Assembly: GCA_001800315.1 (NCBI GenBank) | Contig: MGVE01000016.1 | Span: 3,432 to 67,431 of the forward strand | Origin: Elusimicrobia bacterium RIFOXYA2_FULL_47_53 | GTDB taxonomy: Bacteria > Elusimicrobiota > Endomicrobiia > Endomicrobiales > XYA2-FULL-47-53 | Length of the DNA stretch: 64,000 bases | Reading direction: 5' to 3' | In this document: in pieces, positions 1 through 64,000 of the stretch | Layout: the number at the start of each line of letters is the position of its first letter | Numbering within the stretch: position 1 is the first letter of the stretch | The notes under the pieces: generated by a model | What the model was told of the DNA's origin: nothing | The model's input: only the letters and a program-made list of their open reading frames with translations | The model's database searches: none | Program-made: the position numbers and the translations under genes

Positions 1-1466
1 CCGACGGGTTTGAAGACGGAACCATCGCGCCGACCGCCGCCGGGACATCCATAATGTTCACGCCGGAGGAATCGCTCAACGCCCTGCGCCGCATGTATTT
101 CAAATATAAACAGTGGTCCTGGGGCAAAAACGGCTTCGCGGATTCTTTCAAGATCAATGTAAATGCCAAGTGCCCGTACGCGCTGGGGCTTGATAACGCT
201 CCCATTATTATCGGAATAGAAAACTATCGGACAGGCATGGTATGGAACACCTCAATGGCTAATCCGCACCTTTCGTCGGCTCTCTCGCGCGCCGGATTTT
301 CTACCGGTTCAGCCCGCCCCCTGGTCACGGCAAGCTCGCATGAGGGCGAATGGGAAAATCCCGATCCTGCTTCAGTCATGCCGCAAAAGGCCTTTGACAA
401 CGACACTTCAACCCGCTGGTCATCCCAGCATGGCAGCGATCCCCAGTGGCTCTGTATAGATTACAAAACGCCGAGAACAATTAATAAAGTAACCATTAGA
501 TGGGAAGCTGCCTACGCCAGAGCCTATAAAATTCAAACTTCGCTTGACGGCCACACCTGGACTGATGTTTTCTCAACCACAGACGGTGACGGGGGAACAG
601 ACATTATTACCTTTGATCCCGCGGAGTGCCGTTACCTGCGTGTTTACGGAACGCAGCGGGCGAATGTAAGCTGGGGATATTCCATATGGGAAATCAATGC
701 CGAATCCGTCAGCGAGAATGTCGCTCTGCATAAACCCGCTAACGCTTCTTCATACATTACTATGCCGCCTTATTATAACTATGTTCCTTCGTACGCGTTT
801 GACGGCCTGACGGCTCCGGCCGCGCCCGGAGATGAAGGTTATTTCTGGGCTTCGGTGCCCGAGTACCATCCCTGGATCTCCGTTGATCTTGGGGCCCCTA
901 CCCTGATAAACAGAATTGTTTTATTCTGGGAGCAAAACAGCCATGCCTCAAATTATTCAATTCAAGTTTCAACCGATGGTTCTTTCTGGAGCGCTATAAA
1001 CCCGGATGCGGGCGGAAACTTTGAGGCATGCCGCGCGAAGTTTGTCAGGCTTTACGGTAATGAGACACAACCTGTTACCTACAGCCTCTGGGAAATGCAG
1101 GTCTTCGGCTTCCCCACGGACAGCCCGCTTTCATTTACAGCTAAAGCGCCCTTCATTGACCCTGAATTTAAATTAGGCGAGGTGTATTCTTTTCCAAATC
1201 CGGCTTTGAACTCCAAAAAACCAACGATTCATTTTGAATGCGGCTTAGCCGATCGTCTTGAGCTGAAATTTTATGATATATCAGGAAGCGAACTGCATTC
1301 AACTCAAATCGCGTCATCGCCGTCTGTCATCGGGAACAAATACGCCTATGAGTACACTTGGGATACCTCAAATATCGCCCCTGGCGTCTATATTTACAGC
1401 GTCAAAGCGGAAAAGAACGGAGCCTCCGATATCAAGGTGCTCAAGAAACTTGCCATTGTAAAATAG
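1..1466 (+). CDS. 5-prime-truncated secreted protein: tail of a glucoamylase/GH144-like (PF10091-type) domain, two F5/8 type C (discoidin) domains, and a T9SS-type C-terminal sorting domain
   Basis: Frame 3 is open from base 3 to the listed Met at 54, so the CDS enters from the left edge. GLDNAPIIIGIENYRTGMVWN resembles the conserved end of glucoamylase-like glycosidases. Two discoidin signatures are present (FDNDTSTRWSS...YLRVYG...WEINA, and AFDG...FVRLYG...LWEMQVFG). The C-terminus YSFPNP...LELKFYDISGSEL...GVYIYSV...KKLAIVK fits the Por secretion tail pattern. Confidence 0.8.
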   Translation, partial: DGFEDGTIAPTAAGTSIMFTPEESLNALRRMYFKYKQWSWGKNGFADSFKINVNAKCPYALGLDNAPIIIGIENYRTGMVWNTSMANPHLSSALSRAGFSTGSARPLVTASSHEGEWENPDPASVMPQKAFDNDTSTRWSSQHGSDPQWLCIDYKTPRTINKVTIRWEAAYARAYKIQTSLDGHTWTDVFSTTDGDGGTDIITFDPAECRYLRVYGTQRANVSWGYSIWEINAESVSENVALHKPANASSYITMPPYYNYVPSYAFDGLTAPAAPGDEGYFWASVPEYHPWISVDLGAPTLINRIVLFWEQNSHASNYSIQVSTDGSFWSAINPDAGGNFEACRAKFVRLYGNETQPVTYSLWEMQVFGFPTDSPLSFTAKAPFIDPEFKLGEVYSFPNPALNSKKPTIHFECGLADRLELKFYDISGSELHSTQIASSPSVIGNKYAYEYTWDTSNIAPGVYIYSVKAEKNGASDIKVLKKLAIVK

Positions 1467-1486
1467 TAATTGTCGGAGCTGAGTAA

Positions 1487-2404
1487 ATGAAAAAAATTAT
1501 CTTTTACCTTTTAGCCGTAACCATTCTGCCTCTCGCCGGCATGTATTCCTACGCTGGAACTGCCGGTGCTGCGTTCCTCAAAATTGGAACCAGCGCCCGC
1601 GCGGTCGGAATGGGATCGGCTTATACCGCCGTTTCCGGAGATGTCAGCTCAATTCATTACAATCCCGCCGGTACCGCTTCAATTACCGCAAGACAGGCCA
1701 GCGCTATGCACACGCAGTGGTTTTGCGATATTACTCACGATGCCGCGAGTATTGTGCTTCCCGCGGACTGGGGGAACATCGGAGCGGGCCTGATCCGCCT
1801 AACGCAAGGCACGCTTGAGGGACGCGACGACAACCGGGAGTTAACCGATCCTTTCAGCGCCGGAGACACGGCGGCTTTTATTAACTACAGCGCTAAGCTC
1901 ACTCCGTCGGTTCATTCCGGTATGAACATCAAGTATGTCAAAGAGGAGATCGCGCAGTATTCTGCCTCGGGAATAGCTTTTGACGCCGGCGTTTTATACA
2001 CGCCGGAAAATGAACTGTATGCCTTAGGCCTGTCAGTTTTAAATGCGGGTCAGCGGATGAAATTTATTTCCGAAGAGTTTTCCATGCCTTTAACGATTTC
2101 CGGAGGGCTGTCATTTAACCCAGCGAAAAAAATACTGCTTACAGGCGATATAAAACATCAACCCGGAATCATCACGGATTTCTGCCTTGGGGTGGAATAT
2201 TCGGTTTTTGACGCTCTTCAGCTGAGAGCCGGCTGCGTTATAAACCCGCTATCCGGTTCTAAAACTTACTACAGTCAGAGTTTAATATCCAGCGCTTCGG
2301 CAGGGATAGGCTTTAAGTTTTTTGGAAACCGGCTTGATTACGCCTTCACACCAGACGACATCCTCGGGTCAACTCATCGCTTCAGTTTTTCGCTTGATTT
2401 CTAA
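1487..2404 (+). CDS. PorV/PorQ-family (UPF0164) outer-membrane beta-barrel, paired with the upstream CTD protein
   Basis: Signal peptide, then AAFLKIGTSARAVGMGSAYTAV...IHYNPAG. The barrel ends LDYAFTPDDILGSTHRFSFSLDF (terminal Phe). It starts 20 nt after the cargo stop. Confidence 0.75.
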   Translation: MKKIIFYLLAVTILPLAGMYSYAGTAGAAFLKIGTSARAVGMGSAYTAVSGDVSSIHYNPAGTASITARQASAMHTQWFCDITHDAASIVLPADWGNIGAGLIRLTQGTLEGRDDNRELTDPFSAGDTAAFINYSAKLTPSVHSGMNIKYVKEEIAQYSASGIAFDAGVLYTPENELYALGLSVLNAGQRMKFISEEFSMPLTISGGLSFNPAKKILLTGDIKHQPGIITDFCLGVEYSVFDALQLRAGCVINPLSGSKTYYSQSLISSASAGIGFKFFGNRLDYAFTPDDILGSTHRFSFSLDF

Positions 2405-2485
2405 CCGCAAACCCGTCCAAAACAAAAAAAATGAATCATAATAAGATCTGATTCAATTTATTTTTTAGGGATGGCGGGGAAATAA

Positions 2486-4444
2486 TTACTGGTTGGTTTT
2501 AGCCTGCGAGTCCTGCCATCTGGGCAGTGTAAAACAAAACTTGCTGCCTTTCTCAATTTTACTCTCTATCCAAACGCTGCCGCCGTGCAGTTCCAGGATT
2601 TTTTTCACTACCGCGAGGCCCAGCCCCGCTCCTTCCACCTGCCCCGTTTTGTATTCGTCTATCTGGTAGAATTTCTGAAATATTTTTTTATGCTCTTCGG
2701 AAGGTATGCCGAGCCCGTTATCCGAAACCTGAAGCATAACGAAATTGTTGTCAGCCAGCCCTCCGTTTATATGAATTATCTTTTCGGGCTTGTCGTTAAA
2801 CTTAACCGCGTTTTCAACTATATTTTCAACAACCTCTATAATCTTAGCCGTGTCAATCATCAGATCCGGCAGTCGGGAAAGTTCCTCTCCGACTATAACA
2901 GTTGTTTTATTTTTATCCAAAAAAGCTCCAAGGCCGAGCAGGCTTGTGTCAACAACTTTCTTTATGCTTATCCTTTCAGGGGTTAATTCGGTATACTCTG
3001 ACTCCAAAAGCGTGAATCTTATCAGCTTATCAACGAGCAGGTTAAGCGTGTTGCCTTCCCTTTCTATGGTAGTCAGCGCCTGCCTTGTCAGCTTATCTAA
3101 ATCTTTTGCCTTTTCCAGCAGCAGAGACGAATAGCCGTTTATAGCCGTCAATGGCGTGCGAAGTTTGTGGGAAATAAGCGCCAGGAAATCAATCTTCTGC
3201 TTGCCCTCTTTCTTTTCTTCCGTAATGTCTCTTAAAACGAAAATATGGCCTATGACATTTTTATCCTGGCCGGCTATCTTAGTGGCCATTACACTTAAAA
3301 ACAGCGACTTTCCTTTTACCCTTGAAAGCTCAAAGTTTACCGAGCGGGCCGTATCGGAGTTTATGGTTTCCCACGGCAGGGAGGGGGCGTAATCCGGTAT
3401 CATTTCTATAAAGCTTCTGTCTAAACTGTCTGTTTCACTCAGGCCCAGAAGCTCCCTCGCGGAATTGTTCAGCCTCATCACATTGAATCCGGCATCCGTC
3501 ACGACAGCGCCGTCGGCCATGGCTGAAAAAGTCGCGTTGAGTTCCTCTTTCTCCTGCTCAAGGCTGTTGAAAAGATAAGTGTTTTCAATTGCTATGGCGG
3601 CCTCAACCGCGAAAATAGACAGCAAATTCAGATCCTGTTCCGAAAACACCGCCTCTCTTTCCACTCTCGCCAGGTTAATCACACCCAGGAGCCTGCCTTT
3701 TCTCATCAGAGGGGCAGTCAGCGCGGATTTAATATCCTCATATGGCTCCAGGCCCAAAAACCTCGGGTCATTTTTTACATCTCCCTGTATCACGACAGGT
3801 TTCAGCTCTTTTGCCGAATATCCGGCTATCCTCTCTCCTAAACTCAGCTTTTTGTTAATAACATCATCTTTGCGAGAGCCGATAGCTACCTTCACAGTCA
3901 GTTCGTTAGCCTTTGAGTCATACAGCATTATGGAGCCGCTGTCGGCGCTCAATGTGTCGCTGGATAGTTTAAGAATAAGGTTTAAAAGCTCGTCAAGCCC
4001 CATTATGGAGCTTATAGCCTTGCTGACCTCGTAGAGGTTAACCAGCTGTTTTAATTCGCTGATCTCGGCCGAAAGCCTTTGCTTCTCAAAACAACGCTTA
4101 ACTATGAGGTCCAGCTCGGTAATATCAAATGTTTTGGGAACATAATCATAGGCGCCGAGCTTCATGGCCTGCACCGCGTTGGCAATAGTGCCGTGAGCCG
4201 TGATCATAATGACATCGGTCTTAGAGTAATTGTCCTTAATATGCTTAAGAACAGCGAGGCCGTCCATCTCGGGGAGTTTCAGGTCGGTTATGACTATTTC
4301 ACACGGGTTAGCCTTTAATACTTCTATCCCGCCTTCACCGCTGTCGGCGGAAAAAACTTCGTAGCCTTCGGATTTGAACAATTCCACGCAGGCTTTTCTT
4401 ATGTATTCGTCGTCGTCAATTACAAGTATGCTTTTCTTTTCCAT
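2486..4444 (-). CDS. hybrid sensor histidine kinase (REC-GAF-PAS-HisKA-HATPase)
   Basis: Receiver motif ILVIDDD...TDLKLPEMDG. GAF-like and PAS-like middle region. H-box ISHKLRTPL. ATPase boxes ENAVKF, DNGLGI, GAGLGLAV. Confidence 0.85.
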   Translation of the reverse strand: MEKKSILVIDDDEYIRKACVELFKSEGYEVFSADSGEGGIEVLKANPCEIVITDLKLPEMDGLAVLKHIKDNYSKTDVIMITAHGTIANAVQAMKLGAYDYVPKTFDITELDLIVKRCFEKQRLSAEISELKQLVNLYEVSKAISSIMGLDELLNLILKLSSDTLSADSGSIMLYDSKANELTVKVAIGSRKDDVINKKLSLGERIAGYSAKELKPVVIQGDVKNDPRFLGLEPYEDIKSALTAPLMRKGRLLGVINLARVEREAVFSEQDLNLLSIFAVEAAIAIENTYLFNSLEQEKEELNATFSAMADGAVVTDAGFNVMRLNNSARELLGLSETDSLDRSFIEMIPDYAPSLPWETINSDTARSVNFELSRVKGKSLFLSVMATKIAGQDKNVIGHIFVLRDITEEKKEGKQKIDFLALISHKLRTPLTAINGYSSLLLEKAKDLDKLTRQALTTIEREGNTLNLLVDKLIRFTLLESEYTELTPERISIKKVVDTSLLGLGAFLDKNKTTVIVGEELSRLPDLMIDTAKIIEVVENIVENAVKFNDKPEKIIHINGGLADNNFVMLQVSDNGLGIPSEEHKKIFQKFYQIDEYKTGQVEGAGLGLAVVKKILELHGGSVWIESKIEKGSKFCFTLPRWQDSQAKTNQ

Positions 4445-4452
4445 AGTGAGGT

Positions 4453-5874
4453 TTACGCGGGGGGGAGGCTGAAAGTAAATTTGCTTCCTTTTCCAAGTTC
4501 GCTTTCAACCGAGACCCTGCCGCCCATTGATTCCATAATTCCTTTCACGATTGCGAGGCCAAGACCGGTGCCCTTTGGCTTTGGGTTCTTGCCCTGGGTG
4601 CCGATTATCTGCTCAAATTTATCAAATATTTTGTCCAGTTTATCGGAAGGTATTCCTATGCCGCTGTCGCGCACCGAAACAAATATGAGTTTCTGCTTTT
4701 CGTCGTAACCGGCGCCCACGGAAATCGCCCCTTCCTGCGGTGTGAACTTTACGGCGTTGCTTAGAAGGTTAATAAGCACCTGCCTCGTCCTGTCCGGGTC
4801 CCCTAATGCAGGTGGAAGTTTTTCCGGCGCCTCTGAAGTAAATACAATATGCTTTTCGTCAAATTGGGGTTTAAACAACTGAATAGTTTCAGTAATGACG
4901 CCGAGGAGATCCAGCGTCTGGAGCGATACTTCCATCTTTCCGCGCTCTATCTTCGCCACATCCAGAAGGTCGTCAATAAAACGGCTGAGGCGCAGGGCGC
5001 AGTTTTTCATTATTTCAAGGTATTCCTTCTGCTTGTCGTTAATGGCTCCGGCCGTGCCTTTAAAAAACAGGTCTATGTAGAGCTTAAGGGAAAGCAGAGG
5101 GGACCGCAGTTCGTGGGTTACGCTTGATACAAAATCGCTCTTCATCTGGTCAAGCTCTTTAAGCTTTTCGCTCATCTTGTTAAATTCCGCGGCCAGATCT
5201 CCCAGTTCATCTTTGGTTTCAACGGATATTTTGTGGTCCAGCTTGCCCTGCCCGATTATACCGGCCCCCTGGGCCAGAATTTTTATAGGTTTCGTCATCA
5301 TGGCGGTCAACACAAAAGCGCCCAGAAGCCCGCAGAGCAGAGCCGCCGCAGACACAAGCATGATTCTTTTGCGCGCTCCGGATAAGGCGTCTTCAACTTC
5401 TTTATTAATCAATTCCTGATAAAACCCCAGCCTTACGGTTCCCTGACGGTCCTCACTGACCACGACCGGCATGGACAAATCAAGCAGATCCCGGCCGTCG
5501 CCGCCCTTGTATTTAATGACAGTATAATCCGAAGCCGCGAAGGCCTTTTTACTTACCTCGTCGCCCGGGACGGCTCCCAGAAGGTTGATATCGGTATGCG
5601 CCAGGATCCTGCCCGTACCGTCGGTGACCATGGCGTAGGCGAGCCCCTTTGTATTCTTAATTAGTTTCAGGTAATTGAGAAGAATTATCTCATCTTTGAC
5701 AATCAAAGATTCCTTGGCGGCCTGAGCCAGGCTTTTGACCATTCCGGCCCTGCTGTTTTCAAACTCTCTTACCAGAAAGCGGCTCTCGGAAATTATGAAC
5801 GAAACGCTCACTCCCGAAATAATGATAATTACAAGAAGACTGATAAGCAGGCTGAATTTAGTTTTTAATCTCAT
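4453..5874 (-). CDS. membrane sensor histidine kinase (2 TM + periplasmic sensor, HAMP, HisKA, HATPase)
   Basis: N-terminal TM and a second TM before a HAMP-like DELGDLAAEFNKM. H-box VTHELRSPL. SNAVKFT, DSGIGI, GTGLGLAI. There is an 8-nt gap to the downstream kinase. Confidence 0.85.
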   Translation of the reverse strand: MRLKTKFSLLISLLVIIIISGVSVSFIISESRFLVREFENSRAGMVKSLAQAAKESLIVKDEIILLNYLKLIKNTKGLAYAMVTDGTGRILAHTDINLLGAVPGDEVSKKAFAASDYTVIKYKGGDGRDLLDLSMPVVVSEDRQGTVRLGFYQELINKEVEDALSGARKRIMLVSAAALLCGLLGAFVLTAMMTKPIKILAQGAGIIGQGKLDHKISVETKDELGDLAAEFNKMSEKLKELDQMKSDFVSSVTHELRSPLLSLKLYIDLFFKGTAGAINDKQKEYLEIMKNCALRLSRFIDDLLDVAKIERGKMEVSLQTLDLLGVITETIQLFKPQFDEKHIVFTSEAPEKLPPALGDPDRTRQVLINLLSNAVKFTPQEGAISVGAGYDEKQKLIFVSVRDSGIGIPSDKLDKIFDKFEQIIGTQGKNPKPKGTGLGLAIVKGIMESMGGRVSVESELGKGSKFTFSLPPA

Positions 5875-5885
5875 CGTATGTCCCG

Positions 5886-7853
5886 TTATTTTCTGTTCTT
5901 TAACTCTTCTCTGGCCCTGTTTAAATTATTATTTATCTTCTCATTTTCCGGGTCAAGGTCGGATGCCTTCTGCCAGTTCCTTATGGCATCCTGCAGGTTG
6001 CCTGACTCATAGGCCTTTAAGCCTTCTCTGTTGAAGGTTTCGGCCTCGGTTTTCCGCATTGCCTCATATTCAATCCTGGCCTTATTCAGGCTTTCCGAAA
6101 TAGAAGAATTCCCGGGATCAAGCTTTGCCGCCTCGGCAAGAAACTTTACGGCTGAATTATAATCTTTTTCCTGGTAAGATTTCATGCCCCTGTCCGCGTA
6201 CTCCTGAGCCATCATCTTTCTTGTTTCTTTTAAGTATTTTTCAGCCTCGGCCCGGCCGGGAATAAGTTTTAGAGAGTATTCAAACTGGGCAACGGCCGCT
6301 TCCCAGATGCCTTTTTTATATAACTCCTGGCCTTTCTTGTAGGCCGCGTCGGACAGTTTCGTCAACTCGGCCAGTTCTTCTCTCTTTTTCTTTTCAGCGA
6401 GTTTCTCAAGCTCGGCTTTCGCCAGCTCAATATTCTCGCGCGCCGGTTTGTGCGCCGGATCCATCAAAAGAAGTTTTTCCCAGAGTGAAATCGCGTCGTG
6501 ATACTGGCCCTGCCTGAAGAAATCCTGGCCCTGCCTGAATATGCTCTCGGCTCTAAGGGACTTCTGCCTGCCAAGGGCCGCGTCTAATTTAGGCGCATAG
6601 GCCGCCACGGAGGCGTCGGCCGGGAAAAGCTGAACCATGCTGTCGTAAAGCTCTTTTGCCTCGGAAAGCCTGGCGTCATTTATATACGCCTCAAGCAGGG
6701 TAAAATATTTATCAACTTTAACGGAACTTATACCGGAGCGGATTAAAGCTGAAATGGTTTTGGCTTCTTCATTAAGCGGATCAACGGAAAGGACATAATT
6801 TGCTTCAATGTTGGCGCTTATCAGATCCTTTTTCTGATAATACCTTACCGCTTTGGCCAGCCTCGCCGATAAATTTGAATCCACAAGCGCTTTTTCATGA
6901 TCTCTGCCAAAACGGTAATTAATGCCTATCCTGTGGGTATTGCCAAGAATTCCGTAAGGAGCGAAAGCGTAGTCAACCGAAATATACTCGTTGCCGAGCC
7001 CTATTCCGCCTACTAACCCGGGTTCAATATCGTACTGAGCTGTTTGTGACTTATACCTGTAGCCGGCGCGCAGGGAAATCCAATCCGTCAGCTTATAGTC
7101 AAGCCCGGCATTAAGAGACAGCGCCGCGTCCGCTGGCATATTGGCGTCTAATGAAAATGTCAGAGTGTCGTACAGAAAATTCTGTGCGAGCCCCAGTTTA
7201 TAATTTGAGGGGAGGGGATACTCTTCTTTAACGAACTTAACCTGAGTTCCCAGATTCTGCGCCGCTAAAGCAAGTTTTAACTCGTTGCCAATCCAGCCTG
7301 CGGCGTTATTTAATCCGGTTTTAAGGCCGTATATAAAACCAAGATCCGCGGCGTAAGCGACGGCTGATTCTCCGGCAAGGTTTTCGCTCAAATATTTAAT
7401 GTTCATGCCGCAATCAACTCCGTAGAACTTAGCTCCATAGGACAAAACCGCGGCCAAATCGGAAGCTTTCACTGTATTTTGAAGCCTTGCGCCGTAATTG
7501 TCATAAGCCTCCACATCGCCGGATGAGAGGTAATAAAGGCTTAAACCCGCGGTGCCGTGGTTTTTTATGGGGTGGGCATAGGAAGCAAACTGGTAGTTTA
7601 TTCCTTCAAACCAGCTTAGATGCATTAACGACACCTGGCGCGAGCGAAGCCGCGAAAGCCCCGCGGGGTTCCAATAAGGAGCGCTGGCGTCATCGGCCAC
7701 GGCTGAGAACGCTCCGCCTGAACCGAGAGCCTTTGCGCCCGCCTCAATCTTAAGAAAATTCATACCCGTGCTTCCCGCTGACCCGGCAAACAGCCTGGCG
7801 GGGAATAAAAGCAACATGGAAAGAATGATTTTATGCCATAAAATATTTTTCAT
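5886..7853 (-). CDS. PorV/PorQ-family barrel fused to a C-terminal TPR-repeat domain
   Basis: Signal peptide, MNFLKIEAGAKALGSGGAFSAV...YWNPAGLSRL. Barrel end VDYAFAPYGILGNTHRIGINYRF. About 330 aa of TPR-like repeats follow (e.g. GQYHDAISLWEKLLLMDPAH, GNLQDAIRNWQKASDLDPEN). Its start overlaps the upstream cargo stop by 4 nt. Confidence 0.75.
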   Translation of the reverse strand: MKNILWHKIILSMLLLFPARLFAGSAGSTGMNFLKIEAGAKALGSGGAFSAVADDASAPYWNPAGLSRLRSRQVSLMHLSWFEGINYQFASYAHPIKNHGTAGLSLYYLSSGDVEAYDNYGARLQNTVKASDLAAVLSYGAKFYGVDCGMNIKYLSENLAGESAVAYAADLGFIYGLKTGLNNAAGWIGNELKLALAAQNLGTQVKFVKEEYPLPSNYKLGLAQNFLYDTLTFSLDANMPADAALSLNAGLDYKLTDWISLRAGYRYKSQTAQYDIEPGLVGGIGLGNEYISVDYAFAPYGILGNTHRIGINYRFGRDHEKALVDSNLSARLAKAVRYYQKKDLISANIEANYVLSVDPLNEEAKTISALIRSGISSVKVDKYFTLLEAYINDARLSEAKELYDSMVQLFPADASVAAYAPKLDAALGRQKSLRAESIFRQGQDFFRQGQYHDAISLWEKLLLMDPAHKPARENIELAKAELEKLAEKKKREELAELTKLSDAAYKKGQELYKKGIWEAAVAQFEYSLKLIPGRAEAEKYLKETRKMMAQEYADRGMKSYQEKDYNSAVKFLAEAAKLDPGNSSISESLNKARIEYEAMRKTEAETFNREGLKAYESGNLQDAIRNWQKASDLDPENEKINNNLNRAREELKNRK

Positions 7854-10800
7854 TTGATTATTATGATTTTACCGGACTTATGCTCCCTGGCGTTTTCAAT
7901 ATAATAAACATACAACCCGCTCGCGACACTTTCTCCCGAACTGTTTTTTCCGTCCCAGACAAGCTCCTCTTTGCCGCCGCTGAAGTTGTAGTCAAGGGCC
8001 CGCACAAGCTCGCCCGAAACTGTATAAACGCGTATAGTCGCCTGAGAACTTAACCCGGTAAAGGTAATGCCTCCGCTTTCGGTACCGGTCTCATCCTTGC
8101 CGTCAAAGGGTTTCCATGGCACCGGATAAGCGTAAGCGCTGGATAAATCGGTATCGCTGTTGCCCGAGACAGCATAAATTGAAAAGTGGTTAACACGGGC
8201 CGTTACGGTATTTTTCACCGTATCAACTTCCGAATTTGGATTTCTCACCCAGAGTTTTTTTGTCTCGTCCAGCCCGTAAATACTCAGGGTATTTTCCTTT
8301 ACCAGCCTGCCGTTTGAAGTGGTTACGAAACCATCGCCGTTTTCAGCATAGGGGATAACGATTGAAACACTTTTCTGGAATTTATCGCCGGCCAGTGTTC
8401 CGGCGTAAGTTCCTTTGTACATCAGGAATTTTCTCACACCCGAGTTGACCGCTCCGGCATAGGGGCCTCTAAGGCCGATAGCTTTGCCGTCGGCGTCGGT
8501 AAGCAGGGTTCCAATAGCGGGACTGGTGTCTATAATTATGTAATAATCAAAATCAACCGCTCCAGGCACAATCGTGACTTTTGTAGCGGAATCTCCCGCC
8601 GTAAAAATATTTTCAGCCAGGCAGTCCACGACTGTTGTGAATTGCCAGATTTTTCCTGAGATGATTGCGTTTCCGTAAAGGTCTTTCGCGTCAGTGGATA
8701 CCGTCACGCGGTATTTATAACCCTTTTTCCAGAGAGCCGAAAAACTCAGCGTTTTATCTGAATACTCAACAGTGCCTGAGACAGGCTCATTAATATCAGC
8801 CCCGAGGTTATCTTTAACAGCTCTTACCGATATAGCGCTTTTTGCCGCGGCAGGATCCATATCGTCACTGAGGAAAGTAACCCTGGCAGGTTCTGACACG
8901 GCTATGCCTATGGCGTCTTCCGCGGGAGAAACAGTGCCCGAAAGAGCGGGCATATCAGTTATGGTAAACTCCCAGATCTTCGCGGCGGCCATGGCGTTGC
9001 CGTAAAGATCCTGCGCTCCGGTGGAGATTGTCACCTGATATTTGTAGCCCTTCTTCCAAAGCGCGGAAAATGTAAGCGTCTTTGAAGAGGTTGAATATTC
9101 AACGGTTCCGCCGGCCGCTTCGCTTATCGCGACCCCAGCGCTGTCCCGCACAGCTATTACGGTAATCGCCGCGACAACAGTGGCAGAGCTCATATCATCA
9201 TTCCAGAACACAGCTTTAACCGGTTCAGCAGGGCTTACTCCGGAAGAATTTTCAGAAGGGGAAACGGTGACTATTGCAGGAAGGTTCATCGTGGTAAATT
9301 CCCAGACTTTCGCGGCGGCCATGGCGTTGCCGTAAAGATCCTGCGCTCCGGTGGAGATTGTCACCTGATATTTGTAACCCTTTTTCCAAAGCGCGGAAAA
9401 TGTAAGCGTCTTTGAAGAGGTTGAATATTCAACGGTTCCGCCGGCCGCTTCGCTTATCGCGACCCCAGCGCTGTCCCGCACAGCTATTACGGTAATCGCC
9501 GCGACAACAGTGGCAGAGCTCATATCATCATTCCAGAACACAGCTTTAACCGGTTCAGCAGGGCTTACTCCGGAAGAATTTTCAGAAGGGGAAACGGTGA
9601 CTATTGCAGGAAGGTTCATCGTGGTAAATTCCCAGACTTTCGCGGCGGCCATGGCGTTGCCGTAAAGATCCTGCGCTCCGGTGGAGATTGTCACCTGATA
9701 TTTGTAACCCTTTTTCCAAAGCGCGGAAAATGTAAGCGTCTTTGAAGAGGTTGAATATTCAACGGTTCCGCCGGCCGCTTCGCTTATCGCGACCCCAGCG
9801 CTGTCCCGCACAGCCTTGACGGTAATCGCCGGCACCACGGTTGAAGAACTCATATATTCGCTGAATACCGCGCTGATAATATCATTTACACCGACATCCG
9901 CGGCATTTTCCGGCGGGGAAACTGAACCGGTAATGGCCGGATAGGTAGGGGCAACGGTGATGTTCTTGTAGGCGACATTGTTGTTTTCAAGCGTCTCGTT
10001 GATTATTCCGCCCGGATAATCAACCGTCACATAAATATCGGTGCTTCCGTTAACCGCGGCCCACTGAAATGTCTCGGACCTGCTGCTGCCCGCGGGTATT
10101 GGCGTCTGGTAAACCGTTGAGCCAATCAACAATCCGCCAGAATCGGGATTGCCGGCATAAAAACCCACAAAGGTTGATGTGCTTTTGAATGCTTTGAAGA
10201 AAACATTCCATTTTCCTGGTATCGCCGCAATACTGCTCCATGTTGAACCAAGATCAGTGCTTCCGGCCAAACAATCTAATGTTGTTCCGGAATCAAGCCA
10301 CAACTGATATCCATTTGCTTTGTCTGATAAATTATAGGCACAAATCCAATAGGTAGTGCCGGAAACCAGGTAGGCAGCCGTGTCAAACTCAAAATCCTGC
10401 CAGCCGAATGAAGTAAATGTGCTGACTACCGCGGTATAAGCCAACTTATCATAACTTTGAAGGCTGGGGCGAATAAAAGAGCTTGCCTCGGTGCGTCGTA
10501 TTTCAACACCCATGGCATCTGAAGTTTCTCCAATGTTATTTATTAAAAGTGAAACCTTTCCCAAGTACATATTCTCCGCGGGGATAAAATACTGACCCCA
10601 GGAAATAGTACTGCAAACTGAAGTATAATCGCTTGAAACACCAACCATATAATCATGCTTGCCAAAAGGAATTTCGTAGGAATACAGGCCGCCGTTATTT
10701 TTGATTACGGCGCTTATGGAAATATTTTCGCTGGGTTCCGGGGTATTATTGCTGAAGGTTATATCGGTACCGGACACAGAAAGGTCGGGAGACGCGGCGT

Positions 10801-10870
10801 AAACGGGCGCAATTAGCGAGAGCGCGGTCACTAAAATAACGGGGATTTGTTTTCGCAATAGTAAAATCAT
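7850..10870 (-). CDS. 1006-aa secreted surface protein with four SbsA/Big_5-like Ig repeats and a T9SS-type C-terminal domain
   Basis: Signal peptide ...APVYAAS. The 110-aa Ig-like units each end ...GYKYQVTISTGAQDLYGNAM...WEFTT. C-terminus ITFTGLSSQATIRVYTVSGELV...LVWDGKN..G..VASGLYVYYI...GKIIIIK. Confidence 0.8.
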   Translation of the reverse strand: MILLLRKQIPVILVTALSLIAPVYAASPDLSVSGTDITFSNNTPEPSENISISAVIKNNGGLYSYEIPFGKHDYMVGVSSDYTSVCSTISWGQYFIPAENMYLGKVSLLINNIGETSDAMGVEIRRTEASSFIRPSLQSYDKLAYTAVVSTFTSFGWQDFEFDTAAYLVSGTTYWICAYNLSDKANGYQLWLDSGTTLDCLAGSTDLGSTWSSIAAIPGKWNVFFKAFKSTSTFVGFYAGNPDSGGLLIGSTVYQTPIPAGSSRSETFQWAAVNGSTDIYVTVDYPGGIINETLENNNVAYKNITVAPTYPAITGSVSPPENAADVGVNDIISAVFSEYMSSSTVVPAITVKAVRDSAGVAISEAAGGTVEYSTSSKTLTFSALWKKGYKYQVTISTGAQDLYGNAMAAAKVWEFTTMNLPAIVTVSPSENSSGVSPAEPVKAVFWNDDMSSATVVAAITVIAVRDSAGVAISEAAGGTVEYSTSSKTLTFSALWKKGYKYQVTISTGAQDLYGNAMAAAKVWEFTTMNLPAIVTVSPSENSSGVSPAEPVKAVFWNDDMSSATVVAAITVIAVRDSAGVAISEAAGGTVEYSTSSKTLTFSALWKKGYKYQVTISTGAQDLYGNAMAAAKIWEFTITDMPALSGTVSPAEDAIGIAVSEPARVTFLSDDMDPAAAKSAISVRAVKDNLGADINEPVSGTVEYSDKTLSFSALWKKGYKYRVTVSTDAKDLYGNAIISGKIWQFTTVVDCLAENIFTAGDSATKVTIVPGAVDFDYYIIIDTSPAIGTLLTDADGKAIGLRGPYAGAVNSGVRKFLMYKGTYAGTLAGDKFQKSVSIVIPYAENGDGFVTTSNGRLVKENTLSIYGLDETKKLWVRNPNSEVDTVKNTVTARVNHFSIYAVSGNSDTDLSSAYAYPVPWKPFDGKDETGTESGGITFTGLSSQATIRVYTVSGELVRALDYNFSGGKEELVWDGKNSSGESVASGLYVYYIENAREHKSGKIIIIK
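8960..9815 (-). repeat. near-identical 330-bp tandem repeat (about 2.6 copies) inside the surface-protein CDS
   Basis: The string cgcggcggccatggcgttgccgtaaagatcctgcgctccggtggagattgtcacctgatatttgta recurs at 8981, 9311 and 9641, a period of 330 bp (110 codons). Copies 2 and 3 look essentially identical by eye over hundreds of bases. Confidence 0.9.
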
Positions 10871-10961
10871 CGGTTTTATTATATAATATTTTAATAAAAA
10901 TAGCAGAAATATTTAATAAAAGTATTTGTTTTTTAACCGTTAAAACCCGATAAAATAGCCA

Positions 10962-10990
10962 TTGACAAAGCGGCGGATACCTGCTATTAA
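10962..10990 (+). promoter_or_regulatory. candidate sigma70-type promoter for the riboswitch-led transcript
   Basis: TTGACA (10962-10967), a 17-nt spacer, then TATTAA (10985-10990) in the divergent intergenic region. Confidence 0.4.
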
Positions 10991-11065
10991 TATAGCGGAA
11001 GAGGAAATGAGTATTCTTTGAAATTTGAGTTTTCAAATTGAGTCAAATTGCAGGTTTGTCTTAAG

Positions 11066-11160
11066 TTTCGTGCGATAAAGGCAAATTCCGGCGAAAGCCG
11101 GAAGACGCAAAACCACGGGGCTTCTTGCCGACAACGGCACAGCCAGCCGGGTTACCGAAC
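11066..11160 (+). promoter_or_regulatory. probable c-di-GMP-I (GEMM-I) riboswitch aptamer
   Basis: GGCAAA + UUCCGGC-GAAA-GCCGGAA (a perfect 7-bp stem with a GNRA tetraloop) + GACGCAAAACC + a second hairpin (GGCU..UGCCG-ACAA-CGGCA..AGCC) + AGCCGGGUUACCGA. This has the same order and nearly the same conserved blocks as the V. cholerae Vc2 aptamer (GGCAAACC..GAAA..GGGACGCAAAGCC...GCGGGGUUACCGA). It lies in the 5-prime leader of the CDS starting at 11218. Confidence 0.65.
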
Positions 11161-11186
11161 AACAATGCAGTAGTCCATACATTGTT

Positions 11187-11214
11187 GCTCAGACTGTCTA
11201 AACGGCAGGTGAGC
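11187..11214 (+). promoter_or_regulatory. hairpin that can sequester the Shine-Dalgarno sequence (possible riboswitch expression platform)
   Basis: GCUCA-GA-CUGUC [UAAAC] GGCAG-G-UGAGC. The 3-prime arm contains AGGUGAG (11207-11213), 4 nt before the ATG at 11218. Confidence 0.4.
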
Positions 11215-11217
11215 GAA

Positions 11218-12717
11218 ATGGACACAAAAAAAGCGTTATCATTAGTTTTCTCGGTGGCTTTCAGCTTAGGGTTATTCGTTTCAGGCGCCCTTTCTGAAGT
11301 CATCATTATTATTGAACCCGATCCCGAGCCTATCATTGATCCTATAACCCCTCCGACCGAACCGCCCGTAGTAGAGCCTCCAGCTCCGCCCCAGCCTCTG
11401 GGAGCAGATATTAATGTTGACCCTAATGTAATTAACCTCAAGAGCAACAGAAACTATATAACCGCCTACATTGAACTCGCCTCTGATATTTCAGCCGCTG
11501 AAATCAAAGTATCATCCGTAAAAGTAACAACCGTCAACGGAACCGCGATAACTCCGGTAAGCGCTCTGCTTTCGCCCACGGCTATCGGCGATGAAAACGC
11601 GAATTCTATCCCTGATCTTATGGTTAAATTCAACTATGACGAACTAAAACCATATTTCTCGGAAGGCCCGCTGACAATCTCCATAAGCGGCGAGCTGAAC
11701 AACGGCACAGCCTTCAGCGGGGAAAATACTGTAAAAGCCACTTATCATGAAAGCAACGGAAATTCCAATCAGCAAACCGTAAATACTCAGTCAGCGGTAA
11801 AAACTGAAAAAAACTTCAAATTCACGCTTGGCAACAATGTCCCTGCCGGAGCGTATGTAAGAAAGGCTCTGGTCTGGGAGCAGAAACTCCCTAAACTGGA
11901 GGCTCAAAAAGAGCTATGGTGGTACAAGGCTGAGAAAAACTGGCAGGCTATTCTTGGACATCTGTCCAATGAGAGCTATTCTAATGTCCTGCGAGGCACT
12001 GGCTACGAGTGGGATGTGATAAACGAGCTCAACGAGAACCGCACATTAGGCCTAAACGAAGTGGTCGTCAGGCTGGACAACGAGAGAAAGAACACTTATC
12101 CCGTTCTCGTGCTTGTCTGCGATACGCCGTCTCAGGACGCGGAAGAACGGATGACAGCGTCAATGTATGGTTTAAATCCAATCGGTGAAAAAGCCAAATT
12201 CGTAAAGAAAGGATCTAACCCCGACAAAACAATAACGCTGTATTACAATGAGAGCGATCTGCGCGGGGAAGCTGAAAGCGACCTTAAAATATATTACTGG
12301 AGTGAAGCCGTAAATGAGTGGCAGGTCGCCCCGGACTGCACTATTGACTATGCTGACAACAGCATCAGCTGTCAGAGCGATGTCAGCACCTTTTACCGGA
12401 TTATGGCCGTAAAACCCGCGCCGGCGCAACCCGAGGAGGCGGCTCCGGCCGCTCCCAATACCCTTAAACAGAACTATCCCAATCCCTTCAATCCGGCCAC
12501 AACCATTGAGTACTCCGTTTCCCAGGACTGCCATGTGACTTTGAAGCTTTACAATGTCGCGGGAGAGCTTGTAGCGACAATAGTGGATGAATTCCAGTAC
12601 GCCGGCAGCCACTCGGTGTACTACGACGGGGGAGAGCGCCTCTCCCGCGGGATATACTTCTACCAGCTTATAGCCGGCAATTTTGTTGACACCAGAAGAA
12701 TGGCGGTTTTGAAATAA
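11218..12717 (+). CDS. secreted protein with a Pro-rich linker and a canonical T9SS type-A C-terminal sorting domain
   Basis: I chose the start at MDTKKALSLVFSVAFSLGLFVSGALS (signal peptide) rather than the track start at 11125, which lies inside the riboswitch. C-terminus LKQNYPNPFNPATTIEYSV...VTLKLYNVAGELV...GIYFYQL...RRMAVLK. Confidence 0.8.
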   Translation: MDTKKALSLVFSVAFSLGLFVSGALSEVIIIIEPDPEPIIDPITPPTEPPVVEPPAPPQPLGADINVDPNVINLKSNRNYITAYIELASDISAAEIKVSSVKVTTVNGTAITPVSALLSPTAIGDENANSIPDLMVKFNYDELKPYFSEGPLTISISGELNNGTAFSGENTVKATYHESNGNSNQQTVNTQSAVKTEKNFKFTLGNNVPAGAYVRKALVWEQKLPKLEAQKELWWYKAEKNWQAILGHLSNESYSNVLRGTGYEWDVINELNENRTLGLNEVVVRLDNERKNTYPVLVLVCDTPSQDAEERMTASMYGLNPIGEKAKFVKKGSNPDKTITLYYNESDLRGEAESDLKIYYWSEAVNEWQVAPDCTIDYADNSISCQSDVSTFYRIMAVKPAPAQPEEAAPAAPNTLKQNYPNPFNPATTIEYSVSQDCHVTLKLYNVAGELVATIVDEFQYAGSHSVYYDGGERLSRGIYFYQLIAGNFVDTRRMAVLK

Positions 12718-12739
12718 TGCCGGCGTTCTGCTGTTTCGT

Positions 12740-12786
12740 AAACCTCTTAATTATTTAAAATTCTTTTGAGAGGTTTAATTTTTTTT
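12740..12786 (+). terminator. possible intrinsic terminator or attenuator between cargo and PorV gene
   Basis: AAACCUCU (12740-12747) pairs with AGAGGUUU (12769-12776), followed by a U8 tract. The loop is long (21 nt), so confidence is moderate. Confidence 0.4.
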
Positions 12787-12800
12787 GTATAATCTAAAAC

Positions 12801-13727
12801 ATGAACCTAAAAATAATTCCTGCTCTGCTCGCTTTTGTATTTATCGCTTCAGGAGCCCATGCCGTAACCACCGGGGTTGATTTCCTCAAACTTGGCATCG
12901 GCGCGAGGGAAACCGGCATGGGGGAAGCCTCGGTCGCCAGCCACTCCGGCGTGGATTCCAGCTACTGGAACCCGGCCGGACTTTCCGATATAACTCAAAC
13001 TGAACTCAGCCTTATGCACAGCGACGCCATTATAGACGCGTCGCTTAATTTTGTCGGAGTGGCCGTCCCGTTAAAAAACGGCGATGTTATCTGCGTAAAC
13101 ACTATTGTCTATGTAATTAAACCCGTGCCCGTCACGGACGCGAGCGGCCAGTCCATGGGCGACCTGAACTGGCTTGACGGAGCCGCGGCAGTCTCGTACG
13201 CAAGAAATATTACTGACAGCATTTCGGCGGGCCTTAGCGCGAAAATAGTCCACAGAATGGAGAGCGACCCTATCTTTGGCAGAAGCGAGGGAAGCGCCTA
13301 CGCTTTTGACGCAGGCGCCATTTATAAAACTCATTACAAAGGATTAAGTGTCGGGTACGCGCTTTTAAACACCGGAACGGAACTGCAGATGACCGGCGAA
13401 GTTAAAAAAGATACTCTTCCTCAGACCTCACGGCTTGGATTAACCTACGAATACGAGCTTGACAAAAACCTTCATCTTGTGGGTTCATGGGATTTTCACA
13501 GAATACTGGATAACTCCTGGCACACCGGCGCGGGCGTTGAAATAAATATCCGAAACGAATTTTTTCTGCGCACCGGATTTTATGAGAAAGACGGCAGTAT
13601 AAGCGGCAATACTTTCGGTTTTGGATTTATGGTTAATCAGTTCCGGTTTGATTACAGCAGCATACCGGTAAGCGAAATGACAGGATATAACCGAAATAAC
13701 AAGTTTTCCTTAAGTGTATTTTTTTAA
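12801..13727 (+). CDS. PorV/PorQ-family outer-membrane beta-barrel
   Basis: Signal peptide ...SGAHA. VDFLKLGIGARETGMGEASVA...SYWNPAGLSDI. C-terminal FRFDYSSIP...NNKFSLSVFF. Confidence 0.75.
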   Translation: MNLKIIPALLAFVFIASGAHAVTTGVDFLKLGIGARETGMGEASVASHSGVDSSYWNPAGLSDITQTELSLMHSDAIIDASLNFVGVAVPLKNGDVICVNTIVYVIKPVPVTDASGQSMGDLNWLDGAAAVSYARNITDSISAGLSAKIVHRMESDPIFGRSEGSAYAFDAGAIYKTHYKGLSVGYALLNTGTELQMTGEVKKDTLPQTSRLGLTYEYELDKNLHLVGSWDFHRILDNSWHTGAGVEINIRNEFFLRTGFYEKDGSISGNTFGFGFMVNQFRFDYSSIPVSEMTGYNRNNKFSLSVFF

Positions 13728-13733
13728 TCCCTT

Positions 13734-13898
13734 ATGCCGTCTAAAAAATTGATCATGCTGGGAATGTTAACAGGTTCCGTCGCGGGTGGATATTTGCCAT
13801 CGCTTTTCGGTATAAGTTCATTCTCTTTTACTTCTCTTATCACAAGCGCCGTTGGAGCTGTTATAGGGATTTATATTGGCTACAGGCTCTCCAAATAA
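13734..13898 (+). CDS. small (54 aa) Gly-rich membrane peptide, hypothetical
   Basis: ATG 13734 to TAA 13896-13898, encoding MPSKKLIMLGMLTGSVAGGYLPSLFGISSFSFTSLITSAVGAVIGIYIGYRLSK. Two hydrophobic segments. It is below the ORF-track size cut-off. Confidence 0.35.
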   Translation: MPSKKLIMLGMLTGSVAGGYLPSLFGISSFSFTSLITSAVGAVIGIYIGYRLSK

Positions 13899-13910
13899 TA
13901 TAAGCTGGGT

Positions 13911-14055
13911 AAATTGAGTCTGTTGAATAAACCTGTTTCAGGCCGTCTTTGCGAGGAGTGAAACGACACGGCAATCTCGCGGTTTACGACGGAAAGTCAA
14001 GATTGCTTCTCTCCCTTCGGGAGATCGCAAAGACAGGGCTCAACCGACTCAAATT
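13911..14055 (+). repeat. structured ~145-bp intergenic repeat with terminal inverted repeats (copy A)
   Basis: The ends aaattgagtctgttga / tcaaccgactcaaatt are inverted. Nested internal stems: gtctttgcga/tcgcaaagac, gcaatct/agattgc, and tctccc-UUCG-gggaga. It is about 80-85 percent identical (by eye) to the reverse complement of 35691-35846. Confidence 0.8.
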
Positions 14056-14183
14056 AGAACCCTTACGCTGCGGCTTTTAAGGAAAGATCTTAAACACGGC
14101 GGGATTGGCAAGAAATCAGGCCCGGAAAATGCGATGTTACCTGATCTCCGGATTCACGGAAGAAATTTTTATGGAGGGCATAG

Positions 14184-14606
14184 ATGCTGAAATTTACTAA
14201 AGTAATTATGCTGGGTATTATTATGTTCATCGCCGCGTGCGCCGACAAGACTGCCAGAACCACAGTTCCTGAAAAAACACCCGAGATATCCATGCTCACC
14301 GCAGTGAATTTCAGAGAAGCTATAAAGAAAAACGATGCCAATAGCGTCCTTCTGGATATAAGAACTCCTGAGGAATATTCGCAGGGACATATCAAGGGAT
14401 CCCGGAATATTGATTTCTACTCCGCGGATTTCAAGGATCAGCTTTCAGTTTTGGACAAATCTAAAACATATCTGATTTACTGCCGTTCAGGAAACAGGAC
14501 AAGAGCGGCTACGGCAATCATGAGGGAACTTGGTTTTAACAAAATAATAGTCCTGGAAAACGGAATTATTGACTGGTCCGGTAACAATCTTCCGCTGGAA
14601 AAATAA
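14184..14606 (+). CDS. rhodanese-domain lipoprotein (sulfurtransferase-like)
   Basis: Lipobox-like IAAC. LLDIRTPEEYSQGHIKGSRNI, and active-site loop YCRSGNRT. Confidence 0.8.
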   Translation: MLKFTKVIMLGIIMFIAACADKTARTTVPEKTPEISMLTAVNFREAIKKNDANSVLLDIRTPEEYSQGHIKGSRNIDFYSADFKDQLSVLDKSKTYLIYCRSGNRTRAATAIMRELGFNKIIVLENGIIDWSGNNLPLEK

Positions 14607-14643
14607 CCCGCTTTTATCCGCTAATAACAGGCGAACTGACGAG

Positions 14644-15129
14644 ATGGCGCTACATTATATTCTTGATGGATACAATATTATTAAGTCCGATGGGTCCGGG
14701 GCGTTTTTTGGGAAGCCGCTTCAGGCTCAAAGAGAACAGCTTGTAGGCCTGATAAACAGAAACAGCCCTCACGGCGCCCACCGCAACAAAATAACAGTTG
14801 TTTTTGACGGAACCTACGAGAATTCCTTTTTTGGCAGCAGATCGGTTTCCGGAGCAGTTGATATTGTTTTCAGCTCCGGTGATACAGCCGATCGGCTTAT
14901 TGAACAAATAGTATTGAGCCAACAGAACGCCAATAACATTATCGTGGTGACCGATGACCGCGGAATCCGCAAGGCGGTATCCGCGTCCGGCGCGAAGATT
15001 ATGGAGACGAAGGAATTTCTGGCGCGTCTTTTTAACCGGAGTAATACTGCGGCTGAACCCGCCTCCGCGCAAACGGACAACTCTGAGGACGAAATAACCG
15101 ATGAACTGTCAAAACAATGGCTGAAATAG
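14644..15129 (+). CDS. NYN/YacP-like predicted RNA-binding nuclease domain protein
   Basis: I took the start at MALHYILDGYNII. VVFDG and VVTDD motifs are typical of YacP/Rae1-like NYN domains. The track start at 14569 would overlap the rhodanese gene. Confidence 0.6.
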   Translation: MALHYILDGYNIIKSDGSGAFFGKPLQAQREQLVGLINRNSPHGAHRNKITVVFDGTYENSFFGSRSVSGAVDIVFSSGDTADRLIEQIVLSQQNANNIIVVTDDRGIRKAVSASGAKIMETKEFLARLFNRSNTAAEPASAQTDNSEDEITDELSKQWLK

Positions 15130-15200
15130 CATGAACCGCTCCGACAGAACAGCTTCAACCCCGGTCCGGAGTCAGGCAAACAATTCAGAAAGGATGAAAA

Positions 15201-16703
15201 ATGAAAGTTGAACTCGCGGGATTTAATGTAGACACAAGCGTATTAAAAGAGCTGGAGGTTAAATGCGGTAAAAGGGAAGACATTACCCCTGAGGTTTTAT
15301 CAGCGGCCTACGCGCGCATAAGCCGCGATCCGAGAAACATAACCGAAATACGGCAGTTCGCGAGAACCGAAGTGGAGCGCTCCAGAAAATCCAATTCAAC
15401 CATAATATTTAAGATGGGCCACCACTCCGTAGCCGAACACGCCGTTTTTAACATGGATATCATCGGGCTTTCCAGGTTCGCCATGGAGGAACTGGAAAAG
15501 TTCCGCCTCTGCTCCTACACGGAGAAGTCTCAAAGATATATCACCCTGGACAAAGACTTCGTGACACCCGCGGAAATCAGGAATACGCCGCTGGAGAACC
15601 TTTTTACCGAAACCATAAAACTTCAGAACTCGGCGTATTTTGAGTTTTACGAAAAATTGAAAACCCATGTTTTCAGGAAAAACTCCGGGCTCGCCGCTGA
15701 TGAAAAAAACCACAACTTGCTTGAGGGCTGGGCCAAGGAAGACGCCCGCTACATAACTTCTCTCGCCACCGAATCTCAGGTGGGGCTTACGATGAACGCG
15801 AGAAACGCGGAGCTTATGCTGCGCCGCTTTGCTTCCAGCGCCCTCCCGGAAATTAATGAACTCGGCGCTAAGATTTACGAACAGATTTCGGTCGTGGCCC
15901 CCTCAATCGTAATTTTCCACCAGGCAAACGACAAAGACCAGAAAACCTACCCGGAACTCCATAAGCTTTTGTCCGGATATTCTTCCGAAAAACAGAAATC
16001 TGAAAAGGATGTGGCTTTGGTTGATTATTCAAAGAACGGGGATTTAATCGTCGCGGCCGCGCTTATGCACGCTTCCACGAACCTTCCGTTTGAAGACTGC
16101 CTTTCGCAGGTAAAAAAGATGCCGAAAGCAAAACTCGGATATATCTACAAAACCTCCTGGAAGAACCACCAGCTTTATGATTCCATGCTCAGGGAGTACG
16201 AATTTGTTAACCTGACATACAATATAATTCTTTCCTCGGCCTGTTTCGGGCAGCTTAAGAGGCACAGGATGTCCACAATCACCGCACAGAACTATGACCC
16301 CGCCTTAGGCATAACTATGCCTGAGTCAATTGAGGAGATAGGAGAGGAAAAACGCTTCAAAGAGGTTGTGTCCAGGTCTGAGGACGCTTACTTTAAGATT
16401 CTTAAGAAATTTCCGCTGGCCGCGCCATACATATTAAACAACTGCCACAGGAAACGCGTTCTTATGCGCGTGAACGCCAGGGAAATGTATTCCATCTCCC
16501 GCCTGCGCGAGGACGCCCACGCGCAGTGGGACATCCGCAATGTATCGGGAGCGATGGCGGCGCTCGCAAAAAAAGCAATGCCCAGGGTATTTGGCCTTAT
16601 AGGCGGAAAAGATCAGTACGGCAAAATATACTCCTCTGTTTTCGGCAGGCCGCCAAAAGTGGTGGCCGCGGAACTCCCCGGCGCGAGAAAAATTAGCTCC
16701 TGA
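15201..16703 (+). CDS. thyX: FAD-dependent thymidylate synthase, long tandem-domain form
   Basis: There are two ThyX-like halves. The N-half has HHSVAEHAVFNMDI..SR....EL.KFR..SYTEKSQRY. The C-half has QLKRHRMST (the RHRxxS ThyX motif). Confidence 0.75.
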   Translation: MKVELAGFNVDTSVLKELEVKCGKREDITPEVLSAAYARISRDPRNITEIRQFARTEVERSRKSNSTIIFKMGHHSVAEHAVFNMDIIGLSRFAMEELEKFRLCSYTEKSQRYITLDKDFVTPAEIRNTPLENLFTETIKLQNSAYFEFYEKLKTHVFRKNSGLAADEKNHNLLEGWAKEDARYITSLATESQVGLTMNARNAELMLRRFASSALPEINELGAKIYEQISVVAPSIVIFHQANDKDQKTYPELHKLLSGYSSEKQKSEKDVALVDYSKNGDLIVAAALMHASTNLPFEDCLSQVKKMPKAKLGYIYKTSWKNHQLYDSMLREYEFVNLTYNIILSSACFGQLKRHRMSTITAQNYDPALGITMPESIEEIGEEKRFKEVVSRSEDAYFKILKKFPLAAPYILNNCHRKRVLMRVNAREMYSISRLREDAHAQWDIRNVSGAMAALAKKAMPRVFGLIGGKDQYGKIYSSVFGRPPKVVAAELPGARKISS

Positions 16704-16786
16704 TAAAACACCGATTGATTTATAAATGGCAAATAATAAGGTATAATGTTTTGGGGCGAGGGTAAATAAATATCAAGGGCGGTAAT

Positions 16787-16954
16787 GTGCAAAAACCGAA
16801 TTACGAGTTCGCAAGAAGACAAAAAGAGCTCAAAAAAAAGAAAAAACAGGAAGAAAAGAGATTAAGAAAACTCAACAGGTCTAAAGATCCGTCGGAAATA
16901 CCGTTTGAAACTGAAAATCCGGCCGCGCCTGAATCCGCGGAACCTAAAGTCTAA
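16787..16954 (+). CDS. possible small Lys/Arg/Glu-rich protein (55 aa), hypothetical
   Basis: GTG 16787 to TAA 16952-16954. It is preceded by a perfect TATAAT at 16742-16747. No homology was recognised and its composition is low-complexity. Confidence 0.25.
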   Translation: MQKPNYEFARRQKELKKKKKQEEKRLRKLNRSKDPSEIPFETENPAAPESAEPKV

Positions 16955-16987
16955 CGGAACAAAACAAAGCTTCCAGGGGAGGAACAA

Positions 16988-17137
16988 ATGCAGATTTACG
17001 GTTTGGGGTTTATCGGAGCGGTCATCTATTTTATTCAGCAGTCCACTTCCTTCTGGGCGGGAGTAGTCGGTTTTCTAAAAGCGCTTGTCTGGCCTGTTAT
17101 TCTTATTTACAAACTCCTTGAATTTATTAAGGCGTAA
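16988..17137 (+). CDS. small (49 aa) two-helix membrane peptide, hypothetical
   Basis: RBS GGGGAGG, then ATG 16988, encoding MQIYGLGFIGAVIYFIQQSTSFWAGVVGFLKALVWPVILIYKLLEFIKA. Stop at 17135-17137. Confidence 0.4.
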   Translation: MQIYGLGFIGAVIYFIQQSTSFWAGVVGFLKALVWPVILIYKLLEFIKA

Positions 17138-17152
17138 CATAAGGGCAAGGAT

Positions 17153-17680
17153 ATGAAATCAGTTTTAATAGGTATAGCCCTGCTGTTTGCCGCGTGCTCT
17201 GCCTGGGGAGCTGACAGATTGAGCGAACTGAAAACAGTTGATTCTGTTGATGTGGCAAGGTATATGGGCTCCTGGTATGAGATAGCCAAGTATCCTCAGT
17301 GGTTTGAAAACGGACTCGTCGGAGTTACCGCGAACTATACCCTGCTCCCGAACGGAAAGGTTCGGGTGCTTAACAGCGGCTACATTAAAGACTTTAACGG
17401 CAAATTGAAAACCGCCAAAGGCAAAGCCTGGATAGTAGATAAAAAAACTAACGCCAAACTTAAAGTAAGCTTTTTCTGGCCTTTTGCCGGGAATTACTGG
17501 ATTTTGGAGCTCGGAAAAGACTACGAATACGCCGTGGTGGGCGATAACTCCGGAAAATACCTCTGGATACTCGCGAGAGAACCTCGGATGGATGATGTCC
17601 TGTACTCTGAACTCCTCAAACGCATTCAGGAAAAGGGGTTTGATATTTCAAAACTGGAAAAGAATCCTCAGCAAATATGA
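17153..17680 (+). CDS. blc: outer-membrane lipoprotein Blc (bacterial lipocalin)
   Basis: Lipobox LFAAC. GSWYEIAKYP, VTANYTLLPNGKVRVLNSG, YWILELGKDYEYAVVG...YLWILAREP. Confidence 0.85.
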   Translation: MKSVLIGIALLFAACSAWGADRLSELKTVDSVDVARYMGSWYEIAKYPQWFENGLVGVTANYTLLPNGKVRVLNSGYIKDFNGKLKTAKGKAWIVDKKTNAKLKVSFFWPFAGNYWILELGKDYEYAVVGDNSGKYLWILAREPRMDDVLYSELLKRIQEKGFDISKLEKNPQQI

Positions 17681-17722
17681 TGATACAGCCTCCGCTGTTA
17701 TCACCAAGGCTCCATAAACAGT

Positions 17723-17750
17723 AAAGCTGTCATTTTGACAGCTTTTTTTA
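17723..17750 (+). terminator. intrinsic terminator after blc
   Basis: AAAGCUGUC - AUUUU - GACAGCUUU (9-bp stem), followed by a U-tract. Confidence 0.8.
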
Positions 17751-17786
17751 CAGTTATAATCGCTCGGAAAGGAATAAACCAGTCAG

Positions 17787-19283
17787 ATGATTAAAATCAC
17801 AGATTTAAATAAATCATACGGGGACCAGGTGCTTTTTGACAACCTGAATTTCGCCGTAAACCGCGGTGAAAAAATAGGCCTCGTCGGCAGGAACGGACAC
17901 GGCAAATCCACTTTGTTTCAGATGATACTGGGTAATGTCTCTTACGATTCAGGAACCATTAACATTCCAAGGAACTACCGCATAGGTTACATGCAGCAGC
18001 ATCTTAACTTCACAAAACCCACCGTGCTTGAGGAGGCCTGCCTCGGCCTCCGGCCGGAAGAAGAATACGATACCTGGAAAGTTGAAAAGATTCTTTTCGG
18101 CCTTGGATTCACCGAAACAGATATGAACAGGGCTCCGGCCGAGTTTTCCGGAGGCTACCAGATCAGGCTAAACCTCGCTAAACTGCTTGCTTCCCGCCCG
18201 GACATGCTTATGCTTGACGAGCCTAACAACTATCTTGATATCGTTGCCATCAGGTGGCTTGAGGATTTTTTGAAAGCCTGGCGCGGCGAATTTATTCTCA
18301 TAACCCACGACAGAAACTTTATGGACAGCGTCGCAACCCACATAGTTGCCATTCACAGGACAAAAGCGAAAAAAATTGAGGGCGATACCGAAAAACTATA
18401 CACCCAGATCAACCAGGAAGAGGAAATCTACGAAAAAACCCGCCTTAACGAGGCAAAGGCACGCAGGCAGACGGAGCTTTTTATCGCGCGGTTTAAGGCC
18501 AAAGCCAGCTTCGCCGCGCGGGCGCAGTCGCGTGTTAAAAAACTTGAAAAACAGGGCGAAATGAAAGAATTGGCCGATATCGCCGACCTTGAACTGTACT
18601 TTAACAGCGCGCACTTTGCCAGCAATCAGATGATGTCCGCGGAGGATATTTCTTTTTCTTACAGCGGCCAGCCGCCTTATATCATAGACAAGTTCTCCCT
18701 GACGGTGGGCAAAAGAGACAGAATATGCATAATAGGAAGAAATGGAAAGGGAAAAACCACACTTTTAAGAGTGCTGGCGCGGGAGCTTTCTCCTGTAAGC
18801 GGAGAGATAAAGCGGCACCCGGCCCTGAAAGAGGGCTATTTCGGGCAGACTAACAAGCTTAACCTCGTTGACCAGAACAATGTCCTTGAGGAAATAATGA
18901 GCGCCGACAGAAACTGCACCGAAGGCAGGGCGCGCAACATTGCCGGCGGCCTTATGTTCCCCGGCGACAACGCTTTAAAAACCATAAAAGTTCTGTCAGG
19001 CGGCGAGAAAAGCAGGGTACTCCTGGGCAAAATACTTGTAACCCCGTGCCACCTGCTGTTTTTAGACGAACCCACAAACCACCTTGATATGCAATCCTGC
19101 GATTCACTCATAGAAGCCATAGATGAATTTGACGGCTCCGTTGTAATGGTAACTCATGACGAACAGCACCTGCGCGCCGTCGCCACAAAACTGATTGTTT
19201 TTGACAACAATAAAGTAATAACCTACGAGGGCGGCTACGACGATTTCCTTCGCGACATCGGCTGGTCTGATGAACGGCAGTAA
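17787..19283 (+). CDS. ABC-F family ATPase (two ABC domains, no TM domain)
   Basis: Walker A motifs GRNGHGKST and GRNGKGKTT. Signature motifs FSGGYQ and LSGGEK. A charged linker joins the two domains. Confidence 0.85.
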
Positions 19284-19334
19284 TCCTGCCGTCACACCCG
19301 GGAATAAACTGCGCCTCGTGATTAAGGGAAATAT

Positions 19335-19622
19335 ATGACAAAACTTACAAACGGGCAGGGTTGGGCTTTTGTTCCTGAACTTGCGCCTTCCGCTAAAAGA
19401 AACCAGGCCTCACCTAAACCAAAGATCCGCTCGGAAAAACGCTCTGGCAAAATCGTCACGGTGATTTCCGGCCTTCACACATACGGCACAGACAGGCTGA
19501 ACAATATAGCCAAAGAACTTAAGTCGTTATGCGCCTCCGGCGGTACAGTGAAAAACGGTGTTATAGAAATCCAGGGAGATAAAACCGCTCAGATTCGGGA
19601 GTGGTTTAACAAAAATCTATGA
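19335..19622 (+). CDS. yciH: SUI1/YciH-family translation initiation factor
   Basis: [13 protein letters not shown]...[22 protein letters not shown] is the typical SUI1 fold sequence. The stop overlaps the rnr start. Confidence 0.75.
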
Positions 19623-21580
19623 GTCATCATTGGCACAGGCGCGAAAGACACCACTCGGCAGGCAGGCAGGGGGCGATTGTTGAAGGCGTAATACAGCATC
19701 ACGGCCGTTTCGCGTTTTTGCTTGCCAATGAAGCGGGCGGCTCCGATGTTTTTTTAAGAGGCCCCGGGCTTAACCTGGCTATGGACGGAGACCGCGTCTC
19801 GGCACGCGTGCGCCCGGAACCGGGCGGCCGCTTTACCGGCGAAATACTTGAAGTTCTTGAACACGCCAACAAATCCATGGTGGGAGTATTGCGGCGCCTG
19901 CCGCGCGGCTGGCTTCTATTCCCAGAAAAAGGCTACGCGCCCGCCGCCCTGGTTGAAGGCTTTAACGGCAAAGTTGCTCCGCTTGAAGGAGCGCTCGCGG
20001 TGCTTGAGGTGACGCGCTGGCCGACCGAAAAAGAAAGCGCTGCCGGAATAATCACGGAAGTCCTCGGCGCCACGGACGATACGAGGGCGCGAATTACCTC
20101 ACTTTTGCGCGCCCGAGGCATAACAGAGATTTTTCCTAAGGAAGCGCTTGCCGAGAGCAAAGCGATGCCTCTTAAACTTGAACCAATCCACTGGAGAGGC
20201 AGGGAGGAACTTTTTCACCTGCCGGTCGTTACCATTGACGGCGCGGACGCGAAGGATTTTGACGACGCTGTTTCGCTGGAACCGCTCGGAGGCGGGCTTG
20301 CTCGCCTCGGAGTGCATATAGCCGATGTAGCCAACTATGTAAAAAAGGGGTCCACTCTTGACAAAGAAGCCTATGAGAGAGGAACAAGCGTTTATCTGCC
20401 CGACCGCGTAGTGCCGATGCTTCCGGAAAGCCTTTCAAACAACCTCTGCAGCCTTGTGCCCAACCAGGAAAGATTAACTCTTTCGGTTTTTATGGATATT
20501 GACAGAGAGGGCAATGTTATAAAGCGCCGTATGGCAAACACGGTTATCCGGTCCTGCAGAAGGTTTACCTACGATGAAGTGCAGGCGCTCTTAGACGGCG
20601 ATGCTGTTGCCGCTGTCCCTGAAGGAGCTCTCCGCGCCGTCATGCTTATGGGGCAATTGGCCGAAACGCTTTACAAAAGCAGGGTAAAGCGCGGCGCTCT
20701 GGACTTTGACCTGCCCGAATACAAAGTTGAAACGGACTCTCACGGGAAACCCCTGCGGGTAACTCTCCGGCCCAGGCTGGCGAGCCACCGGCTCATTGAA
20801 GAATTCATGCTGCTTGCCAACGAATCAATCGCCACCGAGCTTATCGCGGCCAAAGCGCCATTTCTGCACAGAAGGCACGATGAACCCGACCCCGCGAAAA
20901 TCAGCGTTCTCGCGAAAACGCTCGGCGAGCTTGGCTTATCGGCGGGACATCTTGGGGGAGGAAATACTCACAAGGCCCTTCAGGACATTCTCAGGCAGTC
21001 CATAGACCATCCGCTGTCAGGAATAATAAATTCGCTTATGGTGCGCAGTATGAAGCAGGCGGTTTACTCTCCGAAATCGGCGGGCCATTTCGGCATAGCC
21101 GCCGCGGCCTACGCCCATTTTACTTCTCCTATAAGGCGTTACCCGGACCTGACGGCGCACCGCGCCATCAAGGCCCTGCTTAGAGGCGAAAAAGAAAACC
21201 ACGACAAACCCACTCTTACCGAAGCGGGCGAACACTGTTCCGAAAGAGAGCGCTCGGCGGCCGAAGCCGAACATAAGGCAGTTGACCTTATGCGGGCGGA
21301 GCTGTTCAAAAAGAAGATCGGCACGGTTATAGAAGGCACTGTGACAACCGTGATAGAAACCGGCAGTTTTGTCCTGTGCGCTGAAACCGGCGCCGAGGGA
21401 ATGCTGCGCGTGACAAATTTAAAACCCGGAACAAAAGTCAGGGTGCATATTGATTCTGTTGACGCCCTGGAAGGTAAAATCAGCATGTCTCTTGCCGAAA
21501 AACCGTCTATGCCTCCCCAGATGCGCCTGACTCGCGGGCATACCAGAAAAAGCCGACGGAAGCGCGGCCTTCGCGGATAA
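19619..21580 (+). CDS. rnr: ribonuclease R
   Basis: RNB catalytic region ([51 protein letters not shown]). C-terminal S1 domain and a basic tail. Confidence 0.85.
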
Positions 21581-21586
21581 CAGCGC

Positions 21587-22561
21587 ATGAATTTTTCACT
21601 TTACTTCACCGACATTAAAAAAATATGGAAATGGGCCGTTCCTTTCATTGCTTTGGCTTTGTTATCGGGGCATTTTTTAGAAATACTGTTGATATTATCA
21701 GGTTTGTTTATTTTTGCCTTAGGATTCAAAACTCTGCGAAAGAAATGGCTGATAGACAATACTCCCACATCAAAGGTCCGCTCCGCGGCCATGGGGCCCG
21801 CGGAATTTAACGGAATTGCGCTCAGGAAAACTGAACTCGCCAGCAGGCTGACGCATACCGATTGCGTATATTATAAATTCAGAATTGAAAAAGAAGTTAG
21901 AGGCTCAAAAGGCAGAAAAAGCTGGCAGATAATTGAGAGCGGCGAATCCGCCTGCTTTTTTTATCTGGAAGATACCACGGGGAAAATACTAATTGACCCG
22001 CTTGAAGCCGAAACCTTCATGCCCAGGGATTACTCTGACATTGAAAGCAAGGGTTTTTCAAGATTTCGTTACAGCGAATGGCTCATAAAACCCGGAGATC
22101 CCGTATATGTTTTTGGCACTGTAAGGAAGATGAAAGACACTATTGCGGATAGAAAGGAAAAACTGTTCGCAAAGCTCAGAAAACTAAAAGAAGACAGGCA
22201 GAAGCTGGCACAGTTTGACACCGATAAAGACGGCCGGTTGAGTGCAGAAGAATGGGACAACGCGGTAAGAGCTGCTGAAGAAGAACTCACGCGCGAGGAA
22301 ATGAATAATCCCGATAAAGTTGAGGATGAACTGGTTGTTGGAAAAGGAGATTTGGAAAAAACCTTCATATTGTCGGATAAAAAAGAAAACCAGATTTCCC
22401 GCGAGTTGCTCTTTCTCTGCTCGGCTCTTGTTATTATCGGCATTCTGTTGGCGGTAGCAGGCTCGGTATCATTAATTGCGAGGGCTGGGTTGCTTCCGCA
22501 AAGCCTGATAATACCTTGGATAAATATTTTTATAGTTGCGGATTATCAATTCTCTTTTTGA
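21587..22561 (+). CDS. GIDE-domain membrane protein with an embedded canonical EF-hand
   Basis: N-terminal TM pair, then the GIDE-like pattern (NTPTSKVRSAAMGPAEFNG..., DCVYYKFRIEKE, FFYLEDTTGKILIDP). EF-hand loop DTDKDGRLSAEE at 22217-22252. C-terminal TM. Confidence 0.6.
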   Translation: MNFSLYFTDIKKIWKWAVPFIALALLSGHFLEILLILSGLFIFALGFKTLRKKWLIDNTPTSKVRSAAMGPAEFNGIALRKTELASRLTHTDCVYYKFRIEKEVRGSKGRKSWQIIESGESACFFYLEDTTGKILIDPLEAETFMPRDYSDIESKGFSRFRYSEWLIKPGDPVYVFGTVRKMKDTIADRKEKLFAKLRKLKEDRQKLAQFDTDKDGRLSAEEWDNAVRAAEEELTREEMNNPDKVEDELVVGKGDLEKTFILSDKKENQISRELLFLCSALVIIGILLAVAGSVSLIARAGLLPQSLIIPWINIFIVADYQFSF

Positions 22562-22608
22562 TAAAATATCACAAAACCAGCGGCAAACCGTATAATCGGA
22601 GGTCTTAA

Positions 22609-23181
22609 ATGGGCATTGCGTTAGTTTTACTTATTTTTCTCGGTATGGCGGCGCTTGGCATTGTATTGTTTTTCGTCGGTATTTACAATCAGCTTGTTCA
22701 TCTGAAGGTCAGCATTGAAAAGGCCTGGGCAAACATTGATGTTTTGCTCAAACAGCGTTACGACGAGATACCGAAACTCGTGCAAGTCTGCGAAGGTTAC
22801 ATGAAGTACGAGAGGGATACGCTTGAAAAAGTGACTCTTGCGAGAACAAAATACCTTGAAGCGAAAACTCCCTCCCAGGTGGCGCAGGCGGATTCGGGCC
22901 TCGCGGGAGCGCTAAAATCATTATTTGCCGTGGCTGAGAATTATCCCGAGCTTAAGGCAAACGAGAATTTCATGCAGCTGCAGGGCAGAGTAAGCTACCT
23001 TGAGAACCAGATCGCCGACCGCAGGGAATTTTACAATGACTCAGTCGCGATTTTTAATACCCGAATAAAACAAATTCCGGATGTGTTTATCGCGAACTTT
23101 CTAAAATACAGCGAAAGAGAGATGTTTAAAGTTGAAACCGCGCATAAAACCGCGCCCGACATTAAGTTTGACGGAATATAA
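22609..23181 (+). CDS. lemA: LemA family protein
   Basis: Single N-terminal TM. NQLV.L...E.AWANIDVLLKQRYDEIP, ENYPELKANENFMQLQ...ENQIADRREFYN. Confidence 0.85.
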   Translation: MGIALVLLIFLGMAALGIVLFFVGIYNQLVHLKVSIEKAWANIDVLLKQRYDEIPKLVQVCEGYMKYERDTLEKVTLARTKYLEAKTPSQVAQADSGLAGALKSLFAVAENYPELKANENFMQLQGRVSYLENQIADRREFYNDSVAIFNTRIKQIPDVFIANFLKYSEREMFKVETAHKTAPDIKFDGI

Positions 23182-23292
23182 AATTCACCGTATCAATCAA
23201 GCTTGTGACAAAGTTTGTAAAACACTTGTAAAATAACTAAGAATATCGCAGTATCTCAGTTGTTATGTTGTTTACAAATTCAGGGAGATAAA

Positions 23293-24849
23293 ATGACCTC
23301 GGTTAAGCCAAATCCAGAAAAGCGAAATCTGAGCAGAATTAAATGCGTTTTGCCCGTAAAATTAGTTGACATAAATTTGGTCCAGGAGGAATTTTTCGTT
23401 GAATGTGTCAACATAAGCAAGACTGGGATGTCAATAGTCAGCAATATGGACAACATATCAACCCCAATAGAGGTATTGCTTGACCCCTACAACACTATGC
23501 TTAAAAAAGCTGATACGCTCCAGGTATCAGCTGAAATCAAATGGGTAAAGAAATTCCATGACGGAAAAGCATTTTATTACGGGCTTACTTTTATTAACCT
23601 GTCACCCGAAAACAAGAATGATATTGATCGTTTTGTTGAATCGGTAGCCGACTTAGTAGCAAGCGCCCAATCGGGCAACGGTGTTTATGTTCCCAAAAAC
23701 AGCCAGCTCAATTATAACAAGGACTTTATAATTAATAAGCGCCTAAAATGGCTGTCAGAAAAAACAAATGTGGAATATAAAAACATTTCTAACTTTACGG
23801 TTGATACCGAGTCAATGAAAGGCAATATAGAAAACTGCATTGGGGCCGTGCAAGTCCCGCTCGCAGTCGCAGGCCCCATAAAAGTAAACGGACAATATGC
23901 TAAGGGAGACTTTTATATTCCTCTTTCTACTACCGAAGGCGCCCTCGCAATGACATATGACCTCGGTTGCAGGGTAATATATAAGGCTGGCGGCGCAAAC
24001 ACAAAGATAATTAAAGATGAAGTTCATATTTCGCCGGTATTTAAGCTTAACAGCATTGCTGAAGGCGATGAATTTATTGACTGGATAAATAACCATTTTG
24101 AACAGATTAAACAGCGTGCAGAAAGCACAACAAGGTACGGCAAGCTGTTGCGTACTGAATGTATAAAGATGGGCCTAAAGATAATTGTTAAATTCATTTA
24201 TTCAACTGGCGACGCCCAGGGATTAAATATGATTAATAAAGGGACCGATGCCTCATGTAAATATATAGTTGAACAGAAAAAAATTGAATATTACCACAGG
24301 GCTAACTACTCCGGAATCAAGAAACTCAACATGGACAATATATATAACGGCAACGGCAAGGCGGTTGTCGCTGATGTTACTATTCCAAAGAACATATTGC
24401 GTGCTTTGCGAGTTACACCCGAGGAAATGGTTGAATATTACAACACCTGCCTTTTAGCAAGTACCTATGCCGGCATGATTGGCATTAATGCCCACATAGC
24501 AAACGGGATCACGGCCATGTTTATCGCCTGCGGCCAGGATGTAGCGGATATTTCGGTTTCCAGCGTAGGTTTTATGTCCTACGAACTTACCAATAAGGGT
24601 GATTTATACGGAAGTCTTTACATACCAAACCTATTTGTTGGTACCGTAGGTGGAGGAACAAAATTGGGTGGTCAGCGTGAATGTCTTGACATGATGGGGT
24701 GCTCGGGGACCGGCAGTTCAAAAAAGTTTGCAGAGCTCGTCACGGCCACTGCATTAGCCGGCGAAATAGCTGTCGTCTCGGCACTTCTCAATAACAACTA
24801 TGTCCAAGCGCACGAAAAGTACGGTCGCGCAAAACGGTCAGTAATATAA
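23293..24849 (+). CDS. PilZ domain fused to a class-I-like HMG-CoA reductase catalytic domain
   Basis: I took the start at MTSVK, after RBS AGGGAGA. PilZ motifs: RNLSR (RxxxR) and, 25 aa later, NISKTG (N-x-S-x-x-G). HMGR blocks: ENCIGAVQVPLAVAGP, STTEGALAM, GDAQGLNMINKG, VGTVGGGT. Confidence 0.75.
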   Translation: MTSVKPNPEKRNLSRIKCVLPVKLVDINLVQEEFFVECVNISKTGMSIVSNMDNISTPIEVLLDPYNTMLKKADTLQVSAEIKWVKKFHDGKAFYYGLTFINLSPENKNDIDRFVESVADLVASAQSGNGVYVPKNSQLNYNKDFIINKRLKWLSEKTNVEYKNISNFTVDTESMKGNIENCIGAVQVPLAVAGPIKVNGQYAKGDFYIPLSTTEGALAMTYDLGCRVIYKAGGANTKIIKDEVHISPVFKLNSIAEGDEFIDWINNHFEQIKQRAESTTRYGKLLRTECIKMGLKIIVKFIYSTGDAQGLNMINKGTDASCKYIVEQKKIEYYHRANYSGIKKLNMDNIYNGNGKAVVADVTIPKNILRALRVTPEEMVEYYNTCLLASTYAGMIGINAHIANGITAMFIACGQDVADISVSSVGFMSYELTNKGDLYGSLYIPNLFVGTVGGGTKLGGQRECLDMMGCSGTGSSKKFAELVTATALAGEIAVVSALLNNNYVQAHEKYGRAKRSVI

Positions 24850-24883
24850 TAATGATATAGAAAATGATGGGGGGAAAGACCAA

Positions 24884-27040
24884 TTGATGAACTTATCGTT
24901 TGTTGCCGCATCACTATTGACGGCTGTGGTCAGCCTGGCCTTCTCCGTATTCGTATACGCGAAGAGACACTCGCTGAAAGCTAATCGTGTTTGGGGATTA
25001 TTTGGAATAAGTTGTGCCTTATGGAGTTTGGGGTTAGGAATGATGTCTTTTGCCCCAAACGAACAGATAGCGCTGTTTTGGCTCAAATATGTCCACTATG
25101 TCGGAGCTATTTTTATCCCGCCGATTTTCTTCCATTTCGTCACGGTCCTTATAGAAAATGACTACACAAAACAAGGCAGGCGAATGCTCGCCATCGCTTA
25201 TACACTGGCGGGCCTGCTTCTGATCGCAAATTTTACCGGAGTGCTTGCAACTGTCAAACCGGTTTCTTACTTTCACTATTACACGGCTCCAAAAGCTTTA
25301 TATAATGTTTTTGGCCTGTATTTTCTGTTCTATGTAGTTTACTCGCTTTACCTGCTGCTTAAGGCGTATTTGAACGCAACAGATATTATTCGGCGTAACC
25401 AGCTCAAATACCTTCTGCTCGGCATGACTGTTGGTTTTATTGGCGGCAGCACGGCATTCTTCCCTGTCTATGACATAGAAATATTCCCGTTTGGGATGTA
25501 TTTTGCGTCTAGCCATGTCGCAATTGTATCTTACGCAATGATAAAATTCAGGCTTATGGATATAAGGATAGCTGTTACCAGGGCAGGCATATTCCTTACC
25601 GTATATATGTTGGTCTTAGGCCTGCCATTCTGGTATTTGTTTGCCTACGGATTAAGCATACAACTCTACATTGCTACGATAGTGCTTGCGACTCTCGGCC
25701 CCATTATTTACCGATACCTGGATGAAAAAGCCGAAGAGTTGCTGTTGGCAGCTCAGCGTCATTACCAGAAACTGCTTGTTGATGCGGCAAGCGGTATGAC
25801 CGAACAACATTCGCTCAGCAAATTATTAAAACTAGTTGTTTATCTGGTTAAACGAATCGTAAAGGTCTCATACGCGGCAATACTTCTTTACGATAAAGAA
25901 ACTAACAGCTTTATACTAAAAGAAATACGCGCTTCCGAGAAAATGGCCAGCCTAAGCGCACCGTTCATAATAGATAGCACTCATTATTTATTCCACCGCA
26001 TCAACGAATCCGACGAACCTTTCCTTTTTAATGAACTTCCTAAGTATGTGCAGGACGCGTTTAATTTTCCCATAAAACCGGGTCTTATAGTTCCGTCCTA
26101 CTATCAAAAAAAGCCCATCGGAGTTCTTTTCCTTGGGAACAAGATGAACAACGAGATTTTCACACAGGATGATATTCGTGTGTTTAAAATTCTTGCGAGC
26201 CAGTCTGCTCTGGCTGTTGAAAATTGCATATTTATTACCGAGTCTAAGAATTCTCAGGAAAAGATTTTTCACGCCGAAAAGCTCGCCAGCGTCGGAGGAA
26301 TGGCCGAAGGCATCGCCCACCAGATAGGAAACAGGTTAAACCAGTTTTCTGTCGCTGCCGGCGAACTGGAACTGGAGCTGGGGTCTATAAAGATGAATCA
26401 CAGCGAGTATTTAAAAACAGAATCTTTCAGAACCAGCGTGGACTATATATCAAAACTTGTCACATCTATTTTGTCAAATGTAAAAAAAACCGACGCGGTT
26501 ATACGGAGCATACTGAACTTCGCCAAGCCCGGGAGCGAGAATAAAGTTGAATTCTCTCTCATTGAAATGACAAACTCGGTAACCGAACTTATCTGCATCA
26601 AACATCGCCTCAGGGAATTTCCGTACCTGAAGTTTGACATAAAATGTTCCGATGTGCTTTTCGCCATTAAAGAACAGATGTCCGAGTCAATTTTCAATTT
26701 ATTGGACAATTCCTTTGAATCAATTCAGGATAAGATACTCAGGTCGGCGGAAGCCGGACAACCATATCCGGATCCAAACATAACCGTATCATTGAAGGAA
26801 AAAGACGGCTTATGGCAGCTCGCGGTATCTGATAATGGAATGGGAATAAGCGATTCCGTAAAGCGCAAGATCTTCGCTCCGTTTTTTACAACTAAATCAT
26901 CCACAAAATCCGGCTCCGGCATAGGCATGTATGTGGTTAAACGAATCATTGAAGAACGCCACAACGGTAAAATATGGTTTGAGTCCCAGGAAGGCCAGGG
27001 CACTACTTTTTTCATAGAAATTCCGCGCGGGGACAACTGA
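24884..27040 (+). CDS. sensor histidine kinase with N-terminal 7-TM domain, GAF, HisKA-like and HATPase domains
   Basis: About 270 aa of multi-pass membrane region. GAF-like middle region. H-box-like GIAHQIGNRLN. ATPase boxes DNSFES, DNGMGI, GSGIGMYV. Confidence 0.8.
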   Translation: MMNLSFVAASLLTAVVSLAFSVFVYAKRHSLKANRVWGLFGISCALWSLGLGMMSFAPNEQIALFWLKYVHYVGAIFIPPIFFHFVTVLIENDYTKQGRRMLAIAYTLAGLLLIANFTGVLATVKPVSYFHYYTAPKALYNVFGLYFLFYVVYSLYLLLKAYLNATDIIRRNQLKYLLLGMTVGFIGGSTAFFPVYDIEIFPFGMYFASSHVAIVSYAMIKFRLMDIRIAVTRAGIFLTVYMLVLGLPFWYLFAYGLSIQLYIATIVLATLGPIIYRYLDEKAEELLLAAQRHYQKLLVDAASGMTEQHSLSKLLKLVVYLVKRIVKVSYAAILLYDKETNSFILKEIRASEKMASLSAPFIIDSTHYLFHRINESDEPFLFNELPKYVQDAFNFPIKPGLIVPSYYQKKPIGVLFLGNKMNNEIFTQDDIRVFKILASQSALAVENCIFITESKNSQEKIFHAEKLASVGGMAEGIAHQIGNRLNQFSVAAGELELELGSIKMNHSEYLKTESFRTSVDYISKLVTSILSNVKKTDAVIRSILNFAKPGSENKVEFSLIEMTNSVTELICIKHRLREFPYLKFDIKCSDVLFAIKEQMSESIFNLLDNSFESIQDKILRSAEAGQPYPDPNITVSLKEKDGLWQLAVSDNGMGISDSVKRKIFAPFFTTKSSTKSGSGIGMYVVKRIIEERHNGKIWFESQEGQGTTFFIEIPRGDN

Positions 27041-27117
27041 CGAGCCAGCGAGATTAAACCTGACTGTTATAATTTTTGCCGTGTATGGCATGTTTTTATT
27101 TTTCTGAAGGGGGAAAA

Positions 27118-28692
27118 GTGTCCGTACCGAAAAATCTTCGCACCGAAAACTTCCGTTCAATAATGGCCTTAACATCAGGCATATTGACAACAACCCGTTT
27201 TTTTAGCTCTGTTTTAGTTCCTAAAAACATAAAGCTGTTATTGCTGTTGATTATTGTCCTTCTTGGGAAGCCGTGTCCGGGACAGCTGAACGCCCTGGAT
27301 GAAGGAATAGTTATCACGGCTGTTGGCGACATAATGCTTTCCCGCGGATTATCTCCATTATTAGAAAAAAACGGGCCTGATTATCCTTTTGCTGGAACTA
27401 AACATATCTTTAGAAATTCCGACATAGCTATTGGGAATCTTGAATGTTATATTTCCTCGCGGACGCTTGACGCGGGAAATTTCTTTAACTTCAGGGCCTC
27501 CACTCCGGCTGTTTCAGGATTAAAGAACGCCGGATTTAATGTGCTGACTCTGGCAAACAATCATGTGTTTGACGGCGGCTACCCGGGTGTTCGGGACACT
27601 GTCAGCATCTTACAGGAACACAAAATTGCTTATTGCGGGGCAGGTTCTGATATTGAGACAGCACAGCGCCCCGCCTCACTGCAAATTAAGGGAAAGAAAA
27701 TCGCGGTAATTTCCTGCACAACATTGATGCCAGCAGGCCTTTTGGCGTCCAAAAATTCCCCCGGACTGGTATCCCCCGGTATGCTTGTTTCTCAGATCAG
27801 GAGGCTTCGTGTATATTACGATTATGTCATTGTCTCGTGCCACTGGGGGGAGGAGCTTGCCGAGAAACCGCGCGCTGACGATATTAAAACAGCCCATGCT
27901 CTCATTGATGCCGGAGCGGAATTAGTAATAGGCCATCATCCTCACACGATACAGGGGATAGAAATATACAAAGGCAAAGCGATAATTTACAGCCTTGGGA
28001 ATTTCATTTTTGATAACCCCTCCGAACCAACCCGTAAAGCATTTATTGCCGAATATACCATATTGCCGCGCTCAAAAACATTAAGAGTCATTCCGATAGA
28101 AAGAAAACTTGGAGTAGCTTATATTCCGGGTGATAACAGCGCGATAGAAATTGTTAACAGGATAAAAACAGCGTCATCAGATTTCAACACCGAGATAAGC
28201 GTTTCAACGGATTCATTCAGCGTAATTATATCGTCAATCAGCGCTTACATTGAAGTTGACAAGGCCGCCAAAAAACTCACTTTTATCAAAGAGGGCAGGC
28301 CTGAATATATCTGTGATGTCGCCGTTGGGATGGATGACTGTACTCCGCCGGGAAGATTTACTATTATGAACAAGACCTCCGGGCCGTCTTACATTAACGA
28401 CAACAGAGAAATCGTCGCTCCCGGCTCCGCGGAAAATCCATTAGGTAAAAGATGGATGGGCCTGGACAGATGGAATTTAAGGACTAATCGGCAATATGGA
28501 ATACATGGAACAAACGATGAAACAAGGATTGGCAGGGAAATATCGCGGGGCTGCGTAGAGCTTTTTGACAGAGATATTCAGAATTTGTTCAGTATGGTTC
28601 CCGTCGGCACGGAAGTCCACATTTTGAATAACCGTTCGGCTAAAGATGAGCCGGGTGAGAATACGGAAAATACGCGCTCTTCAGAAAACTAA
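27118..28692 (+). CDS. CapA-family metallophosphatase-like domain fused to a YkuD L,D-transpeptidase domain
   Basis: The start is uncertain (track 27076; GTG 27118 after GAAGGGGG; ATG 27163). CapA pattern: VGDIM..R, LANNHVFD, SCHWGEE, IGHHPH, SLGNF. C-terminus YGIHGTND....SRGCVEL is the YkuD His/Cys catalytic motif. Confidence 0.7.
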   Translation: MSVPKNLRTENFRSIMALTSGILTTTRFFSSVLVPKNIKLLLLLIIVLLGKPCPGQLNALDEGIVITAVGDIMLSRGLSPLLEKNGPDYPFAGTKHIFRNSDIAIGNLECYISSRTLDAGNFFNFRASTPAVSGLKNAGFNVLTLANNHVFDGGYPGVRDTVSILQEHKIAYCGAGSDIETAQRPASLQIKGKKIAVISCTTLMPAGLLASKNSPGLVSPGMLVSQIRRLRVYYDYVIVSCHWGEELAEKPRADDIKTAHALIDAGAELVIGHHPHTIQGIEIYKGKAIIYSLGNFIFDNPSEPTRKAFIAEYTILPRSKTLRVIPIERKLGVAYIPGDNSAIEIVNRIKTASSDFNTEISVSTDSFSVIISSISAYIEVDKAAKKLTFIKEGRPEYICDVAVGMDDCTPPGRFTIMNKTSGPSYINDNREIVAPGSAENPLGKRWMGLDRWNLRTNRQYGIHGTNDETRIGREISRGCVELFDRDIQNLFSMVPVGTEVHILNNRSAKDEPGENTENTRSSEN

Positions 28693-28721
28693 CACGGCAG
28701 CGGTAACCAAAGGTAATTTCT

Positions 28722-30194
28722 ATGAACGAAAAAGTTGTAGTCGCGCTTGACCTCGGCACTACCGGCAACAGGGCGATAGCCTTTAACAAAAGAGGCGAAA
28801 CCGTTGCCAAATCCTATTACGAGTTTCCTCAATACTTCCCTGAACCCGGCTGGGTTGAACACGATCCTCTTGAACTTTACGGCACCGCATTAAAAGCGCT
28901 TAAGGATGTCGTCGCTGAAGCCGGCGCGCAGAACATTTCTTCAATCGGCATAACCAACCAGCGCGAAACCACTGTTATATGGGATAAAAAAACAGGCAAA
29001 CCAATTTATAACGCGATTGTCTGGCAGTGCAGGCGAACCGAAAAAATATGCGCGGAGCTTAAAAAATATTCCGGAATTTTCAAAGAGAAAACCGGACTGT
29101 TCCTTGACCCCTATTTTTCCGGCACAAAAATAAAATGGATTCTGGACAATGTGGAGGGCGCCCGCGAAAAAGCCCGGAGGGGAGAACTTTTGTTCGGAAC
29201 CCCCGACACCTGGGTTTTGTGGAACCTGACGGCGGGCAAAACGCACGCTACCGAGCCGAGCAACGCCAGCCGCACGCTAATCTACAATATTAACTCCCTG
29301 TCTTTTGACAAAGAACTCCTTGAAATTCTTTCTATTCCCGCCGGTATTTTACCGCAGGTTAAAGACTCCGACGCGTTTTTTGGCCTGACAGACAAAAGCG
29401 TCACAGGCCTTGAAATACCCGTCCGTGGTATGCTCGGAGACCAGCAGGCGTCGTTATTCGCTCACAACGGCTGGGAAAAAGGCACAGCCAAAGCGACATA
29501 CGGCACGGGCATATTCATGTTAACAAATACCGGAGATAAGCTGGTCAGCAGCCCGTCTCTTGTTTCAACTATCGCATCAAAAACCGCCGAAGGCGTAAGT
29601 TACGCCCTGGAAGGAAGCATATTCTCGGGCGGCGCCGCTGTCCAGTGGCTGAGAGATAATATTGAAATTATCGGCTCCGGAGCGGAAACCGAAAAAATGG
29701 CCTGCTCTCTTGAAGGAAACGATAACATTTATTTTGTTCCGGCATTCCAGGGACTGGGCGCCCCCTACTGGGATTCCAACGCAAGGGGCCTCTTGATAGG
29801 CATAACCCGTAAAACTTCAAAAGAAAATATCGCCAGGGCCGTGATAGAGTCAATGGCTTATCAGGTCAAAGATGTCGCGGACGAAATGAAAAAGGCCTTC
29901 GGCGCGGAATTAGCGAAACTACGGGTTGACGGCGGCGCCTGCGCCAACAACTTTCTCATGCAGTTCCAGTCGGACCTTCTCGGCTTCCCGGTGGAACGCC
30001 CGCGAATAATTGAAACAACCGCTTTGGGCGCCGCGGGAATTAGCGCCATAGCCTCCGGTTTCTGGAGCAGGGAAGAGTTTCAAAAGGTAATGAGCGTGGA
30101 AAGAATTTTTAGGCCGGCCATGAATCCGGAGAAAGCCGCCTCGCTCTATGCTCAATGGCAAAAAGCCGTGGAACGGTCAAGAAGCTGGGCGTAA
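28722..30194 (+). CDS. glpK: glycerol kinase
   Basis: ALDLGTTGNRAIAF, GWVEHDP, GITNQRETTVIWD, FGTPDTWVLWNLT, GDQQASLF. Full-length FGGY kinase. Confidence 0.9.
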   Translation: MNEKVVVALDLGTTGNRAIAFNKRGETVAKSYYEFPQYFPEPGWVEHDPLELYGTALKALKDVVAEAGAQNISSIGITNQRETTVIWDKKTGKPIYNAIVWQCRRTEKICAELKKYSGIFKEKTGLFLDPYFSGTKIKWILDNVEGAREKARRGELLFGTPDTWVLWNLTAGKTHATEPSNASRTLIYNINSLSFDKELLEILSIPAGILPQVKDSDAFFGLTDKSVTGLEIPVRGMLGDQQASLFAHNGWEKGTAKATYGTGIFMLTNTGDKLVSSPSLVSTIASKTAEGVSYALEGSIFSGGAAVQWLRDNIEIIGSGAETEKMACSLEGNDNIYFVPAFQGLGAPYWDSNARGLLIGITRKTSKENIARAVIESMAYQVKDVADEMKKAFGAELAKLRVDGGACANNFLMQFQSDLLGFPVERPRIIETTALGAAGISAIASGFWSREEFQKVMSVERIFRPAMNPEKAASLYAQWQKAVERSRSWA

Positions 30195-30336
30195 GTTTGG
30201 CGCATCTGTGGCCGAATTCGCTGATAATTTTTGTAGCAAAAAGTATGTCATCCCCGAAATTAGTAATCGGGGATCCGGAACAGCGGCATTTCGTAAATGA
30301 CTTTTTGAAAAGGATACCCGACAGTGACACTCGGAC

Positions 30337-31317
30337 ATGACAAGATATGATAATACGGCACCCAAGGTTGCTATGAATTTCAACATTCCTGCAAGAGACA
30401 GCATAAAGCCACTTAACTTTAAGGAAGCCTCGGTATATCCTAAGGATGTTACCGATTACTTCGCTTATTATGGGCTTGCTCCTATGGAGAGCGTTGAACA
30501 CAAATTCGGATCGTTTCGGTCGCAGGGATATACACTCGCGGCTCATTGCTTTATACCAAAGGCGTACCACTCAACTGTCCTGCTTATGCACGGCTATTTT
30601 GAGCACAGCGGCCTGATGGGAAAATTAGTAAGACATCTGACATCAAAAGGTTTTCTTGTGGCCCTTTACGATATGCCGGGCCACGGGCTTTCCTCGGGAG
30701 CGCCGGCTGTAATTGAATCTTTTTCAACTTATTCCGCGGTAATGGAAGATTTTGTACGCCTGCTTAAAACAAATTTCAGCGTTCCGCTAAACATTGTCGG
30801 ACACAGCACAGGCGGCTCCGCAGTTATTGGCTATCTATTTACCAGAGGCGCCGCCGATCTTAACAAAATAGTTCTCGCGGCTCCGCTGGTCCGTATTCCT
30901 ATGTGGCGTTTTACCCTGATCGCTTACAATTTATTGTCCAAATTTTTAGCTTCAGTGCCGAGGAAGTACCACAAAAGCTCGTCCGACAAAGCATTCCTAG
31001 ACTTTTACAGGCACGATCCGCTTCAGATATGGGTACAGCCGCTTGCCTGGGTGAAAGCGTTGATTGACTGGAACAGACAAATAGCTAATACACCCCCTGT
31101 GAAAAAACCGATGCTGGTTCTGCAGGGAACAAAAGACTCGGTGGTAGAGTGGAAGTATAACACCGTGTATATAGCAAAGGCTTTTCCCGCGGCTGACATA
31201 AAGATTTATAAAGGATTCGGCCATTACCTTTTCAATGAATCAGAAGAGTTTAGGGGGAAAGTATTTGAAGCTCTGGCTGATTATCTTTTAGACTCGGAAT
31301 CTAAGCCACAACAGTAA
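30337..31317 (+). CDS. alpha/beta hydrolase (lysophospholipase/monoacylglycerol-lipase-like)
   Basis: HGYFEHSG, PGHGLSSG, nucleophile elbow GHSTGG, and a late GFGHYLF His motif. The N-terminal start is uncertain. Confidence 0.7.
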   Translation: MTRYDNTAPKVAMNFNIPARDSIKPLNFKEASVYPKDVTDYFAYYGLAPMESVEHKFGSFRSQGYTLAAHCFIPKAYHSTVLLMHGYFEHSGLMGKLVRHLTSKGFLVALYDMPGHGLSSGAPAVIESFSTYSAVMEDFVRLLKTNFSVPLNIVGHSTGGSAVIGYLFTRGAADLNKIVLAAPLVRIPMWRFTLIAYNLLSKFLASVPRKYHKSSSDKAFLDFYRHDPLQIWVQPLAWVKALIDWNRQIANTPPVKKPMLVLQGTKDSVVEWKYNTVYIAKAFPAADIKIYKGFGHYLFNESEEFRGKVFEALADYLLDSESKPQQ

Positions 31318-31437
31318 TTTTAAGGTAATACAATCTCAAGAACCCGCATCCGTTAGAAAATCTGTTCCAGATTCTATTGATATCAGACTCAAATATTTAA
31401 ATTAGCTTTTGTGATGAAGCTATAAAGTGGGGATAAA

Positions 31438-32721
31438 TTGAAGAAGTTACTCACATTTTTGATACTTATTTTTGTTTCAATTCAATCGTCTTTTGCCGTA
31501 GATCTTGCTGAAATAGGCAAAGTAACTGGCGTGTATCAACGGGCGAAGTCAACGATTGTCACGATGGAGCTTGAAGTAAAACTGCCGCCGGGTGTTATTG
31601 CGTTTATCAATAAAGACATAAAAGCCGTGATTGGCGATTTGTTTAGCAATGATGCTAAAGTTTATCGCTACGAAGCGGCATTATCTGGTAAAGGTAATGT
31701 TGAAAAAGACGCAAAAGTATATATTTTCGGTCAAAAGGAAAATGATGGAACGAACATATATCTAAGGTTAGAGCGAAGAGTAAGCTTTGAACCTAAAAGT
31801 ACGGGGCATGTAATTGCTTCTTATGGTTCACGAATACATATTGACAGAGGATCATTGCATGAGGTGCACGACAGAGATATCTATGCAATATACGATTCGT
31901 CAGGCCACTATAAAGGGAACATAGAGGCTATAGGTGTTGGCGATTACGAAACAATAGGCCAAACAGTAACTGGTGAGCGTTCAAGAATAGAGCCTGGAGA
32001 TAATGTAATACATCTCGGTCAGAGAAAATTCTTTGGACTTGGGTTTATGTATGGCTTCTCACTGCCAGTAACTGATGGAAATTGGGCTCAAGGACCCTCT
32101 TCTTGGAGAAAGGGGAGTGGTATAGTTGCCGATCCGCTTGAAGATGCTGATTGGGGTGATTTTGAAAAATCTGCAAACATATCATCAAGGGACGGTGGCT
32201 TGTTTTGGGAATGGCAGTTTCGAGATGGTTGGGGAATCAACTGGATGTGGGGAATATATGGGCACAGTTCGTTAGGATATAATAATATAACAAGAAATAT
32301 AGTTGATTCGAATGGCAATAAAATAGGTATATCCACCATATATATTAAAGATAATTTCTCGGTTGAAATTATTTCTCCAATAGTATTAAAAAAGAATTTC
32401 TTTTACCCTGATTGGTTCTCGCCTTATCTTGGAATAGGTACCGCATTATACAGAAGTAGCTTTTCGGATATACAAACAGTGTATTATCGGTATGATGATA
32501 ATTCTGGTACTGGACAAGGTGTAAATGTGAGAAATCGCGATCCCAAAATAGCTTATGCAACCTTATTCCCTGTTGTTGGGTTACAATTATTCTCAAGTAA
32601 CACAATACATCTCATTATTGATACTAAATATTTTCCACCATGGAGAAGGCTTGAGAGCAATGGTGAAGACCACACTTGGTCCGGCTGGATTACATCGTTA
32701 GCGGTAACGACTAATTGGTAA
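31438..32721 (+). CDS. hypothetical secreted/outer-membrane protein (TTG start)
   Basis: Signal peptide MKKLLTFLILIFVSIQSSFA. The C-terminal half is rich in aromatic and Gly residues and ends ...SLAVTTNW (OMP-like aromatic terminus). No family was recognised. Confidence 0.5.
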   Translation: MKKLLTFLILIFVSIQSSFAVDLAEIGKVTGVYQRAKSTIVTMELEVKLPPGVIAFINKDIKAVIGDLFSNDAKVYRYEAALSGKGNVEKDAKVYIFGQKENDGTNIYLRLERRVSFEPKSTGHVIASYGSRIHIDRGSLHEVHDRDIYAIYDSSGHYKGNIEAIGVGDYETIGQTVTGERSRIEPGDNVIHLGQRKFFGLGFMYGFSLPVTDGNWAQGPSSWRKGSGIVADPLEDADWGDFEKSANISSRDGGLFWEWQFRDGWGINWMWGIYGHSSLGYNNITRNIVDSNGNKIGISTIYIKDNFSVEIISPIVLKKNFFYPDWFSPYLGIGTALYRSSFSDIQTVYYRYDDNSGTGQGVNVRNRDPKIAYATLFPVVGLQLFSSNTIHLIIDTKYFPPWRRLESNGEDHTWSGWITSLAVTTNW

Positions 32722-32744
32722 AAGCGAGGAATTGAAACGCCCGC

Positions 32745-32792
32745 CTTGCCCCAAAACACATCTCAGAATCAATTATTGACCTTCACAATTAG
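32745..32792 (+). pseudogene. 16-codon remnant of a tyrosine-recombinase 3-prime end
   Basis: Translates to LAPKHISESIIDLHN*. It is a near-identical DNA copy of 34204-34251. Confidence 0.55.
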
Positions 32793-32814
32793 ATAAAAAA
32801 TATAAAGTTAGATG

Positions 32815-32843
32815 TTGACTGTGCAACAATTAAGGTATATAAT
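32815..32843 (+). promoter_or_regulatory. strong sigma70-type promoter upstream of the first fic gene
   Basis: TTGACT, a 17-nt spacer, then TATAAT (32838-32843). Confidence 0.55.
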
Positions 32844-32894
32844 TGTATCAGTATATGACACAATTACGCAGGTAAACACAAAAAGGAGATTGAA

Positions 32895-34016
32895 TTGGTT
32901 AAATATATCTGGGAAAAGAAAGATTGGTTTGACTTCAACTATGACCATAAAACTTTGATTGGTCCTCTTGCCAAGGCACGCCAGTTGCAGGGCAATTTGC
33001 TTGGCAGAATATCGCAGCTTAACATAACCCAGGAAACAGAAGCTCAAGCAGAGGTACTTATTGAAGAAACTGTAAGGACAGCAGAAATAGAAGGCATGGC
33101 TTTAAATAGAGATGCGGTAAGGTCTTCAGTATCGGCAAGACTTGGGCTACCCCAAGGCGTGGGCATTAAAGATGTAAACGCTGATGGCTTAATAGATGTA
33201 TTGCTTGATGCTATAAGAATGAACGATAAACCACTCTCAATAGAGCGGCTTAATAGTTGGCAGGCTGCGCTCTTTCCTACCAGTTATTCCGGACTTAAGA
33301 AAATCCGGGCAGGTGAATTGCGCGGTACTGAGCCGATGCAGGTGGTCTCAGGCCCAATCGGTAAAGAAATAATACATTTCCAAGCGCCTCCTAAAGAGCA
33401 AGCAGTGCGAGAGCTTAAGCTTTTTGTAAACTGGTGGAACAATTCGTTTAAAACTAATACCATGGATGGACTGTTACGCGCCGGTGCAGCACATTTACGG
33501 TTTATAACCATTCATCCCTACGAAGACGGAAACGGACGAATAGCAAGAGCCTTGACTGATATGGCTTTAGCGGAAGATGAAAAGATAAAAGTAAGGTTCT
33601 ACAGCGTCTCATCTCAAATAATGAGGGATAGAAAAGAATACTATGATGTTTTGGAGAATGTGCAGAACTGCAGGATTGATACTACAGAATGGTTTTTGTG
33701 GTTTATAGAGTGCATAACAGCATCAATAATTAATTCTCAAGACATTATCGCAAATGTCTTTAAACGCGCTGATTTTTGGAAAAAGCATACCCAAACACAA
33801 ATAAATGAAAGACAAAGAAAAGTTATTTCAAAAATCCTTGAAGCTGGCCCAGGCGGGTTTATGGGTGCCCTTACAACCAGGAAGTATGTCGGAATGACCA
33901 GGACTAGCAGGGCAACAGCTATTCGTGAAATCAACGATTTGGTTGAAAAAGGAATATTGATACAAATCGGAGAGAAGGGCAGAAGTGTCAAATATGAAAT
34001 TGTCTGGAGCAGATGA
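32895..34016 (+). CDS. Fic-family protein (DUF4172-like N-terminus, class II inhibitory helix, C-terminal wHTH)
   Basis: Fic motif HPYEDGNGRIAR. Inhibitory motif TAEIEG. N-terminal WEKKDWFDFNYD. TTG start. Confidence 0.85.
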   Translation: MVKYIWEKKDWFDFNYDHKTLIGPLAKARQLQGNLLGRISQLNITQETEAQAEVLIEETVRTAEIEGMALNRDAVRSSVSARLGLPQGVGIKDVNADGLIDVLLDAIRMNDKPLSIERLNSWQAALFPTSYSGLKKIRAGELRGTEPMQVVSGPIGKEIIHFQAPPKEQAVRELKLFVNWWNNSFKTNTMDGLLRAGAAHLRFITIHPYEDGNGRIARALTDMALAEDEKIKVRFYSVSSQIMRDRKEYYDVLENVQNCRIDTTEWFLWFIECITASIINSQDIIANVFKRADFWKKHTQTQINERQRKVISKILEAGPGGFMGALTTRKYVGMTRTSRATAIREINDLVEKGILIQIGEKGRSVKYEIVWSR

Positions 34017-34125
34017 TCATATTTTTAAAACCACAAACGATTTAGTGTAAATTATGGTTACATTATAGCTTTGGATAAATAATAGGATATTAACAAATAT
34101 CGAAAAGTTAATAAGCAATAGCTGA

Positions 34126-34251
34126 CAGAGCGGAAAAGATTTGGTAACTGTTTCCAAACTGCTTGGCCACTCCAGCATCAGAAATACAATGATATACGCC
34201 CACTTAGCCCCAAAACACATCTCAGAATCAATTGTTAACCTTCACTATTGA
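34126..34251 (+). pseudogene. 41-codon remnant of a tyrosine recombinase/integrase C-terminus
   Basis: Translates to QSGKDLVTVSKLLGHSSIRNTMIYAHLAPKHISESIVNLHY*, i.e. the conserved LGHSSI..T..YAHL block including the catalytic Tyr. An in-frame stop lies immediately upstream, so no full gene is present. Confidence 0.7.
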
Positions 34252-34346
34252 TAATTCGGCTCAATATTTATCGGCAATTTATCGGCATTATAACGGCAAT
34301 TATGCCCTAAATATGCTATAATTAGACTAACAACGAGGGGAAATAT

Positions 34347-35456
34347 ATGACTAATAGACAAATATGGGAACCACGCTATATTATTAATTCGGTAACAGCT
34401 AAGGCATTGATGGAAATTGAAGCTGCAAAAGCTGTAATTGAACATACCCCATTGCCTGCTGCTATTGAAGCAAAACTGCGCCATAGCGCGCGAGTTCGCT
34501 CTACTCACTATTCTACTCGTATTGAGGGCAATAAGCTAACGCTTAAAGAAGCCCAGAATGTAATCGAAAAAAGGAAAGGAACCTTTCATGGTAGAGAAAG
34601 AGATGTCAACGAAGTCCGGAATTATTGGGATGCTTTACTCAAAGTTGAAGATTGGGCATCAAAGAAAGTTGAATTCAGTGAAGATTTGATAAAACGGCTA
34701 CATGCTATAGTGGTAAATGGAAAACGAAACAAACCAACACAATACCGTACTGAGCAAAATGTAATACGCGATTCTGCCTCAGGTGGAATTGTCTATTTGC
34801 CACCTGAAGCAAAAGATGTTTCTGCTCTTATGGGATCAATGGTCAGATGGGTAAGAGCCGCTGAAAGGAATATGATACCTGTACCACTTATAGCATCTCT
34901 AATTCATTACCAATTCGTAACTATTCACCCATATTATGACGGCAACGGCAGGACCGCGCGACTCCTTGCAACTTTTATTCTTCAGAGAGACGGTTATGGA
35001 TTAAATGGTTTCTTTTCAATGGAAGAACATCATGCGCTTGATCTTGAAACCTATTATACATCCCTGGCTGTTCATAAACATCACAATTATTACAGTGGCA
35101 GAGCAGATGCTAACCTTACTTCATGGGTAGAATACTTTGTAAAGCTGCTTGCCGGTGTATTTACGAAAGCAAAAGACGAGACCCTATCTTATGTAAAAGT
35201 TGGAGCATCCCAAGAACCTGAAAACCTACGGAAGCTTGATCATAGAGCAAGAACTGTATTATCGTTGTTTGGCAAAAAAGACAAAATAAATTCTCAAGAT
35301 ATAGTTAGCATTTTAGGGCTTTCTAACAGAATGGTGAGAATATTGCTAAAGCAGTGGGTAGAAGATGGATGGCTTACCATGGCAGACCCCTCAAACAAAA
35401 GCAGGGCATATACTTTAACGGCAATTTATCGGAAATTTATCGGTAATAAGTATTGA
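34347..35456 (+). CDS. Fic-family protein (class II inhibitory helix, C-terminal wHTH)
   Basis: Fic motif HPYYDGNGRTAR. Inhibitory motif STRIEG. An extended -10 (TGcTATAAT, 34314-34322) lies upstream. Confidence 0.85.
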   Translation: MTNRQIWEPRYIINSVTAKALMEIEAAKAVIEHTPLPAAIEAKLRHSARVRSTHYSTRIEGNKLTLKEAQNVIEKRKGTFHGRERDVNEVRNYWDALLKVEDWASKKVEFSEDLIKRLHAIVVNGKRNKPTQYRTEQNVIRDSASGGIVYLPPEAKDVSALMGSMVRWVRAAERNMIPVPLIASLIHYQFVTIHPYYDGNGRTARLLATFILQRDGYGLNGFFSMEEHHALDLETYYTSLAVHKHHNYYSGRADANLTSWVEYFVKLLAGVFTKAKDETLSYVKVGASQEPENLRKLDHRARTVLSLFGKKDKINSQDIVSILGLSNRMVRILLKQWVEDGWLTMADPSNKSRAYTLTAIYRKFIGNKY

Positions 35457-35559
35457 TTATTTGAGTCAGTTGAAAACCCATTTATACGGCCCTGTCCTTG
35501 CTTGTCCGCTCTTGTCACCTCTTGTCACTTCGCTTGGCCATATGTTTATCGACGATTTA

Positions 35560-35588
35560 TTGACATTATATAGGTTATTTTGTATATT
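35560..35588 (+). promoter_or_regulatory. sigma70-type promoter for tRNA-Cys
   Basis: TTGACA (35560-35565), a 17-nt spacer, then TATATT (35583-35588), 14 nt before the tRNA 5-prime end. Confidence 0.6.
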
Positions 35589-35602
35589 ATCACCTCTTAA
35601 CC

Positions 35603-35675
35603 GGTGCGGTACCCAAGTGGTTAAGGGGGCGGTCTGCAAAACCGTCATTCGTCGGTTCAACTCCGACCCGCACCT
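35603..35675 (+). tRNA. tRNA-Cys (GCA)
   Basis: Manual cloverleaf: acceptor GGTGCGG/CCGCACC; anticodon stem GCGGT/ACCGT with loop CTGCAAA (anticodon GCA); T-arm GTCGG-TTCAACT-CCGAC. It has the A13:A22 mismatch and U73 discriminator characteristic of tRNA-Cys. No CCA is encoded. Confidence 0.9.
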
Positions 35676-35690
35676 GTCAATATCTTTAAT

Positions 35691-35846
35691 AATTTGAGTC
35701 AATTAAAAACCCTTAATAATACCCAGTCATTGCGATCTCCCGAAGGGGGGGAAGCAATCTCGCTTTTCCGTCGGAAGCGACGAGATTGCTTCGTCGTTGC
35801 ACTCCTCGCAAAGACGGACTGAAACACTTTTTCAACTGACTCAATT
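35691..35846 (-). repeat. structured intergenic repeat (copy B, inverted relative to copy A)
   Basis: The reverse complement aligns along its length with 13911-14055 (aattgagtcagttgaa...gtctttgcgaggagtg.aacgac...gcaatctcg...agattgcttc.c.cccttcgggagatcgcaa.gac). The ends aatttgagtcaatt / aactgactcaatt are inverted. Confidence 0.8.
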
Positions 35847-35854
35847 AATTAGCT

Positions 35855-35882
35855 CATCGGTAACTGCCGGTGGGTTTTTTTT
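35855..35882 (+). terminator. intrinsic terminator downstream of tRNA-Cys and repeat copy B
   Basis: CAUCGG - UAACUG - CCGGUG (6 bp including one G-U pair), followed by GG and a U8 tract. Confidence 0.6.
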
Positions 35883-35990
35883 ATTGGTGGAAATAGGTCA
35901 GTATTTGGCAGATTTAGATGATTCACAAGCATTGAGTTAATTGAGAGAATAGACTGCAACCTGAGTTAAATGTTGGAAGGGAACTGTTAT

Positions 35991-37247
35991 ATGAAGCTGT
36001 TTAAGCTGTGGCTGCCATTATTAGTCATTATTGCTTCTGCTGCGTTGTGCCAGCAGATCATTTCTAATTCAATCGCAAATCAGAAAAACAAAATAGATTA
36101 TGCCGAGCTGAATCATGTTAAGTACGGTCTTCTCAGCGTTGAGGAATGGAAGCGGCAAATTACAGTCATCCTTGCCGATGAAGTCAGTAAGATAGATATT
36201 TCAAGATCGGACCGGCATGATTTAAAAGTGCATATTGAAACTCTGTTGAATACTCTGCTTGATAAAGTCAGCAATAAAATAAGAGAGGGCAACTCCGGTT
36301 CGGCTGAAGGCTGGATTAAACAGGCCTTCATGAATATTTTTGTTAGTTTGGATGATATTAAAACGGGTATTCCAGAATACGCTGATGCCATAATTCAGGA
36401 GCTGACAAAGGCCAAAACCATGGGACAGATAAAAGCCATGCTCAACAAACAACTCAGGCAATATTTCAGGGAAACCTTTGACAAACAGGATACTGAAACA
36501 TTGAACAACATTCTTGCAAGGACTGATGCGAAAGATATCACGGCCGCCAGAATATATCTTGATAAAGAGATTTCGTTTGCCCACAAACTGATTACAAGGG
36601 AGACACTGCTGCTTATTATTCTTGCAATTATCCTGTTTGCCTGGTCAGGCTTTAATAAACAGCCTTTGGCTCCGTCTCAATACATATACCTGGTTATCTC
36701 GCTTATTCTGCTATTAGTTACCGGAGTTACTACGCCCATGATTGATCTTGAGTCAAAAATTACTCATATGAACTTTATGCTTATGGGGCATCCCGTAAAT
36801 TTTGACAACCAGGTTCTATATTTCCAAAGTAAAAGTATTCTGGATGTCTTCTGGATAATGATCAAACATAATGATATTCCGATGAAGCTTGTAGGAATAC
36901 TGGTAGTTACCTTCAGCATTATATTTCCATTATGCAAAATATTTTCATCACTGCTCTATTACTACAATTATCATCACGCAAAAGAGAATCCGCTCATAAA
37001 GTTCTTTATACTAAAAGCGGGAAAATGGTCAATGGCGGATGTCATGGTTGTCGCGATATTTATGGCTTACATAGGATTTAACGGTATTATCACCAGCCAG
37101 CTTGAGAAATTAAGTTCCGCCGGCCCGAATCTTGTAGTGTTAACGACAAACGGCACTACTCTTCAGCCAGGTTATTATCTTTTCCTGACTTACACTCTCC
37201 TGGCGTTATTTTTGTCGGGTTACCTTACGAGAAACCCTCAGGCATAG
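35991..37247 (+). CDS. PqiA-like (paraquat-inducible protein A family) inner-membrane protein with one PqiA repeat
   Basis: I took the start at MKLFKLWLPLLVI. The C-terminal half matches the PqiA pattern: SILDVF, IPMKLVGILVVTFSIIFPLCKI, GKWSMADVMVVAIFMAYIGFNG. About 200 aa of helical N-terminal region precedes it. Confidence 0.55.
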   Translation: MKLFKLWLPLLVIIASAALCQQIISNSIANQKNKIDYAELNHVKYGLLSVEEWKRQITVILADEVSKIDISRSDRHDLKVHIETLLNTLLDKVSNKIREGNSGSAEGWIKQAFMNIFVSLDDIKTGIPEYADAIIQELTKAKTMGQIKAMLNKQLRQYFRETFDKQDTETLNNILARTDAKDITAARIYLDKEISFAHKLITRETLLLIILAIILFAWSGFNKQPLAPSQYIYLVISLILLLVTGVTTPMIDLESKITHMNFMLMGHPVNFDNQVLYFQSKSILDVFWIMIKHNDIPMKLVGILVVTFSIIFPLCKIFSSLLYYYNYHHAKENPLIKFFILKAGKWSMADVMVVAIFMAYIGFNGIITSQLEKLSSAGPNLVVLTTNGTTLQPGYYLFLTYTLLALFLSGYLTRNPQA

Positions 37248-37273
37248 AAAAAACATTTTCCCGGAATTAATAT

Positions 37274-39103
37274 ATGAACCCATCCGTAAAAGGGTCAATT
37301 ATCTTTGCTTTGGCGTTAGTCTCATTACTTTTCGCGCCTCTGCGCGCCGCAAATGATGGAAAAGCGGCTGTCAAAAGCATAAAAATAGAGGGTGTAAGAA
37401 GTTTGAAAATCAGCGATCTCAAAAAGGTAATGGACACGAAATTTCCAAACTGGATACCTTTTGCCCAAAAGCCTGATTTTAACAGCGGTGTTTTAAAGAA
37501 TGACCTGAAAAACATAGAGACATACTATCAGGCAAACGGATATTTTGACGCCTCCGCAGTTTATACTGCAATAAACGGCAAGAATGAGTCTTTAGTAAGA
37601 ATAATCATCAAGATAAGTGAAGGCGAGGCGAGTATAGTAGACGGAATATCATTGCGATTGAGTCTATTGAGCGCTCAGGATACGACGCTTCTGGCCGCGC
37701 TTACCGGCCTTCTGACAGTGCAGCGGGGGAAACGCTTCAATTACAAACTTTACGAAACATCCAAGAAGAAAATACTGCTTTACCTTAACGAGAACGGCTA
37801 TGGGTCCGCGACAATAGAAGGGAAAGTTCAGGTCAATAAGCTGGAACGCAGTGTGAATATATTGTTTAAAATACAAGAAGGCCCTCTGCAGGAGTTTGGG
37901 GAAACGGCCGTAATAGGAAATAAAGGCATTAAAACCGAACACATCACGGATGAACTTACTTTTGAGCCCGGTGTGCTTTATTCAAGCGCGAAGGTGAGCC
38001 AAAGCAGCGTAAATATATTCAACCTGGGACTTTTCCAGTCAGCCTCCGTCACAGCGGAGGTCAGTTCAAATTCCGCTGTTGTGCCGGTCAATATAAAAGT
38101 CGTAGAAGGTGACAAAAGGCAGCTCAGGCTTGGCATCGGCTACGCGGCTGAAGCCAAAGTAAGAGCCGGCGCCCAATGGAGCCGCTACTATCTCTGGGGG
38201 CGGCCGCGGACTTTGACAATCGGCGCCTCATACTCAGCGATTGAGGAAAATATCAACGCTAAAATAGCACAGCCAAATTTTTTCAGCAGAAACAATGACC
38301 TGTCAGTTATGGGCGCGTTTGACAGAGAAGCAGTTGTGAGCTACACCAACGAGAAAATATCAGCGCAGTTGCAGGTGAATAGAAATATACAGCGCAATAT
38401 ATCTATTTTCACGGCTTATAACCTGGGAATCAACAGGCCCGTTGACCTGGACGGGATGATTAACACGGACGATATTTCAGCAACTCCGGGTTCTTCATAT
38501 TTTATTTCAAGCCTGTCGGCGGGCATGAACTACGCTTTTGTAGACAACCCGGCCTACCCGGCCCACGGGATTACCTATTCGCAATATTTTGAGCAAGCCT
38601 CGTATCTGCTCGGTTCGGAAGCGGACTATTTCAAGGGTGTCACTGAATGCCATCTCTACGGTATTTTGATAAGCGAATTTATTATCGCTTCCAGGCTCAA
38701 ATTTGGATTCATCAGCCCTTCCCGTTTCACGGCCGATATACCGATCTTTAAGAGGTTTTTCAGCGGAGGAAGTTATAGTGTTAGGGGCTACGGGTTTCAG
38801 CAGATCGGGCCAAAAGACGAGGCGGGGAACCCCTTAGGAGGGCGGTACCAGATAGAAGGCAACATTGAACTGCGCTATCCGATCGTAGGCAAATTAAAGG
38901 GGATAGTATTTGTGGACTCGGGCTCAATATATCAGACTAATTTTTCATTCAACGAGTCCGAGCTCAGCTACGGCGTCGGCACGGGTGTGCGGTATGTGAC
39001 ACCCATAGGACCGATTGGGATTGACCTGGCCTTCCCGGTTCTATTAAGGCAAATTAATTTTGACGCGTATAACTTTTATTTGACTATAGGGCAAGGGTTC
39101 TGA
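37274..39103 (+). CDS. tamA: Omp85-family outer-membrane protein, TamA-like (POTRA repeats + Bac_surface_Ag barrel)
   Basis: Signal peptide. POTRA-like I.IEG....S...L. The barrel carries the FFSGGSYSVRGYGFQQIGP motif and ends YLTIGQGF. It sits immediately upstream of tamB. Confidence 0.75.
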   Translation: MNPSVKGSIIFALALVSLLFAPLRAANDGKAAVKSIKIEGVRSLKISDLKKVMDTKFPNWIPFAQKPDFNSGVLKNDLKNIETYYQANGYFDASAVYTAINGKNESLVRIIIKISEGEASIVDGISLRLSLLSAQDTTLLAALTGLLTVQRGKRFNYKLYETSKKKILLYLNENGYGSATIEGKVQVNKLERSVNILFKIQEGPLQEFGETAVIGNKGIKTEHITDELTFEPGVLYSSAKVSQSSVNIFNLGLFQSASVTAEVSSNSAVVPVNIKVVEGDKRQLRLGIGYAAEAKVRAGAQWSRYYLWGRPRTLTIGASYSAIEENINAKIAQPNFFSRNNDLSVMGAFDREAVVSYTNEKISAQLQVNRNIQRNISIFTAYNLGINRPVDLDGMINTDDISATPGSSYFISSLSAGMNYAFVDNPAYPAHGITYSQYFEQASYLLGSEADYFKGVTECHLYGILISEFIIASRLKFGFISPSRFTADIPIFKRFFSGGSYSVRGYGFQQIGPKDEAGNPLGGRYQIEGNIELRYPIVGKLKGIVFVDSGSIYQTNFSFNESELSYGVGTGVRYVTPIGPIGIDLAFPVLLRQINFDAYNFYLTIGQGF

Positions 39104-39106
39104 CCA

Positions 39107-41797
39107 ATGCGTAAAATACTGAGAATCAGCAGATATGTTATTTTGTCAACGGCGGTTGTAGCCTTTGCAGCCTTTATTTTTATTGAAACAAGCTATTTCA
39201 AAAGTTTAATCAAAGAGCCTCTGGTTTCTCAGCTGGCCCTGCTATCCGGTGGAACTCTTACGATTGAGAAAGTAAGCGGCAATATATTCAATGGCGTAGC
39301 GCTTAAGGGCGTCCGGCTGAACGGAACCGGCGGGCAATTTATTTACGCTGAGAGAATAGATGCCTCCTATTCTCTGATGGCATTACTTGACCGCAGAATT
39401 TACTTCACCAAGATCGTCATTTCCGGTCCGATCGTTTCTCTGTCACAAGACTCAGAAAATCGCTGGAGCAGCGGAAATTTGTTTAAACCTTACAAATCCG
39501 GCAAGCCAACCGCAAAAAAAGGCTTTTCAGTGATGTTCTCGGAGATACGCGTTGACAACGGCAGTTTTTCGCTGAAATACAGAGCCAAACCTGATTCATT
39601 ACTGGTAAACAATATTTATCTTACCGCCTCCGTAGGCATAAAAAACGGCGCCGCCGATATAGTTATTAACTCGCTGAACGCTGATGGCTCAAAACCTGTT
39701 TTCGCAATAAAAACTTTAAACTGCAACGCGCGGTTTAACAAAAACGAACTGACTCTAAAGGGATTACGCGTTGACACGGGGTACTCAAGAATGAGCGTAA
39801 AGGGCGCCATAAATAATCTGAGCAGTCCGGATTTTGGCCTGAAGTTTGATTTTCCGGAAATATCGCTCAGGGATATCGCTTTGCTGTCACCTCATATAAA
39901 AGCGTCCGGAGTGTTTTCCGGCACAATGAGCGTGACCGGCGGGCTCAACGCGCTTAAATTGGTTCAGTCGCTGGAGTATAATTCGCTGAAGCTGCGTAGC
40001 GAAGCTTTGATTAACCTTGGCATATTGGGTATGTCGCTGAATGGCAGAATTACCGGTATTAAACCCTGCGAGATACTGCCTATTTTCACTAAATATGAAA
40101 GAAATACCTGTCCCGACGGAGAGCAGTCAATGGATATCCATGCCCGCTCGGAGGGAAAAAACTTAGATGAGTTGAAAGCAAAAGTTTCAATATATATCCA
40201 CCCTTCTGTAATCGGCGGTTTCAAAGCAGGAGGAAGCAATTTTACGGCTTCAATATACAAGCGGATGGCATCTTTGGAAGGCAGCTTTGAACTGGCTGAA
40301 GAGCGTTTCAATCTTCTGTTGTTGGGCATGCTGAGAAACGACGCTTTCAGTATTAATAAACTAATTCTTAACTCAAATATATTTTCTCTGGCCTCAAAGG
40401 GTGTTATCGGTTACGGGAAAAGTGGAATGTTAAATATAACTTTTAGCCTCGGCGCGGATGATTTGGGGCATATTTCAACTTTCCTGCCGGCTGTATATCT
40501 GGAAGGTATCGTCTCCTCCACCGGCACTATCAGAGGAACTACAGACTCACCTGTCATTGCGGCGGAGCTCAGCGGGCATAATTTACAATTCACCGGCCTT
40601 GCCTCAGGCAGTTTTAATGCGGCGTTAGAATTAAAAAAGAATCCGCCAAAATCACAGTTTGGGGGAAATATTGATATATCCGGCGGCTCGTTTACGCTTA
40701 ACGCTACTGGAACCGAGTATCGGAACCTGAAGGCCGCTATAGTATTGGATGACAGGGAGATAGCAGTCCGGCAACTCGCGCTGGAAAGCGGGAACGGAAA
40801 CGCTGAACTCACCGGAAAAATAACACGGGATGGATTTAGCATTACCGATGCCGATCTCGCCCTTAAATGCCGGGATTTCAAAGTAATGAACACGCATATT
40901 TTTACCGGCACTATTGACGCCGACTTGAAAATAATGGGGCTCAATGCCTCGGGGCAGGTGAAGCTCATTGAGGCTGTCATAAATATTCCCACACGAAGCA
41001 GAACCGATTTGAGCGAGATAGAGTTCGTTCACTCCGGCCCCGGCGGCGCCGTAATAGTGTCCACGCGAGCGGCGGCCAGCCCGCTATTCAAACGGCTCAT
41101 GGGGGACATTACCCTTTCGGTACCGGGCAATACCTGGGTTTACGCTCAGAACCTGAGCGCCGAAGCAAAAGCGGATTTGAATATAACTAAGAAAAGAAAC
41201 GGCCCTTTGTCATATATCGGTAAAATAGATATCCTGCGCGGTGTTTACAAAATTAACGAAAGGCCTCTCAGCATAGTTGAAGGGAAGCTGCTGCCGAGAG
41301 GTTCGGATATTATGGCTTCGCTGATAAGGGCTAAAGCATCGTGCTCCGTGGGAGGAGTATCCATTGATGTAATTCTCGGCGGTACTTTAGGTAATCCGAT
41401 AATATCGTTTCAAAGCGAACCGCCGCTGGAGCGCAGCGAGATCATATCGTACCTTGTATTCGGAGCGCCCTACGGGAATCTCTCGCGGTCGCAGAGTTCA
41501 GCCCTGAAAGATTCTTCATTTGACCTGGTGGCAGGTTTCGCGCAGAAAGACATTAAGGACATAGTTGGCAGGGTCGTTCCCATAGACGAGTTGAACCTTC
41601 AGCCGTCAAAAGGCTCCTGGGGGGTGGGTAAGAATATAACCGACAAACTGTTCGCGAAATATGAATGGCGTTCCGGCCAGGATGAAAGCCCGCAGACAGT
41701 GCTCAATTACACGCTGGACAGGCATTTTAGCTTAAACTCTCAGCTTGGCGACCCAAAAACATCCGGGATTGACCTGTTTTGGAAGATGGGGTATTGA
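39107..41797 (+). CDS. tamB: translocation and assembly module protein TamB (AsmA-like, DUF490 C-terminus)
   Basis: N-terminal TM anchor, a long beta-rich repeat region, and a C-terminal block GNPIISFQSEPPLERSEIISYLVFG...LNLQPS...GKNITDKLFAKYEW typical of DUF490. Confidence 0.8.
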   Translation: MRKILRISRYVILSTAVVAFAAFIFIETSYFKSLIKEPLVSQLALLSGGTLTIEKVSGNIFNGVALKGVRLNGTGGQFIYAERIDASYSLMALLDRRIYFTKIVISGPIVSLSQDSENRWSSGNLFKPYKSGKPTAKKGFSVMFSEIRVDNGSFSLKYRAKPDSLLVNNIYLTASVGIKNGAADIVINSLNADGSKPVFAIKTLNCNARFNKNELTLKGLRVDTGYSRMSVKGAINNLSSPDFGLKFDFPEISLRDIALLSPHIKASGVFSGTMSVTGGLNALKLVQSLEYNSLKLRSEALINLGILGMSLNGRITGIKPCEILPIFTKYERNTCPDGEQSMDIHARSEGKNLDELKAKVSIYIHPSVIGGFKAGGSNFTASIYKRMASLEGSFELAEERFNLLLLGMLRNDAFSINKLILNSNIFSLASKGVIGYGKSGMLNITFSLGADDLGHISTFLPAVYLEGIVSSTGTIRGTTDSPVIAAELSGHNLQFTGLASGSFNAALELKKNPPKSQFGGNIDISGGSFTLNATGTEYRNLKAAIVLDDREIAVRQLALESGNGNAELTGKITRDGFSITDADLALKCRDFKVMNTHIFTGTIDADLKIMGLNASGQVKLIEAVINIPTRSRTDLSEIEFVHSGPGGAVIVSTRAAASPLFKRLMGDITLSVPGNTWVYAQNLSAEAKADLNITKKRNGPLSYIGKIDILRGVYKINERPLSIVEGKLLPRGSDIMASLIRAKASCSVGGVSIDVILGGTLGNPIISFQSEPPLERSEIISYLVFGAPYGNLSRSQSSALKDSSFDLVAGFAQKDIKDIVGRVVPIDELNLQPSKGSWGVGKNITDKLFAKYEWRSGQDESPQTVLNYTLDRHFSLNSQLGDPKTSGIDLFWKMGY

Positions 41798-41846
41798 AAT
41801 GTCCGTTATAAAATAACCCGCCGCGGCGGGCAAAAGGAGAACAAAA

Positions 41847-42107
41847 ATGAGCATATTCAGCAAGCTGCCCTGGAAGATCATCAGTGGTTTCGTGCCGGCT
41901 ATTGGCGAGATTGTAAAGCAGGCTCAGAATTTTTCAGAAAATGACAAAAATCCTGAACTTGAAAGTTTAAAAAGCAGGATTTCAGCTCTTGAATCCGAAA
42001 GCGTTAAGGTTCGTAACAGTTTCATGTTTGTGCTTGCGGGAGGGATAGTAATATTTTTAATTGCTGCCGCCGGGCTAACTCTCGGAATAATAAGCTTAAC
42101 GAGGTAA
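41847..42107 (+). CDS. hypothetical tail-anchored small membrane protein
   Basis: RBS AAGGAGA. A coiled N-terminal half and one C-terminal TM (FMFVLAGGIVIFLIAAAGLTLGII). Confidence 0.45.
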   Translation: MSIFSKLPWKIISGFVPAIGEIVKQAQNFSENDKNPELESLKSRISALESESVKVRNSFMFVLAGGIVIFLIAAAGLTLGIISLTR

Positions 42108-42111
42108 TTAT

Positions 42112-43203
42112 ATGGATATTAATAAAGATAACTCAAAGGAAGAAAAGTTCAGCAGGTATTTTCTGCTTGTTGTGTTTATAGCGTCATTCATTCTTTCCAT
42201 ATATATAATACGGGCATTCGTTATCCCGATAATCCTTGCCATTGTTATCTCAACATTAGTCTACCCATCGTTTAAATATGTTCTTAAAATATTAAAGGGC
42301 CGGCGTACTATGTCGGCGATAATATGCTGTGTGTTGATACTTTTAGGAATACTCCTGCCCCTGATACTCATATCCGATCTTGTGGTGGTTCAGAGCTTAA
42401 ATCTTTACCGCACCGCGGGGCCTCAGATTGATGAATTAGTCCAAAAAGGCAGTTCGGGCGCGTTAGGCAAGATTATGAACTCTTACGCAGGACAATACCT
42501 TACGAACTACGGAATAACGATTGAAATTAAACCAATGCTGCTCAAGGGATTGAAATATTTTGGTTCTGTTATGCCCGGATTAATGCACAGTTTCTCAAGG
42601 ACAACCGCCGGAATTGCGTTTGACCTCTTTATTATCGTATTTTCACTGTTTTATTTTTTAAAAGACGGAGAATATATTTTGCAGAAGGCCAGAGATATTA
42701 TTCCGATAAGCAAAGATAATAAAGATAAAATAATATCCAGATTCAAATCAATGTCAAACGCGACCTTGAAGGGAATTTTATTCGTGGCTTTCATTCAAAG
42801 TTTTCTCGCGACAATGATTTTATGGATTTTTGGCGTTCAGGCCTGGCTTTTGTGGGGGATTGTAATGCTTGTGCTCTCAACGATCCCCTTCGTCGGAACA
42901 AGCGCTGTGTTAATACCGGCGGGAATAATTAAAATAGTAACCGGAGACATTTTTCAAGGCATAGCAATTATCATTCTGAGCATTTTCTTCATTTCGCTTA
43001 TAGATAATGTCCTGCGCCCGAGAATAATAGGCAGGAGAGTCGGCATGCACAACCTGCTGGTATTTTTTTCAATTATTGGAGGTATTTTCTCCTTTGGCCC
43101 TGCCGGATTGATAATCGGCCCGCTGATCATTACAGTTTTTCAGTCTGTTTTGGAGATCTATAAGGTTGAATTTGAGTCACAGGTCAATTATTCAAATAAA
43201 TAG
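42112..43203 (+). CDS. AI-2E family transporter (PerM/UPF0118)
   Basis: Eight predicted TM segments and the characteristic ...IPFVG......P......G......LI.N.LRP...G pattern. Confidence 0.8.
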   Translation: MDINKDNSKEEKFSRYFLLVVFIASFILSIYIIRAFVIPIILAIVISTLVYPSFKYVLKILKGRRTMSAIICCVLILLGILLPLILISDLVVVQSLNLYRTAGPQIDELVQKGSSGALGKIMNSYAGQYLTNYGITIEIKPMLLKGLKYFGSVMPGLMHSFSRTTAGIAFDLFIIVFSLFYFLKDGEYILQKARDIIPISKDNKDKIISRFKSMSNATLKGILFVAFIQSFLATMILWIFGVQAWLLWGIVMLVLSTIPFVGTSAVLIPAGIIKIVTGDIFQGIAIIILSIFFISLIDNVLRPRIIGRRVGMHNLLVFFSIIGGIFSFGPAGLIIGPLIITVFQSVLEIYKVEFESQVNYSNK

Positions 43204-43212
43204 GGCCCAGGT

Positions 43213-43674
43213 ATGATAGATATATCAAAAATAACCGAATATTTATATGTTGGTTCCAGAGTCGGCAAGGAACATGCCGACGAACTGCTGGTACTCAACT
43301 TTAACCTGATCATTTCAATGATCGGGCAGATGCCGCCGGATGAAATATATACCTTGCCGCCATTTAATGTTTTATGGATTAGAACCTATGATACATTATT
43401 TACTCCCATAACAGTCAAGAAACTGCTGGTGGGGGTTGCGGCCGCGGCTCCGGTTATACAAAACAAGGGTAAGGTGCTGGTTTTTTGCATGGAAGGCAAA
43501 CGGCGAAGCGTCGCGATGGCGGCCGCGATTCTTATCAGCATGGGACACACCAGCAAGGAGGCAATTGACTTGCTTACCACGGCCCGCAAGGTAGCTGATC
43601 CGAGAAGGTGGTATATCCGAAGGCAGATAATAGCCTTTGAGAAATATTGGGGAAGAAATAAATCAAATGAATAA
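43213..43674 (+). CDS. dual-specificity (Cys-based) phosphatase-fold protein
   Basis: P-loop VFCMEGKRRS (CX5R-S). Size and layout fit DSP/PTPMT1-like phosphatases. Confidence 0.65.
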   Translation: MIDISKITEYLYVGSRVGKEHADELLVLNFNLIISMIGQMPPDEIYTLPPFNVLWIRTYDTLFTPITVKKLLVGVAAAAPVIQNKGKVLVFCMEGKRRSVAMAAAILISMGHTSKEAIDLLTTARKVADPRRWYIRRQIIAFEKYWGRNKSNE

Positions 43675-44566
43675 GAAAATTGAGAAAATTCACCTGATTA
43701 TAAATCCGGCGGCAGGCAAGGAAGAAGCAATTTTACACATTTTCAATATTGCCATGAAAGAGGCCGGCATTAAGTGGGAAGCTTCAATTACTCACAAGAA
43801 AGGCGACGGCATCCTCTACGCCAAAACTGCCGTTAAGCAGGCCGTTGATGCTGTTGCTGTCTATGGCGGTGACGGTGCGCTCATGGAAGCAGTCAGCGGC
43901 CTCATCGGCACAGAAATCCCTTTGATAATTCTGCCCGGCGGTTCCACCAATTCTATGGCTACAGAACTTGGCATTCCTGATGATCTGAAAGAAGCCTGTT
44001 CGCTCATAACCCGGGTTCCGCTTAAATGGAAAACCATTGATGTGGGACAGTTTGACGACCGGTATTTTATTACCGGATTAAGCATAGGTTTTGGGGCCGA
44101 TCTGGTTAAGGGCGCGGATCGTGAAGCAAAAAATAAGAACGGTATACTGGCATATTTCTTTTCAGCGGCTGAAGCGTTAAAAAGAGTCAGAAGAACCAGG
44201 TATCACATTAAGGTGGATTCCAATGAATTTATGGTCAGGGGCTTAACTTGCATTGTCGCCAACTCAGGCAATCTCGGGTTTACTAAAACATCTTTGGATA
44301 AGCATATTGATGTCAGTGATGGATTACTGGATGTTGTTATTGTGCGAAAGGCAAATCTTAACTTATTAAAACACCTGATTATAACTCTACTCAAAAGAGA
44401 AAGGCCGCATGACTACGAATTAGTCCAGCATTGGCAGGGAAAAGAGATTAGTATTACCTCAAGCCTTAAGCAAGTGGTTCAGTGTGACGGCGAAATATTG
44501 GACAATATTCCGCCTCTTATAAAAGTTCTACCGGCCGCGATTCGGGTTATAGTTCCAAAACAATAA
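43667..44566 (+). CDS. diacylglycerol-kinase-family lipid kinase (YegS/DagK-like)
   Basis: I took the start at MNKKIEKIHLIINPAAGK. GGDGALMEAVSGL, LPGGSTN. It overlaps the phosphatase gene by 8 nt. Confidence 0.75.
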   Translation: MNKKIEKIHLIINPAAGKEEAILHIFNIAMKEAGIKWEASITHKKGDGILYAKTAVKQAVDAVAVYGGDGALMEAVSGLIGTEIPLIILPGGSTNSMATELGIPDDLKEACSLITRVPLKWKTIDVGQFDDRYFITGLSIGFGADLVKGADREAKNKNGILAYFFSAAEALKRVRRTRYHIKVDSNEFMVRGLTCIVANSGNLGFTKTSLDKHIDVSDGLLDVVIVRKANLNLLKHLIITLLKRERPHDYELVQHWQGKEISITSSLKQVVQCDGEILDNIPPLIKVLPAAIRVIVPKQ

Positions 44567-44567
44567 G

Positions 44568-45728
44568 ATGGAGGGAAAGATCATGGACAACACGCTTAAG
44601 CTTCTTGTCGTTGAAGACAATCCTGAGGATATTGAGCTTGTAAGCAGGATGCTGACAAAGAAACAGTTCGTAAATTTTGAAGTTGAGACAGTTGCGCGAA
44701 TGTCTGAAGCCGTCCTGCGCCTTGAGAAGGGCGGGGTGGATCTCATATTGCTGGATCTCGGGCTTCCGGACAGCCAAGGGATGGGCACATACCGGGAAAT
44801 TCAGCGCGCGGCCCCAAAAACTCCGGTAATCATTTTAAGCGGAAATGAAGATTTTGACTTGGCGGTTGGGATTATAAAAGAGGGGGCGCAGGATTTTTAT
44901 GTCAAGGGAAGTGTTAAACAGGAAGCTCTTGTTCGTTCTATCCATTATGCTCTTGAGCGCAAGCGGGCAACGGAAAAACTGAATATATTTAACGCTGAGC
45001 TTGAAATAAGAGTTGAAAAACGCACCAAAGAGCTTGAGGAGGCAAATAAGCAGTTGAAATCTTTCTCTTATTCAATATCGCACGACCTGAAGGCGCCGAT
45101 CAGGGCGATAGAAGGATTTTCCGCGATTCTTGAGAGCGATTATTCAAAAACCATGGACACTGAGGCAAGAAGGCTTGTTTCGCTGATAAGGGGAGGGGCG
45201 TTAAAAATGAAACAGCTTGTAGAGGACTTATTGCTATTTCATACATATTTAATGAAAGAACTCGCGAGCAAACAGGTAAATATTTACAACCTCGCGCAGT
45301 CAGTACTTGCTGAAATCAAAAGCCACAATACAACAGGCAAGGCTGTTGACGCGAAAATTAATCCCTTGCCTGACGCCCTATGCGACAGCGCTCTGATACG
45401 GCAAGTTTTTATAAATCTTATCTCAAACGCGGTAAAATTTACTTCTAAAACTGAAACACCAGAAATAGAAGTTGGCGGCGAAATAATTAATGGATTCAAC
45501 CGCTATTATGTCAAAGACAATGGCGTAGGTTTTGATATGGCATATATGGATAAACTTTTCGGCGTTTTCAACAGGCTTCATAAAGAATCGGATTTTGAAG
45601 GCACCGGTATCGGCCTTGCGATAGTGAAAAGGATTATTGAGCGCCACGGCGGAGTGGTTTGGGCTGAATCTAACCTGAACAAAGGGGCAACTTTTTATTT
45701 CACCTTGCCGCAGCTGAATTCTAATTGA
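44568..45728 (+). CDS. response-regulator receiver fused to a histidine kinase (REC-HisKA-HATPase)
   Basis: LLVVEDNPED...DLGLPDSQG. H-box SYSISHDLKAP. SNAVKFT, DNGVGF, GTGIGLAIV. ATG 44583, after GGAGGG, is an alternative start. Confidence 0.85.
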   Translation: MEGKIMDNTLKLLVVEDNPEDIELVSRMLTKKQFVNFEVETVARMSEAVLRLEKGGVDLILLDLGLPDSQGMGTYREIQRAAPKTPVIILSGNEDFDLAVGIIKEGAQDFYVKGSVKQEALVRSIHYALERKRATEKLNIFNAELEIRVEKRTKELEEANKQLKSFSYSISHDLKAPIRAIEGFSAILESDYSKTMDTEARRLVSLIRGGALKMKQLVEDLLLFHTYLMKELASKQVNIYNLAQSVLAEIKSHNTTGKAVDAKINPLPDALCDSALIRQVFINLISNAVKFTSKTETPEIEVGGEIINGFNRYYVKDNGVGFDMAYMDKLFGVFNRLHKESDFEGTGIGLAIVKRIIERHGGVVWAESNLNKGATFYFTLPQLNSN

Positions 45729-45848
45729 CTTATCATATAGAAAGAAGTAATCTATTAACAAGCAGGCGCAAAAGATATATTACTACTTAATTATTTAGTG
45801 GGGAATATGACTAACACAGGGATCATCTTTACACAATAAAATATAATG

Positions 45849-45880
45849 TACCGCCATTTTTTTGGGCGGTATTTTTATTT
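45849..45880 (+). terminator. intrinsic terminator after the REC-HK gene
   Basis: UACCGCC - loop AUUUUUUUG - GGCGGUA, followed by UUUUUAUUUU. Confidence 0.65.
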
Positions 45881-46032
45881 TATATATAGATGTCTTCCGA
45901 GGGCCCGCAGGACTGAATGCTCTTGCGAATAAGCGCGGGGGCGCATGAAGGCTCCGAGCCGGTGAGCGGCGCTGTAAAATCAAGTGCGGATACCAGACAG
46001 CTCGTTTCGGATGACAATACCGTGGGGAAAAA

Positions 46033-49000
46033 ATGAAAAACAAAAAGAAAATTAACTTAAATTCAAAAACTGAGGCTTTTCCGGTAGTTGGTATTGGCGG
46101 CTCGGCCGGTGGGCTTGAGGCGTTTCAGAAACTGCTGCGGAGCCTTCCTGCTAATCTCGGTATGAGTTATGTGTTTATAATGCATTTAGCTCCTGAGCAT
46201 AAAAGTATGCTGACCGAACTGTTAGCCAAAGAGACAAAAATGCCGGTTAATGAGGCAAAAAGCGGCATGAAATTGGAAGCTAACCATGTTTATGTAATAC
46301 CTCCCAATGTTAAAATGGTTTTGAATAGCGGCAGGTTATTGCTTACCCGGCTGAAAGTCAGCGACCTTAAACGCATGCCTGTAGACAATTTCTTTCAATC
46401 TCTTGCCAAAGAACTTAGCAGCAGAGCAATAGGCGTTATTTTGTCCGGGACTGCTACTGATGGAACGCTTGGAGCTGAAGGGATTAAAGCCGAGGGCGGG
46501 ATTATTTTCGCGCAAGACGAAGAAACGGCAAAATATTTCGGTATGCCGCAAAGCGCCATTGCCGCGGGCTGCGTGGATTTCGTGCTGTCACCCGATAATA
46601 TCGCGAGAGAACTCATTCGTATCGCTAAACATCCCTATATTTCTATCGGCAAGCCAGCCGCCCCGGAGGAGCCGATCATTGGTGAAACTGAAGGTTTTGC
46701 TGTCATTTTTGACTTGCTGCGTCAGTCACGGGGAGTTGATTTTACGCTCTACAAGGCTCCTACGGTCAAGAGGCGCATATCCCGCCGCATGGTTTTGCTG
46801 AGGCAGCATAATCTTAAAGACTACATAAAGGTTCTGCGGGACAATAACGCGGAATTGAACAATCTTTATGATGACCTCTTAATAAATGTCACAAAATTCT
46901 TCCGCGATGCCGCCGTATTCGGCGCGCTTAAAAAGAAAGTTTTAGCCGCGGTTATTAAAGAAAATAAAAAGAATCAGCTGATAAAAATATGGGTTCCGGG
47001 ATGCGCCGGCGGCGAGGAAGTATATTCTATCGCCATTTGCGTGGCGGAGGCTCTGGGGAACAAGATCGCGTCAATCCCTGTACAAATTTTCGGAAGCGAT
47101 ATCAGCGAAAAGAGCATTGATAAAGCCAGGCGCGGTTTGTATCCCAAGTCCATAGAAGCAGATATTACCCCGGAGCGTTTGAAGCGGTTTTTCACCAAAG
47201 ACGGAGATTCCTACAGGGTATCCAAACAGCTGCGCAGTATGTGTATTTTCTCAAGACAAAATGTCTTTAACGACCCGCCTTTCTCAAATTTAGACCTTAT
47301 CAGCTGCCGCAATCTTTTAATATACCTTCAGCCGGCCCTGCAGAGAAGCGTGTTTAATAAATTCCATTACGCTCTCCGGCCCGGCGGTTTTTTATTGCTT
47401 GGCAATTCAGAATCAGCGGCTGGTTATGCCGGTCTTTTTAAGGTTATGGACAGAAAACACAAGATATTCATAAAGAAATATACTCCCATGTCTCCAAAAC
47501 TTGAAATAGGCAGGCAGTATTATTTGCCGGAGAAATTAGAAATCAAAGAAAAGACAGGCCTTATGAAATCCAGAGAAACCGATATTGGAAGCCTTGTTGA
47601 ACAGGCGGTGCTTGAGCAGTACGCCGCGAGCGGCGTATTGCTTAACAGCGATATGGATGTAATCCAGTTTCGCGGGCATACCGGGCGCTATCTTGAATCA
47701 TCCGCGGGTAAACCAAGCCATAATATATTTAAATTAACCAGAGAAGGACTGGCTCTGCCATTGCGGGCCGCGATAAATAAAGCCAGAGACACAAAACGGG
47801 CCGTAAGCAAAGAAGCCGGCGATGTCTGGTACGGCGGGCGCAGGCTGAGCCTTAATGTTACGGTTATTCCCGTTAAATCCGGAGCCTTAAAGGAAGAATT
47901 TTACCTGGTTCTTTTTGACGAAAATTCCGGAGGGAATTCAGGTAAAAAAACCTCGCCGCTCGGAAAAAATGCCCCTAAAATCAAGCATATTAAAAATGAC
48001 GAACTTTTAAATCTGCGTAATGAACTTATGGAGACGAAAGAATATCTTCAAACAGTTATTGAAGAACATGAGAGCGCCAACGAAGAAGTAAAAACCGCGA
48101 ATGAGGAAATACTTTCAAGCAATGAAGAACTTCAAAGCACAAATGAAGAGCTTGAAACGGCAAAAGAAGAACTGCAGTCTTCAAATGAGGAATTGATCAC
48201 CACTAATGAGGAACTGCAGAACCGTAACAGAGAAGCCAATCTGCTCAATAATGACCTTGTAAACCTGCTTAGCAGTATCAATATGCCGGTAATAATGATG
48301 GATACGGGGCTTGTAATACGCAGGATAACACCGCAGGCTGAAAGAGCGCTAAATGTAGTTTCCGCGGATGTAGGAAGGGAAATAACAAAAATAAAGCTGA
48401 GCGTTGAAATCCCTGATCTGGAAAAGATTCTCATGGAAGTTATTGAGTCTCTTCATCCGAAAACTTTTGAAGTGCGGTCCGGGGAGGGAAACTGGTATTC
48501 GGCAAATATAAGGCCTTACAGAACCTTAGACAACCGGATTGATGGCGTTGTCGCTGTTTTTGTGGACATCACAGGGATAAAGAAGGCACAGGAAATCACG
48601 GAAGAAGCCCGTGATTACTCTGAAAATATTGTTGAGACTGTGCGTGAACCATTAATCGTAATGGACTCGGACTTAAATATAATATCAGCCAATAAATCAT
48701 ACTACATGGCGTTTAAAACAACAGCCGCGGAAACACAGGGGAGATTAGTTTATGACTTGCCCGGCAAACAGTGGGATATTCCGGCCCTGCGAAAGCTGCT
48801 GGAAGGGGTCTCCGCAAAAAATGAACCCTTTGATGGTTATAGAGTTGAACAGGATTTCGGTACTGCCGGCAAAAAGATTTTATTATTGAGCGCAAGGCAA
48901 ATTACCAGAAGGACAACTGGCAGGCATTTAATTCTAATGGCTGTGGAAGATGTTACCGTTACCAGCCATATGGAAAAAGAACTGATGAAAGTCCAGAAGC

Positions 49001-50097
49001 TTGACTCGCTGGGAATACTCGCCGGCGGCATAGCCCATGACTTTAATAACATACTTACGGGTATTATAGGAAATTTATCCATGATTCGCGGGAGTAAGGA
49101 CAATGAAGTGCTCAGTGATGTCATGAAAGCGGCAGTGCGCGCTAAAAACCTGACATTGCAGCTTTTAACATTTGCTAAAGGCGGCGCGCCTGTCAAGAAA
49201 CTTACGGTAATTAAGGATATAATCAGGGATTCCTCTGTTTTTGCGACTCACGGTTCAAGAACCATCTGTAAATTTCATATTGCCGCAAATTTACATCCGC
49301 TGATTGTTGATCCCGGACAAATCGCTCAGGTAATATCTAATATGGTAATTAACGCGGTACAGGCAATGTCTGAGGGCGGAATTATTAACATTTCAGCGGA
49401 AAACATCAACCTAACGGACAAGACGCAACTGCCTATAAAATCAGGCGACTATGTGCGTATCAGCATTAAAGACACCGGTGCCGGCATAGCCGCGGGAGAT
49501 TTAGGTAAAATATTTGACCCTTATTTTTCAACCAAGGAAGGAGGAAGCGGTTTGGGCCTTGCCACCAGCTATTCTATAATAAAAAATCATGATGGCTATA
49601 CCACTGTTAAATCCGACGAAGGAATCGGAACCTTGTTTGAAATTTATTTGCCGGCCGTTATTCAGCAGGCAGGAATTGAAACGCCCGTTGTCAGCAGGGA
49701 AATAATAGAGGGCCGCGGCCGAATTCTTATTTTAGATGACGAGGAAATAATTCGGGTTCTGGGTTTAAGAATGCTCACCAAACTCGGCTATGTGGCCGAA
49801 TGTTTTGACGATTCTGAAAAGGCGATTGAGCGTTATAAGCAGGCATGGGGAACCGCGGAGGCTTTTGAAGCGGTTATACTTGACCTTACCCTGCCCGGCC
49901 GTATGGGCGGCAAAGAAGTTTTGGGCAGGCTTAAGAGCATAAACCCTGAAATAAAAGCCATTGTTTCCAGCGGCTATTCTGAAGATAAAGTCATGGCAAA
50001 CCATAAGGAATACGGATTTTCCGCAGTTCTTCAAAAGCCGTATGATATTGAAGAAGTCAGCGCTATCCTCCATAAGTTGTTAATGAAGAATCAATAA
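46033..50097 (+). CDS. 1354-aa CheB-methylesterase / CheR-methyltransferase / PAS / coiled-coil / PAS / HisKA-HATPase / REC multidomain protein
   Basis: CheB block: VVGIGGSAGGLEAF, GVILSGTATDG. CheR SAM site: IWVPGCAGGEEVYSIAI. NEEL-repeat coiled coil. H-box GGIAHDFNNILT. DTGAGI, GSGLGLA. C-terminal receiver ILILDDEE...DLTLPG. Confidence 0.85.
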   Translation: MKNKKKINLNSKTEAFPVVGIGGSAGGLEAFQKLLRSLPANLGMSYVFIMHLAPEHKSMLTELLAKETKMPVNEAKSGMKLEANHVYVIPPNVKMVLNSGRLLLTRLKVSDLKRMPVDNFFQSLAKELSSRAIGVILSGTATDGTLGAEGIKAEGGIIFAQDEETAKYFGMPQSAIAAGCVDFVLSPDNIARELIRIAKHPYISIGKPAAPEEPIIGETEGFAVIFDLLRQSRGVDFTLYKAPTVKRRISRRMVLLRQHNLKDYIKVLRDNNAELNNLYDDLLINVTKFFRDAAVFGALKKKVLAAVIKENKKNQLIKIWVPGCAGGEEVYSIAICVAEALGNKIASIPVQIFGSDISEKSIDKARRGLYPKSIEADITPERLKRFFTKDGDSYRVSKQLRSMCIFSRQNVFNDPPFSNLDLISCRNLLIYLQPALQRSVFNKFHYALRPGGFLLLGNSESAAGYAGLFKVMDRKHKIFIKKYTPMSPKLEIGRQYYLPEKLEIKEKTGLMKSRETDIGSLVEQAVLEQYAASGVLLNSDMDVIQFRGHTGRYLESSAGKPSHNIFKLTREGLALPLRAAINKARDTKRAVSKEAGDVWYGGRRLSLNVTVIPVKSGALKEEFYLVLFDENSGGNSGKKTSPLGKNAPKIKHIKNDELLNLRNELMETKEYLQTVIEEHESANEEVKTANEEILSSNEELQSTNEELETAKEELQSSNEELITTNEELQNRNREANLLNNDLVNLLSSINMPVIMMDTGLVIRRITPQAERALNVVSADVGREITKIKLSVEIPDLEKILMEVIESLHPKTFEVRSGEGNWYSANIRPYRTLDNRIDGVVAVFVDITGIKKAQEITEEARDYSENIVETVREPLIVMDSDLNIISANKSYYMAFKTTAAETQGRLVYDLPGKQWDIPALRKLLEGVSAKNEPFDGYRVEQDFGTAGKKILLLSARQITRRTTGRHLILMAVEDVTVTSHMEKELMKVQKLDSLGILAGGIAHDFNNILTGIIGNLSMIRGSKDNEVLSDVMKAAVRAKNLTLQLLTFAKGGAPVKKLTVIKDIIRDSSVFATHGSRTICKFHIAANLHPLIVDPGQIAQVISNMVINAVQAMSEGGIINISAENINLTDKTQLPIKSGDYVRISIKDTGAGIAAGDLGKIFDPYFSTKEGGSGLGLATSYSIIKNHDGYTTVKSDEGIGTLFEIYLPAVIQQAGIETPVVSREIIEGRGRILILDDEEIIRVLGLRMLTKLGYVAECFDDSEKAIERYKQAWGTAEAFEAVILDLTLPGRMGGKEVLGRLKSINPEIKAIVSSGYSEDKVMANHKEYGFSAVLQKPYDIEEVSAILHKLLMKNQ

Positions 50098-50107
50098 ATT
50101 TATTTCT

Positions 50108-52174
50108 ATGAAAGACTCAAGTATTAATATTCTTATTATAGAGGATTATCCGGAACATATTAAACTTGTTTCACGGATGCTTGAGAATTGCTCTTCGCAG
50201 TCATTCAATCTGGCTTCCGCGGGAAGGCTTGATGAAGGAATATCAATAATTGCTTCGGCCAGGTTTGATGCTATTTTGCTTGACCTTACCCTGCCTGACA
50301 GTTATGGCCTTGAAGGGCTGGAGAAAATCTCGTCACAATTTCCTGATATTCCTGTAATTGTGCTAACGGCTTTAGATGACGAAAGCATGGAATTGCAGGC
50401 TATGCAGAAAAATTCATGGGATTATCTGGTTAAGGGCCAGATAAACACGAATCTTCTGGTGCATGCCATACGCTATGCCATAGAACGCAAGAAAAAAGAA
50501 AACGAACTTCGTAATGCCAACCGGATACTGTCCGCGTTGAGTGAAAGCAGCCAGGCTATGCTTTACTCACAAAACGAAACTTCCTACTTGCGCCAGATAT
50601 GCAGGATTATCGTTAAAAATTGCGGCTATTCAGCTGCCTGGGTCGGCTACCGCGTTGATGATGAAGGCAAAACAATCAGGCCCATGGCTTATCACGGCGT
50701 AAAGCATGAGTATATGGAAACTGTTTGCAAGACCTGGGAAGACAGCGTTTGCGGCAATACTCCAGCAGGCATGGCTATTCGTACCGGCAAATTATGTTTG
50801 TGTCAAAACATTGATAGCTGTTCCTGGTATAAACCATGGGTGCAGGAGACCATTGAACATGGATATTCATCCGCGATAGCCATCCCCTTAAAGACCAGAG
50901 ATGGCGCTTTCGGAGCGATCACCGCTTTTTCCGATGAAACAAATCCATTTACGGAAAAAGAAGTTCAGATGCTTTCTGAAATCTCGGCTGACCTCGTTTA
51001 CGGCATATCAGCAATTAAAACGAGAAATTTACAGGAAAAAACAGAAAAGGAGCTAAAGGAAAGCGAACGCCGGATGGCGGCTTTGCTGAACGCCACGACA
51101 GAATCAATATGGCTTATGAATACTGACGGATGTATCCTTGCCTCTAATGAGATCGCGGCAAAACGGCTTGGGCTAAACGCTGAGTTCCTAAAAGGCAAAA
51201 TATACTTTGATTATTTACCCGGTTCGGTAGCTAAAACGAGGCGGCACAAAATGGAGGAAGTTATCAATACCGGCAAACCGCTTCGCTTTCAGGATGAAAG
51301 ATCCGGGCTGATTTTCAGCCACAGCCTGTTTCCCGTTCGGGATGAATCGGGTAATATTCAATCAATCGCGGTATTCAGTAACGACATAACCGACAGCAAA
51401 AGAGTTGAGGAGGTGCTTCAAAGAGATAAGGATACTCTTGAAAAAATGGTACAGGAACAGGCTCATGAGTATTCCCGGGCGCAGATTGAATTAGAAAGGG
51501 CACGGAGATTGTCGGACATAGGGCGGCTGGCTTCAACTGTTGCCCATGAGTTAAGAAACCCGCTGGCAACAATAAAAACAGCTGTTTTCAATATTCAGCG
51601 GAAAGCCGGCAGCCCGCTTATTGAAAGACATATCGCTAACATTAACAAAAAGATACTGGAATCGGACGCTATAATCCAGAATGTTCTAAATTTTTCAAAA
51701 GTGAAGGTTCTTAATATTGAAAAAGTCGCGCTTAAACCTCTGCTTGTTGAATCCTGCAACAACATTTCCGGGAATTATAAGAAAAACAAAGTCTCTCTTA
51801 AGGAGGCTTACCTTACTAAAGATGACTGCGTAGTGGAAGGAGATCAATCGCTGCTGCAATCGCTTTTTTCTAATATACTGGATAACGCGTTTCAGTCCAT
51901 GGACAAAAAGTCAGGCAAAATAGACCTGCGTGTTGACAGTTCCGGCGATAATTACTACGAGATAATCATTGAGGATAACGGGGTAGGCATTGACGAGGAA
52001 AATATTTCAAAAATCTATGAGCCTTTCTTTACCACAAGGTCCAGGGGAACCGGGCTGGGGCTGTCGGTATGCCGTGAAATTGTGGAACGCCATTACGGGA
52101 AAATTGACATCAAAAGCAAAAAAGGTTCCGGCACGACAGTTAAAATCACCCTTCCGATACTGCAATTGAAATAG
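50108..52174 (+). CDS. hybrid histidine kinase (REC-GAF-PAS-HisKA-HATPase)
   Basis: ILIIEDYPE...DLTLPDSYG. GAF- and PAS-like middle region. H-box VAHELRNPL. DNAFQS, DNGVGI, GTGLGLSV. Confidence 0.85.
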   Translation: MKDSSINILIIEDYPEHIKLVSRMLENCSSQSFNLASAGRLDEGISIIASARFDAILLDLTLPDSYGLEGLEKISSQFPDIPVIVLTALDDESMELQAMQKNSWDYLVKGQINTNLLVHAIRYAIERKKKENELRNANRILSALSESSQAMLYSQNETSYLRQICRIIVKNCGYSAAWVGYRVDDEGKTIRPMAYHGVKHEYMETVCKTWEDSVCGNTPAGMAIRTGKLCLCQNIDSCSWYKPWVQETIEHGYSSAIAIPLKTRDGAFGAITAFSDETNPFTEKEVQMLSEISADLVYGISAIKTRNLQEKTEKELKESERRMAALLNATTESIWLMNTDGCILASNEIAAKRLGLNAEFLKGKIYFDYLPGSVAKTRRHKMEEVINTGKPLRFQDERSGLIFSHSLFPVRDESGNIQSIAVFSNDITDSKRVEEVLQRDKDTLEKMVQEQAHEYSRAQIELERARRLSDIGRLASTVAHELRNPLATIKTAVFNIQRKAGSPLIERHIANINKKILESDAIIQNVLNFSKVKVLNIEKVALKPLLVESCNNISGNYKKNKVSLKEAYLTKDDCVVEGDQSLLQSLFSNILDNAFQSMDKKSGKIDLRVDSSGDNYYEIIIEDNGVGIDEENISKIYEPFFTTRSRGTGLGLSVCREIVERHYGKIDIKSKKGSGTTVKITLPILQLK

Positions 52175-52206
52175 GCTGACTATATTTTTTTACCCATCAG
52201 GTGGAT

Positions 52207-52239
52207 AAAAGTCAGTAATGCGGGGATATATGATATTGT
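52207..52239 (+). promoter_or_regulatory. bipartite conserved motif, copy 1 (AAAAGTCAGTAAT-N14-TATTGT)
   Basis: GTCAGT at 52211-52216, a 17-nt spacer, then TATTGT at 52234-52239. It lies 55 nt upstream of the REC-AraC start. Confidence 0.45.
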
Positions 52240-52293
52240 GTATTCTTAACGCTATTTATACAATTATCAAAAGCGCAAACCGTGAGGAAAACA

Positions 52294-53010
52294 ATGCCGG
52301 AAACTATTTTGATAGTTGATGATGAAAAAGAATTCAGGGAAGAGCTTGTCTCCAGCTTTGAAGCCTACCAGACAATAGAGGCGTCCAGCGGCCAGCAGGC
52401 GCTTGGCCTGTTAAACAAGCCAAACGAAATTGACCTGGTGATACTTGACTTCAAAATGCCGGGTTTAAGCGGCACGGAAATACTTAAGGTTATTAAAAAA
52501 AGAAACCCCAATATTAAAGTAATCATGCTGACGGCTTTCAGTTCTAAAGATATTGCCGTTGAATCCCTGCGCGGACAGGCTGACGATTTTCTTGAGAAAC
52601 CGGTTGATATTGAAAAATTAATGGCGTCTGTTGAGAAACATTTGGAACGCGCGGAGCAAAACAACGAATCGGATGCCCCGCAAATTAATCAAAAAATAAA
52701 CAGGGTAAAGCGATATCTGGAACGCAATGCCTTAAAGAAAGTATCCCTTGAGGACGCCGGAAAAACTGTGGGGCTTAGCCCAAAATATCTAAGCAGAATA
52801 TTTAAAAATACCTGCGGCGCCGGTTTTATGGATTACAAACTTAAGGTAAAAATTGATAAGGCAAAAAACCTTCTTTCCGCTTCCGGCTGTACTGTGAGCG
52901 AAATATCCGACAGGCTGGGGTTTATGAATCCGGAATCGTTCATGCGAATATTTAAGAAAGTAATGAAGTTGACGCCTACGGAATTTAGAAAAAAGAAGAA
53001 AAAGAAATGA
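52294..53010 (+). CDS. response regulator with AraC-type HTH output domain
   Basis: I took the start at MPETILIVDDEKE, after GAGGAAA. Receiver DFKMPGLSG. The C-terminal AraC helix pair (LSPKYLSRIFK...FMNPESFMRIFKK..KLTPTEFR). Confidence 0.8.
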   Translation: MPETILIVDDEKEFREELVSSFEAYQTIEASSGQQALGLLNKPNEIDLVILDFKMPGLSGTEILKVIKKRNPNIKVIMLTAFSSKDIAVESLRGQADDFLEKPVDIEKLMASVEKHLERAEQNNESDAPQINQKINRVKRYLERNALKKVSLEDAGKTVGLSPKYLSRIFKNTCGAGFMDYKLKVKIDKAKNLLSASGCTVSEISDRLGFMNPESFMRIFKKVMKLTPTEFRKKKKKK

Positions 53011-53414
53011 TTATGAGCGTCAAGAAAAATATTCTTCTGATTGACGATGACGAAGAGATGTGCGATGAGCTGATTGAAGTATTAATTGACGCCGGTTATA
53101 ACATTGACTGTGTCCACAACGGCACGGAGGGCAAAAACCTGATACTTCAGCGCGGCTATGACCTGATACTGCTTGATATCAAGCTTCCCGGGCTAACCGG
53201 TTATGAAGTGCTTAAAGCTACTGAAGGGCGCACAAAAGAAGCGAAAATACTTATTCTCACGGGCCGTCCCATGCAGAAAGATGCGGAGCCCGGAGCTCAG
53301 CTCACGGAGGAAGACAGAGAGGAAGAAAACGCGCTGAAACTCGCCAACGGCATCATCAACAAACCTTTTGACCTGGAAAAGATTCTCGCAACCATAAAAC
53401 AAATTACCTTGTAA
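53007..53414 (+). CDS. single-domain response regulator (CheY-like)
   Basis: ILLIDDDEE...LDIKLPGLTG...INKPF. It overlaps the upstream stop (ATGA). Confidence 0.8.
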   Translation: MIMSVKKNILLIDDDEEMCDELIEVLIDAGYNIDCVHNGTEGKNLILQRGYDLILLDIKLPGLTGYEVLKATEGRTKEAKILILTGRPMQKDAEPGAQLTEEDREEENALKLANGIINKPFDLEKILATIKQITL

Positions 53415-53493
53415 TCCCCGAAACATCTTCTTCCACACTACGCAATTACCTGTTACCCTCGCCCCTTTATGACGGTTTTTTTTATTTGGAGGA

Positions 53494-53526
53494 AAAAGTC
53501 AGTAAAAAGGCGAAACCACCAATTGG
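53494..53526 (+). promoter_or_regulatory. bipartite conserved motif, copy 2 (AAAAGTCAGTAAA-N14-AATTGG)
   Basis: GTCAGT at 53498-53503, a 17-nt spacer, then AATTGG at 53521-53526. It lies 44 nt upstream of the receiver gene at 53570. Confidence 0.45.
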
Positions 53527-53569
53527 AACAAATGCATATATGGTGTAGCATTTACGCGGGAATACAATT

Positions 53570-53980
53570 ATGAAAAAGCGAATAATGATTGTGGACGACG
53601 ATAAGGAATTTCTTGATGAGCTGTCGGACTTAATGCTTTCCAGCGGGTATGATGTGTGCACTTGCATTGATGGCGCAAGGGCCTTAGCCGAAATTCCTGA
53701 AGTTATGCCGGATATTATTCTCCTTGATCTCAAAATGAATAATATTAACGGCTTCCAGGTAGCGGTCCGGCTGAAAGCAATACCCAAAGCCTGCGATATA
53801 CCGATCATTGCGATGACGGGGTATTATACACAGGATGAATACGCCTTAATGATAAAAATCTGCGGAATAAAGAAATTCATAATCAAAACTGCCGATCCGG
53901 GCAACATTGTAAGAGAAGTTAAACTTGTCTTAGCGGGGCTGTCCACCCGGAATACGCATGAAAAAGCAAATAATAACTGA
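53570..53980 (+). CDS. single-domain response regulator (CheY-like)
   Basis: IMIVDDDKE...LDLKMNNINGF...IIAMTGY. Confidence 0.8.
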   Translation: MKKRIMIVDDDKEFLDELSDLMLSSGYDVCTCIDGARALAEIPEVMPDIILLDLKMNNINGFQVAVRLKAIPKACDIPIIAMTGYYTQDEYALMIKICGIKKFIIKTADPGNIVREVKLVLAGLSTRNTHEKANNN

Positions 53981-54034
53981 GCGTCAATTTACTGACGGTA
54001 TGAGCAGTTTAGAATATATAAAGTTAACTGCGAA

Positions 54035-54067
54035 TAAAGTCAGCAATAAATGGAGTCAGGCAATTAC
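54035..54067 (+). promoter_or_regulatory. bipartite conserved motif, copy 3 (TAAAGTCAGCAAT-N14-AATTAC)
   Basis: GTCAGC at 54039-54044, a 17-nt spacer, then AATTAC at 54062-54067. It lies 65 nt upstream of the BON gene. Confidence 0.45.
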
Positions 54068-54131
54068 ACAATCAGATTGTATTTGCAAAAATATGATCGT
54101 GAAGCAAAACTGAGTTGATAAGGAGGCCTCA

Positions 54132-54896
54132 ATGTTTGGAAAAAGCATGAAATTCTTCGCCGCGCATGTATTTCTGCTCTTGTTAACTGCCGTGAATCTA
54201 CATGCTTCTGAAATGGACAGGCTGATTGAAAAATCAGCCAACGACTCCTATGTGTTCAAAACTTATCTTCAAAACGATAATATTACTACCCTGTCTAATG
54301 ACGGCGTAGTCACGCTCAACGGAACCGTAAATGAAGAGTTTCATATCTTAATGGCCCAGGAAACCGTCGCTAACCTACCCGGCGTGAAGAGGGTGCAGAA
54401 CAACCTGGTTTTCCATGGCGAGCGTTTTTCAAAAAGTTCTGATAAGTGGATTTCAATGAATGTAATGTCTGCGTTATTATTTCACCATAATGTTAACGCC
54501 TTTAAAACTAATGTCAATGTGTATAATGGTGTCGTAACTCTAAAAGGCGAAGCCGCAAGCCTTGCCCAAAAGGAACTGACCGGTGAGTACGCGGCTGATG
54601 TATTTGGCGTAAAAGAAGTTAAGAATGAGATGACATATCTTAATAACAGCTTAGAGAGGACTCCTGCGGAAAAGATTGATGACGCGTCCATAACAGCTCA
54701 GGTTATACTGGCGTTGCTGACACATCGCTCAACCAGCGCCATTAAAACCATTGTTCAAACGAAAAACGGGGTCGTTACTCTTACCGGCAGCGCAAAGAAT
54801 GACGCTGAGAAAAAATTGGTCGGAAAACTGGCTAATGACATAAGAGGCGTTGCAATGGTAGTCAATAAGATGGCAGTTGACGACAAATCCAGATAA
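54132..54896 (+). CDS. periplasmic BON-domain protein (three BON domains, OsmY-like)
   Basis: Signal peptide. Three repeats of the form VVTLNGTV....A...V.N..GVK.V.N.L (VVTLNGTVNEE, VVTLKGEAAS, VVTLTGSAKN). Confidence 0.8.
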   Translation: MFGKSMKFFAAHVFLLLLTAVNLHASEMDRLIEKSANDSYVFKTYLQNDNITTLSNDGVVTLNGTVNEEFHILMAQETVANLPGVKRVQNNLVFHGERFSKSSDKWISMNVMSALLFHHNVNAFKTNVNVYNGVVTLKGEAASLAQKELTGEYAADVFGVKEVKNEMTYLNNSLERTPAEKIDDASITAQVILALLTHRSTSAIKTIVQTKNGVVTLTGSAKNDAEKKLVGKLANDIRGVAMVVNKMAVDDKSR

Positions 54897-54916
54897 GAAG
54901 AATGTTGATGCGGGAA

Positions 54917-54949
54917 AAAAGTCAGTAAAACATAGATTTAGACAATTAT
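54917..54949 (+). promoter_or_regulatory. bipartite conserved motif, copy 4 (AAAAGTCAGTAAA-N14-AATTAT)
   Basis: GTCAGT at 54921-54926, a 17-nt spacer, then AATTAT at 54944-54949. It lies 83 nt upstream of the CDS at 55032. Confidence 0.45.
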
Positions 54950-55031
54950 AATGATTTGTTTAATTTGAGATACTGGCGGCATGATCAGGGATTTGAGATC
55001 TCAGATTTAAGATTTATAAAAGGAGCATACC

Positions 55032-55580
55032 ATGAAAGGAATTATGGAATCTATTCATGAGATTATTGAGCGCAAGATAAAAAGCGCGGAAAATATCGTA
55101 AGCGCTGTTGCTGAAAATGTAAGCATAATGGTGAGGGATATGATAACAGACTCCGGTAAAACCGGTGAAGCTTTGATTGAATCCATGCAGAACATTATCG
55201 GAGCTACCATCAGCGCTGTTATTAAAACTGGAAAGAATCTGGAGGACGGCGTGAAAGCACTGGTGATAGGAACCTTAAAAGGAATGAATTTAAAAGGTGA
55301 GGAGGCCTTCACTGTAACAGCGACTTTGGCAGGAGCCATAATTGAGATTACGGCAGAAGCCAGGACAGATCTTGCCACAGCTGCCAGAGGCGTTATCAGA
55401 GGAGCTATTCATTCGGCGAAAGAAAGCGGTATAGATGCCGAGAAAGTTGCCAGCGCGGCTGCCATGGGCGCTTTGAAAGCCGCCTACAGGATAAATGAAG
55501 AAACCGGTGATAAAGTTAAAGCTGCGATAACAGGAACCTTTGACGGGATCAAGGTAGTGGTAAAAGAGCCATATATATAA
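55032..55580 (+). CDS. hypothetical Ala/Gly/Ile-rich helical protein, no signal peptide
   Basis: RBS AAGGAG. Internally repetitive helical sequence (..GA.I.A..K.G...). No family was recognised. Confidence 0.45.
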   Translation: MKGIMESIHEIIERKIKSAENIVSAVAENVSIMVRDMITDSGKTGEALIESMQNIIGATISAVIKTGKNLEDGVKALVIGTLKGMNLKGEEAFTVTATLAGAIIEITAEARTDLATAARGVIRGAIHSAKESGIDAEKVASAAAMGALKAAYRINEETGDKVKAAITGTFDGIKVVVKEPYI

Positions 55581-55619
55581 TGATGAGTAAGAACCAAAAT
55601 ATATAAAGGAGGATTGGAT

Positions 55620-58600
55620 ATGAAATTTATATCATGGATTGTTGTAGTAAGCTTTATGTTAAATTTTGTTGGAATCAGCAGCGCTGCGGCTTCAATGACT
55701 TCAATGAAGGCTCAATCAGTTTCAGAAGAGTTGGTTAAAGCCGGAGCGGAAACCGCGTACGCCAAAATGCCGTTAAGCTTTGAGGTAAATCGCGGGCAAA
55801 CCGACAAGAGGGTTAAATTCCTTGCCCGTGGCAAGGGATACACCCTGTTTTTAACGCCATCTGAAGCAGTATTGTCGTTACAAACCGCAGCAACTTCTAA
55901 AACAGATGTGGTGCGCATGCAGCTTAAAGGCTCTAATTCAAAGTCCCTTATTGAGGGGCTTGATATTTTGCCGACTCGCAGCAATTACATGATCGGCGCC
56001 GATCAGAAGAAGTGGCAGACAAATATACAACATTATTCTAAAGTTCAGTATAAACAGGTCTATCCCGGGATTGACATTGTATATTATGGCAATCAGGGAC
56101 AGCTTGAATATGACTTTGTCGTTGCTCCCGGCGCAGACCCAGGGCTTATCCGCATGGATTTCAAAGGCGCGAACAGGCTTGAACTGGATAAGAAGGGAAA
56201 CCTTGTATTGAAATTAAGCGAGGGGCAGTTGTCAGTCAATGCTCCCGCGATCTATCAGAAAAATGGGGAAACCAAACTGCCTGTTGAAGGGCGTTTTGTT
56301 CTGGCAAGCAGTAAACTGGTTAGTTTTGAAGTCGGAACATACGACAAGAGCAAAGAGCTGATTATAGATCCCATCGTTTATTCCACCTATTTGGGAGTCA
56401 CTGTTGAAGACCGCGCAACAGCCATAGCTGTTGAAAATGACGGAACAGTCTACCTGACGGGAAAAACGGCAACGGTTGCCGATGTATTTCCCGGCACGGC
56501 CGGACATTTTCAGGCCGCCAATGCCGGAGGCGCGTTTGACGCTTTCGTTATAAAAATATCAGCTGCCGGGGCCATTGAATGGGCTACCTATTTAGGCGGC
56601 GTTGCAAGCGATATCAGCAATTCCATCGCGGTGGACGCGGCACACAAAGTGTATATCTGCGGTTCCACGACCGGCGCGTTTCCGATAACAGTTGGCGCGT
56701 ATCAGGTGGTCAACAACGGCGGCACTGACGGGTTTGTCACTGCTATAGCGGCTGATGGAAACAGTTTGGTGTATTCCACAATGCTGGGCGGAGCGGGCGT
56801 AGATTTTTGTAATGCTCTCGTATCAGACAGCGCGGGTGTTGTATATGTCACCGGAGGCACGGCATCCAATAATATATTGCTGCCCGCGACAGCCGGCGCG
56901 TATCAGACTCAAAATGGCGGAGGAGCGGGAGGAGTGGCAAATGCCTTTGTCGCCAAGTTCAACGCCGCCGGAACCAGGCAGTACTTTTCGTATATCGGCG
57001 GTGCAACCGCGGGCACTACACAGGGTAATGCCATTACAATAGACGCCACGGGAAATATTTATATAACCGGCAGCACTGTAGCCGGCTGGCCAACATTCCC
57101 CAGCGGAGTGCTTCCTCTTCCGCGCGCGTTTAAGCTTACTATTGGCGGCGCGCAGGATACTTTTGTAGCTAAGATAGCTCCTCTTGGCAACGGCTCGTTA
57201 GACCTGCTCTACTCTTCATATTTAGGCGGAAGCGGGCTATCAAAAGGAACGGGTATCAGGCTTGATTCAAGCGGGAATGTCTATGTGGCAGGAAATAATG
57301 ATTCCACTGACTTTCCGGATGCCGCGACCGACGGTATTACGGTTGGGTTCCCAAAAGTCGGACAAACAACGATCGCCGGCGGCCCTTTTGACTGTTTCGT
57401 AATGAAAATGGCCTTCCTGAACACAGGCCATTCCGACGGTATATATTGCACATTTCTCGGCGGCAACAACGATGATGATCTGGCCGCGCTGATAGTTGAC
57501 TCGTTCGGTGACGCGTATGTTACCGGCAGAACTATGTCGCCGGACTTTCTCACCGTCGCACCTACTTCCATTCTAACTCCCATAGATTCCACTTTCGGCG
57601 CTACTGCCAAAGTCTTCTTAGCGGCGGTTAGCGCTGACGGCAGTACCCGTGAGTTGAAATCGTATCTTGGAGGCGTAACAGACCAGGGTGGCGCGGGTAT
57701 CGCCCTTGACGGCGCTCACAACATATATATAGGCGGTTGGACTAGTTCTACCGATTTTCCTACCGCAGGCCCCATGGGAGCAGGCGCGGGAGCTCTTTAT
57801 CCCGCGCTTACCGGCGCGGCATCGTTTGATGCCTTTGTTTTGAAGATTTCCGCTCCATATCCTAATCCCTTGCCTACTATAACCAGCGTCAGCCCGGCCG
57901 GCGGCCCCCCTGCGGGCGGCACCACGGTTGTAATTGAGGGCACCGGCTTTACAGATGTAACCGGAGCAACCGGTGTTACATTCGGCAATGTAAACGCTAC
58001 GAGCTATACCGTAAATTCCAGTACTCAAATTACGGCGGTCGCGCCTGCGCACGCGGCAGGAGTAGTGGACATCGTGGTTAGAAATCCGGCTGGCGCCTCT
58101 GTGGCTGTGCCTGCCGATATTTACACATATTTTCTTCCGGGCATAGCTCCAACAGTTACCAGCCTTGAGCCAACCGGAGGCGTTCCGGCCGGAGGCACGA
58201 CTGTAGTAATTAACGGCACCGGCTTTACCGGAATAGTTGCCTCTAACGGCGTCAAGTTCGGCGCGCTGAACGCAACAAGTTATGTAGTCAACTCAGATAT
58301 AAAAATTACCGCGGTTGCCCCGGCGCATATCGCCGGTCCCGTTGATGTCGTCGTAACAAACATTTACGGTTCATCTGCCATAGTCCCGGGAGATGTATAT
58401 ACATACTTTCTTGCCGGCTCTGTTCCTCCGACAATCACAGGGCTTAACCCAACCCTGGGAAGCACTCTTGGCGGCACAACAGTTGTAATTACCGGCACCG
58501 GCTTTAACGGAGTCACAAGCGTTAAGTTCGGCGATCTGAACGCTGAAAGCTATGTGGTTAATTCCGATGTAAAGATTACAGCTAAGACTAAGGCTCATGC

Positions 58601-58973
58601 TGTTGGGATTGTGGATGTAGTTGTGACAGCCTTAACAGGAGCCACGGCTATTGTCCCGGCGGACAAATATACATATTTCACGGCCGCAACAGCCAGATTC
58701 AGCCCTTATGTTTTTCCGTCGCCTACGACCGGCAAAACAGCCGGCATAGCCTATTGGATGACCGGCCCCGGCTCGGTAAATATCAGGATATATAACGAGG
58801 TCGGAGACCTTATGCAAACACTGGATGAGACAAAAGCGACAGGCACTCAGGGTTCAACTATAAATACCGGTGATCTCGCGCGGGGAGTGTATTTCTGTCT
58901 CCTGAAGATGGCCTATGATGATGTCAATACGAGTAGTGAAAACTACAAGCTCAAGTTCGCGGTTACGCACTGA
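55620..58973 (+). CDS. large secreted surface protein: N-terminal domain, SBBP-type beta-propeller repeats, four IPT/TIG domains, T9SS-type C-terminal domain
   Basis: ATG 55620 lies 7 nt after AAGGAGG (the track start is TTG 55614). Recurrent YSTYLGG....A.AVD..G..Y..G.T.S..FP repeats. Four units of the form PTITSVSPAGGPPAGGTTVVIEGTGF...V.FG...A.SY.V.S...I.A.AP.H..G.VD.VV. C-terminus SVNIRIYNEVGDLM...GVYFCLL...YKLKFAVTH. Confidence 0.8.
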   Translation: MKFISWIVVVSFMLNFVGISSAAASMTSMKAQSVSEELVKAGAETAYAKMPLSFEVNRGQTDKRVKFLARGKGYTLFLTPSEAVLSLQTAATSKTDVVRMQLKGSNSKSLIEGLDILPTRSNYMIGADQKKWQTNIQHYSKVQYKQVYPGIDIVYYGNQGQLEYDFVVAPGADPGLIRMDFKGANRLELDKKGNLVLKLSEGQLSVNAPAIYQKNGETKLPVEGRFVLASSKLVSFEVGTYDKSKELIIDPIVYSTYLGVTVEDRATAIAVENDGTVYLTGKTATVADVFPGTAGHFQAANAGGAFDAFVIKISAAGAIEWATYLGGVASDISNSIAVDAAHKVYICGSTTGAFPITVGAYQVVNNGGTDGFVTAIAADGNSLVYSTMLGGAGVDFCNALVSDSAGVVYVTGGTASNNILLPATAGAYQTQNGGGAGGVANAFVAKFNAAGTRQYFSYIGGATAGTTQGNAITIDATGNIYITGSTVAGWPTFPSGVLPLPRAFKLTIGGAQDTFVAKIAPLGNGSLDLLYSSYLGGSGLSKGTGIRLDSSGNVYVAGNNDSTDFPDAATDGITVGFPKVGQTTIAGGPFDCFVMKMAFLNTGHSDGIYCTFLGGNNDDDLAALIVDSFGDAYVTGRTMSPDFLTVAPTSILTPIDSTFGATAKVFLAAVSADGSTRELKSYLGGVTDQGGAGIALDGAHNIYIGGWTSSTDFPTAGPMGAGAGALYPALTGAASFDAFVLKISAPYPNPLPTITSVSPAGGPPAGGTTVVIEGTGFTDVTGATGVTFGNVNATSYTVNSSTQITAVAPAHAAGVVDIVVRNPAGASVAVPADIYTYFLPGIAPTVTSLEPTGGVPAGGTTVVINGTGFTGIVASNGVKFGALNATSYVVNSDIKITAVAPAHIAGPVDVVVTNIYGSSAIVPGDVYTYFLAGSVPPTITGLNPTLGSTLGGTTVVITGTGFNGVTSVKFGDLNAESYVVNSDVKITAKTKAHAVGIVDVVVTALTGATAIVPADKYTYFTAATARFSPYVFPSPTTGKTAGIAYWMTGPGSVNIRIYNEVGDLMQTLDETKATGTQGSTINTGDLARGVYFCLLKMAYDDVNTSSENYKLKFAVTH

Positions 58974-59007
58974 GGCGTATATGAAAAAAAATAAGGAGGT
59001 TAAAAAT

Positions 59008-60393
59008 ATGAATATTTTACAGATCCAACGGATCGGAATCGGACTTATGTCCATCGTATTACTCAGTGGCCTGACTTGGGCTGCGGATAAAACACAGTTA
59101 GTGGGAACTCTGGGAATGCCGCTATTCAGGGATGCTGTTTCGGCCCGGGCCCAGTCAATGGGTTCTGCGGTTGTCGGAATGCCAATGGGTTCAGCGTCAT
59201 TGTTTGTTAACCCAGCCGGGCTTGGACTCTTGGACAGCTGCATGGAAGTCGGACTGCACCACAACAGCGGGCTTGGTGAATCAAATCACGAAACCGCCGT
59301 TGTCAGCAAGCGCCTGGGAATATTCGGTGGTTTTGCGGCCTCCTTAAATTATGTTAACAACGGAACCTTTGAGGGCCGTGACGCTCTTGGTGTTAGAACC
59401 GCTGACTATACTGCCGGCGACATGGGCGGAAGCGTCGGTTGGGGTAAGCAATTCTTTAACCATATAGCCATAGGCGCCGCCTTGAGATACAATCGGCAAA
59501 CTTTGGGAAGTTATGGATATTCTGCTTACGGCGCGGACGCCGGGCTCCTATACTGCCCAGTTTCACGATTAAACCTGGGAGTGACCTATTCAAACCTTGG
59601 TACCGAAGCTGACGGCGTACTTCAGGATGCGGGCTGGCGAGTTGGCGCGTCCTACGGGATAAAAAAAGATCTTACTTTGCTTTTTTCCAGCGAGCTGAAA
59701 CCTGCCGGATACAACCGTTTGCAGGTGGGTATTGAAAACTACATTAGTGAGAAGGTGGCTGTCCGCGCGGGTTATGTGCATAACTATACAAATACCAAGC
59801 TTGAAGGAATAAACGGCCTGAGCGCCGGAGTAGGCATAGAAGTAATTAAGAACCTGGTGTTAGACTACGCCTATATACCTTATGGCGACCTGGGCATCTC
59901 AAACCGTATCAGCGTCACCTATAAGTTCCTGTGCCCGAAAGAAGCCCCTCCTGTAGCGGTGCTTACACCAGCTGTGCAAATTGTTGAGGCCCCGCCGGAG
60001 ATTATGCACAGAGAAAATGTGGTTATCCTTGAGAAACTTATAGTTCTTGAAGACACGCATTTTGAATTTGACTCGGCGACTCTTACGATAAATGGCGCGA
60101 AGATAGTAATAGAAAATACACAGATTCTGAAAGATAACCCGGAAGCAAAAATACGCGTTGCCGGATACACCTCTGCTGCGGGTACTGCTGAATACAACCA
60201 GAAGCTGAGTGAAAGAAGAGCGGTAGCCGTGCGCGCGATACTGCTGAATGTCGGAGGAATAGCTCCGGAGAGGATTACAACAATCGGTTATGGAGAAACC
60301 AGGCCGGCTATGTTTGAGCCAATACCTAAGAATATTGATTCAAAGGAAGCTCGCGCAAACATGAGAGTTCTGTTTGAGATTATAGTTAAATAG
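59008..60393 (+). CDS. PorV/PorQ-family barrel fused to a C-terminal OmpA-like peptidoglycan-binding domain
   Basis: ATG 59008 after AAGGAGG. Signal peptide. DAVSARAQSMGSAVVG...LFVNPAGLGLL. Barrel end LDYAYIPYGDLGISNRISVTYKF. Then FEFDSATL...RVAGYTSAAGTAEYNQKLSERRAVAV...GYGETRP. Confidence 0.75.
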   Translation: MNILQIQRIGIGLMSIVLLSGLTWAADKTQLVGTLGMPLFRDAVSARAQSMGSAVVGMPMGSASLFVNPAGLGLLDSCMEVGLHHNSGLGESNHETAVVSKRLGIFGGFAASLNYVNNGTFEGRDALGVRTADYTAGDMGGSVGWGKQFFNHIAIGAALRYNRQTLGSYGYSAYGADAGLLYCPVSRLNLGVTYSNLGTEADGVLQDAGWRVGASYGIKKDLTLLFSSELKPAGYNRLQVGIENYISEKVAVRAGYVHNYTNTKLEGINGLSAGVGIEVIKNLVLDYAYIPYGDLGISNRISVTYKFLCPKEAPPVAVLTPAVQIVEAPPEIMHRENVVILEKLIVLEDTHFEFDSATLTINGAKIVIENTQILKDNPEAKIRVAGYTSAAGTAEYNQKLSERRAVAVRAILLNVGGIAPERITTIGYGETRPAMFEPIPKNIDSKEARANMRVLFEIIVK

Positions 60394-60503
60394 GACAACT
60401 CAGTAATAAGCGGTAAGCGATAAGTGGTAAGAAAATACAAAATCCTTGACATTAACTTATTGCTTAAAACTTACCGCTTATCGCTGAATTTAAGGGGAGC
60501 TAT

Positions 60504-61184
60504 ATGATACAGCAAGAGTTAAATGAAGAAAATAAAGAAATACGAAACAAGGCCTATGACCTGTACGAAAAGCATGGCTTCAAAGACGGCAATGAATTTG
60601 TTGACTGGCTTGAAGCAGAAAGACAAATGAAAAAGGGAGCGCGACCCAGGGCAAAACGCGGCACAATGGTGCGTGACACACTCCTTGCTATTATAGCGGC
60701 TTTGTGTGTTATCGTTATAATCCTCTCCGTTTTACTGTTCAGGCATAAGCCCAAGCTTGAACTATCGCAAAAAAACCTTTCGGAGCTTAAAGTCATGATG
60801 CTTGTTCTTGACCAAAAACCCGATGAAGAAGTAGTCGCTTTTGGGGACACTCATTTTGATTACAATAAATCTGATCTAAATAATGAGGCAAAAACGCTCC
60901 TGGATAAAGAGGTTCTGGTTTTGAAAGAAAATCCAAAAATGAAGGTTCGTATGGCCGGCTATACTTCCGCCCAGGGAACACAGGAAAGCAATCAGCTATT
61001 AAGCGAAGGAAGAGCGAATGCGGTTAGAAATTATCTTATAGAAAAGGGCATTGAAAAAGCAAGGATAACAACAATCGGGTACGGACGGACAAAACCCGCC
61101 TTGTACGAGGTATCGCCCGATAATATTAACTCAAAAGAAGCGCGCGCAAATATGCGGGTTCTTTTTGAAATTCTTGTTAAATAA
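60504..61184 (+). CDS. DUF2934 N-terminal domain - TM - OmpA-like domain protein
   Basis: IRNKAYDLYEKHGFKDGNEFVDWLEAERQ (DUF2934 pattern), one TM, then HFDYNKSDL...RMAGYTSAQGTQESNQLLSEGRANAV...GYGRTKP. The last 20 aa are nearly identical to the end of the upstream PorV-OmpA protein. Confidence 0.75.
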   Translation: MIQQELNEENKEIRNKAYDLYEKHGFKDGNEFVDWLEAERQMKKGARPRAKRGTMVRDTLLAIIAALCVIVIILSVLLFRHKPKLELSQKNLSELKVMMLVLDQKPDEEVVAFGDTHFDYNKSDLNNEAKTLLDKEVLVLKENPKMKVRMAGYTSAQGTQESNQLLSEGRANAVRNYLIEKGIEKARITTIGYGRTKPALYEVSPDNINSKEARANMRVLFEILVK

Positions 61185-61204
61185 ATCGTATGGGGAGTTA
61201 ACAA

Positions 61205-61372
61205 ATGAAAAAGTATAAATGCACGGTTTGTGATTACATTTACGACCCTCAGGCCGGCGACCCTGATTCAGGCATAAAACCCGGGACAGCTTTTGATGAC
61301 ATTCCGGATAACTGGGTTTGCCCGACCTGCGCCGCAAAGAAAACATCGTTTGTTCCAATTGAGCCAAATTGA
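61205..61372 (+). CDS. rubredoxin (55 aa; absent from the ORF track)
   Basis: [55 protein letters not shown]. It has the CxxC...CPxC iron ligands and the conserved YDP/G..F..LP..W.CP core. Confidence 0.9.
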
Positions 61373-61451
61373 TTCCGGATGTTAATATGAGTACTACTGA
61401 TGATAATACCGCCGCGGGTTTGCAATCAGGGATCTCCAGTCCGGAGGAATT

Positions 61452-61856
61452 ATGGCGCCGAAACTGATTCGTGCGTTAAATACTATTATATGTTTTGCAT
61501 TAATCACGCAGTTTTTGGGCTGTGGAACTATTATGCATCCGGAACGCAGGGGACAGCGCGGAGGCAGAATTGATGCCGGAGTCGCGGTTCTTGACGCCAT
61601 TGGATTATTGTTATTTGTAATTCCCGGTGTTATCGCCTTTGCGGTTGATTTTAGCACCGGCGCAATTTATTTGCCGGAGAAATCCAGGACATCATTGGAT
61701 ATCAATAACATGAAAATTGTCAGATTTGACTCAAAACATGCCACGGACGCAAGCATTGAGTATATTATAAAAAAGGAAACCGGTATTGATGTTAAACTCT
61801 GGCAGAAGAATATAAAAATCTCCAGAATAAGTTCAATAAATGATGTCAGGGAATAA
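61452..61856 (+). CDS. hypothetical lipoprotein / small membrane protein
   Basis: Lipobox-like FLGC, then a hydrophobic segment LLLFVIPGVIAFAVDF. No family was recognised. Confidence 0.5.
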   Translation: MAPKLIRALNTIICFALITQFLGCGTIMHPERRGQRGGRIDAGVAVLDAIGLLLFVIPGVIAFAVDFSTGAIYLPEKSRTSLDINNMKIVRFDSKHATDASIEYIIKKETGIDVKLWQKNIKISRISSINDVRE

Positions 61857-61869
61857 CCCGGAGTTTGCG

Positions 61870-62442
61870 ATGAAAACAAAACATACAAAGTGTATTCTTA
61901 GAATAGCGCTGTCATTAACTTTGGCTTTTGTTGTTTGCGGCGAAAGTTATGGCATTGAAAATATACATTTCTCTATCGGCCCGCGCGCGACCTATTCAAG
62001 GCCGCAGGATGCCGACGAGGCTCAGGCCTATGTGGGAATTCAGGCCCGGTTTATTTTAGCTTCTGCTTTAAGCCTGGAAGCCTCGTTTGATTATCGCAGT
62101 AATAATTTCTTTAATTTTACAACTATAAAAACCTACCCGATTCAATTGAGCGCGCTGGTATATTTTTTGCCCGGCGCCATTTTGAACCCGTTTTTAATTG
62201 GCGGCACGGGCTGGTACTACACGCAGGTTGACGGCCCGTTTGGTTTTAATAATACATACTCCAGGTTAAGCCTGCACGCGGGAGCCGGCCTTGAGCTGAA
62301 ATTGACAGAAGTTGTATCCATTGACGGCTGTTACCGCTATATTTGGCTTGAAAGTGTGGCCTCAAAAGATGTGAGTTCGCGTGACAGAAGTTTTCAGGAC
62401 TCCGGAGCTATGGTAACGGTAGGCTTGAACTTTCTGTTCTAA
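61870..62442 (+). CDS. small outer-membrane beta-barrel protein (OMP_b-brl/OmpW-like)
   Basis: I took the start at MKTKHTKCILRIALSLTLAFVVCG. Alternating-hydrophobic strands with a C-terminal ...VTVGLNFLF. Confidence 0.6.
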   Translation: MKTKHTKCILRIALSLTLAFVVCGESYGIENIHFSIGPRATYSRPQDADEAQAYVGIQARFILASALSLEASFDYRSNNFFNFTTIKTYPIQLSALVYFLPGAILNPFLIGGTGWYYTQVDGPFGFNNTYSRLSLHAGAGLELKLTEVVSIDGCYRYIWLESVASKDVSSRDRSFQDSGAMVTVGLNFLF

Positions 62443-62462
62443 GATTATGCCTGGAGGCATTC

Positions 62463-62618
62463 ATGCTTTGGACCATCGCCGTTGTTTTGATAGTTTTGTG
62501 GTTTTTTGGATTTTTGAGCTCCTACACTTTAGGCGGTTTTATTCATCTTTTGCTGGCTCTTGCTATTGTTGCCGTGCTTATTCGTATTATTAAAGGACGC
62601 CCCATTTTAAAAGGCTGA
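62463..62618 (+). CDS. lmo0937-family small membrane protein (51 aa; absent from the ORF track)
   Basis: MLWTIAVVLIVLWFFGFLSSYTLGGFIHLLLALAIVAVLIRIIKGRPILKG matches the characteristic MLWTI..IL...WLLGF....GG.IH.LL..A pattern. Confidence 0.7.
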   Translation: MLWTIAVVLIVLWFFGFLSSYTLGGFIHLLLALAIVAVLIRIIKGRPILKG

Positions 62619-62631
62619 AAGGAGAAACTAT

Positions 62632-64000
62632 ATGGATAAAAAGTTAGCTTCATTGTTCATCTTTACCGTTTTTGTTTTGTGGCAGGCCCAAGTTCACGCT
62701 GTTCAGGAAAATAAGGAGCGCTCAACTCAAATTACTGTAGTGCAAACCGCGTCAAAGGCGATTAGCTACAGGAACTTGAAACAGCAGGTAGAAATTGATT
62801 TTGGCGGCACAGTATTGCTTCCTGACGGCAGAGGATCCGCTGTAATTAAGAATAAAGAGGGCGTTATTGAAATCAAGGCGAAATTCAGAGAAATGACTCC
62901 TGCGACTCAGTTAGGAGCCGAGTATCTGACCTATATTTTGTGGGCGATATCCCCAAACGGAGAGGCAACAAATCTTGGCGAATTGACCGTAAAAAACGGC
63001 AAAAGCCAGGTAAAGGCTAAGGTTCAATTTCAGGCTATGAGCCTTATTGTCACCGCCGAACCATACTTTGCCGTTTCACAACCCAGCGACGCGATGGTCT
63101 TAGAAAATGCCATAAAACCGGTAAATGAAGCTGCTATTGAAATTATTGATGCCAAGTACGAACTGTTGCCAAGAGGGGAATACACAAGGAATATTCCTTT
63201 TCAGGCGCTGGTAATGGATAAGAAGACACCTTTCTATGTTTATCAGGCCAGGAATGCCGTGCGCATTGCTAAAGCCGTGGACGCTGACCGTTACGCCCCG
63301 GAACCTTTTAATAATGCCAGAAGGCTTCTTGCTTTGGCTGAAACGGATGAAGAAGGCTGGAAAGAGCGGACTATGACGGCTCGTGAAGCGGTGCAAAAGG
63401 CTGAGGATAGCCGTTCTATCGCAGTAAAAAAACAAATAAGTGAATCAATAAGAGATGATATCAATCAATCAAGGGATCAGGTTAAGAGCGCCAATACAAG
63501 AGCCGCGGCCGCGATTATAGGCCAGTCTAAAGCTGAAACTGCGCAGGAAAAAGCCGAGGAAGCGATGGGAAAATCGGATAACGAGCGCGCAGCGGCTCTC
63601 GCCCTTGCCACAAGCGCCACTGCTTCTTCAACAGCTTCGCAATCTGAGGCAAAGGCAGCCCGTTCAGAGGCCGCAATATCAAAAGGCCAGGCTGATGCCG
63701 CAAACACCAGGGCAGCTAAAGCTGAGAGTGAAAAAGCTAATCTGCGCAAGCAGCTTTACAAGCAGTTAAATTCAATTTTTCAGACTCAGGACACCGCGCG
63801 CGGCCTTATAGTCAATATGCCGGATTCACTTTTCAAAACAGACAGTTCAGAACTTCAACCCAGGGTCCGTGAAAAGTTGGCAAAAATAGCCGGAATTATA
63901 ACCTCAAATCCGGGTTTAAAACTTGAAATAGAAGGGCACACGGATAATACCGGCGCCGATCAATATAACCAGAAATTGTCGGAGAAAAGAGCTCAAACAG
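62632..64000 (+). CDS. OmpA-family protein, 3-prime truncated by the window edge (absent from the ORF track)
   Basis: RBS AAAGGAGA, then ATG 62632. My manual translation is open to base 64000. It shows a signal peptide (FIFTVFVLWQAQVHA), an Ala-rich coiled region, then the OmpA-domain start LFKTDSSELQP...LEIEGHTDNTGADQYNQKLSEKRAQ. Confidence 0.8.
   Translation, partial: MDKKLASLFIFTVFVLWQAQVHAVQENKERSTQITVVQTASKAISYRNLKQQVEIDFGGTVLLPDGRGSAVIKNKEGVIEIKAKFREMTPATQLGAEYLTYILWAISPNGEATNLGELTVKNGKSQVKAKVQFQAMSLIVTAEPYFAVSQPSDAMVLENAIKPVNEAAIEIIDAKYELLPRGEYTRNIPFQALVMDKKTPFYVYQARNAVRIAKAVDADRYAPEPFNNARRLLALAETDEEGWKERTMTAREAVQKAEDSRSIAVKKQISESIRDDINQSRDQVKSANTRAAAAIIGQSKAETAQEKAEEAMGKSDNERAAALALATSATASSTASQSEAKAARSEAAISKGQADAANTRAAKAESEKANLRKQLYKQLNSIFQTQDTARGLIVNMPDSLFKTDSSELQPRVREKLAKIAGIITSNPGLKLEIEGHTDNTGADQYNQKLSEKRAQT

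Follow-up and report, generated by a model that had tools for sequence, protein, structure and literature searches.

Four genes for proteins with type A-like C-terminal domains (CTDs), located in a 64-kb stretch of DNA (hereafter the window) from a groundwater genome of the Elusimicrobiota, i.e. from outside the Bacteroidota, each lie directly upstream and on the same strand of a gene encoding an outer-membrane barrel of the PorV/PorQ family. We propose, with a probability of roughly 60%, that these genes form a two-gene cassette, conserved in the Elusimicrobiota and neighbouring candidate lineages, whose barrel holds the retained CTD of its neighbour's product at the cell surface. This would indicate that a phylum in which type IX secretion is not known displays surface proteins by means of a cassette with one anchor per cargo. 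All open reading frames called in the first-pass annotation were confirmed, as were the four spacings: the distance from cargo stop to barrel start is 20 nt for C1–B1 (1466 to 1487), 83 nt for C3–B3 (12717 to 12801) and 34 nt for C4–B4 (58973 to 59008), while C2 and B2 share a 4-nt overlap (7850-7853). No terminator-like site was found in any cargo–barrel gap. When the 64 kb were scanned in six frames with HMMs derived from these barrels and tails, exactly the 4 + 4 known sequences were recovered, the next best matches lying at E > 0.3, and every CTD gene is therefore paired in this window. By our estimate, four specific co-oriented adjacencies among ~50 genes would arise by chance with a probability on the order of 1e-6 to 1e-7.

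Two of the barrels are plain: B1 (1487..2404, + strand) comprises 305 aa including a signal peptide and B3 (12801..13727, +) 308 aa. B2 (5886..7853, –; 655 aa) consists of the barrel (~6876-7853) and, at the C-terminus, a TPR domain that is presumably periplasmic (5886 to ~6875; TPR_2, 69 bits, residues 430-644), and B4 (59008..60393, +; 461 aa) continues from the barrel (~59008-59955) into an OmpA-like peptidoglycan-binding domain (~60061-60309; PF00691, 72 bits, residues 352-434). Gene callers place the start of B4 at 58915; the start at 59008 yields a canonical signal peptide. Among homologues the barrel–OmpA type is the commonest. The family assignment proposed earlier was borne out by profile, sequence and fold. 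All four barrels exceeded the cut-off of 90 of NF033709, the curated NCBIfam model of the PorV/PorQ subfamily, with 106-177 bits (B1, 153.4; B2, 176.8, residues 28-315; B3, 155; B4, 106.4, residues 37-307). A search of the barrel profile against the PDB retrieved Flavobacterium johnsoniae PorV (6h3i_F, E = 2e-21), followed by TodX (0.02). Furthermore, the AF2 model of B3 (pLDDT 79.6) exhibited 14 strands with a FadL-like N-terminal segment inside, and its best Foldseek matches were PorV chains 8gl6_F and 6h3i_F (TM 0.79-0.80; FadL, ~0.59). The barrels reached none of the equivalog cut-offs for PorV, PorQ and PorV2 (B1, for instance, scored 53, 106 and 74 bits, respectively), and many of them bear C-terminal OmpA, TPR or SH3 (SH3_3) fusions, i.e. 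domains of periplasmic type. At ~305 aa, they are also ~100 aa shorter than the 402-aa PorV of F. johnsoniae and therefore have shorter loops; their CTD-binding surface may differ from that of the F. johnsoniae protein.

The FadL-like fold, weak matches to Pfam Toluene_X and the glycosidase-like domains of C1 would also fit an uptake function: the upstream enzymes would release hydrophobic or other small molecules for import by the barrels, and the genes would be neighbours as members of a metabolic operon. We regard this explanation as very improbable. The Toluene_X scores (16.7-25.8 bits) stay under the gathering cut-off of 29.7, PorV ranks ahead of FadL/TodX with an E-value lower by ~19 orders of magnitude and a TM-score higher by 0.2, and no common catalytic function unites the upstream proteins, several of which are pure Ig or beta-propeller proteins; only the CTD is constant among them. 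The superfamily fold extends to Treponema UPF0164, whose Pfam cut-off of 21.4 is passed by B1 (24.9 bits) and B2 (30.6 bits); in contrast to the cassette barrels, however, FadL, TodX and UPF0164 proteins have not been reported to be paired with CTD proteins.

The cargo genes encode diverse architectures. C1 (1..1466, +; CTD ~1167-1466) is cut by the 5′ edge of the window, which holds its 3′ part; in other assemblies (seen in locus L100) the full-length protein of 1,562 aa displays the order SBBP, malectin, glucoamylase-like (Glycoamylase, 49.6 bits) and two F5/8 type C domains (F5_F8_type_C, 142.8 bits) before the CTD. C2 (7850..10870, –; 1,006 aa; CTD ~7850-8149) contains a signal peptide, CARDB (34 bits) and four Big_5 Ig-like repeats (181 bits), C3 (11218..12717, +; 499 aa; CTD 12418-12717) a signal peptide, a Pro-rich linker and an unassigned domain, and C4 (55620..58973, +; 1,117 aa; CTD 58674-58973) a signal peptide, DUF7948 (221 bits), SBBP beta-propeller repeats (96 bits) and three IPT/TIG domains (109 bits), each followed by the CTD. 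Since the passenger domains are wholly unlike between modules, the CTD is the common element. The tails are type A-like CTDs, although the original assignment as T9SS CTDs held only in part for full-length proteins, where C3 alone (30.7 bits) passed the TIGR04183 cut-off of 23 bits (C1, 22.1; C4, 17.0; C2, 16.7). Once 110-aa tails were isolated from the window and related loci, all 18 non-redundant sequences matched this model at E <= 0.01. C2 exceeded the FlgD_ig cut-off of 27 bits (33.1 bits) and its tail matched the C-terminal region of PorZ (42.3 bits), while the tails of C1 and C4 yielded 20.5 and 23.5 bits with PF18962 and E = 7e-37 and 1.6e-34 with the local CTD HMM, respectively. The retained CTD of PorU was matched by 11/18 tails and that of PorZ by 5/18; the type B model TIGR04131 gave a weak match to only one of the 18. 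As to structures, the tail profile retrieved the PorU CTD in 6za2 (E = 7e-4) as well as the translocon-bound substrate CTD 8glj_D, and AF2 modelled the C3 tail as a 7-stranded beta-sandwich (pLDDT 88.7).

Pairing is conserved in relatives and enriched over a control. Of the 27 CTD genes in 271 kb of loci from Elusimicrobia, Endomicrobiales and Firestonebacteria, 26 have a barrel in the same operon (24 directly downstream, two elsewhere in the operon) and one is an orphan. By contrast, 105 of 106 assessable environmental CTD genes picked by their tail alone (CTD-first) had no barrel nearby and one was paired (Fisher p = 2.4e-25; enrichment ~2,700-fold). On barrel family, tail family and adjacency, the results thus all came out in favour of the earlier proposal. 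Its generalization that every CTD gene is paired holds for the 64-kb window but not throughout the relatives, where we observed an orphan CTD gene (L104), an orphan barrel (L015) and two variant gene orders, one C-C-B-B and one B-C (L102 and L103). Firestonebacteria and Elusimicrobia GWB2 contain three modules in tandem, and the cassette is also present on a Rhodothermus marinus plasmid. Pairing extends over no fewer than four ancient paralogue classes, with 22-37% identity within the window. Sequence identity among the tails is correlated with that among the barrels (Mantel r = 0.60, p <= 5e-4); as co-inheritance of a duplicated cassette would produce the same pattern, cognate specificity is not proven by it. 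Such co-inheritance would be sufficient if the two genes were simply co-regulated envelope neighbours, duplicated together and with no physical link between their products, a reading in line with a promoter-like site (11 of 12) at 12766-12793 upstream of B3 and with the predicted independent transcription of porU and porV (PMC5445135). It appears hardly plausible, however, considering that the coupling persists across the ancient paralogue classes and several lineages, survives full turnover of the passenger domains and exceeds the control by the above factor, and that founding members of the family are proven CTD binders.

Surface anchoring, our preferred reading, is drawn from systems in which PorV holds PorU, PorQ holds PorZ and PorP/SprF barrels likewise hold type B cargo. 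PorU:PorV and PorZ:PorQ form 1:1 sub-complexes (PMC5562754), PorU and PorZ keep their CTDs, which remain on the cognate PorV-like barrels (PMC10202324), and porU adjoins porV at a distance of 75 bp (PMC5445135). Cognate CTD–barrel anchoring is therefore already known, and the initial statement that such a cassette is not described for PorV overlooked these precedents; what is new is cognate pairing as a general per-cargo rule. The window modules resemble these pairs in combining a PorV/PorQ-family barrel with a type A CTD protein at ~1:1, in the gene order of porU–porV and in tails that match PorU and PorZ, and the holding known there would apply here as well. However, PorU–PorV and PorZ–PorQ are two special cases in Bacteroidota, where dozens of cargo share one PorV shuttle, whereas in our sample practically every CTD gene is paired and the cargo are neither sortases nor LPS-delivery proteins. 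The shared shuttle has the same barrel family and fold; CTDs bind to its extracellular loops, and a conserved basic residue terminates the tail of the cargo (PMC10994853). There, one barrel serves many cargo (110 free PorV per 2000 substrates in P. gingivalis; PMC5562754) by transient binding followed by PorU cleavage, while the cassette is 1:1 and genetically hard-wired, unlike the CTD-first loci. The same two-gene logic is found in the PorP/SprF barrels of F. johnsoniae (SprB/SprF and others), which are cargo-specific, encoded beside their cargo and needed for its secretion and surface anchoring (PMC9143113, PMC12618676). These differ in barrel family (TIGR03519: 17 bits for B3, cut-off 90.55; no match for B1, B2 and B4) and, as seen from TIGR04131, in CTD class, and they work with a demonstrated T9SS.

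In the anchoring model, the first gene would encode a Sec-exported, multi-domain surface-type protein (e.g., lectin/glycosidase-like, Ig-repeat adhesin-like, beta-propeller/TIG or peptidase) that is constant only in its C-terminal 7-stranded type A-like CTD, and the second a dedicated 14-stranded PorV/PorQ-family barrel whose extracellular loops would bind this CTD. The CTD would be kept on the cargo, uncleaved, and the barrel would then keep the cargo on the cell surface, 1:1; with C-terminal OmpA, SH3 or TPR domains, the complex could also be tied to peptidoglycan or periplasmic partners. The analyses show the family and the fold of tail and barrel, a 1:1 coupling of their genes that is strict, conserved and enriched, and the co-diversification of the two; that the proteins bind each other, that the cargo sits at the surface and that it keeps its CTD is inferred as the most likely reading. 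A plugged 14-stranded barrel cannot let large folded proteins through, and the cargo might cross the outer membrane either by means of an SprA-type translocon with genes at another genomic location or by a different route.

As noted in the first-pass annotation, Pfam and NCBIfam searches detected no T9SS core gene in the 64-kb window, and precomputed Pfam annotation showed none in ~10 kb past its right edge. Surveys confine T9SS to Bacteroidetes/FCB (PMC4793230, PMC11205867), our literature search retrieved no paper connecting Elusimicrobia with T9SS, and strict 1:1 cargo:barrel pairing is the opposite of a shared shuttle. These findings would suit a self-contained export without SprA/PorKLMN, in which the CTD and its own barrel, perhaps together with BAM/TAM, export and anchor the cargo. 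A precedent is BamG–BamH, where a 14-stranded FadL-family barrel partners BamA and serves as a platform for a surface-exposed protein via its extracellular loops, with bamG2–bamH2 as a paralogous pair in one operon (PMC12578637). BamG chains were indeed among the Foldseek matches of the B3 model, with weak similarity (TM 0.42-0.53), and B1 alone gave a match to the BamG model of NCBIfam (E = 1e-3); BamH, however, is a lipoprotein without a CTD and BamG is bound to BamA, unlike the cassette. If true, the cassette would amount to a minimal system for surface display and might be ancestral to T9SS. We consider it possible but rather unlikely: the ~77 kb of genome examined compare with T9SS core genes that are normally scattered (PMC5445135), the modelled barrel with its internal N-terminal segment is too small for folded cargo of 500-3000 aa, and the Rhodothermus marinus lineage, which carries the same cassette, has T9SS-type cell-attached CTD proteins, so that the cassette does not presuppose that a T9SS is missing.

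No translocon at all would be required if the cargo remained periplasmic, with its CTD docked to the plug or periplasmic face of the barrel, and formed an outer-membrane-to-peptidoglycan scaffold with the OmpA, SH3 or TPR domains. The peptidoglycan-binding or TPR extensions of many barrels are necessarily periplasmic, and the genes around C4–B4, a conserved cluster, encode OmpA-like, Omp85-like and small beta-barrel proteins of the envelope. Such an arrangement is nevertheless doubtful, because the passengers are typical of extracellular or adhesive proteins (CARDB, Big_5, IPT/TIG, discoidin, malectin, glucoamylase-like, C11 and S74 peptidases) and the CTDs touch the extracellular loops of PorV in the sole solved examples (PMC10994853).

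Two modules have conserved neighbours. Downstream of B2, two histidine kinase genes follow on the – strand, HK1 (4453-5874; sCache-HAMP-HK) after an 11-nt gap and HK2 (2486-4444; REC-GAF-PAS-HK) after a further 8 nt. Both are kept together with the C2–B2 module in relatives, where orthologues with 49-63% identity lie on the same side of a B2-type barrel (L007, L012-L014). Directly downstream of C4–B4, a 226-aa DUF2934/OmpA-like protein with OmpA-family matches is encoded (60504..61184, +), and a 71% identical orthologue occupies the same position in a Firestonebacteria locus (L017). Finally, the C2 gene contains a 330-bp tandem repeat at 8962-9831.

The window holds four ORFs that end in a T9SS-type C-terminal sorting domain (CTD), namely the cargo genes C1 (1..1466, + strand), C2 (7850..10870, − strand), C3 (11218..12717, + strand) and C4 (55620..58973, + strand). 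Each is adjoined on its own strand by a gene for a PorV/PorQ-like barrel: B1 (1487..2404, + strand), B2 (5886..7853, − strand), B3 (12801..13727, + strand) and B4 (59008..60393, + strand). All of these ORFs were present where the first-pass annotation had placed them, and its spacings between cargo and barrel (20 nt, a 4-nt overlap, 83 nt and 34 nt) proved exact. C1 is cut by the window edge; its full length in other assemblies of the same organism is 1,562 aa. When the 64 kb were scanned in six frames with HMMs derived from the window barrels and tails, exactly four barrels and four tails were retrieved and none further, so all CTD genes of the window are paired. We estimate the chance of such pairing among about 50 genes at ~1e-6 or less. 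ORF coordinates, HMM scores and the six-frame scan thus confirmed the observation of four cargo/barrel modules. No terminator-like site was found in any of the cargo-barrel gaps. The 83-nt gap between C3 and B3 contains the best sigma-70-like match of the region (12766-12793; TTGAGA, 16 nt, TATAAT; 11/12), and B3 may have its own promoter in addition, as has been predicted for porV downstream of porU. The four modules are old paralogues with 22-37% identity in barrel and tail alike. The remaining window genes encode housekeeping functions, many two-component proteins and envelope proteins (BamA/TamA-like, TamB-like, OmpA-like). The same proteins also occur on Rifle aquifer metagenome contigs and in GCA_001800235.1 (Elusimicrobia bacterium RIFOXYA1_FULL_47_7); the host belongs to the Elusimicrobia, outside Bacteroidota and the FCB group.

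The NCBIfam model NF033709, which defines PorV/PorQ at the subfamily level with a whole-protein cut-off of 90 bits, was passed by B1 (153.4 bits), B2 (176.8), B3 (155.0) and B4 (106.4). Furthermore, a barrel profile searched against the PDB matched F. johnsoniae PorV (6h3i_F) with E = 2e-21, the next hit being TodX at 0.02. An AF2 model of B3, the sole barrel modelled, comprised 14 strands (pLDDT 79.6), and Foldseek ranked PorV from translocon structures (8gl6_F, 6h3i_F) at the top with TM 0.79-0.80, compared with ~0.59 for FadL. The family assignment originally made by eye was therefore borne out, PorV being nearest both by sequence (barrel profile) and by fold (B3). The barrels scored below the cut-offs of all narrower models: B1-B4 reached 52.9, 67.9, 82.0 and 33.9 bits with the PorV equivalog NF033710 (cut-off 250) and 106.2, 110.5, 75.5 and 85.0 bits with the PorQ equivalog NF033711 (cut-off 220). 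The PorV2 equivalog NF052325 (cut-off 325) gave 74.1, 77.8 and 81.4 bits for B1-B3 and was not among the best 25 families listed for B4. PorP/SprF (TIGR03519, cut-off 90.55 bits) scored 17.4 bits for B3 and did not match B1, B2 or B4, while FadL/TodX (PF03349, gathering score 29.7 bits) yielded 19.7, 25.8 and 16.7 bits for B1-B3 and no match for B4. The barrels thus belong to the PorV/PorQ family and are distinct from PorV, PorQ, PorV2 and PorP/SprF. They fall ~100 aa short of the length of PorV. At the C-terminus, B2 is extended by a TPR domain and B4 by an OmpA-like domain; homologous barrels elsewhere also bear SH3_3, or TPR plus OmpA. Since the C-terminus of the barrel is periplasmic, these OmpA, TPR and SH3_3 domains are probably periplasmic tethers.

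In a T9SS, a type A CTD guides its protein through the SprA/Sov translocon, and PorU then cleaves it off. No PorU-like protein was found in the sequence examined. When full-length proteins were scanned for type A CTDs with TIGR04183 (cut-off 23 bits), C3 scored above the threshold with 30.7 bits, whereas C1 (22.1), C4 (17.0) and C2 (16.7) remained below. None of the four reached the cut-off of PF18962 (27 bits), and C2 passed the related FlgD_ig model with 33.1 bits (cut-off 27). Isolated 110-aa tails, by contrast, matched TIGR04183 with E <= 0.01 in all 18 non-redundant cases from the window and related loci (best 2.9e-10); 11 of these also matched the PorU C-terminus and five the PorZ C-terminus, while the type B model TIGR04131 was matched by a single tail (E = 9e-4). 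A tail profile searched against the PDB retrieved the retained CTD of PorU (6za2) and the CTD of a translocon-trapped substrate (8glj_D). Matches of this profile to designed WRAP-T/WD40 proteins were discarded as artefacts, ~5-bit matches having been summed over eight repeats. The AF2 model of the C3 tail showed an Ig-like beta-sandwich of seven strands (pLDDT 88.7), and Foldseek returned generic Ig-like folds, with the RemA CTD (8gl6_D) ranking 47th; the fold is too generic for Foldseek to separate a T9SS CTD from FlgD or other Ig domains. Type A CTDs end in a near-invariant basic residue (PMC10994853, PMC6539836), which the terminal residues of the four window tails (K, K, K and H) fit. Judged from these profile scores, the tails are probably type-A-like CTDs, scoring at the threshold or close to it; C3 and the isolated tails fit the original assignment, but C1, C2 and C4 fall short of the TIGR04183 cut-off as full-length proteins.

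The passengers share no common domain. C1 contains SBBP, malectin, glucoamylase-like and two discoidin domains, C2 CARDB and Big_5 repeats, and C4 DUF7948, SBBP and TIG, while the C3 passenger is an unassigned domain; a C11 peptidase and a giant protein of 3,150 aa also occur among the passengers of relatives. C2 harbors a 330-bp tandem repeat (8962-9831; 2.6 copies, 98% identity), the unit of which codes for one 110-aa Big_5 repeat. In assemblies of the same organism C2 is 1,006, 896 or 786 aa long, in steps of one repeat, reflecting either real copy-number variation or assembly collapse.

Conservation of the pairing was assessed in loci selected by their barrels. These derived from Endomicrobiales, Elusimicrobia GWB2_63_22, Firestonebacteria and several unclassified MAGs, either as species genomes or as long contigs; a search with an alignment of B3 orthologues yielded nine loci. 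In this set, 19 of 21 further barrels had a same-strand, CTD-ending ORF directly upstream. The two exceptions were a barrel at a contig edge (L010) and a true orphan barrel (L015), and no orphan CTD gene was present in these loci. Firestonebacteria and Elusimicrobia GWB2 each possess three tandem modules. As a control we used 80 environmental loci chosen by CTD tail alone and sharing the common 'NYPNPFNP' tail type. Of the 134 CTD genes in these loci, one was paired, 105 were orphans and 28 lay at contig edges. When the same models and thresholds were applied to both sets, 26 coupled genes and one orphan in the Elusimicrobia, Endomicrobiales and Firestonebacteria lineage stood against one and 105 in the control (Fisher p = 2.4e-25), and the three CTD-first loci of the lineage alone already differed from the control (p = 7e-5). 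The barrel model (bar2.hmm) spans OmpA/TPR extensions and for this reason also catches two OmpA-only neighbours, so that the 30 barrels of the like-for-like comparison represent 28 true barrels. Adjacency is thus conserved and enriched in related genomes. The initial statement that every CTD gene is followed by its own barrel, on the other hand, was too strong. Among the three CTD-first loci of the lineage, L103 contains a pair of CTD genes and then a pair of barrels, L104 is a 3.5-kb contig whose CTD gene is an orphan, and on the Elusimicrobia contig L102 (ENA ERZ27315071, 7087-8540) the PorV-family barrel precedes a 179-aa CTD protein with a 4-nt overlap. Tail and barrel identities were correlated over 23 modules (Mantel r = 0.60, p <= 5e-4), and in most cases the best tail match and the best barrel match fell into the same module class. 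Both chance adjacency and a role of the barrels in FadL-type uptake were rejected on the basis of scores, passenger-domain diversity and enrichment statistics.

Several modules lie in distinctive surroundings. The region around the L102 module resembles a conjugative element (VirB4/TraC, VirB8, TrbI, S74 peptidase, ParA, resolvase), and its location there may indicate horizontal movement of the module. The orphan barrel in the unclassified MAG L015 (9932-10837) is 31% identical to B3 and is adjoined by HicB-like and DUF1016-type nuclease genes. A double module C2-B2/C3-B3 occurs in L010-L014, GTDB species genomes labelled 'Clostridia bacterium', whose outer-membrane barrels share 41-46% identity with B3; the Clostridia label probably stems from a wrong assignment or from faulty binning. 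In the window, C2 and B2(TPR) form a co-oriented four-gene unit with genes for sCache-HAMP-HK and REC-GAF-PAS-HK kinases (2486-10870, − strand), joined by a 4-nt overlap and then gaps of 11 and 8 nt. This unit is kept in L007 and L012-L014, and the kinase orthologues are 49-63% identical across genera. By analogy with PorA-PorV-PorXY in P. gingivalis, one might speculate that it links the surface module to signalling. C4-B4(OmpA) is part of a conserved envelope cluster (55620-64000; also L016, L017 and L106) encoding a 226-aa DUF2934/OmpA protein, a 134-aa protein, a 200-aa small beta-barrel, DUF5670, a 513-aa OmpA protein, an Omp85-like protein, DUF1207 and DUF3108. Another Elusimicrobia contig has this cluster too, and Firestonebacteria have part of it.

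Because the CTD is the constant element beside each barrel and the founders of the family are proven CTD binders, we favor the view, with a probability of roughly 60%, that each barrel is a dedicated receptor and anchor holding the retained CTD of its neighbour at the surface. The barrel would bind the CTD of the adjacent cargo and keep the cargo at the cell surface, while OmpA, SH3 or TPR tails of the barrel would link the complex inward. Since large folded proteins cannot get through a plugged barrel of 14 strands, the outer membrane would be crossed through a SprA-type translocon encoded elsewhere or by another route. In P. gingivalis, PorU:PorV and PorZ:PorQ form 1:1 sub-complexes in which a CTD protein is anchored by a barrel (PMC5562754). 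PorU and PorZ both retain their CTDs, which 'cognate PorV-like barrels' possibly shield (PMC10202324). CTDs attach to PorV at its extracellular loops (PMC10994853), and porU immediately precedes porV, the gap being 75 bp (PMC5445135). An apparent mention of 'PorV2' as a described protein in PMC10994853 was rejected, as it consists of 'PorV' and the citation superscript 23. Functionally, the cassette would resemble the PorU-PorV, PorZ-PorQ and PorP/SprF-type B pairs; it differs from PorP/SprF with type B CTDs in that the window barrels fail TIGR03519 and 17 of the 18 tails lack a TIGR04131 match.

No gene of the T9SS core set (porK/L/M/N (gldK/L/M/N), sov/sprA, porT, porU, porW) was found by Pfam or NCBIfam in the 64-kb window, in agreement with the first-pass annotation, nor in ~10 kb past its right edge (precomputed Pfam) or among the neighbours annotated in related loci. 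In the literature, T9SS is confined to Bacteroidetes/FCB (PMC4793230, PMC11205867), and our literature search found no paper linking T9SS with Elusimicrobia. Elusimicrobiota, Firestonebacteria and relatives might operate without SprA/PorKLMN, a CTD and its own barrel being a minimal, self-sufficient export and display system and a T9SS precursor; we regard this as unlikely. It is tempered by the presence of the same cassette on plasmid pRMAR01 of Rhodothermus marinus DSM 4252 (NC_013502.1, 5592-10029), detected by tblastn of B3 against plasmids. Here RMAR_RS14115 codes for a hypothetical protein of 1,132 aa whose CTD is divergent, and this gene overlaps RMAR_RS14110, a PorV/PorQ-family gene (NF033709, 215.9 bits), at the start of the latter. 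Rhodothermaceae have cell-attached T9SS-type CTD proteins (PMC6539836), and the cassette can thus coexist with T9SS. The CTD genes neighbouring the plasmid cassette are orphans; one neighbour, an FG-GAP protein, has a type A CTD that passes the model and is followed by a TonB-dependent receptor. R. marinus is a cultured FCB bacterium, which makes the cassette idea directly testable. If T9SS-independent export were nevertheless true, the T9SS of Bacteroidota would later have recruited PorV as a shared shuttle, with porU-porV and porZ/porQ as relics, and the C2-B2(TPR)-kinase-kinase operon would hint that some modules pass surface signals across the outer membrane.

In the T9SS field, PorV is viewed as the single shared shuttle for type A cargo, and cognate barrels are regarded as peculiar to type B cargo or to PorU and PorZ, two proteins of the machinery. 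We found no paper describing per-cargo PorV-family barrels for type A CTDs, and none describing such a cassette outside Bacteroidota; a study of 2025 still holds that PorV recognises every type A CTD (PMC12618676). The claim of a cassette not described for PorV stands with regard to per-cargo pairing, but had treated precedent incompletely, leaving aside porU-porV adjacency and anchoring in PorU:PorV and PorZ:PorQ. The interpretation is thus partly supported: it is upheld in family assignments, conservation and enrichment, with the reservations on 'every' and on precedent, and binding of each CTD by its own barrel is a prediction. What is new is that lineages outside the known T9SS range hard-wire one PorV-family barrel per type-A-like cargo. 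In these phyla, the label 'T9SS type A sorting domain' should not be taken as evidence for T9SS. The many natural CTD-barrel pairs offer a ready data set for determinants of CTD-carrier specificity, and they bear on whether T9SS carriers evolved from dedicated anchors to a shared shuttle or in the reverse order. They also point to surface-layer building in poorly known diderm phyla, including outer-membrane-to-peptidoglycan tethers that bear large external proteins.

Three further loci of the window are of note. A class I, NADPH-type HMG-CoA reductase (23260-24849) carries an N-terminal PilZ domain (precomputed Pfam), a fusion that hints at regulation of the mevalonate pathway by c-di-GMP. Two genes with Fic domains, one of which also contains DUF4172, occupy the segment of lowest GC (32895-35456; 39.6% vs about 45-48% elsewhere), which may be an acquired island. 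Finally, one 1,354-aa ORF (46033-50097) combines CheB methylesterase, CheR methyltransferase, PAS domains, histidine kinase and receiver.

Follow-up and report, generated by a model that had tools for sequence, protein, structure and literature searches.

The window analysed here, a 64-kb stretch of DNA from an Elusimicrobia MAG of Rifle aquifer groundwater, contains a gene for a secreted protein with a type IX secretion system (T9SS) sorting tail, here called the cargo gene. A c-di-GMP-I aptamer stands in the 5′ untranslated region of this gene, and a gene for a PorV/PorQ-family barrel follows it. The features of the locus, all on the plus strand, are as follows.

10963–10991, plus strand: sigma-70-type promoter read from the sequence (−35 TTGACA 10963–10968, 17-nt spacer, −10 TATTAA 10986–10991)
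10998–11070, plus strand: 5′ leader, about 70 nt long, from the inferred transcription start to the aptamer
11071–11160, plus strand: c-di-GMP-I aptamer (RF03167 over the full span, RF01051 on 11075–11156)
11073–11074 with 11156–11157, plus strand: P1 of the aptamer, possibly also 11071–11072 with 11160–11161
11081–11108, plus strand: P2 of the aptamer, GAAA loop at 11093–11096
11111–11153, plus strand: P3 of the aptamer
G11080, A11109 and C11155, plus strand: predicted ligand-contact bases, from consensus alignment
C11106 and G11146, plus strand: inter-helix pair bases of the aptamer
11160–11187, plus strand: alternative hairpin H1, CAACAAUG (11160–11167) with CAUUGUUG (11180–11187), from energy evaluation
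11170–11225, plus strand: sequestering hairpin in the MFE and centroid structures (11170–11171 with 11224–11225, 11173–11178 with 11218–11223, 11185–11191 with 11210–11216, 11194–11198 with 11204–11208)
11218–12717, plus strand: putatively regulated cargo gene, 499 aa, from translation and three gene-call pipelines
12739–12787, plus strand: terminator-like element found by folding, a 12-bp AU-rich stem (12739–12750/12766–12777) with a 15-nt loop, then AA and U8 (12780–12787)
12766–12793, plus strand: promoter-like site TTGAGA-16 nt-TATAAT just before the PorV-like gene, by an 11/12 consensus match only
12801–13727, plus strand: PorV/PorQ-family outer-membrane beta-barrel gene, 308 aa, from NF033709

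The JGI, ENA and NCBI calls all start the cargo gene at the ATG at 11218, and three homologues align with its product from Met1. A plus-strand ORF start at 11125 and a minus-strand ORF at 11061–11447 had been taken as probable artefacts in the original prediction, and the gene calls agree, the antisense ORF being called by none of the three. The protein has an N-terminal signal peptide, a proline-rich linker, a module at residues 69–172, a beta-rich middle and a sorting domain at residues 420–495. The module is a widespread one of about 100 aa and shows 45% identity with the C-terminal domain of a 'choice-of-anchor X domain-containing' protein from a cyanobacterium. The tail matches the T9SS type-A sorting model TIGR04183 (30.7 bits against a cut-off of 23) and falls slightly under the cut-off of Pfam PF18962 (26.2 bits against 27). 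An AlphaFold2 model of the cargo has a mean pLDDT of 45, and a profile search of the PDB with the cargo gave no match.

The downstream protein scores 155 bits against the PorV/PorQ family NF033709 (cut-off 90) and stays below the equivalog cut-offs for PorV (NF033710, 82 against 250) and PorQ (75.5 against 220). The earlier description as a cargo/PorV module holds, with a tail-bearing cargo next to a member of the PorV/PorQ family. Between the two genes lies the terminator-like element (−13.0 kcal/mol, z = −4.0, none of 200 shuffles as good), which the terminator scan missed since its loop exceeds 8 nt; a stem-loop with a U-rich tail, differing in sequence, sits at the same place after the cargo gene in the related contigs L208 and L209. 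Overlapping it is the promoter-like site, the best in 10700–14300. Because this hairpin with its U8 and the promoter-like site separate the PorV-like gene from the cargo gene, the earlier suggestion that the PorV partner might also be under c-di-GMP control appears doubtful; the gene is probably transcribed on its own, possible read-through aside, and outside the reach of the riboswitch.

The promoter of the cargo gene was missed by the automated scan because its −10 element ends in A, and transcription from it would start at about 10998–11000. TTGACAAA, a 17-nt spacer and a TAnnAT-type −10 element stand at the matching place in L207, L208 and L209 and, judged by these motifs, all four loci have kept the promoter. 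The leader of about 70 nt is absent in L208 and L209, where the aptamer lies about 12 nt past the inferred transcription start. Within the leader of the window, GGUUUGUCU (11053–11061) is complementary to the aptamer core AGGCAAAUU (11079–11087), and the two are paired in the unconstrained MFE structure, a pairing that may have a role in switching, as considered below.

A cmscan of the whole window against Rfam 15 gave two matches at the gathering threshold, one tRNA and one riboswitch. The riboswitch match, at 11071–11160 on the plus strand, belongs to clan CL00126 (c-di-GMP-I), and with an E-value of 5e-12, computed for 64 kb, both strands and 4227 families, it is far beyond chance. The nominal best family for the full span is RF03167 (c-di-GMP-I-GGC, 61.3 bits against a cut-off of 59), and clan competition conceals one further family of the clan that passes its own cut-off there. 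Once the P1 flanks are removed (11075–11156), RF01051 (c-di-GMP-I) is best, its 55.7 bits (E 4.4e-11) exceeding the gathering score of 35 by 20 bits. A permissive scan of 10900–11300 gave no match to c-di-GMP-II at E ≤ 10. The original prediction had called a GEMM-I element here and had named the RF01051 covariance model as the means of checking it, with c-di-GMP-II as the control; the call proves correct, given this score, the canonical contact bases and the aptamers found before all three full-length homologues of the gene. The conserved blocks also lie where they had been placed, with GGCAAA-UUCCGGC-GAAA-GCCGGAA-GACGCAAAACC at 11080–11114, then P3, and AGCCGGGUUACCGA at 11145–11158. Our own covariance model, R1, scores the aptamer at 76.8 bits, the window itself being part of the R1 training alignment. 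On the minus strand, the terminator scan flags 11086–11103, the reverse complement of the P2 hairpin together with the T-rich complement of AAAGGCAAA, a signal that most likely just reflects the sequence of the aptamer.

The aptamer forms the three-way junction with P2 and P3, backed by covariation across 39 aligned aptamers (that of the window and 38 others): compensatory changes occur in 15 of the 21 predicted pairs, and all 18 pairs of P2 and P3 are standard in the window. Alignment with the RF01051 and RF03167 consensus lines and with the 38 other aptamers makes G11080, A11109 and C11155 the equivalents of G20, A47 and C92, in the Vc2 numbering of the crystal-structure papers, and the bases of the window match the RF01051 consensus GACGCAAA and UgCC. 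Because these three bases make up the canonical triplet, the predicted ligand is c-di-GMP, which would bind at the junction that they form; A47 of the Vc2 aptamer intercalates between the two guanines of the ligand in the crystal structures. P3 has the usual bulged A and AG bulge, and the G of the latter is the one that, in Vc2, pairs across to the cytosine of GACGC. P1 is weak, with 2 to 4 bp: two GC pairs and perhaps two more extending to C11160 and A11161. P2 has one base pair more than in 117 of the 120 aptamers sampled. The GNRA tetraloop of P2 is present, but the receptor position in P3 is noncanonical, with UUCU/CA in place of the usual CUAAG/UAUG tetraloop-receptor motif; L102 and L165 carry similar CUUC variants there. 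Given the weak P1, the longer P2 and this receptor, the affinity may be lower than in the model aptamers.

A search with the tail-less cargo protein identified only three full-length homologues (P0016–P0018), located in five metagenome contigs; L209, L210 and L211 all carry P0018, and their three aptamer matches are identical. The homologues are 28–29% identical to the cargo by BLASTP and 35–39% in a MAFFT alignment, and all three keep the sorting domain. A c-di-GMP-I aptamer lies directly upstream of every one of them (49–79 bits), and a PorV/PorQ-family gene lies downstream in L207, L208 and L209 (146–155 bits), so that L207, L208 and L209–L211 share with the window the order promoter, aptamer, tail-bearing cargo, stem-loop and PorV/PorQ-family gene. 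The L208 PorV-like protein has 46% identity with that of the window, and a hybrid histidine kinase encoded nearby in L208 has 50% identity with the window kinase at 2486–4444. As the aptamers stand upstream despite such identities in barrel and kinase, and only about 29% in the cargo, the riboswitch appears to have been kept with the cargo gene across deep divergence, and we regard this retention as the strongest argument that it is likely to be functional.

The expression platform, by contrast, is not conserved. L208 and L209 use an intrinsic terminator, CCGGGUUGCC...GGCAAGCCGG followed by U6–7, whereas the window has no terminator and shows occlusion of the Shine–Dalgarno sequence (SD) and AUG instead, and L207 has a third design. 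In L208 and L209 (2836–2990 in each) the terminator has as its 5′ arm GAGCCGGGUUGCCGAAAA, which repeats the 3′ strand of the aptamer and fits the consensus better than the first copy does; in L208, cmscan used this repeat to align the aptamer. Such a layout resembles a strand-swap design, and since it can be read as ON or as OFF, these relatives do not decide in which direction the switch works.

Type IX secretion has been studied in the Fibrobacterota-Chlorobiota-Bacteroidota (FCB) group, and the Elusimicrobia lie outside it. A genome-contig search with the cargo protein returned sorting-tail matches only, in FCB-group and other genomes, and none of these 80 tail-bearing loci has an aptamer (best score 17.7 bits). 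Targets of the same kind as the cargo gene are common in our sample, where 70 other aptamers mostly precede genes for surface or secreted proteins, fn3, Big_2, PKD, transglutaminase and beta-helix domains being common downstream; the top families downstream of these 70 include no other Por_Secre_tail.

Immediately after the aptamer of the window, the sequestering hairpin pairs 20 bp in four segments with an energy of −21.3 kcal/mol (z = −3.09), and 1 of 200 shuffles is as good. The SD AGGUGA (11207–11212) and the AUG (11218–11220) are both paired within it, and the SD bases, with the exception of the bulged G11209, are unpaired with a probability of at most 0.07. An SD-pairing hairpin had been predicted at 11187–11214; it exists and pairs the SD, but its extent is larger and takes in the start codon as well. 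Neither the terminator scan nor folding showed a plus-strand terminator or a stem plus U-run in 11160–11217. Because there is no terminator between aptamer and gene, and because the hairpin buries both SD and AUG, control at the level of translation, as originally put forward, agrees with the sequence and is most likely, and we somewhat favour occlusion of the SD and AUG as its means. The leader is identical (100%) in eight public copies (the window, L001–L006 and L212), and with all eight alike the window's own expression platform offers no covariation.

Among local structures, H1 alone competes with the sequestering hairpin: its 5′ arm abuts or overlaps the P1 3′ strand, and its loop and 3′ arm share bases with the sequestor's 5′ arms. 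By itself H1 has an energy of −6.9 kcal/mol; its formation removes the AUG helix and shortens the SD hairpin, for a total of −16.6 kcal/mol against −21.3 kcal/mol for the full sequestering hairpin. We suggest that H1 may serve as an anti-sequestor. P1, closed by the ligand, would take C11160 and A11161 from H1, and the loss of H1 would in turn favour the sequestering hairpin, a relay running from P1 through H1 to the sequestor. On this architecture we lean slightly towards c-di-GMP lowering translation. In a nearest-neighbour equilibrium model, the predicted pairing of the SD and AUG exceeds 90% with or without the aptamer enforced, with no change at either upon enforcing the aptamer fold, and as both are paired in the two modelled conditions the switch itself is not seen in silico.

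Three long-range duplexes may also compete, none of them decisive for the switch model: the leader at 11047–11059 with 11159–11171 (−9.0 kcal/mol), 11064–11078, which includes the P1 5′ strand, with 11182–11195 (−10.8 kcal/mol), and the P3 5′ strand at 11113–11130 with the SD region at 11203–11221 (−19.9 kcal/mol). Pairing of the leader with the aptamer core or with 11159–11171, and of the P1 5′ strand with 11182–11195, would point the same way as the H1 relay, with ligand leading to sequestration. The third duplex contains a stretch of the P3 5′ strand, GCUUCUUGCC (11120–11129), that is complementary to GGCAGGUGAGC (11204–11214) in the SD region, the −19.9 kcal/mol being reached with flanks. 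There is likewise a resemblance between the SD region and the P3 3′ strand, AACGGCA being common to both.

The nominal match to RF03167 bears on what the riboswitch senses, as it could place the element in the c-di-GMP-I-GGC variant class, with a ligand other than c-di-GMP. Variant classes of this kind were reportedly defined by Weinberg et al. in 2017, and the meaning of 'GGC' is taken here from the model consensus lines. RF03167 tops the clan on the full-length element (61.3 bits against a GA of 59), and its P1 geometry, AAAGGCAAA and CCACGG...AGCCGGG stem sequences are in common with the window. The two consensus lines differ, however, at one conserved position, where RF03167 has GACGCGAA, with G at the A47 position (model position 37), against GACGCAAA in RF01051; the window has A11109 in place of this defining G, and its match line to RF03167 is blank exactly there. 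Moreover, all 120 metagenome aptamers collected with a pattern permitting A or G at the A47 position have A, and RF03167 was nevertheless the best Rfam match for 14 of the 20 A-bearing aptamers scanned among L087–L138 (61–76 bits), so that such a match is uninformative on the binding site. The base before C92 is likewise polymorphic among ordinary members (78 G and 42 A in the 120). With P1 trimmed RF01051 wins, too, and we reject the GGC identity and find a different ligand on this ground hardly credible. Sensing of 3′,3′-cGAMP, of the GEMM-Ib type, or promiscuity among cyclic dinucleotides would use the same fold, in which specificity can shift with few changes, and the atypical P2 and P3 leave it some room. 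Yet cGAMP-selective members are said, in 2015 reports of Kellenberger et al. and Nelson et al., to have A at the G20 position, and by this criterion, Rfam having no separate GEMM-Ib family, the G11080 of the window makes cGAMP a very unlikely ligand. The predicted ligand thus stays c-di-GMP.

A true aptamer could also act through transcription, by Rho-dependent termination or by RNA stability tied to ribosome loading, and both the clear intrinsic terminator after the aptamer in L208 and L209 and the thermodynamic model, with no ligand-dependent change at the SD, could be read in this way. We consider it unlikely, given that no stem plus U-run occurs between 11160 and 11217 and that the one strong structure in this stretch lies over the SD and AUG. 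The same modelled lack of coupling between aptamer and SD, together with the weak P1, the unusual P2 length and the want of a canonical tetraloop receptor, could alternatively indicate a decayed aptamer that no longer switches, the hairpin over SD and AUG merely setting a low constitutive level of translation. Decay is hard to reconcile with a core in which the ligand contacts, the GAAA loop, and C11106 and G11146 are all intact, with a score 20 bits above the RF01051 cut-off, and with an aptamer kept before every known full-length homologue of the gene, and we hold it to be quite improbable. We conclude with good confidence that the element is a canonical c-di-GMP-I (GEMM-I) riboswitch in the approximately 220-nt 5′ untranslated region of a secreted-protein gene, most likely controlling translation initiation.

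Elsewhere in the window, a PilZ domain (23260–24849, plus strand, probable start ATG 23293; 40.4 bits) has intact RxxxR and NxSxxG motifs and is fused N-terminally to HMG-CoA reductase. This domain indicates that the organism has c-di-GMP signalling with at least one receptor, and the fusion suggests c-di-GMP control of an isoprenoid-pathway enzyme. It is the only c-di-GMP protein component seen in the window: a GGDEF/EAL motif search of all window ORFs found no GGDEF domain and one weak EAL-like string. A Pfam scan of 29 of the 38 window ORFs of at least 180 aa showed none of the T9SS core components PorK/L/M/N, Sov/SprA and PorU. A second cargo/barrel pair lies on the minus strand at 5886–10870. 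Its cargo is a 1006-aa Big_5/CARDB protein whose tail is of the FlgD_ig/sorting type, and its barrel, of 655 aa, belongs to the PorV/PorQ family and is fused to TPR repeats; two histidine kinases (2486–5874) follow the pair, and no riboswitch was found before it. Among several hybrid kinases, that at 46033–50097 (plus strand) is a 1354-aa fusion of CheB methylesterase, CheR methyltransferase, PAS, histidine kinase and receiver domains.

The riboswitch is a further member of a well-known class in a host from an under-studied phylum, the Elusimicrobia, and it is well supported as a c-di-GMP-I riboswitch there. We give about an even chance to the wider proposal that an Elusimicrobia cargo with a T9SS-type tail, standing beside its own PorV/PorQ-like barrel gene, has its output gated by a c-di-GMP riboswitch, in a module with at least three platforms. 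If true, this would be the first direct link between c-di-GMP sensing by a riboswitch and T9SS-type secretion, and the aptamer, the tail-bearing cargo and the PorV/PorQ-like barrel would form a small conserved module placed in the c-di-GMP regulon. Our literature search found no paper naming both a c-di-GMP riboswitch and type IX secretion, and the link may therefore be undescribed. There is also a lesson for annotation, as clan competition in Rfam tags many ordinary c-di-GMP-I aptamers as RF03167 (14 of 20 here), and ligand annotation can be misled.

Compared with translational riboswitches that occlude the SD, the window has the same hairpin over SD and AUG right after the aptamer, and an alternative hairpin that abuts the P1 3′ strand; it differs in that P1 and the alternative hairpin overlap by 2 nt only, and in that the modelled energies favour sequestration in both conditions. 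With RF01051 and its Vc2 member from Vibrio cholerae it shares the three-helix junction, the blocks AAAGGCAAA, GACGCAAA and GGGUUACCGA, the GAAA loop of P2, the equivalents of G20, A47 and C92, and a place in the 5′ untranslated region of a gene for a secreted or surface protein. It departs from most other members in the extra base pair of P2 and in the UUCU/CA internal loop at the receptor position. The known working of the c-di-GMP-I class is unchanged by these findings; what sets this member apart is its host phylum, the Elusimicrobia, and a target that carries a T9SS-type sorting tail.

What the first reader, a model, noticed from the sequence alone, without database searches (positions are those of the whole stretch)
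23293..24849. PilZ domain fused to an HMG-CoA reductase catalytic domain
Seen in sequence: the N-terminal ~120 aa carry both canonical c-di-GMP-binding PilZ motifs with correct spacing: RNLSR (RxxxR) and, 25 residues later, NISKTG (D/N-x-S-x-x-G). The remaining ~400 aa carry class-I-type HMGR blocks: ENCIGAVQVPLAVAGP, STTEGALAM, GDAQGLNM, GTVGGGT. Established knowledge: PilZ domains are c-di-GMP receptors. HMGR is the committed step of the mevalonate pathway, or works degradatively. Inference: this would put isoprenoid/HMG-CoA metabolism under direct second-messenger control, which I do not recognise as a described regulatory link. No other mevalonate-pathway gene is in the window. The gene is followed 35 nt later by a 7TM-GAF histidine kinase and preceded by GIDE/LemA membrane proteins. 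Together with the GEMM-I candidate at 11.1 kb, it points to an active c-di-GMP network.
Basis: partly seen in the sequence, partly recalled or inferred. Interest (0 to 1): 0.7.

Follow-up and report, generated by a model that had tools for sequence, protein, structure and literature searches.

The report
PilZ-fused HMGR-like reductase with kinase partner
The gene really does fuse a c-di-GMP-sensing PilZ domain to an enzyme with the HMG-CoA reductase fold, but that enzyme belongs to a bacterial branch that most likely reduces fatty or other acyl thioesters rather than making mevalonate, and across many phyla it is paired with one particular membrane sensor kinase, a pairing nobody seems to have described.

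Summary
ORF 23293-24849 (518 aa) carries a PilZ domain and a class-I HMG-CoA-reductase (HMGR) domain, both above Pfam thresholds. Both c-di-GMP motifs are intact, and the structure models match PilZ receptors and HMGR. The fusion is not a chimera: 61 of the 120 closest protein clusters carry it.

The catalytic tetrad and NADPH motifs are intact, but the HMG contacts are replaced: R590→I, S684→R, D690→I, K735→T and L862→Y. Two of these changes are markers of FcrA, an HMGR homologue shown in 2025 to reduce fatty acyl-CoA and not HMG-CoA. No mevalonate gene lies in the window or in about 30 related loci.

This subclade is instead followed directly by a HisKA_7TM-GAF histidine kinase, in 15 of 15 loci outside one basal branch. 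The reverse also holds: all 15 close kinase relatives have the reductase next to them. PilZ can be replaced by a receiver domain. Some operons add a FabF-type ketosynthase and an ACP, and the PilZ or receiver domain then sits on the ketosynthase.

Best reading: a signal-gated acyl-thioester reductase that works with a membrane sensor kinase. The substrate, the product and the kinase's role are inferred. This is a new variant of known kinds.

The parts
23293..24849 (+). Gene for the 518-aa PilZ plus HMGR-fold reductase (identical to OGS10825.1)
   Evidence: ORF and translation. RBS GGGAGA before the ATG. Pfam PF07238 plus PF00368. AlphaFold2 model with pLDDT 91.7 and pTM 0.84.
23320..23640 (+). 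PilZ domain (aa 10-116), followed by a C-terminal helix (aa 105-126)
   Evidence: Pfam 40.5 bits against cut-off 22.5. A profile of the N-terminal domains finds PP4397, YpfA/MotI, Alg44, YcgR and PA4608 in the PDB. The top 42 Foldseek hits of the model are all PilZ proteins, most solved with c-di-GMP bound.
23323..23337 (+). RxxxR c-di-GMP motif (R11-N-L-S-R15)
   Evidence: R11 and R15 are invariant in an alignment of 19 fused relatives that share only 13-30% identity; those relatives were chosen for having the motifs.
23410..23427 (+). [D/N]xSxxG c-di-GMP motif (N40-I-S-K-T-G45)
   Evidence: S42 and G45 are invariant in the same alignment.
23731..24828 (+). Class-I HMGR-fold catalytic domain (aa 147-512). 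Catalytic residues E215, K343, D416 and H507; NADPH motifs D307-AQGLN312 and G450-TVGGGT; remodelled pocket I246, R336, I342, T385 and Y503.
   Evidence: Pfam 356.6 bits. PDB 6hr7 at E 5e-87. Foldseek 6hr7 at 1e-35 and 1dqa at 7e-32. Residue mapping.
24884..27040 (+). Co-transcribed sensor histidine kinase: HisKA_7TM (aa 11-227), GAF (aa 309-446), H-box IAHQIGNRL (His479, nt 26318-26320) and HATPase_c (aa 601-715). The likely start is the ATG at 24887.
   Evidence: Pfam. H, N, G1 and G2 boxes. No terminator-like site between 24849 and 24884. The same kinase subfamily follows the reductase in every related locus outside one basal branch.
23205..23234 (+). Promoter-like site (GTGACA-18-TAAAAT) 59 nt upstream of the ATG. 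Weak evidence only.
   Evidence: The number of such sites in the region does not exceed the shuffled expectation (16 found against 14.1 expected).

Best explanation
The gene encodes a two-domain enzyme. The N-terminal PilZ domain is a c-di-GMP receptor. The C-terminal domain has the class-I HMGR fold and full catalytic machinery, so it should carry out an NAD(P)H-dependent four-electron reduction of an acyl thioester to a primary alcohol.

It belongs to the non-mevalonate, FcrA-like radiation of bacterial 'class-I HMGRs'. Its substrate is therefore most likely a fatty or other acyl-CoA or acyl-ACP rather than HMG-CoA.

The enzyme forms a conserved operon with a 7TM-GAF histidine kinase. Its N-terminal regulatory domain is interchangeable with a receiver domain. 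I therefore read the reductase as the gated enzymatic arm of a membrane-sensing signalling module. In this model c-di-GMP (or, in receiver-domain variants, phosphotransfer from the kinase) switches the enzyme, and so switches production of a lipid alcohol used for envelope or neutral lipids or as a signal.

Shown here: the domain identities, the motif and catalytic-residue conservation, the pocket substitutions, and the gene linkage. Inferred: c-di-GMP binding, the substrate, the product, the direction of control, and what the kinase senses.
For: PilZ:
- Pfam score above threshold.
- Both motifs present with canonical spacing.
- The motif residues are the only invariant positions, apart from G97, among fused relatives chosen for carrying both motifs (13-30% identity).
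- Profile and fold matches to solved c-di-GMP-bound PilZ proteins.

Catalysis:
- E, K and D of the tetrad are conserved in 120 of 120 top hits, and H in 107 of 120.
- The DAxGxN motif is conserved.
- The fold matches HMGR.

Not mevalonate:
- R590→I (no Arg among 142 clade members), S684→R, D690→I, K735→T, L862→Y (F or Y in 139 of 142).
- These positions contact the HMG moiety (PMC9500038).
- Loss of K735 and a bulky residue at 862 are FcrA markers. FcrA reduces C14 and longer acyl-CoA but not HMG-CoA, and most genomes carrying it lack the mevalonate pathway (PMC11948995).
- The TIGR00533 equivalog cut-off is passed only by the archaeal control.
- There are no mevalonate genes in the window or in any related locus.
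- Published reconstructions of groundwater Elusimicrobia show the MEP pathway.

Module:
- The kinase lies directly downstream in 15 of 15 independent loci of the clade outside one basal branch.
- In the reverse search, 15 of 15 close kinase relatives have the reductase adjacent.
- Stop and start codons overlap by 4 bp in L001 and L004.
- Receiver-domain fusions to the reductase exist.
- Operons with PilZ-KS or REC-KS plus ACP plus reductase plus kinase exist, and their ketosynthases carry the Cys-His-His triad.
Against: - No biochemistry exists for this subclade.
- Position 684 is Arg, not the Glu proposed to exclude HMG in FcrA. A conserved Arg seven residues before the catalytic Lys could bind a substrate carboxylate, as I recall Arg261 does in class-II HMGR. 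HMG-CoA or another acidic acyl group is therefore not excluded.
- The window has no ketosynthase, ACP, wax synthase or ether-lipid gene, so the source of substrate and the fate of product are open.
- I could not check the rest of the genome for mevalonate genes.
- About 60% of PilZ-fused relatives lack one or both strict motifs, so c-di-GMP binding is not universal in the family.
- Gene adjacency does not say whether the kinase regulates the enzyme, senses its product, or both.
Confidence: 0.6

Rival explanations
1. One reading: a true HMG-CoA reductase whose activity is set by c-di-GMP, putting mevalonate and isoprenoid synthesis (or HMG-CoA or mevalonate catabolism) under second-messenger control.
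For: - Strong PF00368 match and the class-I fold.
- Complete catalytic tetrad and NADPH motifs.
- Conserved Arg336 could replace the lost basic residues in binding the HMG carboxylate (inference).
- Percent identity to archaeal HMGR equals that to an FcrA-type protein, 41% in each case.
Against: - HMG contacts R590, D690 and K735 are all lost, and an aromatic residue sits at 862 as in FcrA-type enzymes.
- No mevalonate-pathway neighbour in the window or in about 30 related loci. The neighbours are ketosynthase, ACP and kinases.
- The score is below the TIGR00533 equivalog cut-off, which the archaeal control passes.
- The host phyla are MEP users as far as the literature I could read shows.
- According to PMC11948995, no bacterial class-I HMGR had been characterised before FcrA.
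Confidence: 0.13
2. Signal synthase and receptor pair: the reductase (with ketosynthase and ACP where present) makes a small lipophilic alcohol or hydroxyketone that the adjacent 7TM-GAF kinase detects, as CqsA and CqsS do. PilZ ties signal production to c-di-GMP. This is a more specific version of the best explanation.
For: - Obligate pairing of the enzyme gene with one 7TM kinase subfamily, in both search directions.
- A dedicated FabF-type ketosynthase and an ACP in some operons suggest a specialised small product rather than bulk lipid.
- Regulatory domains sit on the first enzyme of the operon.
Against: - There is no evidence that any product is released or sensed.
- Receiver-domain fusions to the reductase fit the opposite flow, from kinase to enzyme, equally well.
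- No exporter or further tailoring genes are conserved.
Confidence: 0.2
3. The HMGR-fold protein is mainly a metabolite-binding co-sensor or scaffold for the kinase, reporting NADPH or acyl-CoA status, and its chemistry is secondary. PilZ may serve as a protein-protein adaptor rather than a c-di-GMP receptor.
For: - Tight operon coupling, often with overlapping stop and start codons.
- Many fused relatives have degenerate PilZ motifs.
- CoA-contact residues S565, N567, R568 and K722 are poorly conserved.
Against: - Strict conservation of all catalytic residues and the NADPH motifs across 120 clusters argues for retained catalysis.
- The window protein and its nearest relatives keep both PilZ motifs intact.
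- Ketosynthase and ACP partners imply a real substrate stream.
Confidence: 0.07

Closest known systems
FcrA, the HMGR-like fatty acyl-CoA reductase (Grossi et al. 2025, ISME J, PMC11948995)
   Same: - Class-I HMGR fold with a conserved Glu/Lys/Asp/His tetrad.
- K735 replaced by a small residue, and L862 replaced by a bulky aromatic.
- Bacterial, with no mevalonate genes nearby.
- The same overall layout: an N-terminal accessory domain of about 120 aa, a linker, then the catalytic domain. A Chloroflexi FcrA-type protein is 515 aa and the window protein is 518 aa. Their catalytic domains are 41% identical, 323 bits.
- ACP fusions occur in both groups.
   Different: - Position 684 is Arg, where FcrA has Glu.
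- R590 and D690, which FcrA-type proteins keep, are hydrophobic here.
- The accessory domain is PilZ or a receiver domain, not Lad or FadD+ACP.
- The gene is tied to a 7TM-GAF kinase, not to wax synthase or ether-lipid genes.
- No characterised FcrA sequence was available for a direct tree, and the activity of this protein is untested.
Canonical class-I HMG-CoA reductase (human 1DQA; Methanothermococcus thermolithotrophicus 6HR7)
   Same: The fold (Foldseek E 1e-35), the catalytic tetrad, the NADPH motifs, and 41% identity to the archaeal enzyme.
   Different: - HMG contacts R590, S684, D690 and K735, and also L862, are all substituted.
- No mevalonate-pathway context.
- Carries a PilZ domain and has a kinase partner.
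PilZ-regulated enzymes and effectors (BcsA cellulose synthase, Alg44, YcgR, MotI, MapZ)
   Same: A PilZ beta-barrel with RxxxR and [D/N]xSxxG motifs attached to, or acting on, an output protein. The model matches these structures.
   Different: The output here is a cytoplasmic NAD(P)H-dependent thioester reductase. I found no report of such a PilZ partner.
CqsA/CqsS and LqsA/LqsS autoinducer synthase and membrane sensor kinase pairs (from my own knowledge)
   Same: An enzyme acting on acyl thioesters is encoded next to a polytopic membrane histidine kinase. This is a possible model for how the pair works.
   Different: The enzyme family (PLP-dependent CqsA) and the kinase sensor domain are unrelated. 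No evidence for a diffusible product exists here.

Membership tests
PilZ domain c-di-GMP receptor (PF07238) | Profile match above the curated threshold | tested here: met
   40.5 bits against a gathering score of 22.5, aa 10-116.
PilZ domain c-di-GMP receptor (PF07238) | N-terminal RxxxR motif | tested here: met
   R11-N-L-S-R15. Invariant in 19 fused relatives chosen for carrying both motifs.
PilZ domain c-di-GMP receptor (PF07238) | [D/N]xSxxG motif about 20-30 residues downstream | tested here: met
   N40-I-S-K-T-G45, 25 residues after R15. S42 and G45 are invariant in the same 19 relatives, which were chosen for carrying both motifs.
PilZ domain c-di-GMP receptor (PF07238) | Six-stranded beta-barrel fold | tested here: met
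   AlphaFold2 model of aa 1-128 with pLDDT 86.7. The top 42 Foldseek PDB hits are all PilZ proteins, including MotI, YcgR, Alg44, MrkH, MapZ and BcsA.
PilZ domain c-di-GMP receptor (PF07238) | Measured c-di-GMP binding | not testable with these tools
   Needs DRaCALA, ITC or MST on the purified protein.
Class-I HMG-CoA reductase (EC 1.1.1.34, mevalonate pathway) | HMG-CoA_red profile and fold | tested here: met
   PF00368 at 356.6 bits. 6hr7 at E 5e-87. Foldseek at 1e-35.
Class-I HMG-CoA reductase (EC 1.1.1.34, mevalonate pathway) | Catalytic Glu559, Lys691, Asp767 and His866 | tested here: met
   E215, K343, D416 and H507.
Class-I HMG-CoA reductase (EC 1.1.1.34, mevalonate pathway) | HMG-moiety contacts Arg590, Ser684, Asp690 and Lys735, plus Leu862 | tested here: not met
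   I246, R336, I342, T385 and Y503. The human enzyme, the M. thermolithotrophicus enzyme and two archaeal loci all keep R, S, D, K and L. The roles of these residues come from PMC9500038 and PMC11948995.
Class-I HMG-CoA reductase (EC 1.1.1.34, mevalonate pathway) | NCBIfam equivalog TIGR00533 score above its cut-off | tested here: not met
   333.5 bits against a cut-off of 441.8. The archaeal control scores 553.7, and all FcrA-type, ketosynthase-linked and kinase-linked proteins score 304-357. This is weak evidence because the model is centred on archaeal sequences.
Class-I HMG-CoA reductase (EC 1.1.1.34, mevalonate pathway) | Presence of the rest of the mevalonate pathway | tested here: inconclusive
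   None in the 64-kb window or in about 30 related loci.
FcrA (HMGR-like fatty acyl-CoA reductase, PMC11948995) | Catalytic tetrad kept while Lys735 is replaced by a small residue | tested here: met
   T385. No Lys at this position in 142 clade members.
FcrA (HMGR-like fatty acyl-CoA reductase, PMC11948995) | Leu862 replaced by a bulky residue (Trp in FcrA) | tested here: met
   Y503. Phe or Tyr in 139 of 142 clade members. The residue is aromatic but not Trp.
FcrA (HMGR-like fatty acyl-CoA reductase, PMC11948995) | Ser684 replaced by Glu | tested here: not met
   R336 (Arg, Lys or Gln across the clade), a reversal of charge.
FcrA (HMGR-like fatty acyl-CoA reductase, PMC11948995) | Placement inside the monophyletic FcrA clade | tested here: inconclusive
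   A neighbour-joining tree puts the kinase-linked clade beyond the FcrA-type and ketosynthase-linked groups, away from canonical HMGR. No characterised FcrA sequence was included, and there are no support values.
FcrA (HMGR-like fatty acyl-CoA reductase, PMC11948995) | NADPH-dependent reduction of C14 and longer acyl-CoA, with no activity on HMG-CoA | not testable with these tools
   Needs an enzyme assay.
HisKA_7TM sensor histidine kinase (partner gene) | PF16927 7TM domain, H-box histidine and HATPase_c | tested here: met
   PF16927 at 60.2 bits against 28.6, GAF_2 at 40 bits, and HATPase_c at 79.4 bits. H-box IAHQIGNRL and N, G1 and G2 boxes.

The most novel reading that the evidence does not exclude
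An unrecognised, widespread bacterial signalling system. An HMGR-fold thioester reductase, alone or with its own ketosynthase and ACP, synthesises a lipid-like signal. The co-encoded 7TM-GAF histidine kinase senses that signal. Synthesis is gated by c-di-GMP through PilZ, or by phosphorylation through a receiver domain. This would link second-messenger state to a quorum-sensing-like or membrane-state circuit in Elusimicrobiota, Nitrospirota, Omnitrophota, Planctomycetota and others.
Probability: 0.2. Interest if true: 0.85.

Novelty: new variant of a known kind. Interest (0 to 1): 0.6.

Why it matters
c-di-GMP is known to control motility, exopolysaccharide synthesis, adhesion and transcription. 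Direct control of an NAD(P)H-dependent lipid-type reductase would be a new class of output.

The finding also extends the newly recognised FcrA-like branch of 'HMG-CoA reductases'. It adds a large subclade that is wired into two-component and second-messenger signalling: 119 of the 120 closest clusters, from at least six phyla of mostly uncultured bacteria.

It gives the poorly understood HisKA_7TM sensor domain a conserved enzymatic partner, which makes its ligand experimentally approachable.

Practically, these genes are annotated as 'hydroxymethylglutaryl-CoA reductase'. Metabolic reconstructions could therefore wrongly infer a mevalonate step in these genomes.

Tried and rejected
1. I first split the relatives into 'canonical' and 'non-canonical' by R590 alone. 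After reading the FcrA paper and adding position 862, most of my 'canonical bacterial' group (Chloroflexi, Bacteroidota and others: R590, E/A/S684, W/F862) turned out to be FcrA-type. Only human, M. thermolithotrophicus, L068 and L072 are canonical.

2. TIGR00533 cut-off. My control at first seemed to show it does not discriminate, because Dyadobacter, Runella and Agitococcus also fail it. After the re-classification those controls are FcrA-type. The test is consistent with the conclusion but weak, because the model is centred on archaeal sequences.

3. A sequence-only PDB search with the 130-aa N-terminus found nothing. A profile search and a fold search were needed.

4. The seven-sequence kinase alignment was too divergent for a collection scan. 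A four-sequence alignment worked.

5. I asked whether the REC-HisKA-HATPase at 44568-45725 is the displaced third gene of the module. It is only 21-24% identical to the REC-kinases that follow the 7TM kinase elsewhere, so it is not.

6. A basal Actinomycetes and Bdellovibrionia sub-branch with the same I590/R684 signature has no kinase and no mevalonate genes. Its neighbours are GH65, GNAT, ETF and acyl-CoA dehydrogenase genes. It gave no control for substrate specificity.

7. Defence-system models (PADLOC) gave no hit for the reductase and only a trivial ATPase hit for the kinase.

8. Literature searches for PilZ or c-di-GMP together with HMG-CoA reductase returned only author-name noise or unrelated papers. 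'HMG-CoA reductase-like' plus ACP returned nothing. HisKA_7TM appears only in two census papers.

9. The promoter and terminator scans are not above the shuffled background and carry little weight.

10. An assembly chimera is rejected.
Full report
**1. The observation**

ORF 23293-24849 on the + strand encodes 518 aa. A GGGAGA ribosome-binding site precedes the ATG. Pfam calls PilZ (PF07238, 40.5 bits, cut-off 22.5, aa 10-116) and HMG-CoA_red (PF00368, 356.6 bits, aa 147-512).

The protein is identical to OGS10825.1 of 'Elusimicrobia bacterium RIFOXYB1_FULL_48_9'. A near-identical 518-aa protein was seen on 20 contigs. Among the 120 best-matching protein clusters, 61 are PilZ-fused, 2 are receiver-fused and 57 are unfused. 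The fusion is therefore real and recurrent, not a chimera.

The flanking GIDE and LemA genes and the downstream 7TM-GAF kinase are confirmed. So is a c-di-GMP-I-GGC variant riboswitch at 11071-11160.

**2. The PilZ domain**

The N-terminal domains of fused relatives are clearly homologous. In 19 relatives that carry the motifs and share only 13-30% identity with the window protein, the only invariant positions are R11, R15, S42, G45 and G97.

A profile of these domains finds PP4397, YpfA/MotI, Alg44, YcgR, PA4608 and BcsA in the PDB. An AlphaFold2 model of aa 1-128 (pLDDT 86.7) shows six strands and a C-terminal helix. Its top 42 Foldseek hits are all PilZ proteins, most of them solved with c-di-GMP bound.

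Only 25 of 65 N-terminally extended relatives keep both strict motifs. Nitrospirota subgroups have DIGLAG or NICAGG, or lack RxxxR altogether. Binding is likely for the window protein and its near relatives, but it is not universal in the family.

**3. The catalytic domain**

The full-length model is confident (pLDDT 91.7, pTM 0.84). It matches the archaeal and human HMGR structures.

In human numbering, the catalytic residues E559, K691, D767 and H866 correspond to E215, K343, D416 and H507. E, K and D are conserved in 120 of 120 top hits and H in 107 of 120. D653, G656 and N658 of the NADPH site are also conserved.

The residues that hold the HMG moiety are replaced:

| Human residue | Window residue | Across the clade |
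|---|---|---|
| R590 | I246 | no Arg in 142 members |
| S684 | R336 | Arg, Lys or Gln |
| D690 | I342 | mostly Ile or Val |
| K735 | T385 | no Lys |
| L862 | Y503 | Phe or Tyr in 139 of 142 |

The roles of the residues come from PMC9500038 and PMC11948995.

**4. The key precedent**

Grossi et al. [quoted passage not shown] FcrA does not reduce HMG-CoA and is not inhibited by statin. It occurs mostly in genomes without the mevalonate pathway.

Their markers are S684→Glu, loss of the Lys that forms a salt bridge with HMG (printed as Lys795, evidently Lys735), and L862→Trp. Their accessory domains are Lad and FadD+ACP. Neither the text nor the held supplement mentions PilZ, receiver domains or kinases.

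Scored on these markers, my set of 213 sequences falls into four groups:

| Group | Signature | Context |
|---|---|---|
| Canonical (human, M. thermolithotrophicus, two archaeal loci) | R590, S684, K735, L862 | mevalonate-type enzymes |
| FcrA-type (Chloroflexi, Bacteroidota and others) | R590, E/A/S684, W/F862 | some carry the PF25653 N-terminal domain |
| Ketosynthase-linked (Acidobacteriota, Planctomycetota) | hydrophobic 590, F684, E690, F862 | ACP and two ketosynthase genes upstream; a PlsC/DAGAT-like acyltransferase nearby in L059 |
| Kinase-linked (includes the window protein) | hydrophobic 590, R/K/Q684, non-K735, F/Y862 | 7TM-GAF kinase downstream |

The window's catalytic domain compares with other proteins as follows:
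- 55% identical to an unfused kinase-linked member.
- 47% identical to a ketosynthase-linked member.
- 41% identical (323 bits) to an FcrA-type protein.
- 41% identical (283 bits) to the archaeal HMGR.
- 34% identical to human HMGR.

**5. Genomic context**

In every locus of the kinase-linked clade found through the reductase, a HisKA_7TM(-GAF)-HATPase kinase follows the reductase directly. These loci are the window, L001/2, L003, L004, L005, L006/13, L007/8, L009, L010, L011, L012, L014, L015, L016 and L019, which makes 15 independent loci. In L001 and L004 the stop and start codons overlap by 4 bp.

The only exceptions are five loci of a basal Actinomycetes and Bdellovibrionia sub-branch.

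The reverse search started from the kinase's 7TM-GAF region. All 15 metagenome loci whose 7TM domain scores at least 210 bits carry the reductase next to the kinase. In 14 it lies directly upstream and in one it is divergent. More distant 7TM kinases instead have a divergent receiver gene.

No mevalonate gene occurs in any of these loci or in any scanned window ORF of 175 aa or more; six small ORFs (134-186 aa) and the 490-aa ORF at 28722-30194 were not scanned.

The architectural variants are informative:
- REC-reductase fusions (L007, L092, L101).
- A stand-alone REC gene 4 nt upstream of an unfused reductase (L014).
- A double-PilZ reductase (L012).
- An ACP-PilZ-reductase fusion with a ketosynthase upstream (L009).
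- REC-KS plus ACP plus reductase (L005, L107).
- PilZ-KS plus ACP plus reductase (L090).

The ketosynthases carry the Cys-His-His triad of elongating FabF-type enzymes, and the one ACP sequence I read (L005) has its DS serine. In the operons seen with a ketosynthase (L005, L090, L107), the regulatory domain sits on the ketosynthase, the first enzyme of the operon; L009, where PilZ lies on the reductase itself, is the exception. The reductase works alongside acyl-carrier chemistry.

**6. The kinase**

The window kinase has seven hydrophobic segments, a GAF domain, an H-box (IAHQIGNRL, His479) and N, G1 and G2 boxes. No terminator-like site separates it from the reductase gene. It is 29-43% identical to the kinases of the other loci.

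**7. Interpretation**

Shown by the analyses:
- A PilZ domain with intact c-di-GMP motifs is fused to a catalytically complete HMGR-fold reductase.
- The reductase's HMG pocket is remodelled in the direction of FcrA.
- The enzyme is linked to one 7TM-GAF kinase subfamily and is repeatedly associated with receiver, ketosynthase and ACP modules.

Inferred:
- The enzyme reduces an acyl-CoA or acyl-ACP thioester to an alcohol.
- c-di-GMP, or phosphorylation in REC variants, gates it.
- The kinase either controls the enzyme or senses its product.

The main caveat is Arg336. Characterised FcrA has Glu at this position. A conserved Arg close to the catalytic Lys could bind a substrate carboxylate, so an acidic acyl group, including HMG, is not excluded. 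The whole-genome check for mevalonate against MEP genes could not be run. Published reconstructions of groundwater Elusimicrobia show the MEP pathway.

**8. Novelty**

I found no paper linking PilZ or c-di-GMP to HMGR-family enzymes. I also found none linking HisKA_7TM kinases to them. The enzyme family (FcrA-like) and PilZ are each known. The fusion, the receiver-domain alternative and the obligate kinase partnership are a new variant.

Noticed in passing
window 11071-11160 (+): Rfam hit to the variant riboswitch family c-di-GMP-I-GGC (RF03167), 61.3 bits against a gathering score of 59. It lies just upstream of, and overlaps the annotated start of, a 530-aa ORF (11125-12717) with no Pfam match. 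A 308-aa ORF with no match follows. The ligand specificity of this variant class may differ from canonical c-di-GMP-I.
   Followed up: partly
L059 5095-14078 (Candidatus Angelobacter), and about 30 other Acidobacteriota, Thermoanaerobaculia and Planctomycetota loci (L017-L089): A separate HMGR-like class (hydrophobic 590, F684, E690, F862) lies in a conserved cluster of ACP, KS, KS-like and reductase genes. In L059 these are followed by a sigma70-r4/LuxR-type regulator, an amine-oxidase/desaturase-like flavoprotein, a PlsC/DAGAT-like acyltransferase and an ABC1 kinase. It looks like an undescribed lipid (ether or alkyl lipid?) pathway.
   Followed up: partly
L095 1564-6365 and L106 1567-6365: A ketosynthase gene is followed by two tandem 7TM-GAF kinases with no HMGR-like gene. 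This is a third arrangement linking this kinase family to acyl-chain enzymes.
   Followed up: no
L094, L097, L098, L099, L100 (kinase genes): The partner kinases in these Nitrospirota-type loci carry two HisKA_7TM domains in tandem, about 14 transmembrane helices.
   Followed up: no
window 46033-50097 (+) and L006 91-4338: A giant CheB-CheR-PAS-HisKA-HATPase(-REC) hybrid protein (1354 aa) lies 21 kb downstream in the window. A protein with the same unusual architecture (1415 aa) lies 4 kb upstream of the reductase-kinase pair in an Omnitrophota locus. This may be coincidence.
   Followed up: no
window 32895-35456 (+) and 35603-35675: Two adjacent Fic/DOC-family genes, one with DUF4172, sit immediately before a tRNA gene.
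   Followed up: no
window 2486-5874 (-), 44568-45725, 50108-53010: The window is dense in two-component genes: REC-GAF-PAS-HK, sCache-HAMP-HK, REC-HK, REC-GAF-PAS-HK and REC-AraC. No GGDEF, EAL or HD-GYP gene was seen among the ORFs scanned.
   Followed up: partly
P0125 and about 120 relatives (Chloroflexi, Calditrichota): FcrA-type proteins of about 515 aa carry the Pfam domain PF25653 'HMG-CoA_red_N' at the position where the window protein has PilZ. This is presumably the Lad domain of Grossi et al. Public sources still name these proteins hydroxymethylglutaryl-CoA reductase.
   Followed up: partly
window 15201-16703 (+): A 500-aa ORF with two stretches matching Thy1 (ThyX), about twice the usual length. 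It may be a tandem or fused flavin-dependent thymidylate synthase.
   Followed up: no
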